Assembly: GCA_040905715.1 (NCBI GenBank)
Contig: JBBDRA010000003.1
Coordinates: 71,075-135,074, forward strand
Direction of reading: 5' to 3'
DNA: 64,000 bases
Source: Minisyncoccota bacterium
GTDB taxonomy: Bacteria > Patescibacteriota > Minisyncoccia > Phycocordibacterales > CSBR16-193
Of the stretch, positions 1-64,000 are shown piece after piece; positions within the stretch are counted from its first letter, which is position 1; the number at the start of each line of letters is the position of its first letter. Below the pieces are notes generated by a model. That model saw nothing but the letters and a program-made list of their open reading frames with translations, had not been told where the DNA came from and made no database searches. Made by a program: the position numbers and the translations under genes.

Positions 1-758
1 CAAAGTATTTTGCCCGCCGGCATATAGAAATAGCTAATATACGACATATTCTATTATCCGGGTTTTACGCGTTTGTACTTTTTGCGCTTGTGTTTCTTCA
101 GCCGGACTTTGGCTCAGCTCTGATCCTAGGGGCTATTTGGCTGGGTATGGTGCTTGTTTCAGGTATTTCTAAAAAGCATCTCATCGCGCTTATTCTCATC
201 GCGGTAGTTACTGTTATCGGTATGTGGTCGTTTGCGCTTCAGGATTACCAAAAATCACGTATCACCTCGTTTCTTGATCCGTTCGCAGATATTCAAGGTA
301 CCGGATATAACGCATATCAATCTATGGTCGCTGTCGGCTCCGGGGAGTTAATGGGCAAAGGAGTGGGGTACGGTACTCAGTCAAAGCTTGAATTCTTGCC
401 GGAATACCAGACAGACTTCATTTTCGCGGCGTTTTCCGAAGAGTGGGGTTTTGTCGGCGTCATTGTGCTCTTTAGCCTTTTTGGCGTGCTGTTTTGGCGT
501 ATTCTCTCAGCGAGCCTGCAAGGTGCCAGTAATTTCGAGATGCTTTTTATGCTTGGTATCGCGGTGTATTTCATGGCTCACGTTATAATTCACACCGGTA
601 TGAATATCGGGCTGTTGCCGGTTACCGGAACAACGATTCCGTTCATGAGTTACGGCGGTACCCACCTGCTTACTGAATTTGTGGCACTTGGTATGATCAT
701 GGCGATGCGTAGGTATCGTCGAGAAGTTCAGATGGAAGGGGTTGAATTGGAGGTATAA
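1..758 (+). CDS. SEDS-family peptidoglycan glycosyltransferase (FtsW/RodA), C-terminal part; 5' end lies outside the window
   Basis: The reading frame is open from window position 3 with no stop. The product has multiple TM helices and an 'LQPDFGSA' motif typical of the FtsW/RodA 'QPDLGTA' region. Confidence 0.7.
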   Translation, partial: KYFARRHIEIANIRHILLSGFYAFVLFALVFLQPDFGSALILGAIWLGMVLVSGISKKHLIALILIAVVTVIGMWSFALQDYQKSRITSFLDPFADIQGTGYNAYQSMVAVGSGELMGKGVGYGTQSKLEFLPEYQTDFIFAAFSEEWGFVGVIVLFSLFGVLFWRILSASLQGASNFEMLFMLGIAVYFMAHVIIHTGMNIGLLPVTGTTIPFMSYGGTHLLTEFVALGMIMAMRRYRREVQMEGVELEV

Positions 759-777
759 TTGTTGCACTATTGAAACC

Positions 778-2121
778 ATGAGGCCAACTCGAGACAGTGT
801 AATATTATTCTTCGGTGACCTGGCGGTCTTTTTTGTATCGCTGTGGCTTACATTGGCGATCCGTCACTTAAGCCTGCCTTCCGAAGAGATCTTTCTTGAG
901 CACCTTGCTCCGTTTTCAGTTCTCTTCGCTGTGTGGGTTGTCGTGTTCTATATTGCCGGCCTTTACGAACGGCGAAGTGTGCTATTTCAGACCGAGCTCC
1001 CAAGACTGCTTCTCAAGACGCAATTTGTGAACATTGCTCTGGCAGTGCTTTTCTTCTACGCTGTTCCATACTTTACGATCACTCCAAAGACGAACCTTTT
1101 CATATATCTCTTTATTTCGTTCGGGTTCATTCTCTTCTGGCGATTGTACGGGCACGGCTTTCTCGGTCCGCGACAAAAGTACAAAGCGGTCATCATTGGT
1201 ACCGGCGAGGAAACTGATGAGCTTGTAGAAGAAATAAACAACGGATCACATCTCGATTTTTCCTTTTTGTTTACGGTTGACCTCAATGAGCTTGATGGTC
1301 TGGACATTCAGACCGATATCATTGAGCGGGTCTACAGCGAGGATGTGCGGGTTATTGTGGTTGACCTTCGTCACCCGGGTATCGAACCGCTTCTGCCGCA
1401 TTTATATAATCTTATTTTTTCCCACGTTCGATTCTTTGATATGCATCACGTATATCAGGAGGCGTTTACACGGGTTCCGCTGTCACTGGTTCGATACAAC
1501 TGGTTTCTTGAAAATGTTTCGGCCAGCCCTCGAATTATGTACGACTCGTTTAAGCGACTCATGGATATACTCCTTTCCGGTACGGTCGGTTTAGCCTCGT
1601 TGCTTCTGTACCCTGCGGTGATTATTGCTATTAAACTCGAGGATGGAGGCCCTATTTTTATTCACCAAGAACGAGTGGGTAAGAACAATCAGCGTATTCG
1701 TGTCACAAAGTTCAGAACGATGACGACCGATGACGGTGGTGAAGAAGATCGGAAAAAGGGGAATCATGTAACACGTGTCGGTGGTTTTTTGAGAAAAACA
1801 CGAATCGATGAATTACCTCAATTATGGAATGTGCTTTCCGGATCTTTATCGCTCATTGGTCCCCGGCCCGAGTTGCCGAGTTTAGTAAGGCAATACGAAG
1901 AGCAGATCCCATATTACGATGTTCGCCATCTAATAAAGCCCGGTCTTTCAGGGTGGGCTCAGCTGTATCATAAAACACCTCCAAAACGAGATATGGACGT
2001 GGTGCAGACTAAGCGCAAGCTCTCCTATGATCTTTACTACATTATCAACCGTTCACCGACCGTCGATCTGGCGATCGCACTCAAGACGCTCAAGGCCTTG
2101 CTTTCACGGAGCGGTACATAA
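778..2121 (+). CDS. Polyprenyl-phosphate glycosyl-1-phosphate (priming) sugar transferase, WbaP/EPS 'bacterial sugar transferase' family
   Basis: It has N-terminal TM helices and a C-terminal bacterial sugar transferase domain ('KFRTMTTD', 'DELPQLWNVLSGSLSLIGPRP'). The ORF track begins at a TTG at 742, but the ATG at 778 is preferred. Confidence 0.7.
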   Translation: MRPTRDSVILFFGDLAVFFVSLWLTLAIRHLSLPSEEIFLEHLAPFSVLFAVWVVVFYIAGLYERRSVLFQTELPRLLLKTQFVNIALAVLFFYAVPYFTITPKTNLFIYLFISFGFILFWRLYGHGFLGPRQKYKAVIIGTGEETDELVEEINNGSHLDFSFLFTVDLNELDGLDIQTDIIERVYSEDVRVIVVDLRHPGIEPLLPHLYNLIFSHVRFFDMHHVYQEAFTRVPLSLVRYNWFLENVSASPRIMYDSFKRLMDILLSGTVGLASLLLYPAVIIAIKLEDGGPIFIHQERVGKNNQRIRVTKFRTMTTDDGGEEDRKKGNHVTRVGGFLRKTRIDELPQLWNVLSGSLSLIGPRPELPSLVRQYEEQIPYYDVRHLIKPGLSGWAQLYHKTPPKRDMDVVQTKRKLSYDLYYIINRSPTVDLAIALKTLKALLSRSGT

Positions 2122-2170
2122 AATGAATGTCTTGTTCGGTGTCTAAGATAGGATGTGATAGATTAAGCAT

Positions 2171-3079
2171 ATGGCAACAAAATCAATTGTTACAGGAGGG
2201 GCTGGATTCATAGGTTCACACCTTGTAGATGCATTGATAGAACGCGGAGACGACGTGCACGTGATCGATGATCTTTCAGGAGGCAAGAGGGAGTTGATAC
2301 ATGAGAAAGCGACTTTTCACGAAGAAACGATCTGCGACCGAGAGGCTATCGCACCGATCTTTGAAGGAGCGGATTATGTTTTTCATACAGCCGCACTCCC
2401 GCGAGTACAGTTTTCTATTGAGTATCCTATTGAGACGCATGAGGTGAATGTTACCGGCACACTCAATGTTCTTAAGGCGTGCGTTGATAGCGGAGTGAAA
2501 AAAGTAGTATTCTCGTCGTCGAGTTCCATCTACGGCGATCAGCCAACTATGCCGCTTGTTGAAGATATGGATCCGGGTCCGAAGTCGCCGTACGGACTGC
2601 ACAAGTACATGGGCGAGTTGTACTGCAAAATGTGGAACGAGATCTATGGGCTTCCGAGTGTGTGCCTACGGTATTTCAATGTGTACGGGCCGCGCCAAAG
2701 TGCCGAGGGTGCATACGCGCTCGTGATCGCAAAGTTTCTTAAACAGCGCGAGGAGGGAGGATCGCTCACTATTACCGGCGATGGTAAGCAGACGCGCGAC
2801 TTTACGCACGTAACTGACGTGGTGCAGGCTAATTTGAAAGCAGCTTCAAGTGATTCTGTCGGCAGTGCAGACGTGATCAACGTGGGAGCCGGGAACAATG
2901 TCTCGATCAACAAGATCGCGGAGTTGATCGGTGGCGAAGTAGAGCATATCGAAGCTAGATATGAGCCCCATGACACCTTGGCTGATAACACGCGGGCACG
3001 AGAATTTCTGAGCTGGGCGCCGAGTGTGACGATAGAAGAAGGGATAGCTGAACTTAAAAAATTACACGGACTTTCCTAG
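2171..3079 (+). CDS. NAD-dependent nucleotide-sugar epimerase/dehydratase (extended SDR)
   Basis: It carries the Rossmann motif 'TGGAGFIGSHL' and a catalytic YxxxK ('YGLHKYMGELY'). Size and overall similarity fit a UDP-sugar 4-epimerase. Confidence 0.7.
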   Translation: MATKSIVTGGAGFIGSHLVDALIERGDDVHVIDDLSGGKRELIHEKATFHEETICDREAIAPIFEGADYVFHTAALPRVQFSIEYPIETHEVNVTGTLNVLKACVDSGVKKVVFSSSSSIYGDQPTMPLVEDMDPGPKSPYGLHKYMGELYCKMWNEIYGLPSVCLRYFNVYGPRQSAEGAYALVIAKFLKQREEGGSLTITGDGKQTRDFTHVTDVVQANLKAASSDSVGSADVINVGAGNNVSINKIAELIGGEVEHIEARYEPHDTLADNTRAREFLSWAPSVTIEEGIAELKKLHGLS

Positions 3080-3098
3080 ATCTGATAATTGAATAATC

Positions 3099-4322
3099 AT
3101 GGCAGATACGTATCATCCAAATAAGAAAACACTAGAGAAGTATGCTGACGTTTTAGTAAATTTTGCTCTGAATAGCGGCAAGGGTATTAAGAAAAATGAT
3201 GTGGTGCGTGTCGTTGTTAACGAGTCTGCAAAGCCGCTGTATATTGAACTTCAAAAGGCTGTATTGAAAGCCGGTGGGCATATTATCGGTGTGTATCGGC
3301 CGGATGACGATCGATCGTTTAATTTTGCAAAAGCTTTTTATGATCTGGCCAACGATAAACAGCTGAAGTATTTTCCGGCAAATTATATGAAAGGTATGGT
3401 TACCGATGTCGATCACAATATTGTGATCATAAGCGAAGCAGATAAGCAGGCTCTAAAAGGTGTTGACCCAAAGAAGATGATGGCTCGCGGGCAGGCGATG
3501 AAGAAGATCCATGAGTGGCTAGACGAGAAGGAAAATAACGGGAAATTTACCTGGACACTAGGCTTGTACGGCACGCCGGCAATGGCGAAAGAAGCGGGTC
3601 TCTCAGAAAAAGAGTATTGGAAGCAGATCACCAAGGCTTGTTTTCTCGACAAAAAAGACCCTATTGCTGAGTGGAAAGCCGTGGCAAAAGAGCTCGAAAC
3701 GATTCGTCGAAAGCTCAACAAGCTTAAGATCGAGCAGGTTCACCTTCAGGGCGAGGATGTTGATCTTACCGTGAAAATAGGTGCAGATCGGAAGTGGGCC
3801 GGAGGAAGCGGGCGCAATATTCCAAGCTTCGAGCTTTTCACGTCGCCTGATTGGCGCGGGACGAACGGATGGATCAGATTCAATCAGCCACTCTACCGTT
3901 ATGGCAATCTTATTAAAGATGTAGAGCTCGAGTTCAAGAACGGCAAAGTTCTTAGAAGCAAGGCGTCTAAGAACCTGAAACTTTTGCAGGAAATGATCAA
4001 TACAAAAAATGCAGATAAAGTGGGTGAATTCTCACTGACCGACAAGCGTCATTCGCGCATTACCAAGTTTATGGCAGAGACGCTGTTTGACGAGAATGTG
4101 GGCGGCAAGTACGGTAACACCCATATTGCGCTCGGAAAAGCATACTCAAATTGCTATAACGGCGACATCACAAAAATGAAGGCGAAGGATTGGCAGAAGG
4201 TCGGGTTCAATGATTCTTCGGTTCACACGGATATTGTCTCAACAACAGACAGAACGGTCACCGCAACACTCCAGGACGGGAGCGAAAGGGTGATTTATAG
4301 GAACGGGCAATTTCAGGTCTAG
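3099..4322 (+). CDS. Aminopeptidase, probably M29 (AmpS/PepS) family
   Basis: The 407-aa soluble protein has N-terminal resemblance to thermophilic M29 aminopeptidases, but no motif was verified. Confidence 0.4.
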   Translation: MADTYHPNKKTLEKYADVLVNFALNSGKGIKKNDVVRVVVNESAKPLYIELQKAVLKAGGHIIGVYRPDDDRSFNFAKAFYDLANDKQLKYFPANYMKGMVTDVDHNIVIISEADKQALKGVDPKKMMARGQAMKKIHEWLDEKENNGKFTWTLGLYGTPAMAKEAGLSEKEYWKQITKACFLDKKDPIAEWKAVAKELETIRRKLNKLKIEQVHLQGEDVDLTVKIGADRKWAGGSGRNIPSFELFTSPDWRGTNGWIRFNQPLYRYGNLIKDVELEFKNGKVLRSKASKNLKLLQEMINTKNADKVGEFSLTDKRHSRITKFMAETLFDENVGGKYGNTHIALGKAYSNCYNGDITKMKAKDWQKVGFNDSSVHTDIVSTTDRTVTATLQDGSERVIYRNGQFQV

Positions 4323-4398
4323 GCCGGAGTAGCCGGCAAAAACGCTTTGCGTTTTTGCCTTTCCTGCGCTAGGATACGTCTATTATTGATTCGAACGA

Positions 4399-5829
4399 GT
4401 GTTTTTGACCGCCATGATCGCCAAATACCGTTTCAGCGCACTTATCATCTTACTCCTCCTTGTTGGGCTGGGGTATTTCATCTATTCAACGCAGACCACT
4501 GAAGATTCAAATTTTCCGTTTCAACTCGGACTTGATCTTTCCGGCGGAACCGAGCTTATTTACGAGGCAGATGTTTCTGAGCTATCCGAAGGTGATGTGG
4601 ATGGCGCAATGCAGAGTCTGCGTGAAGTTATAGAGCGCCGAGTGAACGCGCTTGGAACCGGAAGTCCTATCGTTCAGACCGAGCAGGCCGGAGTCCTTAC
4701 CGGTGAAATATCTCATCGGCTGGTTGTGGAGTTGCCGGGAGTGACGAATATTGAAGAGGCAACAGCGATGATCGGTGAGACGCCGGTACTTGAATTTAAG
4801 TTATTGAGAGAGGGTGCGTCTCCTATTGACGGTGCAGGAATAGAAGTGCAAACAAGTGACGGGACCAGCACGCTTCAAGCGCAGAATGGTACTTCTACCG
4901 ATGCTTCATCAGACGATCGATACGAAGCTACCGGCTTAACCGGTCGTTATCTTAGCGATGCTCAGCTTCAGTTTAATAACGTTACCGGTGAGCCGCTCGT
5001 GACGCTTCAGTTCAATAGCGAAGGCGCGGATCTGTTCGCCGATATAACTCGCGAGAACCAAGGAAGGATCCTGGCGATATTCCTGGATGGTGTGCCAATT
5101 TCACAGCCGGTTATCCGTGACACGATCACGGGCGGTCAGGCACAGATATCAGGCGGATTTGGTGGGCCGGACGGTGTTGAGGAAGCGCGTGAGCTCATGA
5201 ATAACCTTAAGTTCGGCGCACTGCCAATGCCGGTTTCGCTTGTGAACACGCAGACGATCGGTCCGACACTTGGTCAAGAGACATTGAATGCGGGTGTTTT
5301 TGCCGGTTTGATCGGTCTGGCTGGAGTGACACTGTTCTTACTTGCGTGGTATCGGCTCCCCGGACTCGTTGCTACTGTGTCACTTGTACTCTATATAGTA
5401 CTTATGCTGGCCCTTTTTAAGATTTTGGGCATTACTCTGACCGCAGCCGGTATTGCCGGCTTTATTCTCTCGGTCGGTATGGCGGTTGATGCAAATGTTT
5501 TAATATTTGAGCGTCTCAAAGAAGAGCGTCGGGCTGGTCGCGATCTTCAGGATGCAATTCACGCCGGTTTTGCTCGGGCATGGCCGTCGATCCGTGACGC
5601 TAACATCTCAAGCATCATCAGTGCGGTGATTCTGTACTGGATGGGCACATCACTGGTAAAAGGGTTTGCACTGGTGTTCGGGATCGGTGTGCTGGTATCT
5701 ATGCTCACCGCTATCACGGTGAGCCGCACATTACTGCTTGCACTCGCGAGTGAACAGGTAGGGAAGACCACCGCTTTGCTTTTTGGTTCCGGAGCTGAAA
5801 CAACGAGATCGCAGGATACGAAATACTAA
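4399..5829 (+). CDS. secD: Protein translocase subunit SecD
   Basis: It has an N-terminal TM helix, a large periplasmic domain and a C-terminal six-TM bundle ('LIFERLKEE'). The secF gene follows it. Confidence 0.85.
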   Translation: MFLTAMIAKYRFSALIILLLLVGLGYFIYSTQTTEDSNFPFQLGLDLSGGTELIYEADVSELSEGDVDGAMQSLREVIERRVNALGTGSPIVQTEQAGVLTGEISHRLVVELPGVTNIEEATAMIGETPVLEFKLLREGASPIDGAGIEVQTSDGTSTLQAQNGTSTDASSDDRYEATGLTGRYLSDAQLQFNNVTGEPLVTLQFNSEGADLFADITRENQGRILAIFLDGVPISQPVIRDTITGGQAQISGGFGGPDGVEEARELMNNLKFGALPMPVSLVNTQTIGPTLGQETLNAGVFAGLIGLAGVTLFLLAWYRLPGLVATVSLVLYIVLMLALFKILGITLTAAGIAGFILSVGMAVDANVLIFERLKEERRAGRDLQDAIHAGFARAWPSIRDANISSIISAVILYWMGTSLVKGFALVFGIGVLVSMLTAITVSRTLLLALASEQVGKTTALLFGSGAETTRSQDTKY

Positions 5830-5878
5830 ATACCTGCCTGCGCAGGCAGGCTGAATACTTCACTTCAACACTAACACT

Positions 5879-6814
5879 ATGTTTATCACTCAGAACAAAA
5901 CAATATTCTTTGCTGTTGCCGGCGGACTTGCGGCGCTCGCTCTTGTAGCGATCCTGTCGTTCGGTCTTAAATTCGGCATTGAATTTACCGGTGGTTCTAC
6001 TTTTGAGGTGAGATACGAGACTGAGCGCCCGGCCCAGGAACGAGTTGAAGGAGTCATCACGCCGCTATTCGATCGCAGCGTATCTGTGCGCCCGGCGGGT
6101 GACAGCTCATACATTATCCAGACACCGTTTGTTCAAGACGATGAGCACAGCGAGGTTATGGAACAGCTGTCATTCGGGGGAGAGTTGGAGGTGATTGAAG
6201 AGCGATTCAGTTCGGTTGGCCCGTCTATTGGCGAGGAGCTTCGGGCGAAAGCGCTAGTCGCGATCGCTTTGGTCGTGACCGGTATCGTGCTGTTCGTGGC
6301 ATTTAGTTTTCGGCGGGGAATGGATACAGAGGGCAACTATCTTAACGAAGGAGTTTCATCGTGGTATTACAGCCTGGCGGCGATCGTTGCGCTCATCTTT
6401 GATATTCTTATTCCGACCGGTTTGTTCGCGCTTTTGGGCGTTGCTCTTGGGGCAGAAGTTGATGTTCTGTTTGTGACGGCTCTGCTCGCGATCATCGGTT
6501 TCTCAGTGAACGATACGATCGTGGTCTTTGACCGGGTTCGTGAAAATTTGCAAGTTAATCGAGAGACAAATCACAAAGAGAATTTTGATGAAACAGTTGG
6601 CAAAAGTTTGACTCAAAGTTTTGCCCGCTCGATCAATACATCGCTTACTACGTCGCTTGTGCTGATCGCGTTGTATGTATTCGGTGGTGCCGTAACCCAG
6701 GCGTTCGCGTTGACGTTGCTGGTCGGCGTACTTGCCGGTACATATTCCTCCTTATTTATCGCCTCACCGCTCTTGGTCAAATTTCAAGAATGGGGAGAAA
6801 AGAGAAATTCATAA
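5879..6814 (+). CDS. secF: Protein translocase subunit SecF
   Basis: It shows SecF membrane topology with conserved 'GFSVNDTIVVFDRVREN' and lies immediately downstream of secD. Confidence 0.85.
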   Translation: MFITQNKTIFFAVAGGLAALALVAILSFGLKFGIEFTGGSTFEVRYETERPAQERVEGVITPLFDRSVSVRPAGDSSYIIQTPFVQDDEHSEVMEQLSFGGELEVIEERFSSVGPSIGEELRAKALVAIALVVTGIVLFVAFSFRRGMDTEGNYLNEGVSSWYYSLAAIVALIFDILIPTGLFALLGVALGAEVDVLFVTALLAIIGFSVNDTIVVFDRVRENLQVNRETNHKENFDETVGKSLTQSFARSINTSLTTSLVLIALYVFGGAVTQAFALTLLVGVLAGTYSSLFIASPLLVKFQEWGEKRNS

Positions 6815-6820
6815 AATTTG

Positions 6821-6848
6821 TTGACATCCCCTCGCAGATGTATATAAT
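6821..6848 (+). promoter_or_regulatory. Sigma70-type promoter upstream of the 16S rRNA (TTGACA-N16/17-TATAAT)
   Basis: TTGACA sits at 6821-6826 and TATAAT at 6843-6848. A structured leader with several inverted repeats lies between this site and the 16S 5' end. Confidence 0.55.
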
Positions 6849-7079
6849 GGTCCATACCTCAGGAGATGGGGTTTTATTTTGACTAAAGGGTCCTTTGACA
6901 ACTAAATATTGACGGAACAACTTCGACGTAAAAATCGGAGTTCCGACCAACGCGTCGGAATTGTTTTTTCTTTTGTTCCGTCCACATTAATTACCCTCAT
7001 ATCGGTTTCGATCGATATGAGGGCCCCGTCTTCTTTTTGAATCAAATTGAAGACAAAATGATCAATACTCTTTTAGTTA

Positions 7080-8549
<1,470 letters not shown>

Positions 8550-8769
8550 ATTTTTCTGAGTTCGCCACCGGTGAACTCAGTGAAACGGTCGGTCCTGCAC
8601 CTCGATCGAGTGCAGGAAAAATCCTTCGTGGCGTATGTCATGAAGGGCAAAGGTTTTGGTCTCGGAGCCTCAAGTCGAGATCATGTGGACGGAACGAAAG
8701 AGAGAAGAATTGTCTAAGATCCTCATTGTTGACAATCAGCAATGGGGATTTTGTATTCAGCTTCTTCCC

Positions 8770-8798
8770 TTTACAATAGAGCGTATGTATGCTATACT
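8770..8798 (+). promoter_or_regulatory. Candidate sigma70 promoter (TTTACA-N17-TATACT) for the small-ORF/FlgM-like operon
   Basis: TTTACA sits at 8770-8775 and TATACT at 8793-8798 with a 17-nt spacer. Confidence 0.4.
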
Positions 8799-8853
8799 TG
8801 CTTTCTATTGTTAAAGTTGTTCTTTTTAAACCACCTACGCTCACGGAGGATCC

Positions 8854-9030
8854 ATGAGTACACCCCAACACATTCGTAGTCTTCTGGGTATGAAGAAGGT
8901 TGCGGAAAAACAGCTTCGAGAGCAAGAGCAGAATCCGGATCGCCGCGGTGGCGAACCGGAAGCAATCGGTACTATTGCCAAGCGTGAGCTGGATCGCGTG
9001 ATCCACGAGCATCGCAAGGCAAGCAACTGA
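8854..9030 (+). CDS. Small hypothetical protein (58 aa); not in the ORF track because it is under 60 aa
   Basis: It runs ATG 8854 to TGA 9030 (MSTPQHIRSLLGMKKVAEKQLREQEQNPDRRGG...). It sits directly upstream of the FlgM-like gene, whose GGGAGG site follows its stop codon. Confidence 0.3.
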   Translation: MSTPQHIRSLLGMKKVAEKQLREQEQNPDRRGGEPEAIGTIAKRELDRVIHEHRKASN

Positions 9031-9042
9031 GGGAGGATCGCT

Positions 9043-9243
9043 ATGTCAGGAACGGACTCAGGGGATTCCCAAGGACGGGAACGGAATGATGATCTCGATA
9101 TGGATCGGGCGGCACAGACAGTGCGTCGGGTGAAAGCTCAGATCGAACAAGGGACGTATCCGGACATTCCCGAAAATCACATGCTCGAGCAGTGCTTGGT
9201 TCCGCTTGCTCGGGACATGGGATATGCCCATCTCACTGATTGA
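9043..9243 (+). CDS. FlgM-like anti-sigma-28 factor domain protein (66 aa)
   Basis: The C-terminal 'VRRVKAQIEQGTYPDIPENHMLEQCL' matches the FlgM C-terminal sigma-28-binding motif (RV..LK.AI..G.Y.VD...IAD.L). It is preceded by GGGAGG with a 7-nt spacer. Confidence 0.5.
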   Translation: MSGTDSGDSQGRERNDDLDMDRAAQTVRRVKAQIEQGTYPDIPENHMLEQCLVPLARDMGYAHLTD

Positions 9244-9310
9244 TCCTGGGGCGGAGGCGGAGGAGAAAGAAGCATCTGTCGGAGGGTCCATTTGGTCCGA
9301 TCGCTGATGC

Positions 9311-9347
9311 AAGACCCTGATAGGCAACTATCAGGGTCTTTTTTTGT
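9311..9347 (+). terminator. Rho-independent terminator after the FlgM-like gene
   Basis: A 13-bp stem (aagaccctgatag / ctatcagggtctt) with a gcaa loop is followed by TTTTTT. Confidence 0.7.
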
Positions 9348-9351
9348 ACTA

Positions 9352-9380
9352 TTGACAATATACTATATTAATAGTATGAT
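9352..9380 (+). promoter_or_regulatory. Sigma70-type promoter (TTGACA-N17-TATGAT) for the GH108 muramidase operon
   Basis: TTGACA sits at 9352-9357 and TATGAT at 9375-9380 with a 17-nt AT-rich spacer. Confidence 0.5.
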
Positions 9381-9434
9381 TATATCAGATATAACCAGGG
9401 TGGTTATTGCCGTTATTTTCAAACAGGGAGTTTA

Positions 9435-10040
9435 TTGATGCGATATACGATGCTGCTTCTTACGTTAGTTGTCACGACTATGGTTGCGACAACCGCTTTC
9501 GCAGACGAAACACCGGAGACGACGTTTCAGAAAGCGACGGCATTTGTGCTCGATTCTGAGGGTGGCTACAGCGATCATGTTGCAGACACCGGAGGTGCTA
9601 CCAACTATGGAGTTACTCAGGTCGCCTACGATTCCTGGCAAGATTCTTTGGATAAGAGGCGTCGACCGGTTTCCCAGATCGAGTTGTGGGAAGTCAAAGG
9701 CATTTATTATGCTTACTGGCTTGAGGCTCGTTGCTATGAGATCGAGGAGGTTTCTCCGGCGCTAGCGATCGCTCATTTTGACTGGGCGATCAATGCGGGG
9801 CCATCACAGGCGATGCGAACGCTTCAGCGGTGCATCGGGACCGAAGCTGACGGCATTTGGGGTCCGAAAACCCGTGCTGCATTTCTGAAAAGCGATCCGG
9901 CAGAGGTGCTCGAGGAGTATTTCGAGCGCCGCGAGCGGTTCTACCGGAGTCAGCCTGAAGAGCGACGCGACGCGTTTCTCTCTGGCTGGCTGAATAGACT
10001 CGATAAACTTCGAAATTTTCTATCAGATAGGGAAGAATAA
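9435..10040 (+). CDS. Secreted peptidoglycan hydrolase: GH108 lysozyme domain + PG_binding_3 domain
   Basis: It has a signal peptide (MMRYTMLLLTLVVTTMVATTAFA). The GH108 signature is 'EGGYSDHVADTGGATNYGVTQ'. The C-terminal 'GIWGPKTRAAF' fits a PG-binding-3 domain. Confidence 0.7.
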   Translation: MMRYTMLLLTLVVTTMVATTAFADETPETTFQKATAFVLDSEGGYSDHVADTGGATNYGVTQVAYDSWQDSLDKRRRPVSQIELWEVKGIYYAYWLEARCYEIEEVSPALAIAHFDWAINAGPSQAMRTLQRCIGTEADGIWGPKTRAAFLKSDPAEVLEEYFERRERFYRSQPEERRDAFLSGWLNRLDKLRNFLSDREE

Positions 10041-10207
10041 TGGTGCTCAGAATTGAAGAAAACGAAACCGGCGGATGGAATGCGGAAGTTGTACATGAAG
10101 AAGATCAGCAGATTAAGGTGGCAAAGAAGGACGGGGTTGGGGGAGTCTTCCTCTGCCTTCTTGTCGCAACCCTGGTCATCCTGATTCTCTTGGCAGCTGT
10201 CTGGTAA
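10040..10207 (+). CDS. Small membrane protein (55 aa) with a C-terminal TM helix, translationally coupled to the muramidase (stop/start overlap TAATG)
   Basis: The ORF MVLRIEENETGGWNAEVVHEEDQQIKVAKKDGVGGVFLCLLVATLVILILLAAVW is followed by a strong terminator. It is not in the ORF track because it is under 60 aa. Confidence 0.4.
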   Translation: MVLRIEENETGGWNAEVVHEEDQQIKVAKKDGVGGVFLCLLVATLVILILLAAVW

Positions 10208-10229
10208 TGAGAATGAATCGACTCTCGAA

Positions 10230-10262
10230 GAACGTTTGCTCCGGCAAGCGTTCTTTTTTATT
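10230..10262 (+). terminator. Rho-independent terminator
   Basis: A 10-bp stem (gaacgtttgc / gcaagcgttc, one G-U pair) with a tccg loop is followed by TTTTTTTATTTTT. Confidence 0.7.
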
Positions 10263-10402
10263 TTTATTGCATTGATTATGACGGTTTCTTGTCTGAAAGA
10301 GGGATTTTTGGTAGTGTAGGCGGGTGTGAGGGTATTTCTATATGGCGTGTAAGTAAACTTGCTTTGCCGGCGCTCGGACGAAACGATAACTAGTTCTCGA
10401 TC

Positions 10403-10721
10403 GTTCCTCACTTGGCAAAGTAAGCAGAGCTTTCACACGCTTCACTCAGACGAAATGCCGCTTGGCGCTTGAATGCATTTGCCTTTCAGAAATTATTTGT
10501 GTGCAAGCACCCAAAATTTCTTCAATGCAAATGCGCTCACTATCGTGAGCAGCGCCTCGCTCCTCATTTGCGCGTGTAAGCAAAGCTTTCACGCGCGGCA
10601 CTCGCGAGTCATGCGAGAGCGAGCACAGCTCTCTTCAGCTTCACTCGGGTAACACTGTGAGCAAGCTCCCGTGTTACCCTCGCTTGCTGAAGATCTGGCT
10701 CTCGCACGACGTCGCTCACTT
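10403..10721 (+). repeat. Cluster of tRNA-5'-half-like repeats (CTCAYTTG-N6-TAAGCAAAGCTT) and palindromes upstream of tRNA-Ile
   Basis: Units start at about 10406 and 10562. Each mimics the tRNA leader 'gctcacttg' + acceptor 6-mer + 'TA' + a D-arm-like 'AGCaaAGCTt'. Several perfect hairpins lie between the units. Confidence 0.6.
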
Positions 10722-10797
10722 GCGCGTGTAGCTCAGCTGGTAGAGCATTCGACTGATACTCGAAAGGTCCCAGGTTCGATCCCTGGCACGCGCACCA
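10722..10797 (+). tRNA. tRNA-Ile (anticodon GAT), CCA encoded
   Basis: A manual cloverleaf fold gives acceptor GCGCGTG/CACGCGC, D-arm GCTCAGCTGGTAGAGC, anticodon loop CTGATAC and T-arm CCAGGTTCGATCCCTGG. The length is 76 nt. Confidence 0.9.
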
Positions 10798-10802
10798 TAA
10801 AA

Positions 10803-10838
10803 TAAATAACCGGCATTTTGTGCCGGTTATTTATTTTA
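10803..10838 (+). terminator. Bidirectional rho-independent terminator after tRNA-Ile
   Basis: The stem aataaccggca / tgccggttatt is flanked by A-rich sequence upstream and a T-rich tract downstream. Confidence 0.7.
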
Positions 10839-11065
10839 TAGACGACAGTCAGGGATCGAACCGTGAAGGGGACGGGAAACGGTAGTTTCCCGTGGAGGAA
10901 AATACTAAAAACCGAGAGGTTTTTAGAGCGCAGCGCAAGCGAGCAGTGAGTGTCCCTGGCACGCGCACAAGAATTCTCCCTAGGTTTAACCTAGGGAGAA
11001 TTTATTTGTATGAAAGTTCAAATTCTACACTGGATACAAAATACTGAATACACTATACTGTTTCT

Positions 11066-12028
11066 ATGATGATCGTATTCTGGACAATTGTTTTTATTGC
11101 CGCACTGATCGCGTTGGTCAAAGGGGCGGACTGGCTGATAGGCGGAGCCGAGCGTATCGGTCTTGCTGTCGGCATGTCTTCCTTTATTATCGGTGTGACG
11201 ATCGTTGCTATCGGAACATCGTTCCCGGAGCTTATTGCTTCAATCTCTGCCCTTATGAAGGGAGTGCCGGAAGTGATCGTCGCGAACGCTGTTGGTTCGA
11301 ATATTACAAATATTCTTTTGGTTATCGGTCTGTCTGCTCTTATAGGCCGTCAGCTTTCGGTTGAGAAGAATCTGATAGATCTTGATCTTCCGCTTTTAGC
11401 AGCGGGGACGGGAATCTTTCTAGTTGTTGCTTGGGATGGAACGATCAACCCTCTCGAGTCGATCGTCCTTGTCCTTAACTTCGCTGTGTATCTCGTTTAT
11501 ACGGTCACTCAACGAGACAGGACGGTGGTGCATTTACCGGAAGAAGAGATTTCCAAAGAAGAGCAAAAGCATCCGAAACGTTACATAAAAAAAGACATAG
11601 TGCTTATAATTTGTGGAGCAGCCAGTCTTGCTCTGGGTGCTCATTTTCTTATCGATTCGATCATTGTTTTCTCTACCCTTCTTGGGTACTCAACGGGATT
11701 GATCACTATCACTGCGGTGGCGTTGGGAACATCTCTGCCGGAACTTGCTGTTTCAGCTCGGGCGGTAATTCAAGGTAAAACGGAAGTAGCAGTAGGAAAT
11801 ATCTTTGGATCAAACGTTTTTAATATCCTCATGGTTGTCGGTGTTCCGGGTATTTTTAGTACGTTGCCGCTCGATGAGCAGACGCTCGCTGTCGGTGTCC
11901 CGGTTCTCGCATTGGCTACTTTCCTTTTTGTTATTTCAGGTATTTCACGATGCATTCATGCATGGGAGGGAAGCTTCTATCTTTCGCTGTACATACTCTT
12001 TCTCGCTAAAGTGTTCGGATTGTTTTAA
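11066..12028 (+). CDS. Ca2+/Na+ antiporter, CaCA family (YrbG-like)
   Basis: It has two internal alpha-repeats ('GTSFPELIASISALMKG' and 'GTSLPELAVSARAVIQG') and 10 TM helices. Confidence 0.7.
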   Translation: MMIVFWTIVFIAALIALVKGADWLIGGAERIGLAVGMSSFIIGVTIVAIGTSFPELIASISALMKGVPEVIVANAVGSNITNILLVIGLSALIGRQLSVEKNLIDLDLPLLAAGTGIFLVVAWDGTINPLESIVLVLNFAVYLVYTVTQRDRTVVHLPEEEISKEEQKHPKRYIKKDIVLIICGAASLALGAHFLIDSIIVFSTLLGYSTGLITITAVALGTSLPELAVSARAVIQGKTEVAVGNIFGSNVFNILMVVGVPGIFSTLPLDEQTLAVGVPVLALATFLFVISGISRCIHAWEGSFYLSLYILFLAKVFGLF

Positions 12029-12073
12029 GCAGTATATTGCTAATATGGCTAGAACATGGTATTGTATTTTCTT

Positions 12074-13492
12074 ATGCCATTTAGAAAAAAAACAAAAATT
12101 GTTGCAACGATAGGTCCGGTAAGTCAGGACGAAAAAACTCTCGAGAAATTAGCCAAGGCCGGAATGAATGTGGTGCGTTTAAATTTCTCTCACGGTGATT
12201 TTGAAGAACACCAGGGCAAGGTGGACGCAGCCCGTGCTGTCGAAAAAACGATCGGCCGACCGATCGCTATTCTCCAAGACCTCTCCGGTCCGAAGATCAG
12301 GATCGGAGATTTTTATAAAGAAAAGGTTGTACTCAAGAAGGGAAGCGAATTTACTCTTACAACTCAAAAGATCGTAGGCGATGAAACAAAGGCGCATGTG
12401 AACTATAAGTTGCTACCCAAGGAACTCGCTAAGGGTGACCAGGTATTACTTGATGATGGAAAAAAACGCCTCACCGTGGTTCGTACTACAAAAACAGATG
12501 TGGTCTGCAAGGTTGTCGTAGGCGGTGAAACAAAAGGTCGCCGTGGAGTTAATCTCCCGGGTGCAAATATTTCTATCGATGCTCTAACACCTAAAGACAA
12601 AAAAGATCTTGAATTCGGTATTACAAACGACGTTGATTTCATTGCGCTCTCATTTGTTCGTCGGCCGAAGGATGTGACAAAGCTCCGCACTATTCTCAAG
12701 AAGCGTGGTTCGGATGCGATGATCATCTCGAAGATCGAGACACAGGAAGCTATAACAAACATCGATGAGATCATTGAATTATCTGACGGTATCATGGTTG
12801 CCCGCGGTGACCTAGCTATCGAAGTGCCGGCTGAAAAAGTTCCGGAGTTGCAGAAAGAGATCATTGCTAAATGTAATCGTCTTGGTAAGCCGGTTATTAC
12901 CGCCACTCAGATGCTTGAGAGCATGATCCACTCACCGGTACCGACACGCGCTGAGGTGTCCGACGTTGCTAATGCTATTTTTGACGGTACCGACGCGGTT
13001 ATGCTCTCGGAGGAAACAACGCTTGGTGAATATCCGGTTGAGGCGGTCGAGACAATGGCCCGTGTTGCTCAAGAGGTGGAAAGTAATTATAAAGAGCGTT
13101 ATGCACTAAACGGAGGCGTGGAAATTAGTACGACTGATGCCGTAACTACATCGGTTGTAGAAACATCTCACGATATAGATGCCACTCTTATTGTTGCGGC
13201 TACGCTAAAAGGATTCAGTGCTCGCATGCTCTCACGGCACAAGCCGCTTCCGCTGATCCTCTCGCTTACACCAAACAAGAAAACCTGGCACCAGCTCCAG
13301 TTGTCGTTTGGTGTCTTTCCGGTTCTCACAAAAGAGTTAACGTCGGTTGAAGATGTTTTTGACGCGGTACGAGTTCAGGCACCTAAGTTCAAGTTAGCAA
13401 AGAAAGGCGACAAGGTTGTCGTGGTTGCTGGTGTGCCGTTCTCTTCCAAGTCACCTATGGAGACGAACATGATGCTGGTGGAAACGGTATAA
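12074..13492 (+). CDS. pyk: Pyruvate kinase
   Basis: The N-terminus 'KTKIVATIGP' is PK-like and 'MVARGDLAIE' is the PK active-site region. The ORF track starts at 12056, but the ATG at 12074 fits PK N-termini. Confidence 0.85.
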   Translation: MPFRKKTKIVATIGPVSQDEKTLEKLAKAGMNVVRLNFSHGDFEEHQGKVDAARAVEKTIGRPIAILQDLSGPKIRIGDFYKEKVVLKKGSEFTLTTQKIVGDETKAHVNYKLLPKELAKGDQVLLDDGKKRLTVVRTTKTDVVCKVVVGGETKGRRGVNLPGANISIDALTPKDKKDLEFGITNDVDFIALSFVRRPKDVTKLRTILKKRGSDAMIISKIETQEAITNIDEIIELSDGIMVARGDLAIEVPAEKVPELQKEIIAKCNRLGKPVITATQMLESMIHSPVPTRAEVSDVANAIFDGTDAVMLSEETTLGEYPVEAVETMARVAQEVESNYKERYALNGGVEISTTDAVTTSVVETSHDIDATLIVAATLKGFSARMLSRHKPLPLILSLTPNKKTWHQLQLSFGVFPVLTKELTSVEDVFDAVRVQAPKFKLAKKGDKVVVVAGVPFSSKSPMETNMMLVETV

Positions 13493-13529
13493 GAAATTTG
13501 GTACAGTTTTTCTGTCGCGAAGGGCACGT

Positions 13530-13828
13530 GGCGGAATTGGTAAGCAAAGCTTGCTCCGGCTGCGCTCAGGAAAAATAAAAGTAAACTTTTGTTTTCTCCT
13601 TCGCTTGTCGGAGTAAGCAAAGCTTCCTTGAACTGCGTTCAGACGGAACGAAAATAAATTTTCGACCGCTCCTCACTTGTTCAAGTAAGCAAAGCTTGCT
13701 CCGGCTGCGCTCGCGGATCATGCAAAAGCAAGCTTTTGCGCGATACCGCTCACTTGCCGGAGTAGACGCGTACCGCTTCTATATCTTTAAACATATATAG
13801 TTACAATAGTGTAGAGTAATATAGGTTC
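13530..13828 (+). repeat. Second cluster of tRNA-5'-half-like repeats (…TCACTTG-N6-TAAGCAAAGCTT…) upstream of tRNA-Leu
   Basis: It has at least three units carrying the same TAAGCAAAGCTT core as the 10.4-10.7 kb cluster. One unit copies the tRNA-Leu 5' segment 'ggcggaattggta'. Another carries 'tagacgcgtac', identical to tRNA-Leu positions 8-18. Confidence 0.6.
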
Positions 13829-13912
13829 GCCGTGGTGGCGGAATTGGTAGACGCGTACGCTTCAGGAGCGTATGTCCTTACGGACATGGAGGTTCAAATC
13901 CTCTCCACGGCA
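13829..13912 (+). tRNA. tRNA-Leu (anticodon CAG), long variable arm, CCA not encoded
   Basis: A manual fold gives acceptor GCCGTGG/CCACGGC, anticodon stem TACGC/GCGTA with loop TTCAGGA, variable arm TGTCCTTACGGACAT and a T-loop TTCAAAT. Confidence 0.85.
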
Positions 13913-13940
13913 CCGGTACAAAGAGACAGTGCGGCTTTAC

Positions 13941-13972
13941 AAAAAAACACCTGATCGATCAGGTGTTTTTTG
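13941..13972 (+). terminator. Bidirectional rho-independent terminator
   Basis: aaaaaaacacctgatcgatcaggtgttttttg has a palindromic stem flanked by an A-run and a T-run. Confidence 0.65.
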
Positions 13973-13992
13973 TTGTGTAATAAGGTTCTATG

Positions 13993-14313
13993 TTAGCGCC
14001 TTTCAACCGTTCTTTCATTCGTAGCGTCCACTATAAAGTCTACGAGCTCTATCAGGAGCCATCCAATAATTGCGTAGATAAGGATGGCAAAGAGGGTCGA
14101 GAATTCTAAGATAAAGTTTGCTTCAACCACAGGCGTGGGAAACATTCCCTGGAACGGCACTAGCAACGGCTCGGTCATGCCGTATATCCAAGCCACAAAG
14201 CCGGCATTTGGATTGGCTCCAAGCAGTTTAAGTACTAACCGGAGACCAAGAAAGATCAGAACAAGGCCTATAATTATATTGATCAAGCGAAGGAGAACTA
14301 TACGAGTTGTCAT
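13993..14313 (-). CDS. YggT/Ycf19-family small integral membrane protein
   Basis: The 106-aa protein has two TM helices and resembles YggT proteins, but the family assignment is uncertain. Confidence 0.4.
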   Translation of the reverse strand: MTTRIVLLRLINIIIGLVLIFLGLRLVLKLLGANPNAGFVAWIYGMTEPLLVPFQGMFPTPVVEANFILEFSTLFAILIYAIIGWLLIELVDFIVDATNERTVERR

Positions 14314-14480
14314 AATGAAGTAAAACTAAGAATAAATAATACATACTGCTTATTATATTAAGACAGGATAACCCCTGTATTTCTTTCAATAACAGGTTGT
14401 TGTCATATTTTAGAATTGTTTATACCACAATGTCTTGAAAATTTTACGGGCACTATCCTTTGTAGTATCATTTTGAAGTA

Positions 14481-14843
14481 ATGAAGAAACGACCTCGAAC
14501 AGTAGTCCGCTCGCAGGCAATGTATGATAAGTATGTGCAATACAAGGAGACTGCTCCAGAGGGGTGCCCGCTTTGCAAAGCTAATCCTATTAAAGAGTAC
14601 AAGTACTGGAAACTCATTCCGAATGATTTCCCCTATGACGTGATCGCCCAAGAGCACTGCATGCTGATACCCAAAGACCATACCGGATTCTTTGAAGATC
14701 TCAGCGAGGCGGCAAAGAGTGAGTACTACGCGCTGCTCAAAAAACTCGATCACTTTGATTCGCTGTTCAATAACTTTCAAAAAAACCAGACGATCCCCGA
14801 GCATTTTCATGTGCATTTGATCACCTATAAATTAGCCCAGTAG
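14481..14843 (+). CDS. HIT-family (histidine triad) nucleotide hydrolase/transferase
   Basis: It carries the histidine triad 'HFHVHLI' near the C-terminus and a CxxC ('CPLC') in the N-terminal part. Confidence 0.55.
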   Translation: MKKRPRTVVRSQAMYDKYVQYKETAPEGCPLCKANPIKEYKYWKLIPNDFPYDVIAQEHCMLIPKDHTGFFEDLSEAAKSEYYALLKKLDHFDSLFNNFQKNQTIPEHFHVHLITYKLAQ

Positions 14844-14855
14844 CATAACTTCCTT

Positions 14856-16223
14856 ATGAAACAGTACACCCACTATTTTAAAGATAAACACATCACCGTA
14901 ATGGGTCTAGGGTTGCTGGGGCGCGGCGTGGGAGATGCTCGTTTTTTGGCTGAACAAGGGGCTAAGGTGTTGGTAACTGATCTCAAAACCGAAGACGAGT
15001 TACGGGAGAGTGTTGAGCAGTTAAAAGAATATGAGAATATCTCGTTCGTGCTCGGTGGGCACCGCGAAGAAGATTTTGCCGGTAAAGATGGAGAGAATGT
15101 GCCGGATATGGTGATCAAGGCTGCCGGCGTGCCGTTTGATTCGCCGTATGTTCAGGCAGCTCAAAATGCCGGCGTGTCGGTGACCATGTCGACAGCACTG
15201 TTCGCTAAGCTCACCCCGGCAACGATCATAGGCATAACCGGCACGCGGGGGAAGTCGACCGTTACTCATCTTGTTGCGGATATCCTCGAAGCATCGGGCA
15301 AGAATGTGTTTCGAGGAGGGAACGTACAAGGGGTTTCGACACTAGAGCATCTGCCGGAGAGTACCGAAGGGGAAGTTGCCGTGCTTGAGCTGGACTCGTG
15401 GCAGCTACAGGGATTCTCTGAGGAAAAGATATCTCCGCACATCGCTGTGTTCGCTACATTCAAGGCTGATCACATGAACTATTATACTTCAACCGGGCTC
15501 AGTACAGGCAAAGCGATGGATCGGTATCTCGAAGACAAGGCGAACATTTTTAAATATCAAACTGCTGATGATCTGTTGGTGCTGGGTGAGCAGTGTGCCG
15601 AGATCATCCAAGAGAAATATTCCAATATAAAAAGCAATGTCGGTATTGCTTCGGCGAACGATGTGCCGGATGACTGGTCGCTACCACTTCCCGGTGAGCA
15701 TAACCGGTCGAACATTGCCTGTGCACTGAAAGCAGTAGAGTCATTTGATATACCAAGCGCAACAATCCGGCAGGCGGTAGAAAATTTCAAGAGCGTACCC
15801 GGTCGTCTTGAGAGTATTGGTCTAGTGAGTGGAGTGGAGGTGTACAACGACAACAACGCAACCACACCGGATGCAACCGTCGTCGCTCTCAGTGCACTTA
15901 GGAGCAAGGCGTCTAAGTCAGTGGTGTTGATCGCCGGCGGTGCGGACAAAGGGCTCGAGACCAATGAGCTACTCGAAGCAATTCAGAAATATTGTAGAAC
16001 GGTTGTGTGGTTGCCGGGAACCGGGACAGATCGTATAAAAGATAGCGTTGAAGGCGTTGAAACATTTGAGGTTAAAAATATGCAGGAAGCGGTAGAAAAA
16101 GCCTTTGATAAAGCAGAGGAAACGGATACCGTGTTGTTCTCTCCGGCCTTTGCGTCGTTTGGGTTGTTTAAGAATGAATATGACCGTGGAGAAAAATTTT
16201 TACAGGAGATACAGGAGCTGTAG
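14856..16223 (+). CDS. murD: UDP-N-acetylmuramoyl-L-alanine--D-glutamate ligase MurD
   Basis: It has the Mur ligase P-loop 'GITGTRGKSTVTHL', an N-terminal Rossmann-like MurD domain, and sits with murC and a PgeF-like gene in a dcw-type context. Confidence 0.8.
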   Translation: MKQYTHYFKDKHITVMGLGLLGRGVGDARFLAEQGAKVLVTDLKTEDELRESVEQLKEYENISFVLGGHREEDFAGKDGENVPDMVIKAAGVPFDSPYVQAAQNAGVSVTMSTALFAKLTPATIIGITGTRGKSTVTHLVADILEASGKNVFRGGNVQGVSTLEHLPESTEGEVAVLELDSWQLQGFSEEKISPHIAVFATFKADHMNYYTSTGLSTGKAMDRYLEDKANIFKYQTADDLLVLGEQCAEIIQEKYSNIKSNVGIASANDVPDDWSLPLPGEHNRSNIACALKAVESFDIPSATIRQAVENFKSVPGRLESIGLVSGVEVYNDNNATTPDATVVALSALRSKASKSVVLIAGGADKGLETNELLEAIQKYCRTVVWLPGTGTDRIKDSVEGVETFEVKNMQEAVEKAFDKAEETDTVLFSPAFASFGLFKNEYDRGEKFLQEIQEL

Positions 16224-16284
16224 AAATGCCCGCCCGAGGCTGGTCAGCCTCTGCCTGAAATATCACCTGCGTCGTATAAATGTA

Positions 16285-16330
16285 TTAAAAAACGGCTCGA
16301 TCCTTGGATCGAGCCGTTTGATTTCCTTTT
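16285..16330 (+). terminator. Bidirectional terminator between convergent murD and the PgeF-like gene
   Basis: A 13-bp perfect stem (aacggctcgatcc / ggatcgagccgtt) has an A-run upstream and a T-rich tract downstream. Confidence 0.65.
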
Positions 16331-16348
16331 TGAGAAGGTCAGCAAGAG

Positions 16349-17227
16349 TCAGCCAGAGAAGACCAGTATGCCGTTGCGCCCGCTTGCGTTGCCATCCCGT
16401 CGATGCGAATGCCATTGGTGCGCACCCGTAGGGGAAAGATCGCTTGCGGTGCAAATGGTGTCGTATTCAGCACGTACGTTGTATTCCCTGAACTGTGCCT
16501 GCACCAGCGCACGCACATCGATACAGCCTTCCCTCCTTCGCCCCGGGATCAGGGTGTTGGTAACGAAGCTGCCCCAGCGGGTCTGGATGTAGTTCGTGAG
16601 AATTTCGTTAAAGGTGCCGTAATCGGCGCGGTCGAACGGGTGCTTGAACATCGAGGCGCGGATGCCGCAGACGCTGTGCGCCGAGAGATCTTCCGGTGAG
16701 CAGCCCGGGTAAGACGCGAATTGAGTCATCAGGCGTTGGACCACCGAGTCAAAGTCTCGGGACGATGAGGGTGCTCGGTGAAGGTTGTGGTCAACCAAGG
16801 AATTTCGTCCGGTGTGGAGCACGTATACTTCACCGGTTCGGTGGCACTTTACCACGGTCGTGTGGCAGTCTGCGGTCCGAAACAGTGCTCCTACCGTCGG
16901 CGAGTCAGGAGGAAGTATCACTCCGTCAGTCGCTACTCCTCGGTGAATGGTCACATTGCCGATCGAAATAGTTGGCTCAAACTCGTCGGCGGTAGTGATC
17001 CGGGTGTTGCTTTCGCTGAGATTGGGGACCAGGATGTCCGTGAGTCCGTTCTCTTCAGCGATCGCTTGAAGGGTCTCCAGGTCTGCTCGTGCGACGTTGC
17101 TCTCTCCGGTGGGGTCATCACCGATCCAGCGGTAGCGAAAGTCCAGTGGTTTTCCGTACAGCTGAATGTTGACATCTCCATGGACGCGCAGTCGCTTGGT
17201 CGGCTTGGTCTGTAGGGTTGGTGGCAT
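16349..17227 (-). CDS. YfiH/PgeF-family (DUF152, 'laccase-domain') purine nucleoside phosphorylase / peptidoglycan editing factor
   Basis: It carries the 'RTADCHTTVV' (TADC.P-like) motif and a C-terminal 'HSHRRDG..GR' like the YfiH 'SYRR' region. Its GC content is higher than the flanking genes, so many spurious ORFs overlap it. Confidence 0.55.
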   Translation of the reverse strand: MPPTLQTKPTKRLRVHGDVNIQLYGKPLDFRYRWIGDDPTGESNVARADLETLQAIAEENGLTDILVPNLSESNTRITTADEFEPTISIGNVTIHRGVATDGVILPPDSPTVGALFRTADCHTTVVKCHRTGEVYVLHTGRNSLVDHNLHRAPSSSRDFDSVVQRLMTQFASYPGCSPEDLSAHSVCGIRASMFKHPFDRADYGTFNEILTNYIQTRWGSFVTNTLIPGRRREGCIDVRALVQAQFREYNVRAEYDTICTASDLSPTGAHQWHSHRRDGNASGRNGILVFSG

Positions 17228-17360
17228 AATACGCTCCTCAAAAAAGGTTCACTGAGTTCTACTGAGTAAGGACAGCTTGAAGGATTAAAGCACATTGAAC
17301 TTCATGCGTCAATTTATCGTGCATATATTGTATGCATGGCAGGTGTGCTATAGTTGCGCT

Positions 17361-18698
17361 ATGGAGAAAAAACACTACTATTTCATCGGCATCGGAGGCA
17401 TCGGTATGAGCGCGCTGGCGCGAATGATGCTTAATGAAGGCCATACAGTAAGCGGGTCAGACCGGGCTCAGTCTAAGCTTACCGAAACCCTCGAGACCGA
17501 AGGAGTTTCTGTGGTATACGAGCAAAACGCTCAAAATATTACGGATGAGATCGATCAGGTGGTGTATACAATGGCGATCCCACAAGATCACCCGGAGCTT
17601 GCGGCTGCACGTGAAGGGGGACTGGTGACACTCTCATACCCCGAGATGCTCGGTGAGATCTCCAAGGACAAGTACACCATAGCGATCGCGGGTACGCACG
17701 GCAAAACAACCACAACAGCAATGGTGGCGCGTATTCTCATTGAAGCCGGATACGATCCGACAGTGATCGTCGGTAGCTTGCTTCGTAAAGGTTCGGTTGA
17801 TACATCGACTGACACAGCTGAAAAAGAGCAGTGGGGTTCGAATTTTATTCCCGGCAAAAGCGACTATCTTGTTGTTGAAGCGTGCGAGTACAAGCGCTCA
17901 TTTCTGCACTTGAATCCGAACGTGCTTATCATTACGAATATCGAGGAAGATCATCTCGACTACTATAAAAATCTAGCTGATATTCAGTCAGCGTTCGATA
18001 AGCTTGCGGAGAAGGTTCCCTCTGACGGCGCAATTATTTGTAACCCGCAGAGTACAAATGTGATGCCGGTTGTGGGACGGTATCGCGAGCACGTTGTTGA
18101 TTACACACAAACACCGCTCGACGGGGTCACCTTGAGGGTTCCGGGCGAACATAATAAGGCAAATGCGCAAGCAGCGCTTTCAGCAGCTGCGACTCTCGGT
18201 GTGAAGGGCTCAGCAGCTCAAGATGCATTGAGTGGATTTGAAGGAACGTGGCGACGCTATGAATATAAAGGCGAGCAAAAAGTCGGGAAGGCTACCGGCG
18301 CTCTTTTCTATGATGATTACGCTCACCACCCAAGTGAGATCAAGACCACCCTCGCTGCATTTCGCGAGCAGTATCCTGACCGAAATCTGCGCATTATTTT
18401 CCAGCCTCACCTCTATTCGCGCACGTCTCAGCTACTCGATGCCTTTGCGGAAAGTTTTGAGCAAGCAGACGAAGTGATCGTGGCACCGATCTACGCCGCT
18501 CGAGAAGATCCCGCAGAAGGTGTAGACAATCACGCACTTACCGAGGCGATCGTGAAGCACGGTACTCCCGCGAATGTTCGCGCTCTTGATTCATTTGAAG
18601 CGATCGCCGAATATATCTCTGACTCACTTGAGCCGAGCGATCTAGTGGTCACCTTCGGCGCCGGCGATATCAGCGCTATTCACAGTCATTTTGTGTAG
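17361..18698 (+). CDS. murC: UDP-N-acetylmuramate--L-alanine ligase MurC
   Basis: It has the MurC N-terminus 'HYYFIGIGGIGMSALA' and the P-loop 'GTHGKTTTTAMVARIL'. The ORF track start at 17295 is probably an upstream extension, and the ATG at 17361 is preferred. Confidence 0.85.
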   Translation: MEKKHYYFIGIGGIGMSALARMMLNEGHTVSGSDRAQSKLTETLETEGVSVVYEQNAQNITDEIDQVVYTMAIPQDHPELAAAREGGLVTLSYPEMLGEISKDKYTIAIAGTHGKTTTTAMVARILIEAGYDPTVIVGSLLRKGSVDTSTDTAEKEQWGSNFIPGKSDYLVVEACEYKRSFLHLNPNVLIITNIEEDHLDYYKNLADIQSAFDKLAEKVPSDGAIICNPQSTNVMPVVGRYREHVVDYTQTPLDGVTLRVPGEHNKANAQAALSAAATLGVKGSAAQDALSGFEGTWRRYEYKGEQKVGKATGALFYDDYAHHPSEIKTTLAAFREQYPDRNLRIIFQPHLYSRTSQLLDAFAESFEQADEVIVAPIYAAREDPAEGVDNHALTEAIVKHGTPANVRALDSFEAIAEYISDSLEPSDLVVTFGAGDISAIHSHFV

Positions 18699-18724
18699 CC
18701 CTACGCAAGCGCTCTCTGCTATAC

Positions 18725-20041
18725 TTGAGGTGTATTATTATGCTTAAGTTACCCTCTTCATCAACGCTCTATATCAGTAGTGCCTGTATTGTCATAGTAG
18801 GCGCTATTACTATGCTTATATTTGCTCCTCACTTAGAGCTTGGATCTATTGAGTACGATGCTTCCGAGGCTTCTGCGACAGGTGTGGTTTCTAGCGCAAC
18901 AAGTACACAAGGAGAGAAAGAGAAGGAAGATGATCCGGTCGAGACCGTAGCGCATGTTGAGACACCTGATTCGGTCCGAGCGATCTATATGACCACCTGC
19001 GCCGCCTCTACACCAAGTTTCCGACAGCGCCTTACTGACTTGCTCAAAACAACCGAGGTTAACTCGATCGTGATCGATATCAAGGATTACTCCGGCGGGA
19101 TCAGTTTCCCGGTGAATGACCCTGAGCTTAAGCCTGCGCAAGGGATCAATTGTTTCGTGCCGGACATGAAAGAGTTCATTGAGGAGCTTCACGAAATGGG
19201 CGTCTATGTTATCGGTCGCATCACGGTCTTTCAGGATCCGTTCTATGCCAGACGCAATCCGGACGTAGCGGTTCAGCGAGGAGACGGAAGTGTCTGGACA
19301 GACGGCAAAGGACTTAGCTTTACCGACCCGAGCGCGCGTCAGGTGTGGGAGTATACGATCACGCTTTCCCAGGAGTCGTATGCACTTGGATTTGATGAGC
19401 TGAACTATGACTACATTCGGTTCCCCTCTGACGGAAACATGAAGGACATCAAGTTTCCGGTCAGTGGCGACCGAGCCAAGGACGTAGTGATTGAAGAATT
19501 CTTTGCGTATTTGTTTGAGAAAGTAAATGACCCGGAAGTGTTCCCGAACGGCTCACCTGTCACCTCGGCTGATCTGTTCGGTATGGTAACAACGAATTAC
19601 GATCATCTCGGTATTGGCCAGGTGCTGGAGCGAGCGATGCCGTACTTTGATTATATCGCCCCAATGGTTTACCCGAGCCACTATCCAAACGGCTTCAACG
19701 GTTGGGCGAATCCAAATCATTACCCGTACGAGATCATCAAATACACCATGAGCCGTGGAGCTGACCGAGCGGTGGCAACAACCACGAGTATTGCTTTTTC
19801 CGGCGCAAAACGGATCGGCACCAGCACACCTGCCGTGTATGAAAAGGAGGTGTACGACAAAGACAAGCTTCGTCCGTGGCTTCAAGATTTTGACTATGGT
19901 GGGGACTACGGACCCGACGAAGTTCGGGCACAGATCCAAGCAACCTACGACGCCGGGCTCGACAGCTGGATGTTGTGGGACCCGGGAAACTACTACACCC
20001 GCGAGGCGCTCAAATCAGCCAGTAGTTCAGGAGGAATGTGA
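18725..20041 (+). CDS. Membrane-anchored putative glycoside hydrolase (DUF4015/COG1306-like TIM-barrel)
   Basis: It has an N-terminal TM helix. The motifs 'SIVIDIKDYSGGISF' and 'GFDELNYDYIRFPSDG' resemble the DUF4015 putative glycosyl hydrolase family. Confidence 0.4.
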   Translation: MRCIIMLKLPSSSTLYISSACIVIVGAITMLIFAPHLELGSIEYDASEASATGVVSSATSTQGEKEKEDDPVETVAHVETPDSVRAIYMTTCAASTPSFRQRLTDLLKTTEVNSIVIDIKDYSGGISFPVNDPELKPAQGINCFVPDMKEFIEELHEMGVYVIGRITVFQDPFYARRNPDVAVQRGDGSVWTDGKGLSFTDPSARQVWEYTITLSQESYALGFDELNYDYIRFPSDGNMKDIKFPVSGDRAKDVVIEEFFAYLFEKVNDPEVFPNGSPVTSADLFGMVTTNYDHLGIGQVLERAMPYFDYIAPMVYPSHYPNGFNGWANPNHYPYEIIKYTMSRGADRAVATTTSIAFSGAKRIGTSTPAVYEKEVYDKDKLRPWLQDFDYGGDYGPDEVRAQIQATYDAGLDSWMLWDPGNYYTREALKSASSSGGM

Positions 20042-20092
20042 TACCGGTAAAATTTTTCTTACAGATACTGTTTGGTGTGATAAAATGCAGAC

Positions 20093-22003
20093 ATGAGTAA
20101 TGAAGAGCGTGTAACGTACTTTGCGAAAACTGATTCACGCAATCGCCAAAAAACCTTCGGCATTAAAGCGAAGGACCGGAGCCGTCATGTCTATGTGATC
20201 GGAAAGACCGGCATGGGAAAGTCCACTCTGCTTGAGAACATGGCGATCCAGGACCTCCGCAATGGCGAGGGTATCGCTTTCATTGATCCGCACGGCAAGA
20301 CCGCTGATCTCTTGCTGGACTATGTACCGGAAGAGCGTCTCGATGATGTGGTATATTTTGCCCCGTTCGACATGGAGCATCCGCTCTCTTTCAACGTGAT
20401 GGAGGATGTCGGGGCTGATAAGCGCCACTTGGTAGCAAGTGGCTTGATGAGTAGTTTCAAAAAGATCTGGATAGACGCGTGGTCCGCACGAATGGAGTAC
20501 ATTTTAAATAACATTCTCTTAGCGCTTTTGGAGTACCCCGACTCAACCTTGATGGGAGTGAACCGAATGCTTGCTGATAAAGATTATCGAAAGAAGGTGG
20601 TAGAGAACGTCACTGACACCTCGGTCCGGGCGTTTTGGACCGATGAGTTTGCCAAGTACGGCGAGCGGTATATGCAGGAGGCCGGCGCCGCTATCCAGAA
20701 CAAGATCGGTCAGTTTATTTCCAATCCGGTCATTCGCAATATCATTGGTCAGCCACATTCCAGTTTTGATCTGCGTCGGATCATGGATGAGCGTAAGATC
20801 GTGATCATTAACCTCTCCAAGGGGCGAGTCGGCGAGACGAACGCCAACCTCTTGGGCGGTATGCTTATCACCAAAATGTATCTCTCTGCCATGTCGCGCG
20901 CCGACACTGACCCGGAGACCATGGAGAAGTTGCCGAACTTCTATCTTTTTGTGGATGAGTTCCAGTCCTTCGCCAACGAGTCCTTTGCCGACATTCTCTC
21001 CGAGGCACGTAAGTACAAGCTGAACCTCACCATGGCTCACCAGTATATCGAGCAGATGGATGAGACCGTGCGCGCCGCGGTCTTTGGCAACGTCGGTACT
21101 ATGATCACCTTCCGTGTGGGAGCATATGACGCTGAGTTCCTCGAGAAAGAATTCGAGCCGGTCTTTGATGCCAACGATCTGGTGAACCTCGGCTTTGCGC
21201 AGATCTATTTAAAGCTGATGATCGACGGTGTGTCCTCGCCGCCATTCTCAGCTATTACCTTGCCACCGTTAGAAGAAAAAGACACCTCGCACAGAAACGA
21301 GGTTATTGATGCGTCACGGGCGAACTATTCGAAGTCGCGCGAGGAGGTAGAAAAGTCTATTAACGAATGGCAAGGTATTCATGTGAAAGACTATGAAGAA
21401 TCACCGGCGGATAAGCAGCAGAAGAAGAAACCCAAAAGGGACCAGCAGAAGGATCAGCAGAAAGACCCGTCAAAAGCACAAGGTACCGACCGGCAGCGAG
21501 GGGAAGCAAGACCGCAATCACAACACTCCGGGCACAGCAACGGGGCTTCTCAAAAGCCGGCGGAAGGAAAGAGTAGCGATGAGTTGCGTGCCGCGCTTGC
21601 AGCTATCAGCAAGCAGGTAAGTCAAGGTCAGAAGACAGATCAGACGACCAATCAGAAGGAAAATAAATCTAAACAAGAGAATAGTGCTTCTCGATCGGAT
21701 CGGAAAAGACCACGAAAAGATACGTCCGGCACATCTCTCAAAGATGCGCTTAAAGAGCGAGGCCTGCTTGGTAGCAACGACTCAGCACCAAAGGAAAAAG
21801 AAGAAGTGAAAGAACAGCCGGACAAGAGCGAAAAAATGAACGAAAAGAAGAGCAAGGATGAAAGAGACAACAAAGAAAAAGATCAACAAGAGAGTATTCC
21901 GGAGGAAAAACCAAAAGAAAAGAAATTTCGAGAAGTCCCCCGAGAAGTCCTCGATGAGCTTCTTGGTGCTGACGAAGATGACCCAAAGAACGCAAAACGC
22001 TAA
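20093..22003 (+). CDS. VirD4/TraG/TraD-like (TrwB_AAD_bind-type) P-loop ATPase with a ~200-aa disordered K/E/D/Q-rich C-terminal tail
   Basis: It has Walker A 'IGKTGMGKST' and Walker B 'FYLFVDEFQSF'. Its overall architecture resembles type IV coupling proteins. The tail (residues ~440-636) is low-complexity. Confidence 0.45.
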   Translation: MSNEERVTYFAKTDSRNRQKTFGIKAKDRSRHVYVIGKTGMGKSTLLENMAIQDLRNGEGIAFIDPHGKTADLLLDYVPEERLDDVVYFAPFDMEHPLSFNVMEDVGADKRHLVASGLMSSFKKIWIDAWSARMEYILNNILLALLEYPDSTLMGVNRMLADKDYRKKVVENVTDTSVRAFWTDEFAKYGERYMQEAGAAIQNKIGQFISNPVIRNIIGQPHSSFDLRRIMDERKIVIINLSKGRVGETNANLLGGMLITKMYLSAMSRADTDPETMEKLPNFYLFVDEFQSFANESFADILSEARKYKLNLTMAHQYIEQMDETVRAAVFGNVGTMITFRVGAYDAEFLEKEFEPVFDANDLVNLGFAQIYLKLMIDGVSSPPFSAITLPPLEEKDTSHRNEVIDASRANYSKSREEVEKSINEWQGIHVKDYEESPADKQQKKKPKRDQQKDQQKDPSKAQGTDRQRGEARPQSQHSGHSNGASQKPAEGKSSDELRAALAAISKQVSQGQKTDQTTNQKENKSKQENSASRSDRKRPRKDTSGTSLKDALKERGLLGSNDSAPKEKEEVKEQPDKSEKMNEKKSKDERDNKEKDQQESIPEEKPKEKKFREVPREVLDELLGADEDDPKNAKR

Positions 22004-22021
22004 TTATATACCGTTTGGATA

Positions 22022-23356
22022 ATGTCTTGGAAGATCGCACAAACACTCATTCTTATTGCGATTTTCTCTGTGCCGGTGTTTTCACTCCAGGCAGATCATG
22101 CGATCAATATAAATACAGCGAGTGTGGAGATGCTCCAAGAGCTCACCGGTGTCGGAGAAGTAAAGGCCGGTGACATTGTTGCGTACAGAGATAATAATGG
22201 CCACTTTAGTTCGATCAGCGAGATTGAAGAAGTGAGCGGTATCGGCCCGGCAACCTTCAACGGTATAAAAGACCACATTACGGTAAGCGGTTCTTCCGAT
22301 ACTGATACAGACGACACTGATGACGACGATGATACAGATACCAAGGAGGAGGAAAACACCACGGACGACTCAAAGAGTGAAGAAGACGCAGAGAGAAGTA
22401 GTTCCAGCTCCGGCGGTAGCGATGACTACGAGAGCAAGATGGAGTCACCACTTTCGGTCTCGCTCGATCTCTCACCCTCTGTTGCTGTGGCCGGAGCCCC
22501 GGTAACCTTTATGGTCGATGCACGCATTGAAGAGAGTGAGGCAAACACAACTTCCTTTGATTGGAATCTGGGCGATGGTACCCAGGCACAGGGAAAGGAA
22601 GTGACGCATATCTATGCAGCTCCGGGTACGTACGTTGTGGTGATCAATGCTGAAACACGCACAAAAGAAGCGCGGATCAAAGAGACGATCACGGTCCACG
22701 AAGGAGGTGTATCGATACGTGACGTCTCGCTTTCTCCCGATGGGTCGATCACCCTCACCAACAATGACGTTCAGGAATATCTGCTGACCGGTTGGCATCT
22801 TTCAGCCGGTGGGCAGACATATACGATCCCCGACGATACATTCATAGCCGGAGGCAGCTCGATCACCTTGCCTTCGGTGGTTACCGGCCTGGAGCTTGCC
22901 CGGCCGGATGTCTCACTCTTGTATCCGAACGGCGATCTAGCCGATAAGTATAATACACAGGAGCCAAAACAGGCTGATGCCTCACAGACTAGATTAGAGA
23001 CCAACCCAAGCAATTCAGCGCCTGTTCAGTCGGCAGCTGAGAATGCGGTTGCCGAAGAAGAAGACGGTGAAGCGGGTGATGAAGGAGGCGGGGAAGTACG
23101 AGGCACGACAAGCGTTGCCGCTTCGGTCTCGCTTTCTGATTCATCCGGCAAGCTCTGGCCGTGGCTTGCCGGCTTGCTTGGCGTCGTTGCGCTGGGTATA
23201 CTCGGGTTTATCGTAGCAAAGCCCCAGGAGGGTCTTGAGGAAGGTCTTGTAGCCCAAGAGACAGCAGAAACAGAGATAGCAGCAGGTGATTCCGCTGATG
23301 ATTACGAGATCTTAGAGAGTCTTCCTAACGACGAGAGGCAGAAACGAAACGTATGA
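22022..23356 (+). CDS. ComEA-like helix-hairpin-helix DNA-binding protein fused to an acidic linker, a PKD domain and a lamin-tail (LTD) domain, with a C-terminal membrane anchor
   Basis: It has a signal peptide and a ComEA HhH segment 'INTASVEMLQELTGVGEVKAGDIVAYRDNNGHFSSISEIEEVSGIGPATF'. The PKD domain reads 'NLGDGTQAQGKEVTHIYAAPGTYVV' and the LTD reads 'LLTGWHLSAGGQTYTIP'. A TM helix sits at the C-terminus. Confidence 0.6.
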   Translation: MSWKIAQTLILIAIFSVPVFSLQADHAININTASVEMLQELTGVGEVKAGDIVAYRDNNGHFSSISEIEEVSGIGPATFNGIKDHITVSGSSDTDTDDTDDDDDTDTKEEENTTDDSKSEEDAERSSSSSGGSDDYESKMESPLSVSLDLSPSVAVAGAPVTFMVDARIEESEANTTSFDWNLGDGTQAQGKEVTHIYAAPGTYVVVINAETRTKEARIKETITVHEGGVSIRDVSLSPDGSITLTNNDVQEYLLTGWHLSAGGQTYTIPDDTFIAGGSSITLPSVVTGLELARPDVSLLYPNGDLADKYNTQEPKQADASQTRLETNPSNSAPVQSAAENAVAEEEDGEAGDEGGGEVRGTTSVAASVSLSDSSGKLWPWLAGLLGVVALGILGFIVAKPQEGLEEGLVAQETAETEIAAGDSADDYEILESLPNDERQKRNV

Positions 23357-24537
23357 TCGAATCTCACTTTAAAGTACTTATCGTCGTTACCCGAGGAACA
23401 GTCGGCGGAGCCCAGACCTCTGTGTTCAACCTTGCCCGCCAACTCGCTCGAAGCCCTCAGGCAGACGTGACCGTCGGCTCCGGCGAGGGAGAGCACCTGG
23501 CACTGCGCTGCCGGGCCGCCGGTATTGAGCACGTTCGATTCGAATACTTACGCCGTAGCCTTAATCCGATCTACGCCGTGCGCTCGATCGCCGAGTTTGT
23601 GCGGCACTTTAATCAAGAGCAGTACGATGTTGTACACATCAACAGCTCAAATGCACTTTTTGCCGCCCTCGCCGCAAAACTCTCAAAGAAAAAACCATGG
23701 ATCGTGTTTACATTCCGCGGTCTCTCGCTCCTCGACGAGCACTATGAGATGTCGAGCCTAAAGCGACGACTCTATATCTGGATATACCGGATCCTGCTCG
23801 CGTTCGTTGATGAGCCGGTCTTTGTGAGTTTTGAGAATTTCGAGACCGCCACGCGGATGGGGCTGGTTAAGGAAGGCGCCGGCACCGTGATCTACAACGG
23901 ACTGGACCCTGAGGAGCTTGTCTTTGAAGATCGCTCTGAGGCCCGGCAGGCGCTCGCTGAGTTATCCGGCGCGAAGATAACCGACGAGACGTTTCTTATC
24001 GGATCGATCGGCCGACTGGCGTACCAGAAGAATTATGAGTTTTTGATAGATCAAATTGCTGATCTGTCGGGTAAGCATCCTTTACTCAAAGTTGTTATTA
24101 TTGGCGATGGTCCTTTACATAAAACTATCCTTGGCCATATTCGGAGAGAAGGGCTTGAGCAAATAATATATTTGCCCGGCGAGATCCCTGAAGCTTCTCG
24201 TTATATGAGAGGTCTTGATCTTTTTGTTCTACCAAGCCGGTACGAGGGGCTTTCGGTCACCCTGATAGAGACGCTCTTTGCCGGGGTGTCGGTCCTTGCC
24301 TCGGATGTCGGTGGAGCGCGTGAGCAGTTCGAGCAAGCGCCGTTTCAGGTATATCCTTTGGATAACAGCGAAGAATTTCAGAAGCGTCTCTCGCGCTTGA
24401 TCGAGCACGCGGATGTGCGGGCCGAGCTCGCCGAGGCAAACAAAAACCGCGCAAACGATTTTCACATCAGCAAAACCGCCGCCGGGTACCGGAGCGTGTA
24501 TAATGAAGCACATAATACATCACGGTCGCAATCGTAG
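23353..24537 (+). CDS. Glycosyltransferase family 4 (GT-B, Glycos_transf_1)
   Basis: The C-terminal GT1 motif 'EGLSVTLIETLFAGVSVLASDVGGARE' is present. Its start overlaps the upstream gene's stop (ATGA). Confidence 0.7.
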   Translation: MIESHFKVLIVVTRGTVGGAQTSVFNLARQLARSPQADVTVGSGEGEHLALRCRAAGIEHVRFEYLRRSLNPIYAVRSIAEFVRHFNQEQYDVVHINSSNALFAALAAKLSKKKPWIVFTFRGLSLLDEHYEMSSLKRRLYIWIYRILLAFVDEPVFVSFENFETATRMGLVKEGAGTVIYNGLDPEELVFEDRSEARQALAELSGAKITDETFLIGSIGRLAYQKNYEFLIDQIADLSGKHPLLKVVIIGDGPLHKTILGHIRREGLEQIIYLPGEIPEASRYMRGLDLFVLPSRYEGLSVTLIETLFAGVSVLASDVGGAREQFEQAPFQVYPLDNSEEFQKRLSRLIEHADVRAELAEANKNRANDFHISKTAAGYRSVYNEAHNTSRSQS

Positions 24538-24540
24538 ATT

Positions 24541-25614
24541 ATGAACACAAAACCGAAAGCATTATATATCAGACGGGATCATTCACGTGAGCCGTTAAAA
24601 AAGAGGATCGTTTCAACATGGCGTCATTTTGCGTATTACACCGGTCAGGAAGGGTTTTTTGAAGAAGCGCTTGCGTCCCAGTTTGATGTGACAGAACAGA
24701 CCGCTGAAGCGTTTCTAAAGAGTGGAAAGAATGCTCAAGGGTACGATGCGGTTGTTGTGAATTTTAAGTGCGATCACAAAGCTATTGCGTCAGATCGATA
24801 TGAAGCAATGAGGATTATCGCTGAAGGTGTTTCAGTACCAACAGTGTTGTTTATCGGACTTGACCGCGCCGCGCATATGCCCGTTAACGAGGTTTTGGAT
24901 CAGTATGATGTTGTGGTAAAGCGAGAGCCGTTCATCGACCGCGACAGGTATTCCTTGTCAGAAAGCAATAAGCACAAGATCATCGCGTCTATGCTTTCAT
25001 GTCCGCTGTTACGCCGGGAGAAAACGCCGATCGTAAAACCGATCACATGGCTCACGAACCAGCGTCAAACCGCTCAAGAAAATGAAGCGTATAAGTATGA
25101 CGTGTTCTTTTCGGGGGCGGTCACGCGAGAGAATGATGTACGACCGGATGTATGGCGACGGGTCCTCGAGGAGCCAGACATTAACGCGTACGGCGGACTA
25201 CAGCCGAGCGCCTCACGTGATCGTCTGCCCGATCCTGAACTCGAGTTCGGCAAGCTGACACCCCAGGAGTTCATTGATACGATCCATCGTTCAAAGATAA
25301 ATCTTGCCCTCGACGGGATCGGCGAGTTCACGTACCGGCATAATGAGCTGTGGCACCTGGGTGCGTTTATGATCAGCAGTCCTTCGTTTCGTGATCTGGA
25401 GATACCGCTTCCGGCCAAAGAAGATGTACATTATGTCTCATACAACAACCTCGATGAGTTAATAGAGAAGATCCACTACTATCTCGAGCATGACGCAGAG
25501 CGGAATAAAATTGCTCACGCCGGAAAGGAGATGTTTGATCAATACTACAACCCAAAGAGTCACGGGCGAGATATAAAGCAAGCGGTAGATCAGCTGCGTA
25601 TTAGTGGAGAGTGA
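24541..25614 (+). CDS. CgeB-like glycosyltransferase-domain protein (Glyco_trans_1_2-like C-terminus)
   Basis: The C-terminal 'NNLDELIEKIHYYLEHDAERNKIAHAGKE' resembles the conserved end of the CgeB/DUF3880 family. Confidence 0.4.
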   Translation: MNTKPKALYIRRDHSREPLKKRIVSTWRHFAYYTGQEGFFEEALASQFDVTEQTAEAFLKSGKNAQGYDAVVVNFKCDHKAIASDRYEAMRIIAEGVSVPTVLFIGLDRAAHMPVNEVLDQYDVVVKREPFIDRDRYSLSESNKHKIIASMLSCPLLRREKTPIVKPITWLTNQRQTAQENEAYKYDVFFSGAVTRENDVRPDVWRRVLEEPDINAYGGLQPSASRDRLPDPELEFGKLTPQEFIDTIHRSKINLALDGIGEFTYRHNELWHLGAFMISSPSFRDLEIPLPAKEDVHYVSYNNLDELIEKIHYYLEHDAERNKIAHAGKEMFDQYYNPKSHGRDIKQAVDQLRISGE

Positions 25615-26005
25615 TGATATAGTATCGACTATGGAAACAGGAGCACTCGCCATATCCACAATCATATTTCTAAGTGTTTGTTTGTTCTTATTGGTTAATA
25701 ACAAAAGATTGCGTGATGAACTTCGACGAGTGGAGAAAGAGAAGCAAGAAGAGGAAGAATCATTTGAACGGTCAGGTGGTTTAGAGGAATATCACGCTGA
25801 ACGTCAGCGAGTGAAAGATGAGCGCAAAGATAGCATTCTTGTTCTTTTCGAGGGCAAGAAGAAGATCAAGAACGCTGACGTTGTGAATGTGTTGGATGTA
25901 TCCTCGGCAACAGCGACCCGGTATTTGGATGAGTTGGAGGAAGAAGGACGTATTCAACAGAATGGCACAACCGGAAGAAGCGTGGTATACGTAGCGGTAA
26001 AATAA
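25604..26005 (+). CDS. Small membrane-anchored protein with a coiled-coil and a C-terminal winged-helix (HTH)-like domain
   Basis: It has an N-terminal TM helix and a charged coiled-coil. The C-terminal 'VVNVLDVSSATATRYLDELEEEGRIQQNGTTGRSVVY' looks like a wHTH. The true start may be the ATG at 25631. Confidence 0.35.
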   Translation: MESDDIVSTMETGALAISTIIFLSVCLFLLVNNKRLRDELRRVEKEKQEEEESFERSGGLEEYHAERQRVKDERKDSILVLFEGKKKIKNADVVNVLDVSSATATRYLDELEEEGRIQQNGTTGRSVVYVAVK

Positions 26006-26045
26006 ACAGCTCACATTGCTTGTGAGCCGTTTAGAAAGCCTATAT

Positions 26046-27239
26046 ATGGCGGAAAACCAACAAAAACCAAAGATACTGATCGTTATTAGCAACCTCGAAG
26101 TCGGTGGTGGTGCTCAGCGGGTTGCATCTACAGTCGGGAACGAACTGAGTGATAAGGGCTTTGAGACGCATCTGCTTACGTTCTATGAATATCCGCAGAC
26201 GTATCCGTATTACGGGGTTTATTATAGTAGGCATGAGAAGCCAAAGAAATTCAGTAAACCGATAAAAGCAGTGATGCGGGTTTGGGATATTGCACAGTAT
26301 TGTAAACGACATAATATACAAACGACAGTAGCCTTCCTTGAAGAGGCGAGTTTTTATTCCATACTAACGAAGCTTTTTTTCAACAGAAGTAGAATAATAG
26401 TTTCAGTGAGAAACAATCCTCATTATAGAAACACATTATATAAAGTCTTAATGCGGCTCCTATATCCATTTGCTGACAGAGTGATCTCTGTCACAAGAGG
26501 TATTGAAGAGATCCTAAAAAAAGATTATAAATTAACGAACACAGCGACGATATATAATCCGATTGATAAAGAGATGATAGAAAAAAGAGCAGAAAACCCC
26601 CTTCCGGAAGAATTTCGCTGGGTAGAAAATAGAACACCTTTATTTATATCTATAGGACGTTTGGTCCAACAAAAAGGTCAATGGCATCTCGTACGCGCGT
26701 TTCAAAAAGTTGTGGAAAAAAATAATGATGCAACGCTTGTCCTTGTCGGGGATGGGAAATTGAAAGATAAACTAAAAAAACTCATTGCTGATTGCGGCTT
26801 GAATAATAATGTTTTTTTGTTCGGAAAACAGAGCAACGTTTTTTCTTTTCTTAAAGCAAGTGATGTATTCATATTTAGTTCTCTCTGGGAAGGGATGCCT
26901 AACACGGTACTTGAAGCTCTTGCAGTCAATTTGCCGGTTGTCACAACTGATTGTGCTACTGGTCCGCGTGAGATCATCGCGCCGGAGCTTGGTATTTTTG
27001 AAAATATTACATACCCCTACATGACACAGTATGGTATTTTGACCATGCCGCTTGGTTTTGAACAAATTTGGGAAAGCAGTGAATCATGCGCATTGACGCA
27101 AGAGGAGAAAGTATTTGCTGATGCTATGATACAGATCTTAGAAAAACCGCTCAAAGATCGGCTAACCGGTCTTAAGGCGTTTCAAATGAATTCTGTTATT
27201 GAGCAGTGGTGTAGAGTAGTTAGCGAGAAGGAGGAATAA
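26046..27239 (+). CDS. Glycosyltransferase family 4
   Basis: The N-terminal 'ILIVISNLEVGGGAQRVA' and C-terminal 'EGMPNTVLEALAVNLPVVTTDCATGPREI' are GT4 motifs. The ORF track starts at 26016, but the ATG at 26046 is preferred. Confidence 0.7.
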   Translation: MAENQQKPKILIVISNLEVGGGAQRVASTVGNELSDKGFETHLLTFYEYPQTYPYYGVYYSRHEKPKKFSKPIKAVMRVWDIAQYCKRHNIQTTVAFLEEASFYSILTKLFFNRSRIIVSVRNNPHYRNTLYKVLMRLLYPFADRVISVTRGIEEILKKDYKLTNTATIYNPIDKEMIEKRAENPLPEEFRWVENRTPLFISIGRLVQQKGQWHLVRAFQKVVEKNNDATLVLVGDGKLKDKLKKLIADCGLNNNVFLFGKQSNVFSFLKASDVFIFSSLWEGMPNTVLEALAVNLPVVTTDCATGPREIIAPELGIFENITYPYMTQYGILTMPLGFEQIWESSESCALTQEEKVFADAMIQILEKPLKDRLTGLKAFQMNSVIEQWCRVVSEKEE

Positions 27240-27933
27240 TATCGAGTCGTGGCCGTTCAGTTCTTCGATCGTTTTCTACGGACTGTTCGTCTCGCCGTAA
27301 GGCGATCGTGTTTTTACAGCTATCAATTACATACCAGTGGCCGCCTGCAAGCAGTTCGCCAACAACTCGAGTAACGCCCGAAAAAGAAATGTGATCATCA
27401 AATATGAGACAGCCTCCATCTCTTACGTACGGTGCGAATTTATCTGCATCCTTGCGGCAGGCTTCATATGAGTGATCTGCATCAATAAAGACAAGGTCAA
27501 ATGTACTATTTTCTGGAACAGCAACATGATGACTGTTCCCTTGTATCGTTTTGATTATATCTTTCCAGGGATCAGTTGTTTCCTGGAAGGATTCAAATGT
27601 ATCCTGTTGTCCTTCAGACATTGCATCGTTATTCCAAGTATCAATGCAGTACAAAAACACGGATGTTTCAGGGTTTCTCTTGCTATCTATAAGACCTTGT
27701 GCAATAACCGCAGTTGACGCGCCTCGGTAGGATCCAATTTCAAGTGCAACTCCAAGCTTGTGGTGATTGATCATCATGCGGTACAAAAAAAGCCGCTCTT
27801 CAGTGTTCGTTGTTCCTTTTGCTTTACTTGCACTGCCGACAATTCTCCCAAGTTGTTTTAAGGGAAAAAAAGTTGTTAGGTAGTGATTGTAAAATCTCCG
27901 AATTTTATTTTTTATTTTTTTTATAAATTTCAT
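27220..27933 (-). CDS. Class I SAM-dependent methyltransferase (Methyltransf_24 / O-MTase-like)
   Basis: It carries 'LEIGSYRGASTAVIAQG' and 'FDLVFIDADHSYEA', typical of the Methyltransf_24 / OMT family 3. Confidence 0.55.
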   Translation of the reverse strand: MKFIKKIKNKIRRFYNHYLTTFFPLKQLGRIVGSASKAKGTTNTEERLFLYRMMINHHKLGVALEIGSYRGASTAVIAQGLIDSKRNPETSVFLYCIDTWNNDAMSEGQQDTFESFQETTDPWKDIIKTIQGNSHHVAVPENSTFDLVFIDADHSYEACRKDADKFAPYVRDGGCLIFDDHISFSGVTRVVGELLAGGHWYVIDSCKNTIALRRDEQSVENDRRTERPRLDIIPPSR

Positions 27934-27950
27934 GTTTGTTTTGTAAGGTT

Positions 27951-28826
27951 TTAATCTTTTGTGTGATACCCAAAAAAGGGAGATAGGAAATTATTGATTT
28001 GATCGTTTAAATATTTTATATCATCAGGCTGTAGAGCATCTTTGTAACCGCCCACCTTCCCTTGACGGACTTTATAGCTTTGTTCGTCTTTTGTTTCTCC
28101 TGCGCCAAATCGTCCTTTAATATAAAGTTCACCAGAACGTTCACGTTTTTTCATATTGTCGAATGCTGAAAATGCAATAGCTTGAGTGAGAGCCTCTTCT
28201 TTCAAAGGAAGACCTAATATGTTTATTAGACGGACCATTTCATGATAGGTGTCACTAGACATGTCTTCATAACGAAGCAAGGTAAATGATGCAGGTATTT
28301 TTTGAGCGTTATTCCAGTGGTTAAGAAAGGTAATAAGCTTGCGTATGCCAAACCGATCATCTCGTATGAAATCGCTCAAAGTACCTTCAAATACTTTTTG
28401 ACGATGTGTGCAGTGAAAATAGTAAGAAACCAGTACGTCTCGAGGATCCCGGACAAGCAAAACAACTTTTTTTGTTTCAAAAGCGGTTTTGTCTGCATTT
28501 AACTCTTCAGAAGGTACGTTGATAGGCTGAGCGTACGTGCTTCCATCATGAACAAAAACTATATGTGGTATATCAGAAATTTGGTGACGTAGGTCTGTAA
28601 TGTCTTCTTGGTGGTCGAGCGGTTTACCATGGAGCGCGGCTACGTAGGCGCTGATGATCATTCTGAGCCAACTTCTTCCCGATTTTGGGTAAGATACGAT
28701 CATGACCTCGGCAAATCTGTTGCGATGCATTTCTGGGTATTCTCGAGAAAATGGCCCGCTTCCAAGACCAATGTATTTTGCTGTCCGATACCACTTTTCT
28801 GGATGTAGATATGATCTTATTACCAT
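27951..28826 (-). CDS. Sulfotransferase (PAPS-dependent, Sulfotransfer_1-like)
   Basis: The 5'-PSB motif is 'YPKSGRSWL' and the 3'-PB motif is 'LLVRDPRDVLVSYY'. Confidence 0.7.
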   Translation of the reverse strand: MVIRSYLHPEKWYRTAKYIGLGSGPFSREYPEMHRNRFAEVMIVSYPKSGRSWLRMIISAYVAALHGKPLDHQEDITDLRHQISDIPHIVFVHDGSTYAQPINVPSEELNADKTAFETKKVVLLVRDPRDVLVSYYFHCTHRQKVFEGTLSDFIRDDRFGIRKLITFLNHWNNAQKIPASFTLLRYEDMSSDTYHEMVRLINILGLPLKEEALTQAIAFSAFDNMKKRERSGELYIKGRFGAGETKDEQSYKVRQGKVGGYKDALQPDDIKYLNDQINNFLSPFFGYHTKD

Positions 28827-29554
28827 GTTGTGTATAGTTGAGAAAATACATCTTCCACTTTTGACCTTAGTAGCTCCTCGCTTTCAGAAGGTAAAGCATT
28901 TTTATTGCTACTTCCTCCGTGCCAAGAAGAAAATATATTTGCAAGTCCTGGATCGATAGCTGCAGCATCTTCTTCTGCATTTTCATACCTGATCAGTATG
29001 GGATCCAATTCTTTTTCCTTAAGCAGCAAGTACTCTTCAGCAAGGCCTCTCCAAAGAGTTGAAAATAGAGTTATACCGCCTACTGAATTAACTCCACCAT
29101 AAGGTTCAACTACACTTAAATGACGGTGTGGCTTGGTCCAGCTAACATATGCGTAGAGTGGGTGGCGGATTAGAAAAACAACATCTTGAACATTGTGCCG
29201 ACTAAAGAAATTCATCACCGGCATCATGTTAAATAGGGCGGTTTGACCGTGTTCTTTTACATAGCCAAGGTAGTTGACCAAGTTTTCATCAATCGTTTTG
29301 TCCAAGACAAGTTGAAATCCTGATCGTTTGTAGAAGGTTGCGCAAGATGTTTCGTTAGGGTATTCCTCATATCCGTTGATTACTTGTCGAGCATTATATT
29401 CAGGCAAATTTTGATCTGCTGACATATATTGCCTGGGCACGAAGCTCGTGTCAGGCTTTGAAGAGTGGAATGCCCCATAACCGCTTTTTGGAATAAGGGT
29501 ATTCAGTGCGCTTGACCCAGAGCCTCCTCGTGAGCAAAAAAAGTGATACCTCAT
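28820..29554 (-). CDS. Sulfotransferase-domain protein (Sulfotransfer_3/Stf0-like), tentative
   Basis: It has an N-terminal P-loop-like 'FFCSRGGSGSSAL' and 'VVFLIRHPLYAYVSW' resembling a 3'-PB. Its start overlaps the upstream sulfotransferase stop. Confidence 0.4.
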   Translation of the reverse strand: MRYHFFCSRGGSGSSALNTLIPKSGYGAFHSSKPDTSFVPRQYMSADQNLPEYNARQVINGYEEYPNETSCATFYKRSGFQLVLDKTIDENLVNYLGYVKEHGQTALFNMMPVMNFFSRHNVQDVVFLIRHPLYAYVSWTKPHRHLSVVEPYGGVNSVGGITLFSTLWRGLAEEYLLLKEKELDPILIRYENAEEDAAAIDPGLANIFSSWHGGSSNKNALPSESEELLRSKVEDVFSQLYTTW

Positions 29555-29564
29555 GATGATAGTA

Positions 29565-30173
29565 TTAGCGACGTTTAAAAATAGATAGTTGTCCAGTATT
29601 TGTATCTTGATTCATTACTGGGATCTGGTCAAACTCTGAGTCGATCATTGCTCTTGGAAGAAGGTCGTTCGTTCGTATTGCCAAGTATGTTTTCGTGCGT
29701 TTAATAATATTTTGAAGTGTGTTTTTAGCATCCTGTTCATTAAGATGATGAAAAACACCAAGGAAAAGAACTATATCATAGGAAGGAAGAAGTAAATCGG
29801 CATTTTCATGTTCAAATTTTCCCCAATCATTGATGTCCGCCTGTCGAAATTCAAAAGAAAGATTATCTTTCTCTTTTTCAAATAACTCATTGGCAAGTGT
29901 TATTGAAATATCTTGGATGTCGAATCCATGGATGAGACGTATACCTTTTTTGAAAAACTCATATGAAATTAAACCTTCTGCGCACCCAAGATCGAGCAGC
30001 GTCGCGTTTTTGCAGATTGTCGTAGTCGCGATTTCTTCAAGTCCACGAAATCGTGTTGAAATATCAACACCTTCTCTTCTTCCTTGTGTATTTAAAACAG
30101 TACTTTTGAAGTAGGGTTGATCACTTTCTTTACTGTAGCCCTTTACGGATTGTTTTCTTTTAAAAAAAATCAT
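29565..30173 (-). CDS. Class I SAM-dependent methyltransferase
   Basis: It has motif I 'LLDLGCAEG' and motif post-I 'HGFDI'. Confidence 0.6.
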   Translation of the reverse strand: MIFFKRKQSVKGYSKESDQPYFKSTVLNTQGRREGVDISTRFRGLEEIATTTICKNATLLDLGCAEGLISYEFFKKGIRLIHGFDIQDISITLANELFEKEKDNLSFEFRQADINDWGKFEHENADLLLPSYDIVLFLGVFHHLNEQDAKNTLQNIIKRTKTYLAIRTNDLLPRAMIDSEFDQIPVMNQDTNTGQLSIFKRR

Positions 30174-30268
30174 GAGCTTTTCTTAGGGTGCTATTGCAGG
30201 AAGCAGAATTATCTTAGATTCTAACCACAATACCATATACTCTTTGTTTTTAGAGTATGGCGTGGTTG

Positions 30269-31114
30269 TTATTTGAGCATGTTGTTAATTTTATACCAAA
30301 GTCGGCTTGTATAGTAGAAAATAGTAAGAAGAGCTGCTAGTAAATAACTCCACATAACGTGCCCTAAGCGTGTCAGTATATTGTTTGAGGAGGTGTTTGG
30401 TGCAAGGATGCCCGTTGAGTTATTAACAGTGATTCCGTTAAAAGTAAGTGGTTTTGGTAGATGTGCTTCGTGATGTGGGTACTGAGGTATTAGTTTGGCA
30501 AGGTTCAACACCCCTTTTTCATCTGGCAGCTTAACATCATGTGTCGTTAGTGTTGTAGAAGAATGTGTGTGCTGTGCGATCGAGTGCAGCGTAGGCCGAT
30601 TGATCGATCCATCAATAAAACAGAAGTCTATCTGTGTGTCTCTAGGTAAATTATCGATAGCCTTTTCGCTCGGTGCGTTAACGAAGGTAATAAATTTATC
30701 GTAACTTGAACCTAGTGCATAATAGATATTTATGTCACAGGTGTATATATGACCAGCACCGTTCTTTTTGAGTGCTTCAGCCATAAACATTGAACTCGTA
30801 CCGATCCATGTACCGATCTCAAAAATAATGTTTGGTTTAAGTTCTCGCACTAATAAATAAAGATAAATACAATCTGATAAACCGGTTGATCCAGCGATGG
30901 TTCCGTTTGGGGTTCGCCTGATAGTTGGGAGTTCTTCTTTGGGGGTTGCGTGTAGATTCTGGTGAATCTTTTGAAATTCAGGCATACGTTCTAGTACTTC
31001 TTCGGCATATGTTTCCCATAAATGGGACGGCATTACGTTTTTATCCATAATGTATTTATAGTTTAAGATGCCCGAAAAGTGATCCGGTGTCATACGCCAG
31101 TATACCTTTTTCAT
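30269..31114 (-). CDS. Class I SAM-dependent methyltransferase (Methyltransf_24-like) with a C-terminal TM helix
   Basis: It carries 'IIFEIGTWIGTSSMFMAEAL' and 'DFCFIDG'. The ORF overlaps the upstream GT-D gene by 59 nt, so the true start is probably a downstream Met at about 31093 or 31048. Confidence 0.5.
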   Translation of the reverse strand: MKKVYWRMTPDHFSGILNYKYIMDKNVMPSHLWETYAEEVLERMPEFQKIHQNLHATPKEELPTIRRTPNGTIAGSTGLSDCIYLYLLVRELKPNIIFEIGTWIGTSSMFMAEALKKNGAGHIYTCDINIYYALGSSYDKFITFVNAPSEKAIDNLPRDTQIDFCFIDGSINRPTLHSIAQHTHSSTTLTTHDVKLPDEKGVLNLAKLIPQYPHHEAHLPKPLTFNGITVNNSTGILAPNTSSNNILTRLGHVMWSYLLAALLTIFYYTSRLWYKINNMLK

Positions 31115-31805
31115 TCAGCTCTGCCGCAAGAATTGTTGCAGTAACTCCACCAGAAATTGCAATGAGGGGGTTTTTAAATTGATTGGCTTCATTTGTGATC
31201 TTTTTAAGTAGTGTGTGATAGTACTTGTAGGTGTTGTGGGATGGAATGGGAATTGAGGTTGCTGGTGAAATGTGCTTGGCTACATCCTGCCCGCTGCCTA
31301 CATAAATGACATCTCTTTCCTTAAATAAGGAAAGAACAAGTTCTTTATATTCTTCGGGGTTATCGTCTATTACATCTTGTAAGCGAAAGCAGAAAGGTGA
31401 CCCGTACACAGCGCCTTTCTTGAGAAGAGGTAACGCAGCGTATTTCGGGGCTCGCCAGTTTTCCGGTGTGCTGTTGCGCTCAGCGTAGTTCTTGGTCAAG
31501 AGAAGATCAAGTGGGACTGCCAAAAGATAGGTTTTTGGTCCGGCGTAGCCTGCAAGAACGTTAGTCAACTTTCTTTTGAGCGTTGCGTTTTGCGTTTGAT
31601 GTACGGCGGGATAACCGACGGTATAGTTAAGCTCGCCGTCACCGTATCGGACGATGCCGACGTTGCTATTTTTGATGTATTCAATTGTCTCGCGGTCTGA
31701 GAGAAACCGAAAATCTTCAAGAGAAGCGTTGAGTTTGAATGGATTGCATGCAAGCCGTGCGGCAATTCTTGACCAAACCTTCAGTTTTCGGATCTTTTTG
31801 TTCAT
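31056..31805 (-). CDS. GT-D type glycosyltransferase (DUF1792 family)
   Basis: The N-terminal 'VRYGDGELNY' matches the DUF1792 '(R/K)(F/Y)GDGE' signature of GtfC/dGT1-type GT-D enzymes. Confidence 0.5.
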   Translation of the reverse strand: MNKKIRKLKVWSRIAARLACNPFKLNASLEDFRFLSDRETIEYIKNSNVGIVRYGDGELNYTVGYPAVHQTQNATLKRKLTNVLAGYAGPKTYLLAVPLDLLLTKNYAERNSTPENWRAPKYAALPLLKKGAVYGSPFCFRLQDVIDDNPEEYKELVLSLFKERDVIYVGSGQDVAKHISPATSIPIPSHNTYKYYHTLLKKITNEANQFKNPLIAISGGVTATILAAELNEKGILAYDTGSLFGHLKL

Positions 31806-32689
31806 ACGTGTTTCCAGTGAGAGAGGTCTCTGTTGGTCAGACGCTCGAGTTTCTCGATGTCTGTATAAAAGTATTCTACCAGTTCTTGTTTGAACGTGTC
31901 TGAGAGAGGCTTCGCTCCGCCGATGAGTTTCTGGACGAACGGAAGGTTCCGTAGGCTGCGGCGGATGCCGAGTGCTTTCTTAAGTCGGCCAGCCAATTTT
32001 ATAAGCCGGCGAGCAAGAGGTGAGCGAGTTGCTTTCCTGCGGTGAATAACCGGGAAGTCGTTTCTGCCGTCGTCCTCAACACCGAGAAACGAGAGGGTTT
32101 TTTGGTAGACGGCTTTCGGGTCTTTCTTGAGGTCGTCGTAGAAGATAACAAGTACTCGGTCTTCTCCTGCTTGCTTAAATACACGTTCGAGCTGCTCGCC
32201 GGTCCGGCAGATCTCGCCGTAGCGAAGTTCACCGTTGTTGGTATCACCGGGTTGGCGCGGCTTTTTGGTGTCTATTTGCTTATGTTTTTCCCACGCTTCT
32301 TCCGGAGCATGTGCTTGCTCAGATCCTTCATAGACACGTTGCCAGTAGAGAGACTCGAACATCTCTATCGGATTGCGGAGCATTACGATAAACCGGGTGT
32401 CGGGATTATGTTCAAGAATGTTTGGAATAGCTTCCGGGGTCCGTAGAAGTCGTGTCGGTGCTCCGCCGAGAGCCGTGTGCCCGGCGGCGCCGGCGAATGC
32501 CTGAGCAAGATATTCCTCGCGTGTGCGGTATTTGTCTCGGGCGCGAGAATAGGCGGTGTAGTACTCAGCCTCTTTTGGTTCCGATACGAATATATCCGGA
32601 TGATCGCGTAGGTACTCGGAAAGCGCGGTGGTGCCGCATTTTGGCGCGCCGAGAATAAAGAAGGTGGGCTGTGGTGTGTTCGTGAACAT
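31802..32689 (-). CDS. Sulfotransferase (PAPS-dependent)
   Basis: The 5'-PSB is 'ILGAPKCGTTALSEYL' and the 3'-PB is 'IVMLRNPIEMFESLY'. The coding sequence is GC-rich relative to neighbours. Confidence 0.7.
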   Translation of the reverse strand: MFTNTPQPTFFILGAPKCGTTALSEYLRDHPDIFVSEPKEAEYYTAYSRARDKYRTREEYLAQAFAGAAGHTALGGAPTRLLRTPEAIPNILEHNPDTRFIVMLRNPIEMFESLYWQRVYEGSEQAHAPEEAWEKHKQIDTKKPRQPGDTNNGELRYGEICRTGEQLERVFKQAGEDRVLVIFYDDLKKDPKAVYQKTLSFLGVEDDGRNDFPVIHRRKATRSPLARRLIKLAGRLKKALGIRRSLRNLPFVQKLIGGAKPLSDTFKQELVEYFYTDIEKLERLTNRDLSHWKHV

Positions 32690-32692
32690 TTC

Positions 32693-33418
32693 TTATACAC
32701 GCTTGAGCTTCTGTTTGAGCGATCGCTTCCATCGGCGAAAGTAACCGATCAGGACGCGTTTGTTTTGGAACACTTTTTTGAGAAAGAGCCGCGCTCTGTT
32801 TTCAAGACGGTCCAGTTGTGTATTCCGATCTACTTTTTGAGCGTATACGGTTGAGCTGGCGATACGCGGCTTTTTGAAGTGAGGAGACCGATATACGGTT
32901 TCGTCGACAAGGCGAGAGACGCCTTCCCAAGTAAGAGCGTCGTGAAAGGCAACAATGCCGCCGACGGCAACTTTGGGAAACCACAACTCAAGATCCTCTT
33001 TGGCAGATTCGTAGGAATGATCGCCGTCGATAAAAAGCAGTCCGATCGTTTGGTTGTAGGTGCCGGCGAAGGTCTCGGCGGCTTCGGCCGAGGTCGATAC
33101 GATCGGTGTTACACTCTGAGCAACACCGTGCTTTTCCAGATTATTTTTAAATTCATCAAACGTCCATACCTGGCCGAACAGTTGTTGGTGTTCCTTGGAT
33201 CCGGTGTGTGGATCGATCGCGTACACCCGCGCGCTGTTTCCCTCGGTTGACCCCGAAGCCAGACAGAGTGTCGAGCGTCCCTTCCAGGAGCCGATCTCGA
33301 CAATAGCCATATCACTTGGGCACGCTTGAGCAAGTGTATAGAGAACCGCTCCTTCTTTGTCGGTTAGCCAGCCGTCAATAGACCGCATCGACCGGAGTGT
33401 TGTAGCAAGATTAATCAT
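32693..33418 (-). CDS. Class I SAM-dependent methyltransferase (Methyltransf_24-like)
   Basis: It carries 'IVEIGSWKGRSTLCLASG' and 'LLFIDGDHSYE'. Confidence 0.55.
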   Translation of the reverse strand: MINLATTLRSMRSIDGWLTDKEGAVLYTLAQACPSDMAIVEIGSWKGRSTLCLASGSTEGNSARVYAIDPHTGSKEHQQLFGQVWTFDEFKNNLEKHGVAQSVTPIVSTSAEAAETFAGTYNQTIGLLFIDGDHSYESAKEDLELWFPKVAVGGIVAFHDALTWEGVSRLVDETVYRSPHFKKPRIASSTVYAQKVDRNTQLDRLENRARLFLKKVFQNKRVLIGYFRRWKRSLKQKLKRV

Positions 33419-33473
33419 GATGGTATACGATCATATGTATGCGAGAATGAGTACAGGCTGATCTATAGTATAG

Positions 33474-34745
33474 ATGCAAGCAGTGTATAATTTTTCTATG
33501 GTTAGAGCAAAAGAACGATTGAAGCATTTATTGCGCTGGAGCGAGCAATATACGAAAACCGATATGATCTACGCGGCTCGGGGCGGGTTTTGGTTAACCG
33601 TGGGTAAAATCGTTCTCTCCGCCACCTCGTTTGCTACGATGGTGGTGTTTGCCAATCTGCTTCCGGCTGAAATATACGGTAACTATCAGTTCGTGCTTGC
33701 TACGGTAAGCGTACTGACCATTTTTTCACTGCCGGGTATTAAGAACGCCCTGGTGCGTAGTGTGGCTCGGGGAGATGAAGGATCATTCCTCACGGCGTTC
33801 TGGGTGAGAATGAAATGGTCAGTGCTTACAAGTATTGCGTTGGGTTGTGTCGGGCTTTGGTATTTTTGGAATGAGGATGTTCTTCTTCTCGCGGCTTTTC
33901 TCGTCGCAGCCTTTTTGTTCCCACTGCGAATGGCTGAACCAACGACTGAGCAGTTTTGGCAAGGGAGAAAACAGTTCAATATACAGATAGCGACACATTT
34001 GATCGTGACCTTTGCTTCAGCGGTGGCCGTTATGGCGACACTGTGGGTAACCGATAATCTTGTCTACATCCTTCTGGCTTTCTTTGGAGTTCAGGCGGTA
34101 TTCGGGATTGGTGTGTATCTATTTACGATGTCTCGGTTGCGCAACCACCGCGTTGATAAAGATATGGTCTCTTACGGCAAGTCGTTGACGGTCATGAGTG
34201 TCATAGGGACAGCTGCAGACCATTTAGATAAAATACTCCTGTTTGCGTTTCTCCCCCCGGCCCATCTCGCGGTGTATTCTTTTGCGATCGATCCGGTAAA
34301 AAAGGTGAAGGGATTTTTCTCGATCAAAGAGCTTGCTCTCCCTAAACTCAGTCAGCACGGAGTTGCCGGTGAGGCTCGAAAGAAAAAAGTGTTTTATAAG
34401 ACGCTTCGATTGTTCGCGGTATCAGTGCCGGCGGCGTTTTTGCTTGCGGTAAGCGCGCCGTATATCTATGAGTTCATATTTCCTCAGTACGTTGAGTCAG
34501 TTGTATATTTTCAGGCATTGACCGTTCTTGTTGCATTCACGCCATTTGCCATCTTTGGCGCGTCACTTCTGGCGGAGATGAAAACAACCTCACAATACAT
34601 ACTTCAGATCACGGTGCCTTCGCTTAAGATACTTTTCTTTTTTGTCCTTATACCGCTGTGGGGCATCTGGGGGGTCGTCTTTGCTATTGTTGTAGCTGAA
34701 ATAGTGCGAGGAGTGTTAGTGACGTTCTTGTACTGGCGGATGTGA
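33474..34745 (+). CDS. Oligosaccharide/polysaccharide flippase (Wzx, MOP superfamily)
   Basis: It has 12 predicted TM helices and a Polysacc_synt-like N-terminus ('AARGGFWLTVGKIVLSATSFATMVVFANLL'). The start may be the ATG at 33498. Confidence 0.65.
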   Translation: MQAVYNFSMVRAKERLKHLLRWSEQYTKTDMIYAARGGFWLTVGKIVLSATSFATMVVFANLLPAEIYGNYQFVLATVSVLTIFSLPGIKNALVRSVARGDEGSFLTAFWVRMKWSVLTSIALGCVGLWYFWNEDVLLLAAFLVAAFLFPLRMAEPTTEQFWQGRKQFNIQIATHLIVTFASAVAVMATLWVTDNLVYILLAFFGVQAVFGIGVYLFTMSRLRNHRVDKDMVSYGKSLTVMSVIGTAADHLDKILLFAFLPPAHLAVYSFAIDPVKKVKGFFSIKELALPKLSQHGVAGEARKKKVFYKTLRLFAVSVPAAFLLAVSAPYIYEFIFPQYVESVVYFQALTVLVAFTPFAIFGASLLAEMKTTSQYILQITVPSLKILFFFVLIPLWGIWGVVFAIVVAEIVRGVLVTFLYWRM

Positions 34746-34799
34746 TCGCTGAATAAATAACAGGTGCAGTGGTGTATACAGTATGTTATCTGATATAGT

Positions 34800-37052
34800 G
34801 TGCGATATATGAAAGACGTGAATGACATTATTCGGTATGCGGTCATCGGACTGGTAATGCTGGTGCCGGCCGTGGCGCTTATTGTTGCCAACGATCTGTT
34901 CTTTCCGTACATCACCGGAAAGAACATTATGTTTCGGGTGTTGGTAAGTCTGGCACTTGCCGGCTGGCTCTTGCTCGCTGCTGCGGATCCACGGTATCGA
35001 CCGCATCGCTCACCGATGCTGTATGCGCTTTTACTATTTGTGCTGGTTGTGGGGCTGGCTGATCTATTCGGTATAAGTCCCGCCCAAAGCTTGTGGTCGA
35101 ACTTTGAGCGAATGGAGGGCTTCGTTACGATACTTCACCTGCTCGCGTTCTTTGTCGTAGCAAGTTCTGTTCTGACAACCGAGCGATTGTGGAGCTGGTT
35201 TTTTCACATATCTATTGGCATCTCGGTCATTGTCGGACTGCATGCTCTAGGAGGTGATTCGGTACGAGCAAGTAACCTGCTCGGAAACTCGATCTACGTG
35301 GCGATCTACATGCTCTTCCATGCTTTCCTGGCGTGCTTGTTCTTGGTGCGGACGTGGGGGAAGCATATCGGATACACGATCAGCTACGGCGCGATCATTG
35401 CGTTTTTGATATTGATCATGATGCTGACCGATACGCGAGGTACCATGCTCGGACTTCTCGTGGGCTTTGGTGTAATGGCGCTTATAGTTGCTGTTCTTGG
35501 GAGGGGATATCCGGCACTTCGTAAGATCGCTCTTGGGGTGGTTGCACTCGGTTTGATCACTGCGATCGGATTTGCTTCGGTTCTGACTATAAACAATGCG
35601 TATCCTGACGTTGCTGAGGAGAATAGTTTTGTGCAAGCAGTAAATGATGTGCCGGTGATCGGTACGCTCGCGTCGATCAATCTTACCGGGGTCAATAGCG
35701 GTACAACCCGTCTCTACATTTGGGGAATCGCTCTGCAGGGTCTGGAAGAGCGTCCGGTGCTTGGTTGGGGGCAGGAGAACTTTGGTGTGGTGTTCGATAA
35801 AAACTATGACCCGATCCTCGCTACTCGTGAGCAGTGGTTCGATCGCGCTCACAATACGTTCGTCGACTGGCTTTCGGCGGCCGGTATTCTTGGTCTGCTC
35901 ACGTATGTCTCACTGTACGGGGTATTACTCTGGCTTATCTGGAGAGACCCGAGTGAGAACTGGCCGTTTCTCGAGAAGGTGGTGTTGACCGGTATGGTCG
36001 TGGCGTATGCGGTACATAATCTATTCGTGTTCGACAGTATCACGAGCTATATTCTGTTCTTTGTGGTGATGGCGTATGTCGCTCGACAGACTGCTTCGGA
36101 TGATCGGCGCGTGCTTGCCGCTTTGCCGGCGGTAAATATGCCGGTGTACAGTGTTGTTGCATCACTCGCGCTGGTGGGGGTCATCGCTTCGATCTATATG
36201 ACGGCATACCGGCCGTATGTAGCGAGCAATGAGCTTTTAACCGGACTTCGTAATGTGGCAATGGATCAATACGAAAGTGGACTTCCGCATTTTGAGAACG
36301 CTCTGGCGTACGCAGAAAGAGGAATTGGTTCTCAGGAGATACGCGAACAGATCGCTCAGACAGCAGCGGATCTAATAAATCAGGACGTAGACCCGTCGAT
36401 CACCCAAGGGTATGTTGAGTTAGGAGATTCGGAACTTGAAAAACACGCCGAGAGTTTTCCTCACGATACGAGGCCGTATGTTGTGTGGGGGCAAATGCTG
36501 ACAGAGGCCGGTCAGTTTGAGTTGGCGGAAGAGAGGCTGCTTTCGGGACTGGAAACATCGCCACACAAACAGATGATCATGTTTCAGTTAATGAGCATTC
36601 ATGTTGAGCAAGGACAGTACGAGGAAGCGGTAGAGTGGAGCAAGCGGGCATTCGAGTTGAATCCGGATTATGATCAGGCGCGTATTCGCTACGCGATCGC
36701 GTTGCGATATGCCGGGGAAATGGAGCAGGCAGAAGAAGTGCTTGAGCCGCTCGGAGAATCCGCTCTTTTTAGTGATCAGCTTCTGGGGCCGTACCTGGCA
36801 AGAGGCGAGTATGAAGAGCTTATAGCGGTACGCCGACAGCGTGTTGAGATACTCAATGAACGCCTAGAAGCAAGTGAGGATCCCTCAGTTCTTGAACAGG
36901 TCGCGCAGGAGCGAGTGTTGATCGCTGTGACCTATTACGAGATGGGGGACTCAGAGCGAGCGATCCAAGAGTTTGAAAGTATAAAGGCGGACTACCCGAA
37001 CTTTGCCTCGCAGATCGACTCGTACATCGAACGAATTCAGGAGGAACGGTAA
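34800..37052 (+). CDS. O-antigen ligase/polymerase-like (Wzy_C) polytopic membrane protein fused to C-terminal TPR repeats
   Basis: The multi-TM N-terminal 420 aa contain a 'WFDRAHNTFVDWLSAAGILGLL' Wzy_C-like motif. The C-terminal ~300 aa are TPR-like ('AVEWSKRAFELNPDYDQARIRYAIALRYAGE'). Confidence 0.5.
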   Translation: MRYMKDVNDIIRYAVIGLVMLVPAVALIVANDLFFPYITGKNIMFRVLVSLALAGWLLLAAADPRYRPHRSPMLYALLLFVLVVGLADLFGISPAQSLWSNFERMEGFVTILHLLAFFVVASSVLTTERLWSWFFHISIGISVIVGLHALGGDSVRASNLLGNSIYVAIYMLFHAFLACLFLVRTWGKHIGYTISYGAIIAFLILIMMLTDTRGTMLGLLVGFGVMALIVAVLGRGYPALRKIALGVVALGLITAIGFASVLTINNAYPDVAEENSFVQAVNDVPVIGTLASINLTGVNSGTTRLYIWGIALQGLEERPVLGWGQENFGVVFDKNYDPILATREQWFDRAHNTFVDWLSAAGILGLLTYVSLYGVLLWLIWRDPSENWPFLEKVVLTGMVVAYAVHNLFVFDSITSYILFFVVMAYVARQTASDDRRVLAALPAVNMPVYSVVASLALVGVIASIYMTAYRPYVASNELLTGLRNVAMDQYESGLPHFENALAYAERGIGSQEIREQIAQTAADLINQDVDPSITQGYVELGDSELEKHAESFPHDTRPYVVWGQMLTEAGQFELAEERLLSGLETSPHKQMIMFQLMSIHVEQGQYEEAVEWSKRAFELNPDYDQARIRYAIALRYAGEMEQAEEVLEPLGESALFSDQLLGPYLARGEYEELIAVRRQRVEILNERLEASEDPSVLEQVAQERVLIAVTYYEMGDSERAIQEFESIKADYPNFASQIDSYIERIQEER

Positions 37053-37063
37053 TACACTTCTTA

Positions 37064-38128
37064 GTGTCGGGTATGAATATCGAAGAACAGAAACCACTTG
37101 CTCCGTTAACCACGTTCGGTGTTGGTGGACCCGCTACGTATTATGCGCGGGTGACCACGGTCGACGAGTTAGAGGAGGCGCTTGCACACGCGCGGGAGAA
37201 TCAGCTCCCGGTTTTTATTCTCGGGGGAGGCTCCAACGTGGTCATTGACGATGCGGGGCTCGACGGTCTTGTGATTCATTGCGCACTCACCCGAGTGGGT
37301 TATGAGGAGAAAGAAGAAGGGCAGGTGGAGGTGGTTGCCGGGGCCGGCGAGCGTTGGGACGAGCTGGTTGCAGACACAGTGAATCGCGGGTTATGGGGGC
37401 TCGAAAATCTCTCCGGCATCCCCGGCAGTGTCGGGGCGGCACCGGTTCAGAATATCGGCGCGTACGGGGTGGAGATACAGGATGTGCTGGAGTGGGTCGA
37501 GGCGGTGGATATCGAGACCGGCGAGAAGAAGGTGTTCTCGCCCCAGGAGTGCGAGTTTGCGTATCGCTGGAGTTACTTTAAATCAAACGAAGGCCGGCGC
37601 TGGGTCATTGCCCGGGTGGCGTTTCGGCTTGCTGTTGAGACAAATCCAAAACTTTCATACAAAGACCTTCAGGAGTATTTTACGGACATGTCTGTGCAAC
37701 CGTCGCTGGCTGAGATACGCGAGGCGGTATTGACGATACGGGCAAAGAAGTTTCCCGACCTCACTGAGCTCGGAACCGCCGGCAGTTTTTTTACTAACCC
37801 GATCATCTCACGCCAGGAGCTTCCCCGCCTCCTCGAGAAGTACCCGGAGCTTCCGCACTATGAGGTTGATGATCAGGATGTAGACGACAAGGATGGAAAA
37901 CAGCGGGTGAAGGTGTCGGCCGCCTGGATACTCGACAAAGCGTGCGGACTCAAGGGGTATCATCGTGGTCCGGTCCGGTTGTTTGAGCGCCAGCCGTTGG
38001 TTGTGGTGGCTGAGCGAGGGGCAACAGCTGCGGATATTCATGCGTTGGCAGATGATGTGCAAAAGCAGGTCCAAAAGGCAACAGGTATTACACTTGCTCG
38101 CGAGGTGCGCTATCTGCCGGAAGAATGA
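37064..38128 (+). CDS. murB: UDP-N-acetylenolpyruvoylglucosamine reductase MurB
   Basis: It has an FAD-binding N-terminus 'LAPLTTFGVGGPATYY…ILGGGSNVVIDD', a MurB C-terminal domain, and an acidic insertion (DDQDVDDKDG). Confidence 0.8.
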   Translation: MSGMNIEEQKPLAPLTTFGVGGPATYYARVTTVDELEEALAHARENQLPVFILGGGSNVVIDDAGLDGLVIHCALTRVGYEEKEEGQVEVVAGAGERWDELVADTVNRGLWGLENLSGIPGSVGAAPVQNIGAYGVEIQDVLEWVEAVDIETGEKKVFSPQECEFAYRWSYFKSNEGRRWVIARVAFRLAVETNPKLSYKDLQEYFTDMSVQPSLAEIREAVLTIRAKKFPDLTELGTAGSFFTNPIISRQELPRLLEKYPELPHYEVDDQDVDDKDGKQRVKVSAAWILDKACGLKGYHRGPVRLFERQPLVVVAERGATAADIHALADDVQKQVQKATGITLAREVRYLPEE

Positions 38129-38185
38129 TACGAAAGAATAATAGCAAAATGAGGATAGTAGTTTTTCTTTGGTATACTCTAAGGC

Positions 38186-39961
38186 ATGTCTAAAAGCTCT
38201 TCAAGAAATACGAAAAGAAACACGAAAGCTACCGCCGGCCGAACGTATCCTGCTCACGGCGGGGACCTGAAAGATCTTTTGTATGCCGGAGACAGTGACG
38301 ATCTTCGTGAGCGCATTGCGGGTGCCGTGCGCATCATATTGACTCCGCGTCAGCTGTGTGACCTGGAGCTGCTTTTGGTGGGTGGATTTTCTCCGTTGGA
38401 AGGGTTTATGGATGAGGTGACATATCGCAGTGTCGTGGATACGATGCGTCTTCCTGGTGGTGCAGTGTGGCCGATGCCGATCGTGCTTGATCAAGATCGG
38501 GTACATGTGGCTGAGGGCGATGAGGTTGTACTGTGTGACAGCTACAACAAACCGCTTGCGCTATTGCAGGTGACATCTATCTACAAGCCGGACAAGACAG
38601 CCGAAGCCGAGGGTGTGTACGGGACAACGGACAAGTCGCATTTCGGTGTGCGGTATCTATTTGAGAAAACTGGTTCAACTTACATTGGTGGTCCGGTCAC
38701 CGGTATTAGTTTGCCGGAGTATTTTGATTTTACCGAGTACCGTCTCACCCCGCGGCAGTTGCGTGACCGGTTCAGTGAGCGAGGTGTCTCGCGCGTGGTT
38801 GGATTTCAGACACGCAATCCGCTTCACCGTGCCCATCATGACCTGATCCGTCGGGCTGCTCGCGATCACGGTGCGCTGGCGCTCGTTCATCCGTCGGTCG
38901 GAGTCACCAAGGACGGGGATATTGATCACGTGACCCGGGTCAAGGCGTATAAAGTGCTCCACGAAAATTATCTCTCAGACATTGCCGAGCTTTCTTTGCT
39001 TCCGTTGGCGATGCGAATGGGCGGTCCGCGTGAGGCACTGTGGCATGCGATCATCCGAAAGAATTACGGATGCACGCATTTTATTATCGGTCGTGATCAC
39101 GCGGGTCCGGGAAAGAACGAGGCGGGCGAACCGTTTTATGGGGATTACGATGCTCACGAGCTCGTTGCTCAATACGCAGATGAACTGGGTATAGAAGTAG
39201 TGCCGATGAAGAAGGTTGTGTATGTTGAGGAAAAAGATGAGTTCATACCTGAAGATGAAGTTTCACCGAATCAATCAATAAAAGAACTATCGGGTACGGA
39301 GGTGCGCCGCCGGCTTCTCGAGAACGAAGATATTCCGGAATGGTTCTCGTTTCCCGAGGTTGTTTCGATTCTTCGTAAAAGTACTCGTAAAAATAATCAG
39401 GAGAACGGACAGGTGGGCACGACCCGTGGTGCCGTTATCTTCTTCACCGGTCTTTCCGGTTCCGGCAAAACAACAGTAGCCCGAACGCTTGCGGCATATA
39501 TCCTTGAGCGGTATAACCGCGAGGTGACATTGCTCGATGGGGATGTGGTTCGAGAGAATCTTTCAAAAGGACTAACCTTTTCAAAAGAGGATCGAGACAC
39601 CAATGTTGAGCGGATCGGTTTTGTTGCCGGCGAGGTTGCCAAGCACGGAGGTCTCGCGATCTGCTCTGCCATCGCACCATATATAGCGGCTCGAGAAGCA
39701 AATCGGCGCCGAGTGAGCGCAAACGGTGAGTATATTGAGGTGTATGTCTCGACGCCGCTGGAAACCTGCGAAGCACGCGATGTGAAAGGGTTGTACGCCG
39801 GAGCACGGGCAGGGAACATAAAAAATTTCACCGGCATTTCTGATCCGTACGAGGAGCCGACCGATCCCGAGATCAAACTTGATACGAGCGCGCAAACACC
39901 ACAGGAATGTGTTGCCACTATTGTTGCGTATCTTGAATCTCGTGCACTTCTTACTGAATAA
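38186..39961 (+). CDS. Bifunctional sulfate adenylyltransferase (ATP sulfurylase) / adenylyl-sulfate kinase (PAPS synthase)
   Basis: The ATP-sulfurylase motifs are 'GFQTRNPLHRAHHDL' and 'GRDHAG'. The C-terminal APS kinase has a P-loop 'FTGLSGSGKTTVA' and 'CSAIAPY'. Confidence 0.85.
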   Translation: MSKSSSRNTKRNTKATAGRTYPAHGGDLKDLLYAGDSDDLRERIAGAVRIILTPRQLCDLELLLVGGFSPLEGFMDEVTYRSVVDTMRLPGGAVWPMPIVLDQDRVHVAEGDEVVLCDSYNKPLALLQVTSIYKPDKTAEAEGVYGTTDKSHFGVRYLFEKTGSTYIGGPVTGISLPEYFDFTEYRLTPRQLRDRFSERGVSRVVGFQTRNPLHRAHHDLIRRAARDHGALALVHPSVGVTKDGDIDHVTRVKAYKVLHENYLSDIAELSLLPLAMRMGGPREALWHAIIRKNYGCTHFIIGRDHAGPGKNEAGEPFYGDYDAHELVAQYADELGIEVVPMKKVVYVEEKDEFIPEDEVSPNQSIKELSGTEVRRRLLENEDIPEWFSFPEVVSILRKSTRKNNQENGQVGTTRGAVIFFTGLSGSGKTTVARTLAAYILERYNREVTLLDGDVVRENLSKGLTFSKEDRDTNVERIGFVAGEVAKHGGLAICSAIAPYIAAREANRRRVSANGEYIEVYVSTPLETCEARDVKGLYAGARAGNIKNFTGISDPYEEPTDPEIKLDTSAQTPQECVATIVAYLESRALLTE

Positions 39962-40049
39962 ACGTCAAAACTGCAAATAACAGGCACGTTCTTCAAAAGG
40001 TGCCTTAAAACTTGAAACAGGCCTATTCAGCGTGTATGCTGGTACAGTT

Positions 40050-42626
40050 ATGCTGAATACGATCAAGAAACTATTTGGAGATGAAAGCGCCCGAGCACTT
40101 AAACCGCTCTGGCCGATCGTGACTCAGATCAATGAGCTCGAGGAGGGTATCAAGGCCCTATCGGATGAAGAGCTTAAAGCAAAGACTGACGAGTTCAAGC
40201 GCCGACTGAATCCGCCGGAAGGCAGGGCTGAGACGCTTGATGACATTCTCCCTGAGGCGTTCGCGGTCGTTCGCGAAGCTGCTCGGCGCACACTCGGCGA
40301 GCGGCACTTTGACGTACAGCTGTTAGGAGGTATCGTGTTGCATCGCGGGAACATCGCGGAGATGAGAACCGGTGAAGGAAAGACCTTGGTGGGAACACTG
40401 CCGACCTATCTCAATGCGCTAACCGGAAACGGTGTTCATATTGTTACGGTGAACGACTACCTCTCACGGCGTGACGCGGTCTGGATGGGCCAGATCTACC
40501 ATTTCCTTGGACTCCAGGTCGGCGCGGTCAACACCCAGGTGTCGTATCTGTACGATCCGGCTCGTGCTGAATCACTTGATAAAGAGCGAGACGAAAAAGG
40601 GTCGTTCAAGGTCGTTGATGACTATCTGCGCGAAGTAGCTCGTCCCGAAGCGTACGCGGCAGACATTACGTACGGAACCGACAGCGAATTTGGGTTTGAC
40701 TATCTGCGCGACAACATGGAGCAGGACGCAACCCGGCTTCGACAGCGCGGATTTAATTTTGTGATCATTGATGAGATCGACTCTATTCTTATCGATGAGG
40801 CACGAACACCGCTCATCATCTCGGTTCCGGCGGCTGAGTCTGAGCAGCTATACCAGACGTTCACCTCGATCGCGCGTCAGATGAAAGTGAATGAAGACTA
40901 CGAAGTAGATGAAAAGATGAAGGCGATCTCACTTACTGACGATGGTATCAGCAAGGCGGAGCGTCTATTGGGCGTGGATAATATCTATACAGAAAAGGGA
41001 ATCAAGTACGTGCACCATCTTGAAACCGCCGTACGAGCTAAGGCGCTCTTCGAGCGTGATACTGATTACGTGGTTCGTGATGGAGAGGTGGTGATCGTGG
41101 ATCAGTTTACCGGACGTCTCCAGCCGGGGCGCCGATGGTCTGAAGGATTGCACCAAGCGATCGAAGCAAAAGAGGGGATCGAGACGAAGCATGAGTCACG
41201 TACTGCCGCGTCTATTACGTATCAGAACTATTTCCGGATGTACCCGAAGATCGCCGGAATGACCGGTACGGCTATTACCTCGGCGGAGGAGTTCCGAAAA
41301 GTGTACAACATAGATACGCTTGAGATCCCGACAAACAACCCGATCCAGCGAAAAGATCTCAATGATTTTATTCTTCAGACCGAAGCCGGAAAGCTCAAGG
41401 CGATAGCGCGAACGGTAAAGGAGCGCCACGATAAAGGGCAGCCGGTATTAATCGGTACTATCTCGATCGAGAAGAACGAGATCCTTTCTGAATATCTGAA
41501 AGCAGAAGGAGTGCCGCACAAGATGCTGAACGCGAAGAACCATGAGAGTGAAGGAGGCACCATCGCGCAAGCCGGACAGAAAGGAGCGGTTACGGTCGCG
41601 ACCAACATGGCCGGTCGTGGAGTGGACATCAAGCTTGGAGGAAGCCCAACGACTCCGGAGCTTGCCCGAGAAGTGAAAGATCTTGGTGGACTGTATGTTC
41701 TGGGAACCGAGCGGCACGAAGCGCGAAGAATCGATGATCAGCTTCGTGGTCGTGCCGGGCGACAGGGTGACCCGGGTGAGACGCAGTTCTTCGTCTCGCT
41801 CGAAGATCGTTTGATGCGAGTATTTGCCTCAGACAGGATTAAAGGCATGATGGGTCGGTTCGGCATTGCTGAGGACGAACACATCGAAAATCGAATGATC
41901 ACCCGTGCGATCGAGAGTGCCCAGCGAAAGATCGAGGGACTCAACTTCGATGCACGTAAGCGTATTCTTGATTTTGATAACATTCTTGACCATCAGCGCA
42001 AGACAGTGTATAGCCAGCGGCGAACTATTCTTACCGGTGATCTTGAGATGGTTAAACTTGAAGTGGCTCGACTTATGGACGGCGCTCGCGAGGACGTTGT
42101 CGAGATGATCGAAAAGCGCCAAAAAGAGCTTGGTGAGGAGGCGTTCTATACCGGTGCTCGCAAGGTGGTTTTGCAGACCATCGACATGTTGTGGGTGGAG
42201 CATCTTGAGGTAATGGACCACCTTCGAAACAGCGTGAATTTGCGCGCGTACGGTCAGCACGATCCATTAACTGAATACAAGAAAGAGGGAGTTCGATTGT
42301 TTAGTGAACTTCAGGAGTCGATCGAGAATGAAGTTCTCAAGAGCCTTATGAATCTAGAAGGTGAGAACATTGCCATGGGCGGATTTGGCAAAACTGTTGC
42401 CCAGCATCAAGACCCGTCTCAGGTCGCCGCTGTTAACACAACTGGTACGCCGCCGGAAGGATCGTCACAGCTTCCTCCTGTTTCTCGAGGGCTTCAGCGT
42501 CCATCCGGAAAGAGTTTTGGTCGTAATGAAAAGGTGATCCTGGTGAAAGATGGAGAGGAGATGGAGATCAAATACAAGAAGGCCGATCCGTATTTCAAGC
42601 AAGGCTGGCGCATCAAGAGTAAATAA
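40050..42626 (+). CDS. secA: Preprotein translocase ATPase SecA
   Basis: The N-terminus 'MLNTIKKLFGDESARALK' is canonical for SecA. The Walker A is 'EMRTGEGKTLV' and DEAD-like motifs are present. The ORF track starts at 40032, but the ATG at 40050 is preferred. Confidence 0.9.
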   Translation: MLNTIKKLFGDESARALKPLWPIVTQINELEEGIKALSDEELKAKTDEFKRRLNPPEGRAETLDDILPEAFAVVREAARRTLGERHFDVQLLGGIVLHRGNIAEMRTGEGKTLVGTLPTYLNALTGNGVHIVTVNDYLSRRDAVWMGQIYHFLGLQVGAVNTQVSYLYDPARAESLDKERDEKGSFKVVDDYLREVARPEAYAADITYGTDSEFGFDYLRDNMEQDATRLRQRGFNFVIIDEIDSILIDEARTPLIISVPAAESEQLYQTFTSIARQMKVNEDYEVDEKMKAISLTDDGISKAERLLGVDNIYTEKGIKYVHHLETAVRAKALFERDTDYVVRDGEVVIVDQFTGRLQPGRRWSEGLHQAIEAKEGIETKHESRTAASITYQNYFRMYPKIAGMTGTAITSAEEFRKVYNIDTLEIPTNNPIQRKDLNDFILQTEAGKLKAIARTVKERHDKGQPVLIGTISIEKNEILSEYLKAEGVPHKMLNAKNHESEGGTIAQAGQKGAVTVATNMAGRGVDIKLGGSPTTPELAREVKDLGGLYVLGTERHEARRIDDQLRGRAGRQGDPGETQFFVSLEDRLMRVFASDRIKGMMGRFGIAEDEHIENRMITRAIESAQRKIEGLNFDARKRILDFDNILDHQRKTVYSQRRTILTGDLEMVKLEVARLMDGAREDVVEMIEKRQKELGEEAFYTGARKVVLQTIDMLWVEHLEVMDHLRNSVNLRAYGQHDPLTEYKKEGVRLFSELQESIENEVLKSLMNLEGENIAMGGFGKTVAQHQDPSQVAAVNTTGTPPEGSSQLPPVSRGLQRPSGKSFGRNEKVILVKDGEEMEIKYKKADPYFKQGWRIKSK

Positions 42627-42801
42627 CAGGGTGCCGCCTTTAGTATAGAGGGAGGTAGAGAATACAATAGAAGAGTCATGAGCTCGAAAGCTCTTGGGGT
42701 GTAGCCCGTCATACAGTGTATGGCGGGTTTGATACAATGCAGAACTTCCCTCCCTGTTAGTTTGCTCTGAGGGGATATAATGTTTGTGGTATAATCAGTA
42801 C

Positions 42802-43338
42802 ATGAAATATTGGCTTAAGAATAACGTGGCGTTACTTATAGCACTTACACTGCCGGTTATTCTTATTGTCGCTATTGTATTTGTGGTCTATGTCCCGCGT
42901 GTATTTGCGCCTGAACCACAGTACGATCTTCTCTATGGTGTTCCGTATGACGGTCCGCGCGTCATGGGACACTGCTCGTTTGGCTATGAGGTGTTAGATG
43001 GCGTCCTCGAGCAGCGCATAACCAACAGTTGTGATGAGGGTGATGAGCCGGAGGCTTTGTACGATCTTTTTGTGCATCGTGTAGCGGATGGCGAGAATGA
43101 AAGTATATCGTTCGATGAGGCTCGACAACTGACTCTTGATGAGAATGTTGAGGCTCCGGATGGATATTCGCTGGTTCATAATTCTAATCACCGCGGTATC
43201 TTTGAATTGTTCGGCACCTCCGGCGGGCGCACGTGGTATCTTGAGCACGGTGTTGCTCGCCGGTCTATTGAGCTTGATAGATCAGCTTCACCGTACTACT
43301 ACAATATTCAATTTTACGGCTGGATCATAAACGAATAA
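42802..43338 (+). CDS. Hypothetical membrane-anchored extracytoplasmic protein
   Basis: It has an N-terminal TM helix and no recognised domain. The ORF track starts at 42784, and an alternative ATG lies at 42802. Confidence 0.4.
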   Translation: MKYWLKNNVALLIALTLPVILIVAIVFVVYVPRVFAPEPQYDLLYGVPYDGPRVMGHCSFGYEVLDGVLEQRITNSCDEGDEPEALYDLFVHRVADGENESISFDEARQLTLDENVEAPDGYSLVHNSNHRGIFELFGTSGGRTWYLEHGVARRSIELDRSASPYYYNIQFYGWIINE

Positions 43339-43349
43339 CATACATTTCT

Positions 43350-44381
43350 ATGGATAGAGACACATTGGTTGCACAGCTGAAGCGAGCACTTGATCAGGGT
43401 GAGATAACTGCTCAGGAGGTTCAGTCTATTGTGGCGCCGTATAAAGAGGATCCGGAAGACAAGAATCTCGTTTTGATCCGTATACTTTCGTATATCGGCG
43501 GCGCCATTATTTTGATGGGCGTGATCGTGTTTGTGGTAATGAACTGGGATCAACTCGGATCATTGGCTCGTGTACTTTTGAGTTTGGGCGTAAGTGTCTT
43601 TGCGTACATTCTCGGTGTTGTTGGGTACATGACCACAACTCTAGATAGATTGAAAAGAAGACAGTCTGAATTTGTGGCAAATGCGCTGCTGCTCATAGGT
43701 GTTGTTCTGTTTCCGATCGGGTTAGCGGTGTTGCTGCACGAAGCGGGTATGCAAGTTCACACCGCCGGCACGCAAATAGTGATCAGTGCTTTTAGTGTGA
43801 TCCTCGCTATTGCGTCATACCTATTGCTTCAAAAGCTTCGACTTTTCTTGTTGGTTGCGATTATTCTGGGTACGTGGTTTTTGGTGGCGTTCATTAATTT
43901 TACGACTGACCACGGCAACGCCGTGCCGTTCGATAGTTTTTATCTATATCAGTGGCTCACGATCGTGATCGGGACAATGTATATCGCCGGCGGACAGTGG
44001 CTTGTTCAGCGAGGTGAGCAGTCGCTTTCCGGCGCGCTATATGCGTTTGGCGCTATTGGCATACTTGGTGCCGGGCTTGCGGGAGGTGATCTTTGGAACC
44101 TTGCGTATCCTCTTTTGTTGATTGGCGGGTTTGCCGGCAGTGTATATCTTACGAGTAGAAGTATTCTTGTTGTGTCATCGTTGGCACTTATCGTCTATCT
44201 CATAAAGATCACGTCAGAGTATTTTCCGGATGCGGTAGCTGCATGGCCGATCGCGCTTATTGCGCTCGGAGGTGTTATCATAGCAGTCAGTTACGGTGCC
44301 TATCGTTTGCATCAACGAATGAAAACATCATCACATACTGAAGCAGATCAATTTAATAGTTCTCAAAACCTTCGTCTATGA
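43350..44381 (+). CDS. Polytopic membrane protein with a soluble N-terminal domain (DUF2157-like)
   Basis: About eight TM helices follow a soluble N-terminus 'MDRDTLVAQLKRALDQGEITAQEVQSI', but the family assignment is uncertain. Confidence 0.4.
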   Translation: MDRDTLVAQLKRALDQGEITAQEVQSIVAPYKEDPEDKNLVLIRILSYIGGAIILMGVIVFVVMNWDQLGSLARVLLSLGVSVFAYILGVVGYMTTTLDRLKRRQSEFVANALLLIGVVLFPIGLAVLLHEAGMQVHTAGTQIVISAFSVILAIASYLLLQKLRLFLLVAIILGTWFLVAFINFTTDHGNAVPFDSFYLYQWLTIVIGTMYIAGGQWLVQRGEQSLSGALYAFGAIGILGAGLAGGDLWNLAYPLLLIGGFAGSVYLTSRSILVVSSLALIVYLIKITSEYFPDAVAAWPIALIALGGVIIAVSYGAYRLHQRMKTSSHTEADQFNSSQNLRL

Positions 44382-45040
44382 TAGAAACACTCATAACGTT
44401 TATTGAAGAGACATTGATCCCGCTTGGAGGCGTGGGACTTTTTCTTGCGTCAATCATTGAAGAGGTGGTCGTACCGATCCCGGCAGCCGTGGTTCAATTG
44501 GGTGCCGGGTATTTTTTGTTGCCGAATGAAGTAACGACTGATTTTGCAGTTACTATGATCTTTTCAATTATTGTGCCTATCGCACTTGGCGTGTCGATCG
44601 GGTCGCTTGCGATCTATTATCTCGGGTACTTCACCGGAAAACCTTTGCTTGAGCGCTGGGGTAAATATGCGGGTTTAAGCTGGCGTGGTGTAGAAAGAAG
44701 GCATGACAAGTTTAAGAGCACGCAGGCGGACGCCACGGTGTTGTTCTTCTTGCGAATTGCCCCTCTTGTGCCGAGTGCGGTCATCTCGCTGTCTTGCGGT
44801 GTTATTCGCATGAAGCTCTGGAAGTATCTGCTCTATACCTTTTTGGGAACCATGATCAGGGTGGCATTTTTGGCAATGATAGGTTCGCAGGTCGGTGTAT
44901 TCTATCGTCAGTACTGGACGATCATTGATCGATTCGAATACGTGATACTGATGGCTGTTCTTGTCTCCTTCTTTATATTCATGTTGTATAAATTAGTGTG
45001 GTTTCGGTACCAAGAGTCACCTCGTAGATCAATATCGTAG
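44378..45040 (+). CDS. DedA/VTT-domain membrane protein
   Basis: The DedA core 'GGVGLFLASIIEEVVVPIPAAVVQLGAGYF' and its membrane topology are present. Its start overlaps the upstream stop. Confidence 0.65.
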   Translation: MIETLITFIEETLIPLGGVGLFLASIIEEVVVPIPAAVVQLGAGYFLLPNEVTTDFAVTMIFSIIVPIALGVSIGSLAIYYLGYFTGKPLLERWGKYAGLSWRGVERRHDKFKSTQADATVLFFLRIAPLVPSAVISLSCGVIRMKLWKYLLYTFLGTMIRVAFLAMIGSQVGVFYRQYWTIIDRFEYVILMAVLVSFFIFMLYKLVWFRYQESPRRSIS

Positions 45041-45597
45041 TGCGTAGTATGAACTTATTTACTGATTGGTTTAATAGCATTGCTGCCTCTGCTGTGTTGG
45101 TGGGGATGGCGCTTATTGTCCTATACCTCATAGCTGTTTGTTTCTCGTGGGTGAGGTTTTTTGCTTTTCTTCGGGAGAAGTTGCATACATATCATCTTTG
45201 GCTGGGTTTTCTTATTTCAACCGGAGCGTTGATCAGTACGCTGATCTACTCACAGATAATCGCTTTTGAGCCGTGTGAGTTTTGTTGGTGGCAGCGGGTT
45301 GCGATGTATCCGCAAGTGCTTATTTTTGGTGTTGCACTATTTAGAAGAAGACTTGAAGAATATGTCGTGCTGATCATGTTGTCTGTCATAGGTATGGTGT
45401 TAGCCGTTATTCATATTAGTATTCAGTTGCGTGATGACACTATATTTTGCCTGCCAGGAGAAGTGAGTTGCAGTACTATTTACATCACCGAGTTTGGTTT
45501 TATAACTATGCCGGTAATGTCGCTTACGGTCTTTACCATACTTGCCTTGATCGCCGGCAACGGTTTGTACGAACAACGCAAGAGCGCTCGAGTCTAA
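45040..45597 (+). CDS. Disulfide bond formation protein B (DsbB/BdbC family)
   Basis: 'FEPCEFCWWQRVAMYP' matches the BdbC 'EPCxLCWYQRIxMYP' motif. A second Cys pair 'CLPGEVSC' lies in a periplasmic loop. There are four TM helices. Confidence 0.6.
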   Translation: MRSMNLFTDWFNSIAASAVLVGMALIVLYLIAVCFSWVRFFAFLREKLHTYHLWLGFLISTGALISTLIYSQIIAFEPCEFCWWQRVAMYPQVLIFGVALFRRRLEEYVVLIMLSVIGMVLAVIHISIQLRDDTIFCLPGEVSCSTIYITEFGFITMPVMSLTVFTILALIAGNGLYEQRKSARV

Positions 45598-45622
45598 GTA
45601 GCTATATAGTCGTACGTCCGGT

Positions 45623-46756
45623 GTGGATAGTATCTCCTATGCACAGTCTGAGATGATGCGTGGTGTGGTACGATTAGACTATCTTCACATGTCTCGTGAC
45701 ATCATACAGCTTAGTTACTTTTTCGCTCTTCTGGTCGCTGCAGCGGTGCTGATCGGACTGGTGTTTCTGCCGTATATACCGGCTATCTTTTTTGCGATCG
45801 TGTTAGCGATCGTTTTTTATCCACTCCATCAAAAAATACTGGATGCAGTTAATGGACGGGCTTGGCTTGCGTCGACTCTGAGTACCACGGTTGTTTTGAT
45901 AGTAATAATCATTCCGCTTGTTATCTTCAGTATCTTGCTGTTTCAGGAAGCCTCAAGACTCCTGTCCCTCATAGCCGCATCTGAGTTTAATCTTGATGAC
46001 TCACTTACTGCGTTTGTGGAATGGGTCGCTGCTTTTTCGCCGACCATAGCTGAGTATATTGGCTTGTATACGTTGGATATTGCTCCGCAGGAGCACATCG
46101 CTCAGGGTATTTCGTGGGTACTTGAGAGAGCGAACATGTTCGTTGGTCAGGCGTTTCGAATCGTGATAGCGGGCGCGATCAGCTTGCTCGCCCTTTTCTA
46201 TCTTTTTCGGGATGGTGATCGTGCGGTGCGCTATCTTGTTCGGGTCACGCCACTCGCGCGCGGATACGAAACAATGATCCTGCACAAAATAAAAGATGCG
46301 GTAAACTCAGCTGTTCTTGGGAGAATACTTACAGGAGTTATCCAAGGGGTGCTTACAGCTGTTGCGCTCAGTGTCGTGGGTATACCGGCGCCACTGCTTT
46401 GGGGGGCTGTTGCGGCGGTCCTCTCTGTAGTGCCTATGTTGGGTCCGGGTTTAGTTATCACGCCGGCCGCGCTGTATCTTATTGCGATCGGCAATACGTG
46501 GAGTGGGGTCGGGTTAATTGGATGGGCGGTCCTAGCCATCTACCTTGTGGATGATATTTTGGGACCTATCTTTATTGAACGGGGCATGAAAATTCATCCG
46601 TTTTTGATCCTTGTTTCTATATTAGGAGGTGTGTCGTTGTTCGGTCCTATTGGTTTCGTGGCCGGTCCGGTTCTACTTGCATTGCTCTTTGTACTGCTCG
46701 ACATGTATCCGATGATCCTTGAGAAAGAATTGTCAGCGAAACAAACAGATATATAA
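45623..46756 (+). CDS. AI-2E family transporter (PerM/UPF0118)
   Basis: It has eight TM helices and a conserved C-terminal core 'LGRILTGVIQGVLTAVALSVVGIPAPLLWGAVAAVLSVVPMLGPGL'. Confidence 0.6.
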   Translation: MDSISYAQSEMMRGVVRLDYLHMSRDIIQLSYFFALLVAAAVLIGLVFLPYIPAIFFAIVLAIVFYPLHQKILDAVNGRAWLASTLSTTVVLIVIIIPLVIFSILLFQEASRLLSLIAASEFNLDDSLTAFVEWVAAFSPTIAEYIGLYTLDIAPQEHIAQGISWVLERANMFVGQAFRIVIAGAISLLALFYLFRDGDRAVRYLVRVTPLARGYETMILHKIKDAVNSAVLGRILTGVIQGVLTAVALSVVGIPAPLLWGAVAAVLSVVPMLGPGLVITPAALYLIAIGNTWSGVGLIGWAVLAIYLVDDILGPIFIERGMKIHPFLILVSILGGVSLFGPIGFVAGPVLLALLFVLLDMYPMILEKELSAKQTDI

Positions 46757-46759
46757 CGT

Positions 46760-48019
46760 ATGGCCGATCGCACTCAAAAAAACGCTCCCTTGCGAGTTTT
46801 GATGTTCGGCTGGGAATATCCGCCGTATAATTCAGGTGGCCTTGGCGTGGCTTGCAAGGGGTTGGTCGAGGCGCTCGCTGCCGACGGAGTAGAAGTGACG
46901 TTTGTATTGCCAAAGCGTATACCGGTAACTGACACGTCGTGTCGTTTTATTTTCGCTGATGATTCAGAAGAAATGGTAACCAAAGAAGGTACGCCGGTCT
47001 TGTTGTCCGCGTATCTTACCGCTGAAGAGTATCGACTGCGACGTGAGAAGTACGGAGGCAGCGGCGCGTATACGATCTATGAAGCGGCAGCAGAATATGC
47101 CGAGAATGCACGTGCGATCGCTCGTGATCATGTCGGTGAGTTTGATGTAATTCATGCGCACGACTGGCTTACGTTCGGGGCGGGTATTGCTGCAAAAGAA
47201 GAATTAGGCAAACCCCTTGTGGCGCATGTTCACGCTACTGAGTTTGATAGAGGTGGCGGCAATCAGGTCAATGAATACGTATACGGTATAGAGCGAAAAG
47301 GTATCGAAGCGGCTGATCAGGTTGTGAGTGTTTCGGCTTTTACAAAGAATATTCTCACAACTCATTATGGAGTTGACGATCAAAAGATCATGCCAATTCA
47401 TAACGGTATTAATGCGGCGGAATATGCTCCTGACAAAATAGCTACTGATCATGTGGTCCAACTGAAGCGATGCGGATATAACATTGTGTTATTTGTCGGG
47501 CGCCTAACTCTGCAAAAAGGGCCAGACTACTTTGTTCAGACAGCTGCAAGGATTCTTGACCATGAACCGTCTACAATATTCGTTGTTGCGGGTTCCGGCG
47601 ATATGCATCAGCGTATGCTTCGCGATGTTGCGGCTGCAGGTCTAAGTAACAAGTTCATTTTCGCCGGGTTTGCGCGTGGGGCTGATCTTGCTCAGTTATA
47701 CAAGGCGGCGGATCTCTATATTATGCCGTCTGTCTCTGAACCGTTCGGCATCACTCCGCTTGAGTCACTTATTAATGGCACGCCGGTGTTGATATCAAAA
47801 CAGTCCGGAGTGAGTGAGTGTCTCACTAATGCGCTTACGGTTGATTTTTGGGATGTGGAAGAAGCGACCAATAAAGCGGTGTCAGTACTGAGGCACCCCG
47901 GTTTGAAGAAAACGCTGTCAAAGAACGGGTATCAGGATGCGTTGCAACAAACATGGCAAAAGGCCGCGGATAAGGTTCGTGAGCTCTATGCTACAATGGT
48001 GTTAGTCACGAAGAACTAA
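46760..48019 (+). CDS. GT-B glycosyltransferase (GT4/GT5-like; likely alpha-glucan/glycogen synthase-type)
   Basis: The N-terminal 'VLMFGWEYPPYNSGGLGV' and C-terminal 'ADLYIMPSVSEPFGITPLESLINGTPVL' are GlgA/GT4-like, and it lies next to GH57 and GH15 genes. Confidence 0.6.
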   Translation: MADRTQKNAPLRVLMFGWEYPPYNSGGLGVACKGLVEALAADGVEVTFVLPKRIPVTDTSCRFIFADDSEEMVTKEGTPVLLSAYLTAEEYRLRREKYGGSGAYTIYEAAAEYAENARAIARDHVGEFDVIHAHDWLTFGAGIAAKEELGKPLVAHVHATEFDRGGGNQVNEYVYGIERKGIEAADQVVSVSAFTKNILTTHYGVDDQKIMPIHNGINAAEYAPDKIATDHVVQLKRCGYNIVLFVGRLTLQKGPDYFVQTAARILDHEPSTIFVVAGSGDMHQRMLRDVAAAGLSNKFIFAGFARGADLAQLYKAADLYIMPSVSEPFGITPLESLINGTPVLISKQSGVSECLTNALTVDFWDVEEATNKAVSVLRHPGLKKTLSKNGYQDALQQTWQKAADKVRELYATMVLVTKN

Positions 48020-48039
48020 TTCTCTTTCTTTTATTTGTT

Positions 48040-49284
48040 ATGACCTCTGTTTGTTTTTATTTTCAGGTTCACCAACCCTTTCGACTCGATAAACATAGTA
48101 TTTTTGATATTGGAACGGGCAAGCCGTACTTTAGTGCTTCGGACGGAACCGATCTCGATAATCAAGCAATTTTAAACAAGGTGGCGGGGAAATGTTATCG
48201 ACCGATGAACGATCTTCTGCTGGGGCTTTTGGAGCGTCACCCGCAGTTTCGGGTGTCGTTCTCTGTTACAGGCACGGTTCTTGAGCAGCTCGAGCAGTAT
48301 GCTCCGGATGTGCTTGACCAGTTCAAAGAACTTGCGAAAACGGGTCGTGTTGAGTTTCTCAACGAGACATATCATCACTCGCTCGCGTTCATTCACTCGC
48401 CGGAAGAATTTAGGCGGCAGATACAGATGCACACAGATAAGATGAAGGATCTGTTCGGTATTACACCGAAGGTGTTTAGAAATACAGAGCTTATATATAA
48501 CAACGATCTTGCAGATGTCGTACAAGAACTTGGCTTTACCGGTATGCTTGCCGAGGGCGCAGACCATATTCTTGGCTGGCGTTCACCTAACTTCGTGTAT
48601 CGGTCTCTTGGGAAAAAACCGTTGCCGCTTTTACTAAAAAATTACAAGCTGTCTGACGATATCGCGTTTCGATTCGGAGAGAAAGGATGGAAAGAATATC
48701 CACTTTCAGCTGAAAAATTCGCTAGCTGGGTAAACAGCAACCACGGCTCAGGTGATGTTGTTAATCTCTTCATGGACTACGAAACATTTGGCGAGCACCA
48801 ATGGGAAGATACCGGTATCTTTGAGTTTATGAAGGCGTTGCCGACCGAACTGTATCGACACCCGGATACCGTGTTTGCTACTCCCTCTGAAGTGCTTGCC
48901 TCAGCCGATCCGGTCGGTGAGATCGATGCCCCGCATTACGTGTCATGGGCAGATGTTGAGCGAGATCTGTCGGCGTGGCATTCAAATGACATGCAGGCTG
49001 ATGCGCTCCGCAGTGTTTTCGATCTTGAAGAAGACGTTCTTTCCAGTGGTGACGAGCAATTGATCGACGATTGGCGTCGACTGACCACCTCGGATCATTT
49101 TTATTACATGTGTACGAAGTGGTTTGCTGACGGCGACGTTCATACTTATTTTAATCCGTATCAGTCGCCGTACGATGCTTTTATTGCTTACATGAACGTT
49201 ATCCATGATGTACAATTACGGGTAAAGGAGATCCAATCGAAGCGTGAGGCGGGCGAGCCGGTACCGTTGCGCAAGGTTACCTGA
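48040..49284 (+). CDS. Glycoside hydrolase family 57 (alpha-glucan-active)
   Basis: The GH57 N-terminal signature is 'CFYFQVHQPFRLDK', and the size and context fit. Confidence 0.65.
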   Translation: MTSVCFYFQVHQPFRLDKHSIFDIGTGKPYFSASDGTDLDNQAILNKVAGKCYRPMNDLLLGLLERHPQFRVSFSVTGTVLEQLEQYAPDVLDQFKELAKTGRVEFLNETYHHSLAFIHSPEEFRRQIQMHTDKMKDLFGITPKVFRNTELIYNNDLADVVQELGFTGMLAEGADHILGWRSPNFVYRSLGKKPLPLLLKNYKLSDDIAFRFGEKGWKEYPLSAEKFASWVNSNHGSGDVVNLFMDYETFGEHQWEDTGIFEFMKALPTELYRHPDTVFATPSEVLASADPVGEIDAPHYVSWADVERDLSAWHSNDMQADALRSVFDLEEDVLSSGDEQLIDDWRRLTTSDHFYYMCTKWFADGDVHTYFNPYQSPYDAFIAYMNVIHDVQLRVKEIQSKREAGEPVPLRKVT

Positions 49285-49321
49285 TCAAATGAAGGGCTGA
49301 TCTTTTGGCAACCTAACACTA

Positions 49322-49753
49322 TTGCAACCTATGTTCATTAAACACAATTACTCACATCCATTACTTCGCAAGTTTTTGAGTCGTCACGAACCGCAGAATG
49401 TTCGGCCGGTGCGGGCCGGAAGCGCACGCATGCGTCAGTATCTTTCGGTGTGGCGAAGACAGCCTGAAGCTGCTCGTGTGATACGAGAGTGTCAAAGGGT
49501 TGATGAGGAAAATGCGTTCAAAGCGATCGATGGCTCTGCGGTATATACATTGGTAGACCTCCATGAGTTGCTTCGGCGTTTAGAAACAGAACACTACGAG
49601 CATCACACCGGTGGCACATGCAATGATTTTTCCTGTTGGTTGCGTGATGTTTGGAACGAAGAGATCGCGGCTGAACTTATCAGTCGAGCAGCTGCTCAGG
49701 CGGAGGCGGCAGCTATTCTTGAGCGACTATGTCGCCGACGGGGCGAGCTGTAA
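49322..49753 (+). CDS. Hypothetical protein (GC-rich orphan ORF); true start uncertain
   Basis: This is the only long ORF in the 49.3-49.8 kb gap. It has coding-like composition, contains 'HHTGGTCNDFSCW' and has no recognised domain. Confidence 0.3.
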   Translation: MQPMFIKHNYSHPLLRKFLSRHEPQNVRPVRAGSARMRQYLSVWRRQPEAARVIRECQRVDEENAFKAIDGSAVYTLVDLHELLRRLETEHYEHHTGGTCNDFSCWLRDVWNEEIAAELISRAAAQAEAAAILERLCRRRGEL

Positions 49754-49807
49754 AGACAGGGCGGTGTAAAAGTTTCAAAAGAGAAGGTAAAACGACAAAT
49801 GTAATCT

Positions 49808-51796
49808 ATGTCACGCTCATTAGTTCTTGGTAACGGTACAATATTAGTTTGCATGGACGCAGCCGGTCAGGTGCGTGATTTTTACTTCCCGTATGTTGGG
49901 CACGAAAATCATATTGCATCTGGTGACGCGTTGAGCGTGGGTGTGTGGGTTGATAATGAGCTGACCTGGATAGGCGATGAGGGGTGGCACGTAAAGGTTG
50001 ATTACGAAAAAGAGACTTTGACCTCGAATATTGTAGCGTCTAATGACCGCCTTAAGATCAATGTATATTTCCGCGATGTGGTATATAACGAAGACAACGT
50101 TCTTATTCGACACGTCACAGTGGAAAACCTGGGGCACAAACGTGATGTTCGTGTATTTTTTAATCAGCAATTCACTATCAGCGCAACATCGCATGCAGAT
50201 ACGGCATACTATAACCCTAATGAAAAAGCAGTCGTTCACTATAAAGGGCGTCGAGTATTTTTGATAAGCGGACGGGCAAATGGTGAGTCGTTTCAGGATT
50301 ACACGGTCGGTTTATTCGGTGTAGAAGGGAAAGAGGGGACATGGCGTGATGCAGAAGATGGAGAGCTAGCAAAAAATCCTATTGAACACGGATCAGTGGA
50401 TTCAACGCTCGGATTTCATCTTACGTTGAAAAAAGGCGAGTCAACAGAGATCACCTATTGGGTGTTGGTCGGGGAGACATACAAGGAAACAAAACACCTT
50501 CATGAGATGGTCGCTCGTAAAACAGCGAAGCATATTCTCAAGAGCGCTCCTGATTTCTGGCGGGCCTGGGTCAATAAACGTAATTTTACATTCTCCGGGT
50601 TGAGCAGTGACGTTGTCGATCTATTTAAAAAATCGCTATTGATATTGCGTACACATTGTGACGATCGCGGTGGCATACTGGCTTCCGGAGACGGCGCGAG
50701 CGGTATGTACGGCAAGGATACGTATGGGTATGTTTGGCCCCGTGACGGTGCTTTTATTGCGCTCGCGCTTGATCATGCCGGGTACGACGATGTTGCTCAT
50801 CGTTTTGTTGAATTCACGCACGATGTACTGACAGAGAAAGGATATATTTTGCATAAATATCAACCGGACCGATCGCTTGGAAGTTCGTGGCATCCGTGGA
50901 TCCAGGAAGGTGTTGAGCAGTTGGCGATTCAGGAAGACGAGACCGCTTTGCTCCTCGTCATGTTCTGGGAGCACTATAAACTCAATAAAGATCTTGAGTA
51001 TTTGGAGGTAGTGTATAACTCATACGTGAAGCGTATGGCGGATTTTCTTGTTTCGTATCGGGACGAGAAAACCGGCCTGCCGAAGCCGAGTTATGATCTG
51101 TGGGAGGAAAAAAACGGTGTTTCTACATTTACGTGTGCCAGTGTCTTTGGAGCGCTGAACGCAGCCTGCCAATTCGCAACACTTCTTGGAAAAAATGATG
51201 ACGCGAAGCTCTATCAAGAAACAGCGGTCACTGTACGTGAGGGTATTTTGACTCATCTGTACGATAGTGAGGCAGGGTATTTTGTAAAGTTGTTGAATAT
51301 AAATAATGACAAGATCGAATATGATAAAACAGTAGATGCGAGTAGTTTTTACGGGATATTTCGATTTAATATTCTGCCACCGGACGATGAGAGACTGCAA
51401 CGTACGTTTCAGCTCACCCGAAAGGAACTTTCAGATCCGATCCCGACCGGCGGAGTGGCTCGTTACAAAGGAGATACATACTTCACGGTCGATCATCAAT
51501 TACCTGGTAATGCCTGGTTTGTGACAACGTTGTGGTTCGTGCAGTATACGATCTTGAAAGCAAAGACGATCGATGATCTTTCGGGCATTAATGAGGAGCT
51601 TGAGTGGGTCGCTCAGCACGCGCTAGCTTCCGGGGTTCTTTCCGAGCAGATCGACCCGCACACCGGCGAACAGGTTTCGATAGCACCGCTCGCCTGGAGT
51701 CACGCAGAGTATGTCTACACCGTGATCAATTATATGGAAAAACTCGAAGAGCTTGGTGGAAGTGAGGCTACTGCTCCGATCGAAGACGTGATCTAG
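49808..51796 (+). CDS. Glycoside hydrolase family 15-like (glucoamylase/glucodextranase-type) protein
   Basis: 'YGYVWPRDGAFIALAL' matches the GH15 catalytic-domain signature. It has an N-terminal beta-sandwich region followed by an (alpha/alpha)6 region. Confidence 0.65.
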   Translation: MSRSLVLGNGTILVCMDAAGQVRDFYFPYVGHENHIASGDALSVGVWVDNELTWIGDEGWHVKVDYEKETLTSNIVASNDRLKINVYFRDVVYNEDNVLIRHVTVENLGHKRDVRVFFNQQFTISATSHADTAYYNPNEKAVVHYKGRRVFLISGRANGESFQDYTVGLFGVEGKEGTWRDAEDGELAKNPIEHGSVDSTLGFHLTLKKGESTEITYWVLVGETYKETKHLHEMVARKTAKHILKSAPDFWRAWVNKRNFTFSGLSSDVVDLFKKSLLILRTHCDDRGGILASGDGASGMYGKDTYGYVWPRDGAFIALALDHAGYDDVAHRFVEFTHDVLTEKGYILHKYQPDRSLGSSWHPWIQEGVEQLAIQEDETALLLVMFWEHYKLNKDLEYLEVVYNSYVKRMADFLVSYRDEKTGLPKPSYDLWEEKNGVSTFTCASVFGALNAACQFATLLGKNDDAKLYQETAVTVREGILTHLYDSEAGYFVKLLNINNDKIEYDKTVDASSFYGIFRFNILPPDDERLQRTFQLTRKELSDPIPTGGVARYKGDTYFTVDHQLPGNAWFVTTLWFVQYTILKAKTIDDLSGINEELEWVAQHALASGVLSEQIDPHTGEQVSIAPLAWSHAEYVYTVINYMEKLEELGGSEATAPIEDVI

Positions 51797-51941
51797 TCCG
51801 CGTATGTTGTGAGGCGTGTTAGGATAATGAAGAAGATGTTCAAAGAGAGTATGTTGGAGAGTTTGCTAGGGGATAGTTTTGGAAAGAAAACTCGCCTGCC
51901 TGCTGTCTATAGCAGAAGAGGGTTGTAACTAATTAAACTAT

Positions 51942-52310
51942 ATGTATATCATCACTCGTTGGCTACTTATCGCGCTCTCACTCGTTGTCGCTGCTTGGAT
52001 CGTCAGCGGTGTTTCTCTGAATGGGCTTTATATAACACTTATCGCGGCTGCACTTTTGGGTTTGGTGAATGCGATCATTCGACCGGTCCTTATCTTGCTT
52101 ACCTTGCCGATCAATATTGTAACCCTGGGATTGTTTATCTTGGTCATCAATAGCTTCCTGTTCTTGTTTGTCGCAAGTTTTGTTGATGGATTTGAAGTTG
52201 ATGGATTTGGGTCGGCATTTCTCGGGGCGCTCGTGGTTTCGATCGTGAGCTTTCTTGGAAATCGGCTTATTGTCGCCCAGCAAAAACCTCGTAGCGCAGT
52301 ATCGAATTAA
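51942..52310 (+). CDS. YvlD/DUF360 (Phage_holin_4_2 superfamily) small membrane protein
   Basis: It has four TM helices and a conserved 'LGLVNAIIRPVLILLTLPINIVTLGLFILVINSFLF' core. Confidence 0.55.
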   Translation: MYIITRWLLIALSLVVAAWIVSGVSLNGLYITLIAAALLGLVNAIIRPVLILLTLPINIVTLGLFILVINSFLFLFVASFVDGFEVDGFGSAFLGALVVSIVSFLGNRLIVAQQKPRSAVSN

Positions 52311-52345
52311 TAACGGCGAAAAAGCATTTAAAATAAAATCTACGT

Positions 52346-53242
52346 ATGACCACCATCGTTACTCACAGCGCCCGTTTTCATACTGATGATGTGTATGCCG
52401 TTGCTACCCTCGAGCTGATCCTTACAAAGCGAGGCGAAGGGCTTCCTCGTGTTGTGCGAACTCGACAGCAGGAAAAAATAGATGCGGCCGATATTGTTGT
52501 CGATGTTGGCGGGGTATATGATCCGGAGAAAAAAAGATTTGATCATCATCAAGGCGGACTCGAACCGAGGACAAACAGTATTCCCTACGCTTCGTTCGGT
52601 CTTGTGTGGCGTGAGTACGGGGAAGAGCTTGCGGGAAGTTCTGCGGTGGCTGAGGCGATCGAACATAAACTTGTTCTCTCAATTGATGCGAATGATAACG
52701 GAGTAGATCTCTCTGCGTCAGTGCTCGAGGGCATTGAGGTCTACACGCTTGATGATCTGATCGGTTCGTTTGTGCCGGCATATACCGAAAGCGAGCTTGA
52801 TATCGATAAGCAGTTTCGCTATGTGTGTGATATTGCTAAGGCGCATCTTTTACGTGTTATTGCTCACAAACGTGCGGTGGAGGTTGCACGAGAGGCGGTA
52901 GAGGAGGCTTATCAGAAAGCCGCGGACAAACGGATCATCGAGCTTGACTATCCGGTGCCGTGGAAGGAGGTAATAGCGCAGTACTCAGAGCCGCTTTACA
53001 TGGTGTATCCGATCGAGGCTGACGGCAAAGAGCAGTGGTACGTACGCACTGTTCCTGTGGAGAAGAACAGTTTTGATAATCGTAAGGATCTGCCTGCAAG
53101 CTGGGGCGGATTAGAAGGTGAGCCTTTCCGGCAAGAGACTGGTTTGGACGATGCTATTTTTTGCCACAAAGGGCTTTTCTTGGCCGGGGCTTATTCGCAT
53201 GAATCCGCGCTTATACTTGCTCAAAGAGCGGTAGAAGCATGA
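52346..53242 (+). CDS. MYG1/UPF0160-family metal-dependent hydrolase
   Basis: The N-terminal 'VTHSARFHTDDVYAVATL' matches the MYG1 'THSGxFHADE' motif. Confidence 0.6.
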   Translation: MTTIVTHSARFHTDDVYAVATLELILTKRGEGLPRVVRTRQQEKIDAADIVVDVGGVYDPEKKRFDHHQGGLEPRTNSIPYASFGLVWREYGEELAGSSAVAEAIEHKLVLSIDANDNGVDLSASVLEGIEVYTLDDLIGSFVPAYTESELDIDKQFRYVCDIAKAHLLRVIAHKRAVEVAREAVEEAYQKAADKRIIELDYPVPWKEVIAQYSEPLYMVYPIEADGKEQWYVRTVPVEKNSFDNRKDLPASWGGLEGEPFRQETGLDDAIFCHKGLFLAGAYSHESALILAQRAVEA

Positions 53243-53243
53243 T

Positions 53244-53272
53244 AAATGGCTCACAAAGCATGTGAGCCATTT
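53244..53272 (+). terminator. Terminator-like hairpin after the MYG1-like gene
   Basis: aaatggctcaca-aagca-tgtgagccattt is a 12-bp perfect stem. A related hairpin (gctcaca…tgtgagc) lies at 26007-26030. Confidence 0.4.
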
Positions 53273-53354
53273 AATAAGGGTGGTTTTGAGCTTTTTTCGT
53301 TAAAAAATGGCTTAAAAACTGGATACTGACCACTGAATACGCTATACTCCCCGT

Positions 53355-54386
53355 ATGGCATTTGTAGATGAACTCACGGTACATATAAAGGCAGGGAAAG
53401 GAGGGGACGGCGTTGTACGCTGGCTTCGGGAGAAATTCAGGCCCAAGGGCGGCCCGGCTGGCGGTGACGGCGGAGACGGCGGAGATGTGTATATTCGCGC
53501 GGTCCGTGACCTCTCTATCCTGCAGGGGTACACGCACACCAAGGAGTTTCGAGCCGAAGATGGAGGCGATGGAGGCAAAAAAAGTTTGCACGGCAAGAAC
53601 GGTGAGGACCTGACCATCGATCTTCCGATGGGTGCGAAAGTAACGAACCAAACCACGGGCGAGGTTTTTCAGCTTACACGAGCTGACGAGACAATTCGTA
53701 TTCTTGAGGGAGGAAAAGGTGGTCTGGGTAATGAGCAGTTCAAGTCAGCAACGAACCAACAGCCTCAAGAATGGACTCCGGGCACAAAAGGCGAAGACGC
53801 AGATTTTCATATAGAACTAGAGTTGATAGCCGACGTAGGTTTTATCGGACTGCCGAGCGCCGGCAAGTCTACGCTTCTCAATGAACTCACGAATGCGCAC
53901 AGCAAAGTTGCGGCGTATCACTTCACCACGCTTGATCCGCACTTAGGGGAATACCATGGCTATATTTTTGCGGACATTCCCGGACTGATCGAAGGAGCTT
54001 CCGGCGGGCGAGGATTGGGCCATACATTTTTGCGTCATATTAAAAAGACCGCTCTCTTGGTTCACTGTGTCTCGTTTGAAAATGAGGACATGGTGCAGGC
54101 ATACAAGACGATTCGCAACGAACTTGATAAGTATGACGTCTCGCTCACGGATAAACCCGAGCTGATCGTGTTGACCAAAAGCGACGTGGTAGATGAAGGG
54201 ATCGTCAGCGAAATGCTGGCAGCGTTTACAAAGATCGGTCAGCAGGTGATAGCGGTTTCTATTATTGATGAAGCGCTGATCAAAAGGCTTGGTGACACGA
54301 TCGTTGAGTACGTTCGTGACAGTGAACAAGTAGAGGCAAACCATCCTGCTGATAAAGACGATGAGGAAGAGGACGTCATGGAATAG
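53355..54386 (+). CDS. obg: GTPase Obg/CgtA
   Basis: It has the Obg N-terminal glycine-rich fold ('KAGKGGDGVVRWLREKF…GGDGGDGGDVYIRA') and the G1 motif 'GLPSAGKSTLL'. Confidence 0.85.
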   Translation: MAFVDELTVHIKAGKGGDGVVRWLREKFRPKGGPAGGDGGDGGDVYIRAVRDLSILQGYTHTKEFRAEDGGDGGKKSLHGKNGEDLTIDLPMGAKVTNQTTGEVFQLTRADETIRILEGGKGGLGNEQFKSATNQQPQEWTPGTKGEDADFHIELELIADVGFIGLPSAGKSTLLNELTNAHSKVAAYHFTTLDPHLGEYHGYIFADIPGLIEGASGGRGLGHTFLRHIKKTALLVHCVSFENEDMVQAYKTIRNELDKYDVSLTDKPELIVLTKSDVVDEGIVSEMLAAFTKIGQQVIAVSIIDEALIKRLGDTIVEYVRDSEQVEANHPADKDDEEEDVME

Positions 54387-54433
54387 CGGTGTGTTAGAAT
54401 TGGTGAGATAGATATTAGTATGATCACATCTGT

Positions 54434-55879
54434 ATGACCACATATTTTCCGACAATTGGACTAGAGATACACGCGGAATTGAATACGGTGACCAAGATGT
54501 TCTGTAACTCCAAGAATGATCCCGACGCAGAACCAAACACCAACATCTGTCCGGTTTGCATGGCGCATCCCGGTACACTGCCCACGATCAATTTTGAGGC
54601 GGTTAAGCATGTGATCAAAGTCGGTCATGCTGTAGGCGGTACGATCGCTGATTTTACAGAGTTCGATCGAAAGAATTATTTTTATCCGGATATTCCTAAG
54701 GGATATCAGATAAGTCAGTACGAGCATCCGTTGGTTTCGGGTGGCGCGCTACACGATGTTGAGCTTACGCGTATACACCTTGAAGAGGACACGGCAAAAT
54801 CTACTCACGATCAAGGTGATTACAGTCTCGTTGACTTTAACCGAGCAGGGGTGCCGTTGATGGAGCTTGTGACCGAACCGGTTATTACAAGCGGTGAGCA
54901 AGCTGCCGCGTTTGCGAAAGAACTTCAGCTGCTTCTGCGGTATCTTGGGGCAGGTGAGGCTAATATGGAGAAGGGGCAGATGCGCGTCGAGGCGAATATT
55001 TCAGTAAGTGCGGATAAAGATGTTTTTGGTACAAAAGTAGAAGTTAAAAACCTGAATTCGTTTCGGTCAGTTGAAGGAGCTATCGCGTGCGAGATAGAAC
55101 GACACACAAAGGCACTTGAGAGCGGTGGTGAAGAGATCATTCAGGAAACACGTGGCTGGGATGAGCAAAAACAGACCACATTCTCACAGCGACAGAAAGA
55201 AGGATCAGCAGACTATAGGTACTTTCCGGAACCGGACTTGCCGAAGATCTGGATCTCGCGCGTGCCGGAATTTCAGCCGGATAAGATCACGAAGGAAATG
55301 CCCGAGTTGCCATGGGAGCGACGAGAGCGCTACGCAACGAGTTATGATCTCGATACGCAGACGAGCGATATATTTGTGCAGTCACTGCCGTGGGCAGCTT
55401 ACTTTGAAGCGGTCATAAAAGAGATCGGTGAGGACCCAAAACAACAAAAACTGGCGGTGAACTATATCACTTCAGATTTCATTGGCTTGATGAAAAAGGA
55501 CGAGAACGTGCCGTACTTTGCTGAAGTTGACCCGGCGCGTTTTATCGATCCGATACATTTCGCTAAGGTTATAGAGATGGCGGCCGAACAGAAGCTCTCT
55601 TCACGTGGGGCAAAAGACCTGCTTGCTACGCTGTATCGAGAGGGCGGTGATCCTGAGGAGATAGCTGAAAAGGAAGGACTGCTTCAGAAAAGCAACGAAG
55701 GAGACCTTGCGCAGATAGTGAGTGATGTAGTTGTCGAGAATCCGGACGAAGCAGAGTCGTATAAGCAAGGAAATGAGAAAGTGCTTCAGTTTTTGGTCGG
55801 GCAGGGGATGAAGAAGAGTAAAGGTTCGGCGAACCCGCAGGTTTTAAAGGAATTGTTTGAGAAGGAGTTGGCAGCCTAA
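54434..55879 (+). CDS. gatB: Asp-tRNA(Asn)/Glu-tRNA(Gln) amidotransferase subunit B
   Basis: The N-terminal 'PTIGLEIHAELNTVTKMFC…CPVCMAHPGTLP' is diagnostic for GatB, and the C-terminal region is GatB/YqeY-like. Confidence 0.85.
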   Translation: MTTYFPTIGLEIHAELNTVTKMFCNSKNDPDAEPNTNICPVCMAHPGTLPTINFEAVKHVIKVGHAVGGTIADFTEFDRKNYFYPDIPKGYQISQYEHPLVSGGALHDVELTRIHLEEDTAKSTHDQGDYSLVDFNRAGVPLMELVTEPVITSGEQAAAFAKELQLLLRYLGAGEANMEKGQMRVEANISVSADKDVFGTKVEVKNLNSFRSVEGAIACEIERHTKALESGGEEIIQETRGWDEQKQTTFSQRQKEGSADYRYFPEPDLPKIWISRVPEFQPDKITKEMPELPWERRERYATSYDLDTQTSDIFVQSLPWAAYFEAVIKEIGEDPKQQKLAVNYITSDFIGLMKKDENVPYFAEVDPARFIDPIHFAKVIEMAAEQKLSSRGAKDLLATLYREGGDPEEIAEKEGLLQKSNEGDLAQIVSDVVVENPDEAESYKQGNEKVLQFLVGQGMKKSKGSANPQVLKELFEKELAA

Positions 55880-55892
55880 GGAATTGAGATAC

Positions 55893-55920
55893 TTGCGTTG
55901 TTTTGTTTGAATGGTATAAT
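55893..55920 (+). promoter_or_regulatory. Candidate promoter with an extended -10 (TGgTATAAT) for rnpB
   Basis: TG sits at 55912-13 and TATAAT at 55915-20. The -35 is weak (TTGCGT at about 55893). Confidence 0.4.
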
Positions 55921-55923
55921 ATA

Positions 55924-56402
55924 GAAGGTGATATGTTGGACGATCGCTGAGTTTTTTTTGCAAGAACTTAGAGGAAAGTCCGGACACTTATTTCTGTTCC
56001 GTCTTTGACGGATAACGGATCTAAAATGGTAGCGGCTCCGACGCTTCGGCATAGCCGAGGTGCGGAGCTCCGACTCCATCATATGATGGACGTCGGAGGT
56101 AACACCCGTCATCCGCCCCAGGCGGAAGAGGTGCGAGCAGTGACGCTCGATTCCGAAAGGATAGAGATTCCAGGAATGGAATAACCTTTATATAAGCTTG
56201 AGGTTTCCTTAAACGAAATTGAAGGGTGAAACGGCTAAATCCTTACCCAAGTGCAAGGCCGTACTCCAATGCTCTTGTAACAACAAGGTTTCATTGGTTT
56301 GTGCCGCACGAGCTGTCTGGTAACAGACAGCCCAGATAAATGATCGTCCAGGGCCCTCTTTTAGGGGTTCGGACAGAATCCGGCTTACAGACATATCGCT
56401 TC
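55924..56402 (+). ncRNA. rnpB: RNase P RNA (bacterial type A-like) with extra inserted helices
   Basis: Conserved P4 strands are GGAAAGTCCGGAC (5') and ACAGAATCCGGCTTA (3'). An AGGGTGAAACGG (P10/11-like) motif is present. P1 pairs GAAGGTGATATGT with ACATATCGCTTC, and a terminator follows. Confidence 0.75.
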
Positions 56403-56408
56403 AAAACA

Positions 56409-56437
56409 CAAAAACCCGCCGAAAGGCGGGTTTTTGA
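56409..56437 (+). terminator. Rho-independent terminator after rnpB
   Basis: aaaaacccgcc-gaaa-ggcgggtttttg. Confidence 0.8.
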
Positions 56438-56585
56438 GTATCCTTTTGGATGGAATAGAACAAATGAATTTGAATGGTGTAATGTGCCCTGTGTATAAGA
56501 TGCATTGATGAGTTTCCGCTGGTAATATATTATTGATGCATTAACCTTTATCAGTAGCTATTAGTAAGTAGCCGCATTTTAAAAT

Positions 56586-59081
56586 ATGGTACGTATTCCT
56601 TTACTTTCTCGATTGATCGATTCTTCAGCCGCTCGAACTGAGCCCTCACCGCACGCAGGGCAAGCACTAACCCTGGTATCTCGTGGTATTCTGATCGGAC
56701 TTATATTCCTTCTGCCGTTGTTTTTTGTACCTTCCGCGTTGGTAACATTCCCTTTCTCAAAAATATTATTGGGTGAGGTGTTCGTCATTCTTGCTTTCAT
56801 TCTCTATCTGATCACGGTTTTGCGGCGCGGTGAGTTCTCGTACCCTCGACACATCGCTCTGCTGGCTATTCCGACAGTAGTTGTTGCGTACTTGCTTGCA
56901 TCCCTCTTCAGTAGTACGCCTGCTCACTCATTGTTCGGGTATGGGTTTGAGCCGACAGCGTTTAGCTTTATTCTGGTGCTATTCCTGCTTCTGTTCCTTG
57001 TCGTTCAGTTGTTCCAAACAAAAGAACATATTTTTTACGCATATCTTGCGTTCTTCGGCGCCTTCATTCTTCTAGGCGTTTTTCACCTACTTCGTTTTAT
57101 TGGCGGCCCGGATCTTTTGTCGTTCGGAATTTTCCCTTCAATGGCGTCAAACACTATTGGTAGTTGGAATGATCTCACAGCCTTTTTTGCGGTGGGTACT
57201 TTGCTGTCACTCGTTACGCTTGAGGAGCTTCGCCTTCGAACTGCGTTTAGGAGCGTGATCTACGTTGTTTTCGGTGTTTCTCTCGTGTTCCTCATTATAG
57301 GTAATTCTGCTGTCGTCTGGTACGTTCTCGGCTCGATCTCGCTGCTTTATCTGATCTATGCATTTTTGATGCGAGACAGTTCAGTAGAAAGCGAGACGGA
57401 CTCGACCGGACCACGTGTTAGCGTGAACGCATTGATCGTATTGATCATTTCGGTCCTATTCGTGCTTGTTGGAGGATCGATCGGCGACAGCGTGTCACAG
57501 TACTTGGGCATTTCAACATTTGATGTTCGTCCGTCATGGACAGCAACATTTAATGTTGCCCGAAGCACGCTTTCCGATTCTCCGATCGTTGGAGCGGGTC
57601 CTAACCACTTCTCATATGAGTGGAATAATTTCAAGCCTGATGGTGTAAACGAAACACAGTATTGGAACACCGAGTTCAACTACGGTGTTGGTCTTGTTCC
57701 GACATTTCTTGTGACCACAGGCCTTCTGGGTGCGCTCGCTTGGATATTCTTCTTGGGCACAATCGGCTATCTCACAATTCGCACGCTCTTCCGTGTTAAT
57801 TTGGCTCCGCTGAACAGGTACCTTACTCTTTCGTCCGGCGCTGTTACCATCTTTCTCTGGTCCATGGCGATCGTGTCGGTTCCGGGTACGGTGATGATCG
57901 CCATAACATTTGTGTTTACAGGTCTTTTCCTTGGATCTGTAGTTGGCAATGGAGTTGTAGATAAACATCTTCTTAAATTCTCAGCTTATCCGCGAGCCGG
58001 ATTTGTTGCAGTCCTTGTTCTCGTATTACTGTTACTGTCCTCGGTCGTGTTCGGGTATGTTCTCGGTCAGAAAACTGTTGCATCAGTATTCTTCCAACGC
58101 AGCTCCCTCGCTGCCGGTGAAGGAGAGCTTGAAAACTCAGATCAACTCATGAGACAGGCTATTCAGTTAGATGAGAACGACATATACTACCGTAGTCTCT
58201 CTCGCATCAATATTGCACAAGCAAATACGCTTGTGGCTGAGGCTGGAAATGATGGATTTTCAAATCAGCAGGAAGCTGAGTTTACGCAAAACTTCCAGGA
58301 CGCCATCGTTGCAGGTGAGATCGCGACTCAAGTGAAGCCGATTGACGCACAGAATTGGTCAGCACTCAGTGGGATCTTTCACCAAGCTGTTCAGTACGGT
58401 ATCGACGGCGCTTATGATCGGGCAGATCAAGCTCTTGCAGAAGCGATCGAACGAAATCCAAAGAGTCCGGCCCTTCGGCTTCAGCGCGCTCGTCTTGAGA
58501 TAGCGAATGAGGATCTTCAGGCCGCTCGAACATATATCGCGGAAGCACGAGAGTTAAAATCAAACTACACAGAAGCGATCTTCCTTCTTGCTCAGATCGA
58601 AGCGTCCGAGGGTAATATCGCAGAGGCTATCGCACAGACTGAGCAGGTAGCGAACCTGGCACCACGTGACGCAGGATTACTCTTCCAGCTTGGATTACTC
58701 TATTACCAGGACGAGAATTATTCAGGTGCCGTACAGGCTCTTGAACGAGCAACGGAGCTTGTAGAGGGATACGCAAACGCTCAATACTTCCTGGGGCTCA
58801 GTCAGTACCGCCTAGGAGATACCGAAGAAGCGATCGCACTGTTTGAGGAGCTTATAGAAACAAATCCAGACAATAGCGACCTACAGCAGATCCTTACGAA
58901 CATGCGAAATAATTTCCCACTCTTTGAGGGTGTAAGTGATCCTATCAGCGATCAGGTAGATAGTGATGCAGAACTCCCGGTAGAGGAGACTTCTCCTGAA
59001 GAGGGTACAAGCGAAGCGAACATTAGCGAAGACGAGGTTGTCGAGGGTGCTGATGCCGAAGGGGGGACAGATGAAGAGTAG
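56586..59081 (+). CDS. O-antigen ligase/polymerase-like polytopic membrane protein with C-terminal TPR repeats and an acidic tail (paralog of 34800-37052)
   Basis: It has about 12 TM helices and the motif 'GAGPNHFSYEWNNF…NTEFNYGVGLVPTFLVTTGLLG', analogous to the Wzy_C motif region of the 34.8-kb gene. The C-terminus carries TPR-like repeats and a D/E-rich end. Confidence 0.45.
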   Translation: MVRIPLLSRLIDSSAARTEPSPHAGQALTLVSRGILIGLIFLLPLFFVPSALVTFPFSKILLGEVFVILAFILYLITVLRRGEFSYPRHIALLAIPTVVVAYLLASLFSSTPAHSLFGYGFEPTAFSFILVLFLLLFLVVQLFQTKEHIFYAYLAFFGAFILLGVFHLLRFIGGPDLLSFGIFPSMASNTIGSWNDLTAFFAVGTLLSLVTLEELRLRTAFRSVIYVVFGVSLVFLIIGNSAVVWYVLGSISLLYLIYAFLMRDSSVESETDSTGPRVSVNALIVLIISVLFVLVGGSIGDSVSQYLGISTFDVRPSWTATFNVARSTLSDSPIVGAGPNHFSYEWNNFKPDGVNETQYWNTEFNYGVGLVPTFLVTTGLLGALAWIFFLGTIGYLTIRTLFRVNLAPLNRYLTLSSGAVTIFLWSMAIVSVPGTVMIAITFVFTGLFLGSVVGNGVVDKHLLKFSAYPRAGFVAVLVLVLLLLSSVVFGYVLGQKTVASVFFQRSSLAAGEGELENSDQLMRQAIQLDENDIYYRSLSRINIAQANTLVAEAGNDGFSNQQEAEFTQNFQDAIVAGEIATQVKPIDAQNWSALSGIFHQAVQYGIDGAYDRADQALAEAIERNPKSPALRLQRARLEIANEDLQAARTYIAEARELKSNYTEAIFLLAQIEASEGNIAEAIAQTEQVANLAPRDAGLLFQLGLLYYQDENYSGAVQALERATELVEGYANAQYFLGLSQYRLGDTEEAIALFEELIETNPDNSDLQQILTNMRNNFPLFEGVSDPISDQVDSDAELPVEETSPEEGTSEANISEDEVVEGADAEGGTDEE

Positions 59082-59163
59082 TCTCTACGACGTTTTGCTA
59101 TATCCTCGGTGAGTTGACATGATGCATGGATAACGTACCGTGTTTAACGCGGCGTAGTTAAAT

Positions 59164-60852
59164 ATGGTCACTAAACTTATCCAATTCATTCATAGAGAAG
59201 TGGCTGGCATCCATCAGGCTGCTTACGTCCTCGGTGTATTTGCTTTGAGCTCGCAGTTGCTGGGGCTTCTTCGGGACAGGTTGCTCGCCGGTCTTTTTGG
59301 AGCAAGTCGAACACTGGATGTGTACTATGCGGCATTTCGTATACCTGATCTACTGTTCCTTACGGTCGCCTCGATCGTATCGCTTTCGGTATTGCTACCG
59401 TTTTTCGTTGAGCGTCTCGAGCGTGATCGTGAGACGGCAAAGATCTTTCTTGATCGAGTCTTCTCTATCTTCTTCCTAACGGTTTCTGTGCTCAGCATTG
59501 TTGCGTTCTTTGCTATGCCGTATGTGTTGCCGCTAATATTTCCGGGATTTGCAGGAAGCGACCTAGCACAAGCGATCAGTCTTAGTCGTCTCCTCCTTCT
59601 CTCACCTATCTTGTTGGGGATCTCAAATTTGTTGGCGGCAGTAACTCAGGCCCACCAGCGCTTTTTATTGTATGCAATTAGCCCACTCCTGTACAACCTC
59701 GGGATCATTGCCGGTGGGATCGCTGTATTCTTTGAGCCGTCGCTGGGCATAACCGGAGTAGTGTATGGAGTATTATTCGGAGCGGTATTGCACCTGGTGG
59801 TTCAGGTGCCGTTCGTGATCTCAAAAGGGTTTTTGCCACGTTTTACATTCTCCTGGAATACCCCCGAGATCTGGAGAGTCTTATTTTACTCAGCACCTCG
59901 GCGTATCGCGCTTTCGATCAACCACATTGCCATTATCTTTCTAATATCGATCGCTTCGCTTATGGCTGAAGGGTCGATCGCGATCTTCCAATTCTCGTTT
60001 AACCTTCAATCAGTCTCGCTTTCTATTATTGGAGCGAGTTATTCTGTAGCGGCATTTCCGGCATTAACTCGATTGTTTGCAAAAGGTGACATGCAAACAT
60101 TTCTTCAGCAGTTTACGACCGCAGCCCGTCATATCGTTTTTTGGGCGCTTCCGCTTACCGCGCTCTTTATTGTTTTACGTGCCCAGATCGTTCGAACAAT
60201 ACTTGGTAGCGGTAGTTTTGATTGGGCTGACACTCGTTTAACCGCTGCCGCTTTGGCACTTTTTATAATTTCACTTGTGTTCCAGGCGCTTATGCTTCTG
60301 TTTGTGCGAGGTTATTTTGCGGTTGGCAATACGCGTACTCCATTTTTGATTAATATTACTTCAGGCGCGGTAATGGTCGTGAGCGCATTCGGCCTCTGGT
60401 ATCTGTTTGAAGCAAGCGTGCTATTTAGAACGGTTCTGGGCACAGCGTTGCGGGTGACAGATCTCGACGGGATCATTGTATTGGTTCTTCCGCTTGCTTA
60501 CACTCTTGGATTTCTATTAAATGGTGTGCTGTTGTGGTTCTGGTTTGAGCGTGATTTCGGGCATAGCTTGAAGGGTGTTTTTTCGTCTTTTTGGCAAAGT
60601 TTGGCTGGCGCTGTTCTCACCGGTCTAACCGCCTACGGATCTCTTCAGGTATTAAGCGGATTCTTTGATCTTAATACGTTCTTGGGTATCTTTCTCCAGG
60701 GCGCATGTGCCGGTTTGGTTGGCGCAAGTGCCGGCCTTGGTGTATTGTGGTTACTTGGATCTAGTGAACTCAATGAGCTGTGGAGCTCTCTTTCGCGTCG
60801 ATTTGGGCGGAAAAATGTCGTTGCGAGCGGGACAGACACGCTGGAGAACTAA
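59164..60852 (+). CDS. murJ: Lipid II flippase MurJ (MviN)
   Basis: The MurJ N-terminal signature is 'SSQLLGLLRDRLLAGLFGASRTLDVYYAAFRIPDLLF', and it has 14 TM helices. Confidence 0.8.
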   Translation: MVTKLIQFIHREVAGIHQAAYVLGVFALSSQLLGLLRDRLLAGLFGASRTLDVYYAAFRIPDLLFLTVASIVSLSVLLPFFVERLERDRETAKIFLDRVFSIFFLTVSVLSIVAFFAMPYVLPLIFPGFAGSDLAQAISLSRLLLLSPILLGISNLLAAVTQAHQRFLLYAISPLLYNLGIIAGGIAVFFEPSLGITGVVYGVLFGAVLHLVVQVPFVISKGFLPRFTFSWNTPEIWRVLFYSAPRRIALSINHIAIIFLISIASLMAEGSIAIFQFSFNLQSVSLSIIGASYSVAAFPALTRLFAKGDMQTFLQQFTTAARHIVFWALPLTALFIVLRAQIVRTILGSGSFDWADTRLTAAALALFIISLVFQALMLLFVRGYFAVGNTRTPFLINITSGAVMVVSAFGLWYLFEASVLFRTVLGTALRVTDLDGIIVLVLPLAYTLGFLLNGVLLWFWFERDFGHSLKGVFSSFWQSLAGAVLTGLTAYGSLQVLSGFFDLNTFLGIFLQGACAGLVGASAGLGVLWLLGSSELNELWSSLSRRFGRKNVVASGTDTLEN

Positions 60853-60961
60853 TAAACTGCAAATGTGCGGTCAATGCACGTAACTGGATGTCAGGTAGCT
60901 ATTTCATGGGTAAAAAGTTCGATTTTTGTAAAGGAAGTGTTAGTGTAGAAGGGTATTCATT

Positions 60962-62782
60962 ATGGAACATAGTCAGATCAGAAATTTTAGTATTATAGCT
61001 CACATTGATCACGGCAAGTCTACGCTTGCCGATAGAATGCTCGAACTCACTCACAGTGTTGAAGATAGGCGCATGCAGGATCAGGTTCTTGACTCGATGG
61101 AGCTTGAACGAGAGCGAGGCATTACCATAAAAATGCAGCCGGTTAGAATGGCGTATTCCTCGGATCGTTCAGGAAAAAAAGAGTCATATATTTTGAATTT
61201 GATTGATACCCCGGGGCATATTGATTTTTCGTACGAAGTATCACGAGCAATGAAGGCTGTAGAAGGAGCGATCATGTTGGTAGATGCAACTCAAGGAGTT
61301 CAGGCGCAGACACTGACAACGCTTCATATGGCGCAGGATCTTGGTTTGGTTATTATCCCGGTTCTCTCTAAGGTCGACTCTGATCTTGCGCGTATTGACG
61401 AGGTAAAGCTCGAAGTCGCTGAGCTTCTTGACTGTTCTCCCGATGACGTGATCGAGACATCCGGAAAGACCGGGGCAGGTGTGGCTGAACTTCTTGAAGA
61501 AGTAGTTGAGCGCGTGCCGGCGCCTGAGATAACTGACGAGAAATCACTCAAGGCGCTCGTGTTTGATTTTGAGTACTCGAATCATCGCGGTGTTATTGTG
61601 TATGTACGATTGTACTCAGGTAAGGTGAGTGCAAAAGATGATCTGCAATTTCAGGTAGCAAATGAGCGCTTTGGCGCAAATGAGGTTGGTGTGTTCACTC
61701 CACAGCTCCTTGCAGCGGATTCGCTGTCAGCCGGCGAGATCGGCTACATTGTGACCGGTATCAAGGAGCCTGGTATTGCCTCAGTAGGTGATACGATCGC
61801 TCGGGCCGGTGATTCGACTCCGGTGCTGGATGGGTATCAAAACCCGGCTCCGGTGGTCTGGGCATCGATCTTTCCGGAAAGCCAAGATGACTTTGATTAT
61901 GTGCGCCGCGCGCTAGATCGGCTGAAACTTGAGGATTCCTCGCTTTCCTTTGAAGAAGAAAGTTCCCGCGTGCTTGGCCGCGGCTTTCGATGCGGGTTTT
62001 TGGGGATGCTTCATCTTGAGATTGTTACCGAACGATTGAAGCGTGATTTCGATTGTGCTGTTATAACAACGGCTCCAAGCACGACGTACGAGATAGAGTA
62101 TGTGGACGGTACGACTGATACCATTTACACGCCGTCCGAATTTCCTGAAGGTCAAGAAGTAAAGACTGTCTACGAGCCCGTCGTCTCACTAACAATAATC
62201 ACTCCACCGGAGTATATCGGCAATGTTACTCAGATCTTATATGAACATGAAGCCACAACAGGTTCCTCGGATAATTTTGGTGATAACCGAACTGCTATCA
62301 AAGCAATAATGCCGCTTCGAGAACTTATGCGGGGCTTCTTTGATGACGTGAAGCGTGTGTCGGCCGGATATGCGTCAGTTTCGTATGAGGTGGGTGAGCG
62401 AGCACAGGCAGATGTAGTGCGTATGGATGTGCTGGTGGCAGAAGAGGAGGTGCCGGCCTTAACACGCATTATATCCCGACAAAAGGTTGAGCATGAGGCG
62501 CGGCAGGTGGTTGATCAACTTTATACTATACTGCCTCGACAGATGTTCACGACAAAAATTCAAGCGCGCTCGGCCGGGCGAATCATTGCGTCAAAGACAC
62601 TCTCGGCGCTTAAAAAAGACGTGACCGCGAAGCTCTACGGTGGCGATATTACTCGTAAGCAAAAACTGTGGAAGAAGCAAAAGGAGGGGAAGAAGAAAAT
62701 GCGTTCCCAGGGCAAGGTGAATATACCTCACGAAGTATTCTTGAAAATGATGCGTCAGCAAAATTCGCCTGATTCTTCCTAA
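60962..62782 (+). CDS. lepA: Elongation factor 4 (LepA)
   Basis: The N-terminus 'IRNFSIIAHIDHGKSTLADRMLE' is LepA-like, with G-domain motifs and a LepA C-terminal domain. Confidence 0.9.
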   Translation: MEHSQIRNFSIIAHIDHGKSTLADRMLELTHSVEDRRMQDQVLDSMELERERGITIKMQPVRMAYSSDRSGKKESYILNLIDTPGHIDFSYEVSRAMKAVEGAIMLVDATQGVQAQTLTTLHMAQDLGLVIIPVLSKVDSDLARIDEVKLEVAELLDCSPDDVIETSGKTGAGVAELLEEVVERVPAPEITDEKSLKALVFDFEYSNHRGVIVYVRLYSGKVSAKDDLQFQVANERFGANEVGVFTPQLLAADSLSAGEIGYIVTGIKEPGIASVGDTIARAGDSTPVLDGYQNPAPVVWASIFPESQDDFDYVRRALDRLKLEDSSLSFEEESSRVLGRGFRCGFLGMLHLEIVTERLKRDFDCAVITTAPSTTYEIEYVDGTTDTIYTPSEFPEGQEVKTVYEPVVSLTIITPPEYIGNVTQILYEHEATTGSSDNFGDNRTAIKAIMPLRELMRGFFDDVKRVSAGYASVSYEVGERAQADVVRMDVLVAEEEVPALTRIISRQKVEHEARQVVDQLYTILPRQMFTTKIQARSAGRIIASKTLSALKKDVTAKLYGGDITRKQKLWKKQKEGKKKMRSQGKVNIPHEVFLKMMRQQNSPDSS

Positions 62783-62983
62783 GCAGGACAAAGAAACGTG
62801 GACTAATACATAGGAGCACCCGCGCTGAACGCAAAGATCATGCTCAGTATGACAAGAATAGCGAGTACAGCAAATGCGTACTTGATTCGTTTTTGATTTC
62901 CCGGATTAAACATCATAATACAGATATCATATCACCAATGAGCGTGTTGCCAAGTGTTTTTCTGTGCATGATATACTGTTTCT

Positions 62984-63373
62984 ATGAGTAGCCGTCTTCA
63001 TTCAAAACGTCTTCTCAAACGGATTGTTTACTCAAAACCGTTTGTGATATTTTTGGTTATAGTAACGGCGTTTTCCTTGAAGGCTGCTTGGGGGGCGTAT
63101 CAGAAAATGAGTGAGAGCGGGGAGCGGGTCGCGATCGCCCAGGCAGAAAAGCAAGAGTTGCAGGAAGAGCGGGAAGTTATCAGCGAGAACCTTGAGCGCC
63201 TGCAGACACGGCGAGGGATAGAGGAGGAGCTTCGCAAGAAGTATAGTCTGACGAAAGAAGGGGAGGAAATGGTGGTCATTGTAGACAGTCAACCGGAACA
63301 AGTTGCTGAGGAGACAAAAGAGAAGTCGGTATTCGGTCAGATCTGGGGTGCGGTAGTTAACTTTTTTGATTGA
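62984..63373 (+). CDS. Septum formation initiator FtsB/DivIC-like protein
   Basis: It has one N-terminal TM helix, a coiled coil and a conserved C-terminal 'IEEELRKKYSLTKEGEEMVVIVD' resembling the FtsB 'ARE.LG…GE.V' motif. It is preceded by an extended -10 promoter (TGATATACT). Confidence 0.5.
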   Translation: MSSRLHSKRLLKRIVYSKPFVIFLVIVTAFSLKAAWGAYQKMSESGERVAIAQAEKQELQEEREVISENLERLQTRRGIEEELRKKYSLTKEGEEMVVIVDSQPEQVAEETKEKSVFGQIWGAVVNFFD

Positions 63374-63413
63374 CGATAAGAATGAATTTAAGTAGGTTTA
63401 AATGGGTTTTGCA

Positions 63414-63484
63414 GCGGATATAGTTCAGTGGCAGAACGGATGCTTCCCAAGCATCAGACGCGAGTTCGATTCTCGCTATCCGCA
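63414..63484 (+). tRNA. tRNA-Gly (anticodon CCC), CCA not encoded
   Basis: The fold gives acceptor GCGGATA/TATCCGC, a D-arm GTTCAGTGGCAGAAC, an anticodon stem GATGC/GCATC with loop TTCCCAA and a T-arm GCGAGTTCGATTCTCGC. Confidence 0.85.
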
Positions 63485-63523
63485 CAGGTGTGCATATTTT
63501 TATTTCAGTAAAATTCCTTACTA

Positions 63524-63596
63524 CTCCCCGTAGCTCAACTGGATAGAGCAGTCCCCTCCTAAGGGACCGATGTTGGTTCAAGTCCTGCCGGGGAGA
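63524..63596 (+). tRNA. tRNA-Arg (anticodon CCT), CCA not encoded
   Basis: The fold gives acceptor CTCCCCG/CGGGGAG, a D-arm GCTCAACTGGATAGAGC, an anticodon stem GTCCC/GGGAC with loop CTCCTAA and a T-loop TTCAAGT. Confidence 0.8.
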
Positions 63597-63645
63597 CAAG
63601 AGACAAAAGCAAATACAGCACCAGTTAGAAACTGATGCTGTATTA

Positions 63646-64000
63646 TTTTGGTGCCTGGGGGCGGACTCGGGGTCAGCTCACATCAATATTTTCGTGCGCT
63701 TCGCTTCGAAAATATTGTGTGCCCCCCCGGGGCTCGCCCGTCGTACTCGCTATCACTCCGTGCGACACGTCTCCGCCTTTCTCGTCCGCACAGAGGCGCA
63801 GCAGTGCGCCTTTTCTCCAGATACACAAAAACCGCCTCGCGGCGGCTTGTTTTGGTGCCTGGGGGCGGACAGAACATCTTGGAAACCCACGGTTTTCCAA
63901 CACTCCCTCCGGTCGCTGCCTTCCTCCACGGGGAGAAATACTTCTCCCCGACCCCCTCTTGGTTCGAGTCCGTCTACCACATAAAACAATACAGCACTAG
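63646..64000 (+). repeat. GC-rich tandem repeat (~204-bp period) whose copies begin with the identical 21-mer TTTTGGTGCCTGGGGGCGGAC; candidate structured ncRNA(s); runs off the window end
   Basis: The identical 21-mer sits at 63646-63666 and 63850-63870. Copy 1 holds an 11-bp hairpin (caatattttcg…cgaaaatattg), GGGG/CCCC long-range pairs and two terminator-like hairpins (63795-63816; 63832-63853). Confidence 0.45.

Follow-up and report, generated by a model that had tools for sequence, protein, structure and literature searches.

GH108-type muramidases have been described as autolysins, in protein secretion and in phage lysis. The closest solved relative of the enzyme considered here, SagA of Brucella, acts on the producer's own wall; its catalytic residues are E17, D26, and T31, and its only described transmembrane (TM) segment is C-terminal (223–245), preceded by a 48-aa linker at 175–222 (PMC8334348). 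Salmonella TtsA/Sen1395 (PDB 6V40, 6V3Z) and the chiWXYZ-type loci belong to Type 10 secretion (T10SS), whose hydrolases, TtsA and ChiP among them, are typically made without a signal sequence and require a holin (PMC13284979). In phages, SAR-domain GH108 endolysins exist, for example gp61 of N4, the founding GH108 muramidase (bioRxiv 10.1101/2025.11.12.688109), and in the Mu gp22/gp25 pair SAR endolysins are freed by the "releasin" gp25, an acidic cytoplasmic protein that is tethered to the membrane and barely extends into the periplasm (PMC9239132). Soluble GH108 endolysins of PHROG family 315, which come from aquatic metagenomes and viral contigs, are ~170–180 aa long and have no N-terminal signal. 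GH108 genes in Patescibacteria have been reported as peptidoglycan-degrading capacity (PMC9868632).

Here we analyze a locus of a Candidatus Paceibacterota (CPR) metagenome-assembled genome (MAG), in which four open reading frames (ORFs), two promoters of sigma-70-like sequence, and two strong terminators lie between the 16S rRNA gene and tRNA-Ile (Table 1). With moderate confidence, we read it as an accessory cell-wall-hydrolase cassette of probable phage-related ancestry, in which a Sec-exported GH108 muramidase is paired with a putative detached anchor, ORF55.

Organization of the locus

The four ORFs reported in a preliminary description of this DNA were confirmed in their positions, all on the + strand. 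That description had also placed the cassette where the 16S–23S spacer would normally be. The cassette does lie directly downstream of the 16S rRNA gene and before the usual spacer tRNA, but no 23S or 5S rRNA gene is found anywhere in the window (the whole 64-kb stretch analyzed), and the rRNA genes are unlinked here. The neighbors are secDF, the 16S rRNA gene, tRNA-Ile, a Na/Ca exchanger gene, and the pyruvate kinase gene. Envelope genes are abundant nearby, including ftsW, murD, and genes for a murC-like ligase, a PgeF-like protein, a DUF4015 protein, and glycosyltransferases, and 10 kb downstream of the cassette, still within the window, is a gene for a VirD4-like ATPase. Genes for phage structure, replication, or integration are absent from the flanks of the cassette, where the immediate neighbors are housekeeping and envelope genes; among five downstream ORFs compared with PHROGs, one matched, to an auxiliary glycosyltransferase family. 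There is no adjacent cargo gene (for a secreted toxin or chitinase that has no route of its own across the wall) and no PhiA/MliC-like inhibitor gene nearby.

The promoters and terminators noted previously were borne out as two separate predicted transcription units, each with its own promoter and terminator. P1 would give ORF58 a leader of ~50 nt, and P2 is a near-consensus site of the sigma-70 type, not the sigma-28 type. Because promoter-like sites in the region do not exceed the shuffled expectation (3 observed, 2.3 expected), support for the promoters comes from their quality and position and not from statistics. The terminators fold with energies of −23.7 kcal/mol (T1, z −6.4) and −19.1 kcal/mol (T2, z −3.9), and the T1 hairpin is kept in a sister strain despite changes on both arms. 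Between strains the ORFs are nearly invariant, whereas the 190-nt spacer differs at ~24 positions (~12%). Codon usage and GC content of the cassette are host-like.

Table 1. Features of the cassette and its borders, with positions in the window; duplex energies are for pairing with the canonical anti-Shine-Dalgarno (anti-SD) sequence.
Feature	Position	Strand	Description	Basis
16S rRNA	7091–8553			
Promoter P1 (predicted)	8770–8798	+	TTTACA-17-TATACT, TG extension	Consensus scan, 10/12
GGAGG SD-like motif	8845–8849	+	4 nt before ORF58 ATG	Duplex −9.5 kcal/mol
ORF58	8854–9030	+	58-aa hydrophilic orphan	ORF call
GGGAGG SD-like motif	9031–9036	+	6 nt before ORF66 ATG	Duplex −11.8 kcal/mol
ORF66	9043–9243	+	66-aa hydrophilic orphan, contains motif QIEQGTYPDIPE; two predicted helices	ORF call
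Intrinsic terminator T1	9311–9347 (hairpin 9311–9340)	+	13-bp stem, 4-nt loop, T-run; closes ORF58–ORF66 unit	
Promoter P2 (predicted)	9352–9380	+	TTGACA-17-TATGAT; muramidase–ORF55 unit	Consensus scan, 11/12
GGGAG SD-like motif	9426–9430	+	Upstream of muramidase	Motif scan; duplex −7.5 kcal/mol
Muramidase	9438–10040	+	GH108 + PG_binding_3 N-acetylmuramidase, 200 aa	Pfam, PHROG, PDB, Foldseek
N-terminal export signal	9438–9503	+	MRYTMLLLTLVVTTMVATTAFA; predicted cleavage between AFA and DE	Hydropathy
ORF55	10040–10207	+	55 aa; 34-aa acidic segment, then one TM helix reaching the C-terminus	Weaker G-rich site, duplex −4.8 kcal/mol
Intrinsic terminator T2	10227–10262 (hairpin 10227–10256)	+	13-bp stem, 4-nt loop, T-run	
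tRNA-Ile(GAU)	10722–10797			

The muramidase and its export signal

By homology, the 200-aa product is a true N-acetylmuramidase of the GH108 + PG_binding_3 type, with predicted activity. This agrees with the preliminary description, as both Pfam domains match above their gathering cut-offs: GH108 (PF05838) at 69.5 bits against 21.2 (3.7e-19, profile positions 2–85 of 85) and PG_binding_3 (PF09374) at 44.6 bits against 24.6 (1.7e-11, profile positions 2–75 of 76). The protein matches the PHROG 315 endolysin family (1e-37) and 425 phage records, all at <35% identity, and its best match among PDB sequences is Brucella SagA (7dnp, 2.5e-19). In an AF2 model of moderate quality only (pLDDT 69), SagA is also the top Foldseek match (TM 0.61/0.68), and the top 15 are all GH108-type (SagA, NMB1012, Sen1395, TtsA, and 2nr7); TtsA/Sen1395 is matched by sequence as well (1e-7). 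The enzyme shares with SagA the layout of a hydrolase domain and a peptidoglycan-binding domain; the two are only 28% identical in the Foldseek alignment. The catalytic residues are conserved: Glu41, Asp50, and Thr55 are present and invariant in alignments A1 and A3, and the EGGY...D.GGaT motif aligns with the SagA catalytic residues.

Among 5.8 billion proteins, only two non-self matches were found; the gene is accessory and species-specific. Its nearest relatives, at 31–41% identity, are signal-less, endolysin-like genes with the same domains. Two of them occur in phage-type settings, one on a lysis-cassette-like contig and one on a viral contig, and downstream of the closest, P0002, come small membrane ORFs that overlap in the manner of a lysis cassette. 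The 80 metagenome relatives were examined solely for size, signal peptide, and downstream ORFs. Where small ORFs follow PHROG 315-type endolysins, their helices are N-terminal and they are unrelated to ORF55.

The gene could start at TTG 9435 (201 aa) or at ATG 9438 (200 aa). We judged ATG 9438, the first ATG downstream of the predicted transcription start, to be the better choice. Public annotations begin the gene at 9450 (196 aa) or 9480 (186 aa), and the latter start would remove the signal peptide. The signal peptide claimed for the enzyme in the preliminary description was recovered as a predicted hydrophobic export signal (KD 1.87 over 19 residues) ending in an AxA site, AFA before DE. 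The segment is 44% Ala/Thr, and the AF2 model places residues 3–19 in a separate, low-confidence helix. Either a cleavable Sec signal peptide or a signal anchor would fit. Essentially all of the ~80 relatives lack it, and it sets the enzyme apart from SagA, from the T10SS hydrolases, and from the soluble phage endolysins.

ORF55 as a proposed detached anchor

The ORF55 ATG overlaps the muramidase TAA at base 10040 (TAATG), placing ORF55 in the −1 frame relative to the muramidase. Together with hydropathy (KD 3.28 for the strong C-terminal helix), this upholds the earlier proposal of a coupled mini-protein with a single predicted C-terminal TM helix. Because the ORF55 sequence is identical in three assemblies, the split from the muramidase is not an assembly error. 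ORF55 has no holin or other family match in Pfam (E<=1), NCBIfam, PHROGs, or PADLOC, and searches for homologues returned self matches only. Relatives of the three small ORFs were absent from all 83 GH108 loci from elsewhere (1 JGI contig, 1 viral contig, 1 related-genome contig, and 80 metagenome loci). The preliminary description had staked its reading on conservation of the 55-aa ORF in homologous loci, and in these distant loci it is not conserved; no closely related locus from another source was found for comparison. Identification as a Mu-type releasin (DUF2730) was considered and rejected: there is no Pfam match at E<=1, the helix is C-terminal, and the likeness is topological only.

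ORF55 is best read as the severed linker and C-terminal membrane anchor of a SagA-type muramidase, a reading based on architecture and position. The muramidase ORF ends ~6 residues past the region aligned to the SagA domain, and ORF55 matches the linker and C-terminal helix of SagA in size, order, and position. In SagA these elements share one polypeptide with the enzyme; here the putative anchor has an ORF of its own, out of frame with the enzyme gene and coupled to it in translation, and it takes the two ORFs together to reproduce the layout. One metagenomic relative (L066) has the same C-terminal arrangement of linker and TM segment. Loss of a single base within 10031–10040 would have sufficed to divide a fused ancestor. 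However, no unsplit close relative was found, and the positive charges of KVAKKD before the helix favor an N-in orientation, the reverse of that required of an extracellular tether. SagA also differs in that the cassette has no PhiA/MliC-like inhibitor gene near it. The VirD4-like ATPase gene downstream is a point of likeness, and any T4SS link here would be putative.

In the scheme that we propose, the muramidase would be expressed from its own sigma-70-type promoter and exported by Sec through the 22-residue N-terminal signal, which would probably be cleaved at the AxA site. The C-terminal PG_binding_3 domain would then dock the enzyme on peptidoglycan, where the Glu41/Asp50/Thr55 triad would cut MurNAc-GlcNAc bonds. 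The ORF55 peptide would be made by termination-reinitiation and seated in the membrane, where contact between its helix and that of the enzyme's signal segment may still allow it to hold the enzyme or modulate it. The separately transcribed upstream unit would supply two small soluble orphan proteins.

The same two genes could instead form a lysis or release module of phage type that the cell has kept. ORF55 would then resemble a holin, pinholin, or releasin and trigger release of the enzyme, leading to programmed lysis or to Type-10-like protein release. We consider this unlikely, though several observations fit it. The enzyme matches an endolysin family, the GH108 domain follows an N-terminal membrane segment as in N4 gp61, that segment is rich in Ala and Thr, and P0002 is followed by its small membrane ORFs. 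ORF55 also shares the general topology of gp25, joining a soluble acidic stretch to a single helix and exposing almost nothing beyond the membrane. However, the good AxA cleavage site would be needless for a SAR domain, and the prophage genes expected around a cassette of this kind are missing, unlike the phage context of N4 and Mu. The helix of ORF55 is C-terminal and that of gp25 N-terminal, and since the helix reaches the very C-terminus there is no holin-like charged tail; no holin or DUF2730 model matches. For Type 10 secretion in particular, the cassette recalls TtsA/Sen1395 and the chiWXYZ-type loci in its GH108 + PG_binding_3 family, its phage-endolysin ancestry, and its chromosomal position outside a prophage. 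However, it contains no holin, spanin, or cargo gene, its enzyme carries a signal, and NCBIfam NF040573 ("holin-associated N-acetylmuramidase") scores 43.8 bits against a cut-off of 240. The holin/endolysin or Type 10 label of the preliminary description is therefore not one that we retain.

Target of the enzyme

The target is the least certain step of the proposed scheme. Local opening or turnover of the cell's own wall would be somewhat likelier than attack on a host wall, and we favor it because the neighborhood is rich in envelope genes. The converse proposal, that an episymbiotic CPR cell secretes the muramidase to breach the wall of its host bacterium and that the small ORFs are immunity or regulatory factors, strikes us as improbable. 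A predicted secreted enzyme with a peptidoglycan-binding domain would suit such a role, as would an accessory, species-specific gene and the peptidoglycan-degrading capacity reported for Patescibacteria. However, the sequence gives no sign of target specificity, the nearest characterized relative acts on the wall of its producer, and ORF55 has essentially nothing outside the membrane with which to neutralize an extracellular enzyme.

Shine-Dalgarno sites and ancestry

The GGGAGG site previously noted ahead of the 66-aa ORF was found, and it is one of several such sites. Three of the four cassette genes reach a duplex energy of −6 kcal/mol or below with the canonical anti-SD (Table 1), compared with 1 of 48 background genes (Fisher p = 7e-4), for which the mean is −0.97 kcal/mol (sd 2.4). 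The genome's other genes, as represented by this background set, are SD-less or leaderless, and the 3′ tail of the 16S rRNA, GGAAAUAUCCAUUU, lacks an anti-SD, as is the case for about half of Parcubacteria (PMC9297842). Strong SD sites in an SD-less genome without an anti-SD suggest foreign, probably phage, ancestry. The signal-less, endolysin-like relatives of the muramidase and a match of ORF66 to a phage repeat, described below, also point to a foreign origin. We conclude that a foreign, phage-related origin of the cassette is probable. Given the host-like codon usage and GC content, any acquisition was not recent, and the persistence of the SD sites is then unexplained.

One might go further and see a domesticated phage-derived module, in which muramidase and anchor are deliberately two coupled polypeptides, translation is SD-dependent, and ORF58 and ORF66 are regulators. 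We give this little credence. If true, it would mean that SD-like leaders are read in an unrecognized way in anti-SD-less Parcubacteria, or that a dangerous wall-cutting enzyme is controlled by deliberately poor or conditional initiation.

The small ORFs of the upstream unit

All three small ORFs are orphans, found by sequence searches only in the same species. ORF58 has no match in Pfam, NCBIfam, PHROG, or PADLOC and was seen only in same-species MAGs. It shares its frame with ORF66, the two being separated by one TGA and four codons. For ORF66, the AF2 model suggests a low-information two-helix peptide (helices 15–35 and 45–58, pLDDT 68).

This raises the question of whether the muramidase is the only real gene, with the three small ORFs being split-gene remnants or chance ORFs. 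No family match was found for any of them, ORF58 and ORF66 look like one frame broken by a single TGA, as in a nonsense-disrupted gene, and ORF55 may itself be a fission product. However, all three start with ATG. Strong SD-like motifs stand at suitable distances before ORF58 and ORF66, which are bracketed by a dedicated predicted promoter and terminator, while ORF55 has its weaker G-rich motif, overlap coupling, and a very hydrophobic helix. Their codon usage is that of the host, and they are near-invariant between strains despite the divergence of the spacer, the two differences in ORF66 both being synonymous. We consider chance or decay an unlikely explanation for the small ORFs.

The preliminary description had called ORF66 FlgM-like, and this identity fails. 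The Pfam FlgM model (PF04316) scores 14.4 bits (E 0.046, residues 24–39 only) against a cut-off of 25, and joining ORF58 to ORF66 gives 13.2 bits. ORF66 has no match at E<=10 among PDB sequences, nor does its AF2 model in Foldseek. When 1.84 billion representatives were searched exhaustively with phmmer, no FlgM-family protein appeared at E<=0.001. The sole outside match was a repeat in P0006, a 1908-aa phage protein encoded on a viral contig at the tape measure gene position, after the genes for tail sheath and tube, and the FlgM-matched residues of ORF66 fit the P0006 repeats better than FlgM. A tblastn search of the 64-kb window with approximate RpoD and FliA probes for a sigma factor gene returned only noise, and there are no flagellar or type III export genes among the annotated neighbors in the 64 kb. 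What likeness there is lies in small size and in a helix, a Gly-x-Tyr motif, and a second helix, the two modeled helices being compatible with the C-terminal half of FlgM. Autolysin genes are under the control of the sigma-D/FlgM pair in Bacillus subtilis. A sigma/anti-sigma wall-remodeling module, with ORF66 as a FlgM-type anti-sigma-28 factor regulating the adjacent muramidase operon, is nonetheless highly improbable, given the sub-threshold FlgM match, the lack of structure matches by sequence or fold, and a muramidase promoter of the sigma-70 type.

Implications

The enzyme is of a known kind, a GH108 lysozyme that is secreted and has the SagA autolysins as relatives, and the label of anti-sigma-controlled Type 10 secretion is unsupported; we have removed it from the annotation of this CPR bacterium. 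If the split-anchor reading is true, a one-base change would turn a membrane-tethered autolysin into a freely secreted enzyme, which would be relevant to wall remodeling in ultra-small episymbionts or to their attack on host walls. The cassette also raises the question of how SD-led genes are translated in an organism without an anti-SD. In lineages lacking the anti-SD, SD-led genes within genomes that are otherwise SD-less and largely leaderless could serve as a cheap marker of acquired genes.

Genomic context of the cassette

The window belongs to a metagenome-assembled genome of Candidatus Paceibacterota (Parcubacteria, CPR), and its muramidase is 100% identical to an NCBI protein encoded on a 523-kb contig of this organism. 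The preliminary description had placed four ORFs, a TAATG stop/start overlap, two promoter-like sites and two terminators in the cassette, and all were recovered at the same positions (see table). Compared with shuffled controls, folding of the terminators was far more stable (-23.7 kcal/mol, z -6.4, for one and -19.1 kcal/mol, z -3.9, for the other). That the cassette occupies the position of the 16S–23S spacer held in part. It does lie between the 16S rRNA gene and the tRNA that usually comes first in such a spacer, but no 23S or 5S rRNA gene was found in the 64 kb window and the rRNA genes are therefore unlinked, a frequent arrangement in Patescibacteria (bioRxiv 10.1101/705046). Independent assemblies, two Logan contigs among them, agree with the window from the 16S 3' tail across the muramidase gene and ORF55. 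A chimeric assembly at the 16S gene is unlikely, as four assemblies agree exactly on the sequence that joins the 16S 3' tail to the cassette, and genes on both flanks share the style lacking Shine–Dalgarno (SD) sites.

Features of the cassette and its surroundings, with predicted canonical anti-SD duplex energies
Feature	Position (nt)	Anti-SD duplex (kcal/mol)	At or below -6 kcal/mol
secD	4399-5829
secF	5879-6814
16S rRNA	7091-8553
Cassette	8770-10262
ORF58 (58 aa)	8854-9030	-9.5	yes
ORF66 (66 aa)	9043-9243	-11.8	yes
Promoter P2	9352-9380
Muramidase (200 aa)	9438-10040	-7.5	yes
ORF55 (55 aa)	10040-10207	-4.8	no
Weakly repetitive stretch	~460 nt, between cassette and tRNA-Ile(GAU)
tRNA-Ile(GAU)	10722-10797
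Na/Ca exchanger	11066-12028
Pyruvate kinase	12056-13492
48 background genes		mean -0.97, sd 2.4	1/48

A comparison with the sister strain GCA_040876875.1, which is ~99% identical overall, was informative. Between ORF66 and the muramidase gene, ~24 of 190 spacer positions differ, and the part before the muramidase promoter is ~12% divergent with indels (window 9271-9346 against 9920-10000 of the compared locus, L002). A 14-bp hairpin is still formed in the sister strain despite changes on both terminator arms. ORF66 has two differences, both synonymous, and ORF58, the muramidase and ORF55 have none. The contrast of near-invariant ORFs with a divergent spacer in which the hairpin is kept points to constraint on the ORFs and on the terminator.

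Within 10395-10975, parts of tRNA-Ile recur: its 5' end with upstream context as a 16-nt copy at 10563-10578, and its 3' end as a 19/21 copy at 10953-10973. Weak direct repeats at ~155 nt spacing are also present (10401-10447 and 10557-10603). The sister genome has a scaffold gap (a run of N) exactly at 10262-10777, in this repeat region. Integration at tRNA-Ile was considered and rejected; the copy of the tRNA 3' end is only 156 nt downstream, so the cassette is not bracketed. Two ORFs on the minus strand, 8638-9012 (124 aa) and 9950-10411 (153 aa), match no family and overlap plus-strand genes; they were treated as shadows. An antiphage defense system was likewise dismissed, with no PADLOC match. 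Elsewhere in the window, an RNase P class A match at 55928-56403 just reaches the Rfam gathering score (100.5 vs 100); it covers 476 nt against 367 model positions, which suggests that the RNase P RNA is unusual or carries an insert.

The muramidase and its predicted export signal

The description of the central gene as a GH108 plus PG_binding_3 muramidase was borne out. The 200-aa product matches Pfam Glyco_hydro_108 (3.7e-19) and PG_binding_3 (1.7e-11), both at full length, as well as PHROG endolysin family 315 (1e-37). Its best solved relative is the Brucella abortus autolysin SagA (PDB 7dnp), by sequence (2.5e-19) and by fold (TM 0.61/0.68, for a model of pLDDT 69), followed by Neisseria NMB1012 and then the Salmonella TtsA/Sen1395 muramidases. 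The motif EGGYsdhvaDtGGaT provides Glu41, Asp50 and Thr55, which align with the SagA catalytic residues Glu17, Asp26 and Thr31 (PMC8334348). Given that SagA acts for a type IV secretion system, two genes 10 kb downstream of the muramidase may be relevant: a VirD4/TrwB-like coupling ATPase (636 aa) and then a ComEA-like HHH_3 plus PKD protein (444 aa), at 20093-23356.

Residues 1-22 (MRYTMLLLTLVVTTMVATTAFA) comprise a basic n-region, an 18-residue hydrophobic core (KD hydropathy 1.87) and an AFA|DE site, and the start codon at 9438 is the first ATG past the predicted transcription start of P2. This extension is unique to the muramidase among its closest relatives. The database relatives P0002 and P0003, a viral-contig protein and, with few exceptions, the 80 metagenome relatives (31-40% identity) are ~170-180 aa long and start a few residues before EGGY. 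One public annotation begins the gene at 9480, with which the predicted signal would be lost. We consider the export signal probably real, because n-h-c organization and an AxA site would be unlikely in a chance upstream extension. It could be either a cleaved signal peptide or a signal anchor.

In a set of 5.8 billion clustered proteins, the muramidase had only two non-self matches (41% and 31% identity). Downstream of the closest (locus L001, 145-1259; 41%, lacking a signal peptide) come three small ORFs that overlap, and two of these have two predicted membrane helices each, a layout typical of phage lysis cassettes. For relatives other than the two in phage-type settings, the checks covered only size, signal peptide and downstream ORFs. 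A different membrane-bound architecture within the GH108 family is seen at three metagenome loci (L045, L068 and L079), whose proteins of ~450-490 aa have, fused ahead of GH108, an N-terminal domain of ~290 aa in which a coiled coil accompanies several transmembrane helices.

The coupled 55-aa ORF

ORF55 starts on the last base of the muramidase stop codon; its product is acidic over 34 residues and then ends in a helix. In SagA itself, the two enzyme domains (1-174) are joined through a linker (175-222) to a C-terminal transmembrane helix (223-245) thought to keep SagA activity close to the membrane (PMC8334348). The metagenomic relative L066 has the same layout: its linker is rich in Pro and Asp, and its helix lies at the very C-terminus. 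The muramidase ORF of the cassette ends ~six residues past its alignment with the SagA domains. Relative to the muramidase, ORF55 lies in the -1 frame, and a one-base deletion within 10031-10040 of an ancestral fused gene would yield exactly the present arrangement. Because of the SagA and L066 layouts, the point at which the muramidase ORF ends and the -1 frame arrangement, we infer from architecture that ORF55 may be the detached tail anchor of a SagA-type enzyme, which would now be made by termination–reinitiation. Overlapping stop/start pairs are common elsewhere in the window, and no close relative with GH108, linker and helix in one gene was found.

The basic residues before the ORF55 helix suggest an N-in orientation, which would suit a peptide tethered to the membrane on its cytoplasmic side more than a tether outside the cell. 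The main rival is a lysis or release module, in which ORF55 would be a releasin-like partner of a signal-anchored endolysin. The resemblance of an N-in ORF55 to gp25, the phage Mu releasin that assists signal-anchored endolysins in leaving the membrane (PMC9239132), is confined to topology. GH108 enzymes with N-terminal SAR domains are known, for example N4 gp61.

The earlier proposal that the pair is a holin–muramidase module of the Type 10 secretion kind was not supported. Such systems are defined by a holin and a peptidoglycan hydrolase that has no signal sequence and depends on the holin for membrane crossing, and they usually adjoin a cargo gene (PMC13284979). Here, the muramidase bears its own predicted export signal, unlike those hydrolases, and scores 43.8 against a cut-off of 240 for the NCBIfam holin-associated muramidase equivalog; the neighbors of the cassette are housekeeping genes. 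ORF55 has no holin-family match in four libraries, and because its helix extends to the last residue it does not have the charged C-terminal tail typical of holins. A programmed -1 frameshift joining the muramidase to ORF55 is unlikely, with no slippery heptamer and the ORF55 frame closed by a TAG at 10028-10030.

The upstream ORFs

The FlgM-like label of ORF66 was not supported. Its Pfam FlgM match (residues 24-39) scores 14.4 bits (E 0.046), below the gathering score of 25; NCBIfam, PHROGs and PADLOC gave no match, nor did a PDB sequence search at E<=10, and its AF2 model (two helices, pLDDT 68) had no Foldseek match. An exhaustive phmmer search with ORF66 over 1.84 billion representatives returned only ORF66 itself and P0006 (E 3.7e-4, motif-level), a 1908-aa protein with four or five K[LI]EKGTYPDIPxAE tandem repeats that match QIEQGTYPDIPE of ORF66. 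A repeat-bearing ORF of the same size is encoded on the IMG/VR viral contig L090 (7012-12738) after the tail sheath and tail tube genes, where the tape measure protein of a myovirus is encoded. This repeat is the only outside match to ORF66. The residues with a weak FlgM resemblance thus show a stronger one to a phage protein repeat. A tblastn search of the window with RpoD and FliA probes, suited to screening only, gave noise and detected no sigma factor gene. An anti-sigma factor identity was not adopted for ORF58 or ORF66, and the proposed sigma/anti-sigma control is left without support.

ORF58 and ORF66 share a reading frame, with only one TGA and four codons (GGG AGG ATC GCT; 9028-9042) between them. 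If they once formed one 129-aa gene, the SD-like site of ORF66 would read as Gly-Arg codons. TGA is an ordinary stop in the window (11/48 genes), and fusing the ORFs across it gave no new match.

Among the 5.8 billion clustered proteins, ORF58, ORF66 and ORF55 had no non-self matches; word-index searches matched ORF66 and ORF55 only to themselves, and a scan of viral contigs for ORF66 found nothing. Searches of 83 outside loci with the three small ORFs (tblastn) gave only noise, with no relative encoded. Synteny was addressed by one scan of genome contigs with a SecF query. The single relative it detected, at 81% identity, is on a contig that stops just past secF and is therefore uninformative on the cassette. 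With few non-self matches for the muramidase, none for the small ORFs and no relatives of the small ORFs at the 83 loci, the cassette appears species-specific as far as current data show.

Translation signals and ancestry

The 16S 3' tail (8539-8553) reads GGAAAUAUCCAUUU where the Rfam consensus is GGAUCACCUCCUUU, and the CCUCC anti-SD motif is absent, a loss documented for about half of Parcubacteria (PMC9297842). Nearly all of the ~48 window genes have no SD sites, and many look leaderless, sitting 5-7 nt past a TATACT- or TATAGT-like box (e.g., 11066, 53355, 62984 and 38186). The cassette genes have leaders of ~50 nt, and three of the four reach -6 kcal/mol or below, vs 1/48 in the background (Fisher p = 7e-4). 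The only other window gene with a strong SD-like site (AGGAG, -9.0 kcal/mol) encodes a Cu-oxidase_4 (YfiH/PgeF-like) protein between murD and a murC-like ligase (16349-17227, minus strand).

The translation signals of the cassette look foreign. Together with the nearest muramidase relatives, which are endolysin-like and have no signal, two of them in phage-type settings, they suggest a phage-related ancestry of the cassette. Recent transfer from a compositionally different donor was rejected because the GC content and codon usage of the cassette resemble those of the host.

GH108 genes have previously been noted in Patescibacteria metagenome-assembled genomes (PMC9868632). As predicted from its sequence, the core of the cassette belongs to a known and ordinary enzyme type, being a secreted GH108 lysozyme that comes closest to the SagA-type autolysins. 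The cassette would be mildly unusual in the putative signal peptide of the enzyme, which the closest relatives of the enzyme do not have, in the mini-ORF coupled to it, with its likeness to a detached tail anchor, and in having SD-led genes in a genome otherwise without SD sites.

Follow-up and report, generated by a model that had tools for sequence, protein, structure and literature searches.

Two arrays upstream of tRNA genes

The window, a stretch of 64,000 nucleotides from a Minisyncoccota bacterium, contains intact genes for tRNA-Ile(GAT) and tRNA-Leu(CAG), upstream of which a short unit is repeated. In the following, X' and X denote two variable 7-mers of this unit, C-N5-C and G-N5-G respectively, which are complementary to each other. 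The features of the tRNA-Ile locus are:

10289..10317, + strand: putative promoter of the tRNA-Ile unit, TTGTCT-17 nt-TAGTGT with TG at -15/-14, inferred from the sequence
10344..10351, + strand: left flank, read as the displaced original tRNA-Ile 5' end, GGCGTG-TA (compare GCGCGTG-TA)
10352..10422, + strand: Ile copy 1, 71 nt, degenerate core AGTAAACTT, X' CTTTGCC, X GGCAAAG, terminal TA
10423..10578, + strand: Ile copy 2, 156 nt, core AGCAGAGCTT, X' CACACGC, X GCGCGTG
10579..10730, + strand: Ile copy 3, 152 nt, core AGCAAAGCTT, X' CACGCGC
10722..10797, + strand: intact tRNA-Ile(GAT), detected by ARAGORN and as an Rfam tRNA match of 74.6 bits

Three copies, two of them with a further copy nested inside, are stacked between nucleotides 9 and 10 of the tRNA (10352-10730). 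The insertion point lies between A9 (10730) and G10 (10731), and nucleotides 1-9 of tRNA-Ile come from copy 3, the final 16 nt of which (CTCACTT-GCGCGTG-TA) are the leader plus nucleotides 1-9 of the working tRNA. Copy 1 is matched by a covariance model of the unit at 10342-10425 (52.4 bits, E = 1.2e-9). The nested copies are both degenerate; one sits in the distal hairpin of copy 2 (10476-10533, 22.8 bits with the same model) and the other in copy 3 (10622-10694; model match 10612-10696, 50.3 bits). An earlier reading of this DNA from its letters alone, hereafter the sequence-only reading, had listed units at both loci; those are real, but the list lacked copy 1 and the two nested copies. A palindrome which it described within the array was recovered at 10647-10655/10671-10679.

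The putative promoter is situated 5' of the entire array, and TTGTYT-N17-TAGTGT also stands directly 5' of the element-free tRNA-Ile of a relative (L005). In the promoter consensus scan the putative promoter at 10289..10317 remained unscored. Further upstream, the preceding gene ends in a terminator-like hairpin (10227-10256). Downstream of the tRNA, its 3' end is duplicated at 10953-10973.

At the second locus the following features are found:

13528..13542, + strand: left half of a dead tRNA-Leu 5' fragment, GTGGCGGAATTGGTA, nucleotides 6-20 of tRNA-Leu, ending in the D-loop GGTA
13543..13615, + strand: Leu copy 1, 73 nt, X' CTCCGGC, X GTCGGAG; covariance-model match 13533-13618, 87.4 bits
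13616..13687, + strand: Leu copy 2, 72 nt, X' CTTGAAC, X GTTCAAG; member of alignment A1
13688..13764, + strand: Leu copy 3, 77 nt, X' CTCCGGC, X GCCGGAG; covariance-model match 13678-13767, 85.5 bits
13765..13779, + strand: right half of the dead tRNA-Leu fragment, GACGCGTAC-C-GCTTC, nucleotides 21 to about 36 with one extra C
13829..13914, + strand: intact, uninterrupted tRNA-Leu(CAG), detected by ARAGORN and Rfam

Leu copy 2 is matched only in part by the covariance model (13637-13677), because the neighbouring matches overlap it. The repeat search identified 13528-13542 as an exact 15-nt repeat of 13835-13849 and 13762-13773 as an exact copy of 13847-13858. The tRNA-Leu-like pieces pointed out before are thus genuine, but they are not separate units: they are the two halves of one dead 5' fragment (about nucleotides 6-36), which three elements (13543-13764) split in the D-loop, GGTA|GAC. 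The intact tRNA-Leu(CAG) has an AT-rich upstream region of its own (13780-13828), and the dead fragment with its elements lies upstream of this region. The 7-mers of the Leu-locus copies are unrelated to tRNA-Leu.

The repeats do not result from faulty assembly. Positions 10741-13588 of the window are matched at 100% identity by a Logan contig, the first 46 nt of Leu copy 1 are corroborated by independent assemblies, and Leu copy 3 is also present in GCA_040879545.1 and GCA_040881535.1. Two NCBI MAGs corroborate where the first element starts and where the second meets the third, each of them being broken or N-gapped inside the array. The motifs are also non-random. With at most one mismatch, TAAGCAAAGCTT occurs five times in the window (10421, 10577, 13541, 13614 and 13686, all on the + strand) as compared to 0.34 +/- 0.55 times in shuffled sequences. 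Likewise, CTYRYTTG-N5-GTAR was found five times, against 0.20 expected, and is confined to the two loci. The unit families were also recovered by the repeat search, and the covariance model finds no copy beyond the two loci in the 64 kb.

Structure and distribution of the element

On the tRNA-sense strand, the consensus of the unit is AGCAAAGCTT-N-X'(7 nt)-TGCGYTC-(hairpin with an apical sequence of approximately AAAGTAAACTTT)-CTCRCTT-X(7 nt)-TA. It is non-coding and about 75 nt long (typical range 72-77 nt), greater lengths being due to a nested second copy. At all copies the left border is GTA and the right border G/A. Since GTA is present at both borders, a duplication of 1-3 bp is indistinguishable from the element's own end. 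The fold comprises two hairpins. A small one, AAGC-AAA-GCTT, is formed by the core at one terminus, and the long one, which extends to the other terminus, consists of the X'/X helix, a 2-bp helix (G-C, Y-R) within two conserved internal loops, and a variable distal stem. Its termini are not inverted repeats of each other, the first 15 nt being unrelated to the reverse complement of the last 15 nt. Copies can be stacked in tandem at one GTA junction and nested within each other's distal loops, and their orientation is without exception that of the sense strand of the occupied tRNA-type sequence.

These boundaries modify the earlier description in one respect. What had been taken for a variable 6-mer at the place of the acceptor 5' strand is the 7-mer G-N5-G, complementary to the 7-mer that follows the preceding AGCAAAGCTT core. 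This 7-mer and the TA behind it belong to the element, and they equal nucleotides 1-9 of the tRNA only in copies directly abutting a working tRNA. The hairpin AGCAAAGCT does stand at the D-arm-equivalent position, after U8-A9, as had been noted.

The exact motif was detected at 49 metagenome loci in a motif scan, and the covariance model yielded 59 matches. The invariant motifs are common to 36 distinct canonical copies. Compensatory changes occur at 18 of the 24 base pairs; 91.5% of the cells are paired (72% in shuffles, 33-48% in slid controls), and double-change cells number 230 versus 71. Furthermore, Y5 of TGCGYTC covaries with R4 of CTCRCTT. Element-spacer types overlap between copies within one genome and copies at the same tRNA across genomes.

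When Rfam 15, whose families include self-cleaving ribozymes, group I/II introns and the T-box, was run on the window, only tRNA, 16S rRNA and RNase P RNA reached threshold. Permissive Rfam scans of both loci on both strands gave weak, chance-level matches, and Rfam analysis of 18 related loci returned rRNA and tRNA only. The relaxed motif had zero matches in viral contigs. A description of the element was not found in the literature searched for the core sequence and for tRNA, CPR, MITE, REP and leader topics. At the orthologous tRNA-Ile genes of three relatives (L002, L005 and L011) the element is absent. This comparison is a distant one: the nearest GTDB relatives, identified via pyruvate kinase, are at most 64% identical and element-free.

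Several lines of evidence bear on the strand that folds. On the sense strand, A.C/C.A mismatches outnumber G.T/T.G pairs by 45 to 15, as counted in related sequences from an alignment fitted to the model, and the invariant TC/TC loop reads as tandem GA/AG on the antisense strand. The antisense fold is the more stable one in 42 of 49 copies (p = 7e-7); with DNA parameters this applies to four of six copies, one being a tie and one reversed. GC skew is positive on the + strand across the whole window, which makes the + strand the leading strand, and therefore the better-folding antisense strand would be the leading-strand template, as far as such indirect inferences from one window go.

Target sites and competing explanations

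Twenty-four distinct copies abut real tRNAs at the 9|10 position, namely those for Asp, Ala, Met, Ile, Thr, Arg and Gly, all of them co-oriented. In these 24 copies X equals the acceptor 5' strand, and nearly every copy abutting a real tRNA is flanked on the left by a copy of tRNA nucleotides 1-9. Other sites are the D- or anticodon loops of partial tRNA copies, pseudo-5S copies and a single intergenic position upstream of a trxB-like ORF. In pseudo-5S as well as pseudo-tRNA-Gln, -Trp, -Thr and -Ile(TAT) sequences the element interrupts the gene copy at GTA|G, and the intact gene is found next to it. In two loci (L092 and L084) an empty paralogous site lies beside a filled one, and two loci with near-identical flanks (L097 and L103) carry one and three copies, respectively. 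These empty and filled sites and the copy-number polymorphism show the element to be an insertion, although the polymorphism could partly stem from deletion between direct repeats of 9-16 nt. Insertion and mobility are read here from sequence comparison, not from an observed transposition event. The association of the units with tRNAs that the sequence-only reading had seen holds up, and so does its suggestion that they reflect repeated insertion at tRNA genes.

The target must comprise more than GTAG, of which an estimated several hundred occur per 64 kb with two loci occupied; in the tRNA-Arg gene at 63524, G7-U8-A9-G10 is present and the site is empty. Two possible rules of targeting were rejected. 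A 9-bp target duplication of X-TA agrees with the tRNA sites but not with pseudo sites, where the left flank mismatches X-TA beyond GTA. A guide role of X' towards the left flank is consistent only with sites at which this flank derives from the same tRNA; in stacks and pseudo sites, X' and the flank are not complementary.

Taken together, we regard it as fairly probable that the repeats are copies of one small, conserved, structured non-coding insertion element, with a lower degree of confidence for its inferred mobility. According to this explanation, the last copy of a stack, where it abuts nucleotide 10 of a live tRNA, supplies the leader and nucleotides 1-9 by means of CTCACTT-X-TA. The tRNA gene stays intact, because both are supplied and X is the acceptor 5' strand, and the original nucleotides 1-9 remain upstream as a scar. 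The entire stack would presumably be transcribed as a long 5' leader, to be removed by RNase P at CTCACTT|G. Copies with an unrelated X persist only in harmless places, namely dead tRNA or 5S partials, upstream stack positions and intergenic DNA. More tentatively, the element itself would be non-autonomous and would move, or have moved formerly, as folded single-stranded DNA through a structure-specific enzyme encoded in trans.

The most serious alternative is a functional leader RNA read from the sense strand. In such an RNA, X' would act as an anti-acceptor that sequesters the acceptor 5' strand, and the upstream copy of nucleotides 1-9 would act as an anti-anti-acceptor that frees it; the purpose could be the timing or regulation of folding and RNase P processing, or the titration of RNase P. 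The position between promoter and tRNA, within the inferred transcription unit, agrees with this, as do the strongly covarying structure, the complementarity of X' to tRNA nucleotides 1-7 in 24 distinct cases together with the nearly always retained left copy of nucleotides 1-9, and the leader end U(-1), which is unpaired with the 3' CCA and, judged from the sequence and from what is known of RNase P, suits this enzyme. However, the same element is found in dead tRNA and 5S fragments and at the intergenic site, with no tRNA downstream. Upstream copies decay within the stacks, and even a tRNA-proximal copy may have a degenerate X' (L103). The element is missing from the relatives' orthologous tRNA-Ile and from two of the four tRNAs of the window: CTCACTT, which is no general tRNA leader, is lacking at tRNA-Gly (63414) and tRNA-Arg (63524). 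Rfam gave no match on either strand. On the sense strand there are three A.C mismatches for every G.U pair, and in the invariant internal loop pyrimidines face pyrimidines. As this mismatch asymmetry favours antisense folding, a leader RNA acting from the sense strand is unlikely, and the promoter, processing and RNase P titration ideas voiced earlier are disfavoured along with it. A promoter within the element was also considered and dropped; the consensus scan was negative, and TGCGYTC and the apical TAAACT-like motif stand anywhere from 14 to more than 100 nt apart, which makes an internal promoter unlikely.

Considerably less probable is an RNA-level, intron-like parasite that would use reverse splicing or ligation to enter exposed GUA sites of abundant stable RNAs (tRNA nucleotides 8-9, D- and anticodon loops, 5S rRNA) and then be copied into DNA, the partial copies arising by recombination beside the parent gene. 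All targets except one are indeed tRNA or 5S sequences, entered in sense orientation throughout and at positions left single-stranded when the RNA folds. Partial gene copies beside the intact gene are frequent carriers, and exact splicing at the boundaries would restore the tRNA from its flanks. Yet about 75 nt is far below the size of group I/II introns, ribozyme families are unmatched, a bulge-helix-bulge could not be drawn at the junctions by inspection, a reverse transcriptase is absent from the window, one copy is intergenic and hence outside RNA genes, and the mismatch asymmetry indicates the antisense strand. Moreover, the partial tRNA copies stop at the anticodon loop or T-loop, where integrases classically cross over, so that ordinary integrative elements explain them.

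The repeats could also be the sites of a structure-specific, site-specific recombinase of the integron attC or Xer type, with the hairpin as folded-strand substrate and the stacks as cassette-like arrays. The outline resembles attC: a single strand folds into a hairpin with a paired box of 7 bp, a conserved spacer left unpaired, another stem and, at its end, a variable structure that accounts for the length variation. One strand is preferred for folding, and the arrays are tandem, as with attC. Against this, the R''/R' cores (RYYYAAC/GTTRRRY) are absent, copies abut each other without cassette cargo, there is no integrase in the window, and the pattern of conservation is the reverse of that in attC, the 7-bp box being variable and the spacer conserved. 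We hold this reading to be very improbable.

Finally, the proposal of the sequence-only reading that the units are serial, decayed duplications of local tRNA 5' halves, left behind as scars when larger elements integrated or were excised, a dedicated element playing no part, would account for tRNA nucleotides 1-9 in the Ile-locus units, the real tRNA-Leu pieces and the duplicated tRNA-Ile 3' end (10953-10973), but it has hardly any probability left, since AGCAAAGCTT, TGCGYTC, CTCRCTT and the apical loop are non-tRNA sequences that recur identically beside unrelated tRNAs, pseudo-5S copies and an intergenic site at 49 metagenome loci, the Leu-locus 7-mers are unrelated to tRNA-Leu, and the helices covary.

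Known mobile elements and possible significance

The insertion element that we prefer as an explanation shares features with several known systems. IS200/IS605 elements and their non-autonomous derivatives, the PATEs, transpose as single-stranded DNA with the aid of a Y1 HUH transposase. Like these, the element has no terminal inverted repeats and carries hairpins at both ends. It also lies strand- and orientation-specifically beside a short fixed sequence; a target duplication is not clear, as the GTA at both borders could reflect one of 1-3 bp or the element's own end. IS608 has TTAC as its target and often inserts into rrn genes that are highly transcribed (PMC5027513). On its antisense strand the element described here stands 3' of YTAC and itself ends in TTAC. 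In IS608, cleavage sites are recognised by base pairing with the element's DNA (PMC3201880, PMC5934647). The IS608 hairpins lie 10-19 nt inside the ends; here they abut the ends, one of them spanning nearly the whole element. Unlike in IS200/IS605, the 7-bp foot helix is variable and follows the host tRNA, the 5' end of an invaded gene is restored by the element, and no transposase was found within the 64-kb window or near the 49 loci. The strand rule of IS608, by which the active strand is on the lagging-strand template, does not hold in this one window, where the favoured strand is the - strand and the + strand is the lagging-strand template.

An enzyme was sought in several ways. Pfam analysis of 50 ORFs in the 64-kb window revealed no transposase, integrase, reverse transcriptase or HUH protein, and phmmer searches with IS608 and IS200 TnpA sequences found nothing among the ORFs of about 340 kb of loci. 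Clusters of ORFs near the elements were housekeeping families only, as judged by inspection of their sequences, and no enzyme was seen near elements in the 49 loci, a weak negative in view of the roughly 0.5% of each genome that these cover. Mobility as folded single-stranded DNA by an enzyme acting in trans is put forward as a tentative idea, the best analogue being the HUH/Y1 transposases of IS200/IS605 elements or of the REP-RAYT system.

REPs are 20-40 nt long, with GTAG directly 5' of a hairpin of conserved sequence, and exist in hundreds of scattered intergenic copies in both orientations. REP, BIME and REPIN sequences associated with RAYTs resemble the element as short non-coding palindromes tied to GTAG, which here arises at the 3' junction only, and as sequences clustered in tandem, REPs being clustered in inverted arrangement as well. 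In contrast, the element is about 75 nt long, occupies two loci in 64 kb, lies in tRNA and 5S sequences in tRNA-sense orientation and has a variable stem; the 20-40-nt palindrome, the 5' GTAG and the many copies dispersed in both orientations that characterise REPs and REPINs are not what we observe. REP elements presumably move with the help of an HUH enzyme supplied in trans (PMC6006769).

Classical MITEs, such as Correia/CREE, RUP and IS630-derived ones with TA duplication, are similarly small, non-autonomous, structured and multi-copy, with TA, or GTA in our case, repeated at both borders. They differ in that the element lacks terminal inverted repeats and a fixed-length target-site duplication, the hallmarks of DDE-derived MITEs, is inserted orientation-specifically and has its conserved motifs in internal loops instead of at its ends. 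MITE copies can nest and be co-transcribed with adjacent genes (review PMC3184786).

As in tRNA-targeting integrative elements, a replacement tRNA segment is carried along and the displaced original is kept as a flanking direct repeat. Such elements are kilobase-sized, encode an integrase and usually replace the 3' part of the tRNA from the anticodon loop or T-loop. The displaced segment is supplied in 24 distinct cases here, by an element of about 75 nt that has no coding capacity and no integrase nearby, replaces the leader and nucleotides 1-9 and also enters unrelated GTA sites. Disrupted tRNA genes of archaea and algae likewise contain foreign sequence at non-canonical positions including the D-loop, and in permuted tRNA genes a 3'-strand-like segment precedes a 5'-strand segment, as it does here (PMC3978253). 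However, the present host is bacterial, no bulge-helix-bulge was found, the interrupted copies are truncated pseudogenes beside an intact gene, and splicing is needless at nucleotides 9|10.

The best reading of these comparisons is that the element is new, that is a small non-autonomous mobile element for which we found neither an Rfam family nor a counterpart in the literature, possibly moving as single-stranded DNA. A less probable reading is that it represents a previously unrecognised class of very small single-stranded DNA mobile elements in ultra-small bacteria of the CPR/Patescibacteria type, defined by structure, specialised for the GUA(G) positions that tRNA and 5S genes universally conserve, and with a helix re-specified for each host tRNA. 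If true, bacteria would harbour a distinct miniature mobile element that occupies essential tRNA genes at nucleotides 9|10 and repairs them with a leader and acceptor strand of its own. It would do so with some 75 non-coding bases, as a mirror image of the 3'-end restoration by integrases. Such an element would be defined by structure rather than by stem sequence, and re-specifying the 7-bp helix would allow it to inhabit essential tRNA genes harmlessly. The covarying 7-bp helix that tracks the tRNA would imply that base pairing templates either the choice of target or a homogenisation after insertion, a point of relevance to programmable DNA insertion; should X' help to select the site, the element would be a natural transposon that finds its target by pairing over 7-9 nt. 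In practical terms, the stacks give rise to pseudo-tRNA fragments and to leaders some 400 nt long, which annotation pipelines are liable to miss or misread, and in three assemblies they break short-read assembly at tRNA loci.

Repeat units at the tRNA-Ile and tRNA-Leu loci

The repeated motif family that the sequence-only reading had placed upstream of tRNA-Ile and tRNA-Leu was confirmed by motif counts in the 64-kb window. The core TAAGCAAAGCTT occurs five times at up to one mismatch, always on the forward strand, versus 0.34 times in shuffled sequences. The leader plus 7-mer (CTYRYTTG-N5-GTAR) was found five times versus 0.20 expected, and only at these two loci. A repeat search of the window recovered the unit families, two exact copies of tRNA-Leu sequence (15 and 12 nt) and the palindromes.

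Features at the two loci (window coordinates)
10352-10422, 10423-10578, 10579-10730: three tandem units, Ile locus
10421, 10577, 13541, 13614, 13686 (+): core TAAGCAAAGCTT, up to one mismatch, window motif scan
10476-10533 and 10612-10696: nested degenerate copies, covariance-model search of the window
10722-10797: tRNA-Ile(GAT), ARAGORN and Rfam
10797-10839: perfect 19-bp hairpin directly 3' of tRNA-Ile
10850-10862: inverted copy of the tRNA T-arm (reverse complement of 10773-10785)
10953-10973: direct copy of the tRNA-Ile 3' end (compare 10780-10800)
13543-13615, 13616-13687, 13688-13764: three units, Leu locus
13829-13914: tRNA-Leu(CAG), ARAGORN and Rfam

While the repeats are real, the unit boundaries originally drawn had to be re-parsed. 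At both loci the 7-mer in front of each TA-AGCAAAGCTT pairs with the one that follows the previous core, not with the one that follows the same core, and therefore belongs with the previous core. The unit thus reads AGCAAAGCTT-N-X'(7)-TGCGYTC-[hairpin]-CTCRCTT-X(7)-TA, where the variable 7-mers X' and X are complementary, with GTA before each unit and G or A after it.

At the Ile locus, the end of the last unit (CTCACTT-GCGCGTG-TA) provides the leader and nucleotides 1-9 of the working tRNA-Ile, and GGCGTG-TA (10344-10351) to the left of the stack is a slightly damaged copy of the original nucleotides 1-9. Farther left lies a promoter-like TTGTCT-N17-TAGTGT, a match to which sits directly before the element-free tRNA-Ile of L005, a locus of a GTDB relative. 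At the Leu locus, the units are inserted between GTGGCGGAATTGGTA (tRNA-Leu nucleotides 6-20) and GACGCGTAC-C-GCTTC (nucleotides 21 to about 36), as identified by the repeat search. They thus split, in its D-loop (GGTA|GAC), a dead and truncated piece of tRNA-Leu that lies upstream of an AT-rich region and the intact tRNA-Leu.

The repeats recur in independent assemblies and are genuine sequence; an assembly artefact is ruled out. Across 10741-13588 the window agrees base for base with a Logan contig assembled from SRR27977661, and two NCBI MAGs of the same species bear out the Leu array's first and last elements. In three independent short-read assemblies (the 10741-13588 contig, L131 = GCA_040879545.1 and L132 = GCA_040881535.1, both NCBI MAGs), a 100-N gap or contig end falls exactly at the tRNA-Ile/tRNA-Leu arrays, as true repeats would lead one to expect. 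The elements are thus a practical source of contig breaks in genomes of this species.

Distribution and structure of the element family

The element is a widespread family that is not confined to the window. Scanning metagenome contigs for GTAAGCAAAGCTT-N8-TGCGYTC, which has about 19.5 specified bases and for which we roughly estimate a handful of chance matches, gave 49 loci; a scan of viral contigs with a relaxed motif gave zero matches. Nearly every metagenome locus shows the same order of X', a hairpin with a AAAGTAAACTTT-like tip, CTCRCTT, a 7-mer complementary to X', and TA. Across 30 aligned distinct copies, GTAAGCAAAGCTT, C..C, TGCG.TC, C.C.TTG and GTA are invariant. The fold predicted from this alignment (RNAalifold) has a core hairpin of 4 bp, an X'/X helix of 7 bp, a further helix of 2 bp within the conserved loops and a distal stem; 18 of its 24 pairs show compensatory changes. 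Covariation is especially clear where TGCG-T-TC pairs with CTC-A-CTT and TGCG-C-TC with CTC-G-CTT, and a neighbouring double change is also present in two copies.

A covariance model built from the 30 copies and searched with filters off found copies in the window at the Ile and Leu loci only, including degenerate nested ones, and 59 copies in the metagenome loci. The model found none in the ten closest GTDB pyruvate-kinase loci. The source organism is of Patescibacteria type, and the pyruvate kinases closest to that of the window come from MAGs of Paceibacteria and Parcubacteria and are at most 64% identical. Among 49 distinct sequences, 91.5% of cells are paired, versus 72% in column shuffles and 33-48% with slid partners, and double-change cells number 230 versus 71; this alignment was fitted to the model, which flatters the pairing figures, and the MAFFT-based result of 18 out of 24 agrees. 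No Rfam family matches the element on either strand, and the literature searched contained no description of its motif or of such an element.

Insertion and the state of the target tRNA

Several independent lines of evidence show that the element is an insertion. At the tRNA-Leu of the window, the gene sequence runs exactly on across the element, with the intact gene adjoining, and further interrupted genes were found at metagenome loci.

Interrupted genes at metagenome loci
L100, L086: tRNA-Gln, intact gene alongside
L122: tRNA-Trp, six tandem copies, intact gene alongside
L102: tRNA-Thr, intact gene alongside
L127: tRNA-Ile(TAT), intact gene alongside
L096: 3' partial tRNA-Thr, split in the anticodon loop at TGTA|A, intact gene alongside
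L085, L087: truncated 5S copies after the real 5S, split near the 3' end at GAGTA|GG

Two loci (L092, L084) each carry a larger repeat twice, as paralogues: one is uninterrupted (...GGTCATGTA|ATGACC...), and the other has one or two elements at exactly this point. L097 and L103 share near-identical flanks and a tRNA-Ile(GAT), with one element in the former versus three of different subtypes in the latter. At L098/L109 a copy lies in intergenic DNA before a thioredoxin-reductase-like ORF. The sequence-only reading had also suggested comparing related genomes for presence or absence of the units; in the relatives retrieved (L002, L005 and L011), the tRNA-Ile orthologue carries no element. The target is GTA|R, the orientation is fixed and terminal inverted repeats are absent; copies stack and nest, and share a conserved structure with variable stems and no coding capacity.

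In 24 distinct copies, all oriented like the tRNA, the last base of the element is exactly nucleotide 9 of a tRNA called by ARAGORN (Asp 8, Ala 4, Met 4, Ile 3, Thr 2, Arg 2, Gly 1). Here X is the acceptor 5' strand, X' is complementary to it, and the left flank holds a second, often slightly damaged copy of nucleotides 1-9. The tRNA gene is thus left intact, with a new CTCRCTT leader that ends in U(-1); the element-abutted tRNA-Ile of the window scores 74.6 bits in Rfam. An upstream promoter would transcribe the whole stack as a long leader, about 410 nt at tRNA-Ile, which RNase P could then remove; an RNase P RNA is encoded in the window (Rfam).

In upstream stack, pseudo-gene and intergenic copies, X and X' are unrelated to their own flanks. 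Since some of these stray pairs equal acceptor strands of tRNAs found elsewhere, such as GCCGAAG, the X of the L102 pseudo-tRNA-Thr, which recurs as acceptor strand in the tRNA-Thr(CGT) of L112, the junction between tRNA nucleotides 9 and 10 is suggested to be the home site and other locations strays.

The match of X and X' to the host tRNA possibly arises because copies survive selection only where they re-insert or undergo homologous exchange at one and the same tRNA. It is also possible that site preference is guided and off-target insertions are tolerated, or that template switching homogenises the two arms of the hairpin once the element is in place, in a direction fixed by selection on the tRNA. 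Spacer types overlap between elements of one genome and elements at the same tRNA in different genomes, and thus do not tell these possibilities apart. A 9-bp target duplication accounts for the tRNA sites and fails at pseudo sites, where the left flank equals the parent gene and X is mismatched; X'-guided targeting fails at the same sites.

Folding strand, possible mode of movement and other features

Paired columns read on the sense strand, i.e. that of the tRNA-type sequence occupied, contain 45 A.C/C.A mismatches versus 15 G.T/T.G, with the same trend in every helix. The invariant 2x2 internal loop sets TC opposite TC on this strand and forms tandem GA/AG, a stable and common motif, on the antisense strand. 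Under RNA parameters, 42 of the 49 copies fold better as the antisense strand (mean -27.2 vs -23.2 kcal/mol, p = 7e-7). With DNA parameters, the intact copies of L089 and L087 favour it by 3.4 kcal/mol each, and among four window copies it is slightly favoured in two, tied in one and disfavoured in one. Together, mismatch asymmetry, loop and predicted folding energies speak against a sense-strand RNA structure and argue for one formed by the antisense strand, the simplest form being single-stranded DNA. The promoter or processing element originally considered is accordingly disfavoured.

The element is probably a dedicated insertion element, and we class it as a small mobile element of the non-autonomous kind whose target healing and host tracking are unusual. 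It resembles MITEs, REPs and PATEs in being small, structured, non-autonomous and multi-copy, and tRNA-targeting integrative elements in restoring the gene entered. It fails the defining tests of REP, classical MITE, attC and known introns alike.

In its target, fixed orientation, ends, stacking and structure, the element is most like IS200/IS605 with PATEs and REP with RAYT, which HUH enzymes move as single-stranded DNA, and it might move in the same way. On the antisense strand YTAC stands 5' of the element, whose own end is ...GCTTAC; the insertion point of IS608 is 3' of TTAC (PMC5027513), and its cleavage sites are recognised through base pairing with element DNA (PMC3201880, PMC5934647). 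However, no HUH protein, integrase, recombinase or reverse transcriptase was found in the window or beside elements at other loci, and the hairpin geometry of IS608 is unlike that of the element. GC skew is positive on the forward strand across the whole window (0.06-0.15), including the minus-strand gene block at 27-33 kb, and thus the entire window lies on one replichore with the forward strand leading. The better-folding strand is then the leading-strand template, the opposite of the IS608 rule. HUH-like transposition is therefore considered possible but less likely than not.

Further insertion-like sequences were noted. The features at 10797-10975 bound a hairpin-rich segment of about 90 nt and resemble what is left of another, different small element that had integrated at the 3' end of the tRNA. 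A second mini-insertion family occupies T-loops or follows the 3' ends of partial tRNA/5S copies.

Second mini-insertion family
L100: 10620-10735 (-)
L087: ~730-860
L127: 4660-4770
L092: 400-520
L084, L130: also present

Its layout is '...cagtctgggagactg...agaaggttg...caacctGTAC-tg[hairpin with GGTA/TGTAA loop]', and this terminal hairpin loop is itself a target of the main ~75-nt element. The pseudo-tRNA of L127 holds a third, different insertion in its anticodon loop. Just downstream of tRNA-Arg(CCT), at the window edge, 'ttttggtgcctgggggcggac' occurs twice, 205 nt apart (63645-63665 and 63850-63870), as the reverse complement of a tRNA 3' end (...GTCCGCCCCCAGGCACCA), near a tRNA-3'-end-like 'ggttcgagtccgtctaccaca' at ~63960-63982; these could be further partial tRNA copies or att-like scars.

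A gap of about 2.1 kb separates the 16S rRNA gene (7091-8553) from tRNA-Ile(GAT) and contains small ORFs and a lysozyme-like ORF (9435-10040) with GH108 and PG_binding_3 domains; with no 23S gene in the window, the rRNA operon is unlinked or interrupted. The ORF at 20093-22003, among cell-wall/glycosylation genes, has weak type IV secretion coupling-protein, TraG/TrwB and HerA ATPase matches; no other gene seen in the window resembles conjugation or DNA-transfer genes. The RNase P RNA (55928-56403) scores 100.5 against an Rfam threshold of 100 bits and is 476 nt long where the model has 367 positions, pointing to sizeable insertions in its gene.

Follow-up and report, generated by a model that had tools for sequence, protein, structure and literature searches.

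A soluble VirD4/TrwB-fold ATPase gene and a linked gene for an exported HhH-PKD surface protein in a Patescibacteria chromosome

The window, the whole stretch of 64,000 nucleotides from a Minisyncoccota bacterium that was analyzed here, contains an ATPase gene followed on the same strand by a gene for a surface protein (protein 2, P2). The initial annotation described two neighboring co-directional genes with 18 nt between them, and the coordinates of the open reading frames bear out both the shared strand and the 18-nt spacer. P2 belongs to a family that is encoded downstream of the ATPase; the window copy consists of a signal peptide, a ComEA-type HhH, an acidic linker, a PKD domain, an LTD-like beta-sandwich, a stalk, a TM helix, and a cytoplasmic tail. 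The features of the two genes and of their direct neighbors are as follows.

18725..20041, + strand: DUF4015 putative glycoside hydrolase, membrane-anchored, upstream neighbor (PF13200, 299.7 bits); listed as context, module membership not implied
20093..22003, + strand: ATPase gene, soluble short-form T4CP-like (VirD4/TrwB-fold) P-loop ATPase, 636 aa (ORF, Pfam, Foldseek)
20093..21382, + strand: conserved ATPase core, aa 1-430, NBD with inserted all-alpha domain (about aa 100-232)
20201..20227, + strand: Walker A GKTGMGKST, aa 37-45, alignable with the P-loop of TrwB
20948..20965, + strand: Walker B FVDEFQ, aa 286-291, from motif position and TrwB alignment
21383..22000, + strand: ATPase C-terminal tail, aa 431-636, disordered and highly charged
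21581-21607: second copy of tail motif 1, ELRAALAAI, aa 497-505
21734..21757, + strand: tail motif 1, SLKDALKE, aa 548-555, family consensus L..L[RK].AL
21932..21964, + strand: tail motif 2, EVPREVLDELL, aa 614-624, near the C-terminus, consensus E[VI]PE.VL[RK]+[IL]L
22022..23356, + strand: P2 gene, exported single-pass surface protein, 444 aa (ORF, Pfam, NCBIfam, AF2, Foldseek)
22094..22285, + strand: ComEA-type HhH DNA-binding domain, aa 25-88 (HHH_3 69.3 bits, TIGR00426 66.1 bits)
22286..22453, + strand: Asp/Ser/Glu/Thr-rich acidic linker, aa 89-144, disordered, pLDDT about 35
22454..22699, + strand: PKD domain, aa 145-226, with WNLGDG motif (PKD 49 bits, PKD_4 48.6 bits)
22703..22951, + strand: LTD-like beta-sandwich, aa 228-310 (Pfam LTD 21.2 bits; pLDDT > 90)
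23159..23218, + strand: P2 TM helix, aa 380-399 (hydropathy scan; AF2 helix 380-398)
23294..23317, + strand: P2 cytoplasmic tail motif ADDYEILE, aa 425-432, consensus A-D-E-[YF]-x-I-I-E-(E)-COOH
23353..24537, + strand: GT4 glycosyltransferase, downstream neighbor that opens a surface-glycan cluster; listed as context

Profile searches and the predicted fold place the ATPase in the T4CP (VirD4/TrwB) family within the FtsK-HerA superfamily, with a membrane domain that was presumably lost or never present. Pfam matches above the gathering cutoffs were obtained for T4SS-DNA_transf (43.7 bits), TrwB_AAD_bind (32.3 bits), DUF87/HerA (27.1 bits), and TraG-D_C (22.9 bits), and the fold search with Foldseek was led by the T4CPs Cag-beta, DotL, and TrwB (E values of 4e-6 to 1e-4), which outrank the HerA/FtsK translocases as well as DndH-C and VirB4. 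The resemblance to T4CPs or HerA-like proteins that had been noted earlier is thus assigned to the VirD4/TrwB class, and neither profile nor fold points to an unrelated AAA family. The label type IV coupling protein holds for the fold and the Pfam families, but the ATPase has no N-terminal membrane domain, the defining feature of canonical T4CPs; a hydropathy scan found no TM segment in it. NCBIfam T4CP equivalogs score the protein far below their cutoffs (45 bits vs 250-650). The inserted all-alpha domain of the NBD is shared with TrwB (R388), VirD4, Cag-beta, and DotL and appears in the AF2 model (pLDDT 80-95 over aa 50-290) as seven helices that separate strands E86-89 and E236-240. The core shares about 75-79% identity with its closest relatives, one NCBI Paceibacterota MAG protein is 100% identical to the ATPase, and the homologue alignment (A1) contains long stretches of invariant columns within the core. 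Both Walker motifs named in the initial annotation are present, and all nine residues of Walker A are invariant. Downstream of Walker B, ARKYKL (aa 305-310) and AHQY (aa 315-318) align with the GRKAGL...GLQS region of TrwB, so that the R/K and Q motifs of T4CPs are matched, and D288, E289, R306, K307, H316, and Q317 are invariant. Membership in the ASCE P-loop superfamily and the DUF87 match are shared with HerA and FtsK, but only 36 residues precede Walker A and the ATPase therefore lacks the HerA HAS-barrel; unlike FtsK it has no alpha or gamma domains (FtsK_SpoIIIE 11.6 bits vs a cutoff of 24).

The charged C-terminus of about 200 aa that the initial annotation expected to be disordered consists of 46% D/E/K/R and 16% hydrophobic residues, and its predicted pLDDT is below 50 except in three short helices. 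Tail length and sequence vary between homologues. Two motifs are nevertheless conserved in the alignment: L549 and L553 of motif 1 are invariant, as are E614, L620, and L624 of motif 2, where P616 is nearly invariant. The predicted helices coincide with the two copies of motif 1 (aa 495-513 and 547-555) and with motif 2 (aa 617-623). Variants of motif 2 were found at loci with and without a P2 gene, and neither the motifs nor the tail length differ between the two groups.

P2 is predicted to begin with a signal peptide (aa 1-24, ...SLQA|DH) that is directly followed by the HhH domain. The TIGR00426 score of this domain exceeds the cutoff for the ComEA HhH region (53.1 bits), its hairpins are GVG (aa 43-45) and GIG (aa 73-75), and it matches the ComEA structure 8dfk (E 6.6e-13) and superposes on 8dss with an rmsd of 1.1 A over 63 aa at 38% identity. 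In the linker (aa 90-145), D makes up 27%, S 23%, E 14%, and T 12.5% of the residues, and the PKD domain resembles the ColG PKD domains (TMt 0.78-0.85, rmsd about 2 A). With 21.2 bits against a Pfam cutoff of 34.3, the LTD of the window copy is sub-threshold, but the AF2 model has a confident beta-sandwich at aa 230-310, positional homologues exceed the cutoff with the corresponding domain (36.5 bits in L027), and other relatives contain two LTD stretches. Overall, HMM searches of both proteins gave matches above the cutoffs for T4CP, DUF87/HerA, HHH_3/ComEA, and PKD and below the cutoff for LTD; of the architecture first proposed for P2, the signal peptide, TM anchor, ComEA-type HhH, acidic linker, and PKD domain stand, while the LTD is present as a sandwich fold without a Pfam call. 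A conserved W-P-W-L-x-G motif precedes the TM helix in the family alignment, and positive-inside residues follow it. The HhH is homologous to that of ComEA from B. subtilis and G. stearothermophilus, which is likewise extracytoplasmic and membrane-tethered, but the topology is inverted, with the HhH distal after the signal peptide and the anchor C-terminal. P2 also lacks an SLBB or oligomerization domain, carries a cytoplasmic motif and two extra domain types (PKD and LTD-like), and is encoded outside a comE operon (full-length TIGR01259 71.8 bits vs a cutoff of 152). Like ExeM/NucH and other bacterial LTD proteins, P2 is exported and combines an LTD-like domain with a DNA-acting module, but it contains no nuclease domain and its LTD is below the Pfam threshold; in ExeM, deletion of the LTD lowers the in vitro activity (PMC6085458).

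The usual form of the P2 family is LTD-PKD-LTD(-TM), and in the window copy a ComEA-type HhH replaces the distal LTD. When placed on the ATPase tree, this exchange between LTD and HhH at one position took place two or more times, and the HhH-PKD-LTD architecture is rare (about six close relatives). The suggestion that LTD/ComEA fusions are characteristic of DNA scavenging by episymbionts fits poorly with this distribution, and no documentation of such fusions as DNA-scavenging machinery was found in the searchable literature. The two proteins evolve at opposite rates, the ATPase very slowly and P2 very fast. A C-terminal motif is shared by 9 of 13 P2-family tails in a first set. In an independent set, the pattern defined a priori matched 14 out of 46 tails (0.04 expected) and a generalized pattern 38 out of 46 (1.1 expected), with 30 of these 38 located within 3 aa of the C-terminus. 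A description of the ADE[YF]xIIE peptide was not found in the literature searched; the peptide is a candidate for docking to a partner in the cytoplasm.

The most conserved neighbor of the ATPase gene is the upstream DUF4015 gene, not P2: DUF4015 precedes the ATPase in 54 out of 80 loci and is kept in a 47%-identical relative. The block order MurD-MurC-(TP_methylase)-DUF4015-ATPase-[P2]-GT4 is conserved. What follows the ATPase otherwise varies strongly between loci; in 24 loci without P2 (out of 80), the next gene is a GT4 gene. In the window the GT4 start codon overlaps the P2 stop codon by 4 nt. Gene overlaps are common in such compact genomes. Promoter-like and terminator-like sites are as frequent as expected by chance; on the + strand, none of the terminator-like sites falls between the ATPase, P2, and GT4 genes. 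A scan of roughly 40 window proteins found no second copy of either family and no further T4SS, pilus, or comEC gene, in agreement with the earlier statement that the rest of a T4SS is missing from the window, and no T4SS genes were found at the 80 related loci.

Of about 75-78 informative genome loci, 26-28 (about 36%) have a P2-like gene as the next gene after the ATPase, and these loci are scattered over all major ATPase clades. An independent metagenome scan anchored on P2 found the ATPase directly upstream in 41 of 58 loci (71%) and one gene away in five more; all related loci belong to one class, so that shared synteny may account for much of this linkage. The expected conservation of the gene pair is therefore seen in its recurrence across clades, but not at the approximately 64% of ATPase loci that lack P2. 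Insertions between the two genes are rare (5 out of 46), and the gap in 40 pairs has a median of -4 nt, with overlap in 22 pairs and no more than 10 nt in 31. All seven HhH-type homologues examined directly follow an ATPase-family gene, and the pairing is kept even where the ATPase has diverged to 24% identity and its Walker motifs are degenerate. P2-like genes located elsewhere, for example after a SecD or Wzy_C-like gene, make up about 21% and keep the C-terminal motif. The pairing is an old one that recurs in this group of bacteria, which suggests that the two proteins may act jointly on DNA.

The ATPase family is chromosomal, near-universal, and very slowly evolving in Patescibacteria, at a fixed syntenic position. 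The window ATPase very probably belongs to the orphan VirD4-like T4CP homologues reported by Quinonero-Coronel et al. 2025 (PMC12102498), whose passages on these proteins count 5,713 homologues, distributed over 2,918 out of 3,035 Patescibacteria assemblies and mostly far from virB4, and leave their function open, including "exaptation for other functions". Relative to those passages, the present data add the split into short and long (DUF8128) paralogues, the tail motifs, the DUF4015 synteny, and the linked LTD/HhH family with its cytoplasmic peptide. Because the tail motifs are independent of P2, and because the ATPase is near-universal and P2 is not, the ATPase would have an additional, housekeeping-like core role independent of P2; its unaltered features without P2 and the 64% of loci that lack P2 imply that its main partner must be another.

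At a probability of roughly 0.4, the preferred reading is that the two genes form an ancestral cassette of Paceibacteria-type Patescibacteria, usually translationally coupled, in which the P2 peptide docks to a cytoplasmic partner. The catalytic residues of the ATPase are intact, and by family analogy it would be expected to act as a motor or recruiter, possibly as an NTP-driven ring, while the short helical motifs of its disordered tail may bind partners. P2 would be a Sec-exported, single-pass member of a fast-evolving family of the form [LTD or HhH]-PKD-LTD-stalk-TM; as its distal domain in the window is a ComEA-type HhH, its most likely function would be the capture of dsDNA at the cell surface. 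The ADE[YF]xIIE peptide would most economically contact the ATPase encoded upstream and might give this soluble protein a membrane tether, by analogy with pIP501, where TraJ is an anchor-less T4CP and the small membrane protein TraI is its proposed anchor (PMC12857230). In both cases a soluble T4CP from a monoderm system has a candidate tether that is encoded by a gene of its own, but TraI is a small protein with two TM segments from a conjugation operon (PMC12857230), whereas P2 is a large single-pass receptor with HhH or LTD, PKD, and LTD ectodomains at a locus without such an operon. Counting against the cassette are the ATPase loci without P2, the better conserved DUF4015-ATPase adjacency, the P2-like genes found elsewhere, the frequency of gene overlaps in compact genomes, and the contrasting rates of evolution of the two proteins. 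The pair might translocate DNA, and DNA uptake is a plausible hypothesis. The compact DNA uptake module of the initial annotation goes further than this: a canonical ComEC/ComFC/DprA/T4P uptake route exists in Patescibacteria, and a single-pass protein such as P2 cannot itself form a DNA channel.

A possible, if doubtful, alternative is synteny without functional coupling. Here the ATPase, a housekeeping orphan related to T4CPs, would have an unrelated task in the cytoplasm, and P2 would open the variable surface/glycan cluster as a glycosylated adhesin or eDNA-binding protein, its C-terminal peptide serving another system such as sorting, quality control, or glycosylation. The conserved block order, the overlap of P2 with GT4, the chance-level promoter-like and terminator-like sites, and the independence of the ATPase features from P2 are in line with this, as are the P2-like genes away from the ATPase, which keep the motif and a downstream GT in 9 out of 13 cases and include P0128 beside a Wzy_C gene within a glycan cluster. 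However, P2-like genes adjoin the ATPase more often than a GT (71% vs 52%, 30 of 58 loci) despite the variable downstream region, and the rarity of insertions and the pairing across all clades, even with the degenerate ATPase, also favor the cassette. A long, disordered C-terminal tail that carries binding motifs at its end is typical of T4CPs such as TraD and DotL, and the ATPase, with its T4CP fold and Pfam families, could instead be the substrate-recruiting coupling protein of a chromosomal, conjugation-derived (MPF-FATA-type) T4SS encoded elsewhere, near dnaA in Paceibacteria, with the tail recruiting substrates or adaptors and P2 at most a membrane anchor/adaptor or an adhesin. T4CPs are often encoded far from virB4, VirB4 is found in 2,417 of 3,035 assemblies in the T4SS survey reported in PMC12102498, and the Patescibacteria T4SS falls into a monoderm class that includes the anchor-less TraJ. 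This reading is unlikely, since according to the same survey only 148 of the 5,713 T4CP homologues are near virB4, more assemblies contain a T4CP homologue than contain VirB4 (2,918 vs 2,417), relaxases are almost absent, and t4cp is dispensable for epibiotic growth in Southlakia, where T4SS genes are essential (PMC12102498). The loci themselves lack T4SS genes and an adjacent relaxase, the gene is chromosomal and extremely conserved rather than carried by a mobile element, and a membrane-anchored paralogue (2 TM + DUF8128 + ATPase) exists that would be the more obvious T4CP. A role in a mobile element or an anti-phage defense system (HerA- or MADS-like ATPase) is disfavored and highly improbable: a PADLOC mad8 match (61.6 bits), weak HerA matches, and the DndH-C and HerA structures among the fold matches are set against a near-universal family at a fixed position, the opposite of patchy defense islands. 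The pair has no other defense or mobile-element genes beside it, its surroundings are chromosomal (murC, murD, secA, 16S rRNA, and similar genes), and the GC content around it (0.50-0.53) is not atypical for the window.

The gene pair lies in chromosomal DNA of a Candidatus Paceibacterota MAG, and an NCBI protein encoded on a 523-kb contig shows 100% identity to the ATPase. The pair is surrounded by murD, a YfiH-like gene, murC, a gene for a DUF4015 putative glycoside hydrolase, several glycosyltransferase genes of the GT4 type and a gene for a Wzy_C/TPR protein; secA, murJ, the pyruvate kinase gene, the 16S rRNA gene and the RNase P RNA are also found around it. From murC on, the genes form a single co-directional array with very small gaps, in which the protein 2 stop codon overlaps the start codon of the GT4 gene that follows. 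Promoter- and terminator-like sites occurred at chance level in a sequence scan, with a single strong terminator after murD. The "two-gene module" of the initial annotation is thus one section of a longer array. The annotation's description of two open reading frames 18 nt apart, of the Walker motifs and of a charged, disordered ATPase tail was confirmed by the ORFs, the AlphaFold2 model and the amino acid composition. The features of the pair are:

20093-22003, + strand: ORF of the ATPase (636 aa), 18 nt before the ORF of protein 2
21932-21964, + strand: near-terminal motif E[VI]PE.VL[RK]+[IL]L of the ATPase tail, window form EVPREVLDELL (aa 614-624), defined on the alignment of 22 ATPase homologues
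22022-23356, + strand: ORF of protein 2, the exported surface protein (444 aa)
22286-22453, + strand: acidic linker of protein 2 (aa 89-144), disordered and rich in Asp, Ser, Glu and Thr (27% Asp, 14% Glu)
23153-23173, + strand: [WL]-P-[WY]-L-G motif (aa 378-384), conserved at the start of the C-terminal transmembrane (TM) helix in protein 2 and its homologues

The Walker A (GKTGMGKST, aa 37-45) and Walker B (FVDEFQ, aa 286-291) motifs of the ATPase are invariant among the 22 homologues and align with those of TrwB, and the catalytic residues of the fold shared with type IV coupling proteins (T4CPs) are intact. Four Pfam families score above their gathering thresholds: T4SS-DNA_transf (43.7 bits, cutoff 20.1), TrwB_AAD_bind (32.3 bits, cutoff 20.5, covering aa 26-342), DUF87 (27.1 bits, cutoff 23.2) and TraG-D_C (22.9 bits). 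The scores for the conjugative T4CP equivalogs of NCBIfam are far below the cutoffs. TrwB chains are the sole solved relatives found by sequence (E 2.4e-4), aligned over the P-loop and the Walker B, R/K and Q region. A monomer model built with AlphaFold2 from the 22 homologues (mean pLDDT 63.9) displays an alpha/beta core (aa 50-290 mostly at pLDDT 80-95) with an all-alpha insertion of seven helices in the NBD (aa 108-232, pLDDT ~83-95). A Foldseek search of the PDB places Cag-beta, DotL and TrwB on top (E 4e-6 to 1e-4), followed by DndH-C, HerA and VirB4, and the resemblance to coupling proteins noted from the sequence was thus borne out by both the HMM and the fold comparison. A HerA-type helicase was rejected: only 36 residues, and no HAS-barrel, precede Walker A, HerA structures (E 5e-4) rank below the T4CPs (4e-6), and genes for a NurA, Sir2 or DUF4297 partner are missing from the surroundings.

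A hydropathy scan detected no TM segment in the ATPase, where Walker A already begins at residue 37. No type IV secretion system (T4SS) gene or relaxase gene was found near the ATPase among the window genes examined or in 80 related loci, which agrees with the earlier claim that the window holds no further T4SS genes; pilus and comEC genes and a second copy of either protein family were likewise absent among the window genes examined. The ATPase is a T4CP homologue without two hallmarks of T4CPs, the membrane domain and the linkage to a T4SS or relaxase; the most fitting name is orphan, soluble T4CP-like ATPase.

A word-indexed search with the ATPase returned 8,000 matches, the best 120 of which are 57-79% identical and belong mostly to Paceibacteria-type Patescibacteria, and an exhaustive search of 50%-identity cluster representatives returned 22,503 at E up to 1e-3 and 5,977 at E up to 1e-30. 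In the ATPase core (aa 1-430), long stretches of consecutive alignment columns are invariant across Taylorbacteria, Yonathbacteria, Minisyncoccota and other named lineages, and a core identity of ~75-79% to the closest relatives shows that its conservation is housekeeping-like. A long-form paralogue (L086 1330-4620, L087 8001-10871 and L088 5402-8272 among the related loci; proteins P0194, P0204, P0210 and P0213) combines two N-terminal TM helices and a DUF8128 region of ~350 aa with the same ATPase core (~50% identity) and a charged tail. In the related loci seen, a Sigma70_r4 protein is always encoded directly upstream of the long form, and the dcw/division genes for RsmH, FtsI, MraY, FtsW and MurG, together with FtsQ-POTRA and Peptidase_M23, are located nearby. 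Replacement of FtsK was considered on account of the mur/dcw genes that border both paralogues and was rejected with nothing else in support; papers on Saccharibacteria TM7x reportedly mention FtsK. The two architectures, short and long, fit the published figure of about two VirD4-like genes per genome, as the available text of Quinonero-Coronel et al. (PMC12102498) gives 5,713 T4CP homologues, spread over 2,918 of the 3,035 Patescibacteria assemblies (96%). In that text the ATPase family and its orphan status are already published, and the exaptation of Patescibacteria T4CP homologues is left open by the authors. Literature searches returned nothing on DUF8128 and a single, unrelated paper on DUF4015.

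Two related loci contain unusual members of the family. The ATPase-family gene of L091 (4554-5999), which lies upstream of an HhH-PKD-LTD homologue (P0126), has diverged to 24% identity and encodes degenerate Walker A (GKVGSGRG) and Walker B (LHDA) motifs. Its place between DUF4015 and the partner is unchanged, and the tail-end motif REVSEDTLKNML is retained; the protein may be a pseudo-ATPase kept for scaffolding. In L085 (1-3335), a second, distinct T4CP-like gene accompanied by Bro-N, HTH and a MethyltransfD12 fragment stands beside the conserved MurC-DUF4015-ATPase block, and this stretch is probably a mobile or prophage-like element with its own coupling-type ATPase.

The C-terminal 206 residues of the ATPase (46% D/E/K/R, 16% hydrophobic) are predicted to be disordered save for helices at aa 495-513, 547-555 and 617-623 in the AlphaFold2 model. 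Tail length and sequence differ among homologues and two short kinds of motif are kept, L..L[RK].AL (SLKDALKE in the window copy, with a second copy ELRAALAAI) and the near-terminal E[VI]PE.VL[RK]+[IL]L. The latter follows a long disordered linker and loosely resembles the FtsZ C-terminal peptide D-I-P-x-F-L-R-K, the spacing being off by one residue. Neither the tail motifs nor the tail length correlate with the presence of the partner gene across ATPase loci with and without it. Since the ATPase is near-universal and its tail motifs and tail length do not differ with the partner, a partner-independent role is also needed, as is another, universal binding partner for the tail.

Protein 2, predicted to be a Sec-type exported protein, consists of a signal peptide (...SLQA/DH), a helix-hairpin-helix (HhH) domain, a linker, a PKD domain, a beta-sandwich, a disordered stalk, a single TM helix (aa 380-399) and a 45-aa tail that is predicted to be cytoplasmic. 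The HhH domain matches HHH_3 (69.3 bits) and TIGR00426 (66.1 bits, cutoff 53.1), is of the tandem ComEA C-terminal type with GVG and GIG hairpins, and resembles ComEA in the PDB (8dfk, E 6.6e-13; 8dss, rmsd 1.1 A). The full-length ComEA model TIGR01259 matched the HhH region alone (71.8 bits, cutoff 152.35). Canonical ComEA has an N-terminal anchor, an SLBB/oligomerisation region and a C-terminal HhH, whereas protein 2 is inverted and does not contain the SLBB domain (PF10531) that the canonical matches P0129-P0139 carry; and whereas ComEA is typically encoded in a com operon, the protein 2 gene lies outside one, with no comEC or comEB among the window genes examined. The HhH domain is genuinely of the ComEA type and protein 2 itself is not a canonical ComEA. 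Based on the signal peptide and the TM helix, the HhH head is predicted to lie outside the cytoplasmic membrane, where, by homology to ComEA, it would bind extracellular dsDNA.

The PKD domain is well supported (49 bits, cutoff 23.5; TMt 0.78-0.85 to the ColG PKD domains) and the second beta-sandwich (aa 230-310) is confident in the AlphaFold2 model. The window copy scores 21.2 bits against the Pfam lamin-tail domain (LTD, PF00932), below the cutoff of 34.3, and no LTD structures ranked in a whole-chain Foldseek search of protein 2. Positional homologues pass the cutoff (36.5 bits in L027) and several relatives have two LTD stretches, so that the LTD call in the window copy rests on these homologues. 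Of the layout first proposed, the ComEA HhH, acidic linker, PKD and membrane anchor stand but the lamin tail remains sub-threshold. The acidic, Ser-rich linker directly follows the HhH domain and has the same character in HhH-type homologues; it could be an intramolecular DNA mimic, a cation binder or a plain wall-spanning spacer. In approximately one-third to one-half of the first set of protein 2 homologues, the TM helix is followed by nothing more than a short and often basic tail, and this layout of motif, TM helix and basic tail is reminiscent of sortase/exosortase-type sorting signals; none of the sorting-signal models in NCBIfam matched these proteins.

The commonest layout among the homologues of protein 2 is a signal peptide, LTD, linker, PKD, LTD, stalk and TM helix. 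The ComEA HhH replaces the distal LTD in the window copy, in a few close relatives (best 52% identity) and in a separate lineage represented by L077 and L080. That the two domains are exchanged at one fixed position suggests an equivalent role for the distal modules, plausibly the binding of nucleic acids. In bacteria, LTDs occur alongside extracellular nucleases and metallo-beta-lactamase-type hydrolases, and the in vitro activity of ExeM falls when its LTD is deleted (PMC6085458, PMC8289736). No paper naming the lamin tail domain was found when the literature was searched for LTD, ComEA and Patescibacteria.

The cytoplasmic tails of the family contain a C-terminal peptide with the consensus A-D-E-[YF]-x-I-I-E-(E), present in 9 of the 13 first-set tails with a length of 8 aa or more. 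In an independent metagenome set, collected with an LTD-type alignment (A5) because the HhH-type sequences (A3, A4) are too divergent for pattern scans, the pattern defined beforehand matched 14 out of 46 distinct tails (0.04 expected) and a generalised pattern 38 out of 46 (1.1 expected, maximum of 6 in 1,000 resamplings), with 30 of the 38 matches at most three residues from the C-terminus. The window copy carries ADDYEILE at aa 425-432, followed by 12 further residues. K and R make up about half of the first four positions past the TM helix, in support of a cytoplasmic tail. The peptide is found in family members both next to the ATPase and away from it, and the literature searched holds no description of ADE[YF]xIIE.

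Conservation of the gene pair, as claimed initially, depends on the direction of the comparison. Among 80 genome loci anchored on the ATPase, DUF4015 is upstream in 54 and a GT4 gene is downstream in 47 (immediately next in 24). A protein 2 homologue immediately follows the ATPase in 26-28 of ~75-78 informative loci (~36%) but is absent from most; a 47%-identical relative, for example, has the order MurC-TP_methylase-DUF4015-ATPase-GT4 without a partner gene. The loci with a partner are dispersed over all major clades of the ATPase NJ tree, a pattern that speaks for an ancestral pairing lost several times over rather than one recent insertion. In the reverse direction, all HhH-type homologues examined (P0121, P0123, P0124, P0126, L077, L080 and the window copy) directly follow an ATPase-family gene. 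An unbiased scan of metagenome contigs with the LTD-type partner alignment yielded 80 loci, 58 of them judgeable, with the ATPase directly upstream of the partner gene in 41 (71%), one gene away in 5 and absent in 12, where SecD or a Wzy_C-like gene, among others, stands upstream; a glycosyltransferase gene is downstream of the partner in 30 of the 58. The intergenic distance in 40 pairs has a median of -4 nt, and 22 of them overlap. The association is asymmetric: the partner has a strong preference for the position 3' of the ATPase gene and the ATPase is not dependent on the partner. In one subclade (L099, L112, L137 and L171) the LTD-type partner follows SecD, with a large fused GT4-type gene directly downstream; the partner gene can thus move along with glycan genes. 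Neither the short/long paralogue split and the tail motifs nor the ancestral, translationally coupled pairing with an LTD/HhH surface family was found in the literature searched or in the available text of PMC12102498.

The reading favored here, tentatively and with a probability of about 40%, is that the two genes are coupled in function and form a cassette whose head binds DNA. The cytoplasmic peptide of protein 2 would dock onto the ATPase and thereby tether it to the membrane, in parallel to the proposal for pIP501 that TraI tethers the anchor-less T4CP TraJ (PMC12857230). By family analogy the ATPase would be a ring (hexameric) motor; the family is related to DNA translocases. Plain inherited synteny at the border of a surface-glycan cluster is a somewhat unlikely explanation of the adjacency; the glycosyltransferase genes beside the pair accord with it, and the preference of the partner for the ATPase flank points to the coupled cassette. 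The ATPase might also be the coupling protein of a T4SS encoded elsewhere in the genome. The available text of PMC12102498 locates only 148 of the 5,713 T4CP homologues near virB4 and reports VirB4 in 2,417 assemblies; such a role for the short form is unlikely, since a membrane-anchored paralogue (two TM helices and DUF8128) exists in related genomes. A defence or mobile-element component, as might be read from a PADLOC match to mad8, is highly improbable because partner genes are missing and the context is chromosomal and syntenic. A weak NCBIfam match to PamR was also followed up, and the CPR Pam pilus was rejected since that system is unrelated, does not contain an ATPase and belongs to other classes (2026 preprint).

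A more far-reaching version of the coupled cassette, close to the compact DNA-uptake module of the initial annotation, is that the short-form ATPase powers DNA import in Patescibacteria independently of a T4SS, which is distinctly doubtful. Patescibacteria may represent a large share of bacterial diversity and cannot make their own nucleotides. The surface receptor, with its LTD or ComEA-HhH head and long stalk, would capture extracellular DNA, the ADE[YF]xIIE peptide would put the soluble hexameric translocase at the membrane beside the ComEC channel, and the ATPase would pull the DNA in, as a substitute for the ComFA motor. The available published text lists ComEC, ComFC and DprA as conserved com genes of the CPR, without ComFA. 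In Southlakia both t4cp (PMC12102498, available text) and the com genes are dispensable for epibiotic growth and the T4SS genes are essential, a difference that DNA import would explain. DNA import is compatible with these observations and with the family kinship, but a canonical ComEC/ComFC/DprA/T4P route exists and a single-pass protein cannot be a channel.

The soluble ATPase, its ancestral pairing with single-pass surface receptors and the docking-type peptide together give a concrete, testable model, part of which is a distal receptor domain that can be swapped for a ComEA DNA-binding module. If the coupling is true, an extracellular ligand-binding protein would be linked in a new way to a conjugation-type motor, with no T4SS involved; if it is false, ADE[YF]xIIE still marks a system by which CPR surface proteins are sorted or interact.

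Further observations concern the remainder of the window. The region 26000-32700 has a low GC content (0.40-0.42, ~0.49 elsewhere) and encodes two sulfotransferases, several methyltransferases and one GT4; 6 kb further, a bifunctional ATP-sulfurylase/APS-kinase gene for PAPS synthesis is located at 38186-39961. Taken together, these genes point to a surface glycan that is sulfated and may have been gained by horizontal transfer. Two RNA regions are also unusual:

7091-8553: 16S rRNA gene
9435-10040: GH108/PG_binding_3 muramidase-like gene, between the 16S rRNA and tRNA genes
10722-10797: tRNA-Ile(GAT)
55928-56403: RNase P class A RNA

No 23S rRNA gene follows the 16S gene inside the window and the muramidase-like gene intervenes, so that the rRNA operon is unlinked or interrupted. 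The RNase P RNA is divergent or insertion-bearing, given its length (476 nt for a model of 367 positions) and its borderline score (100.5 bits, gathering score 100).
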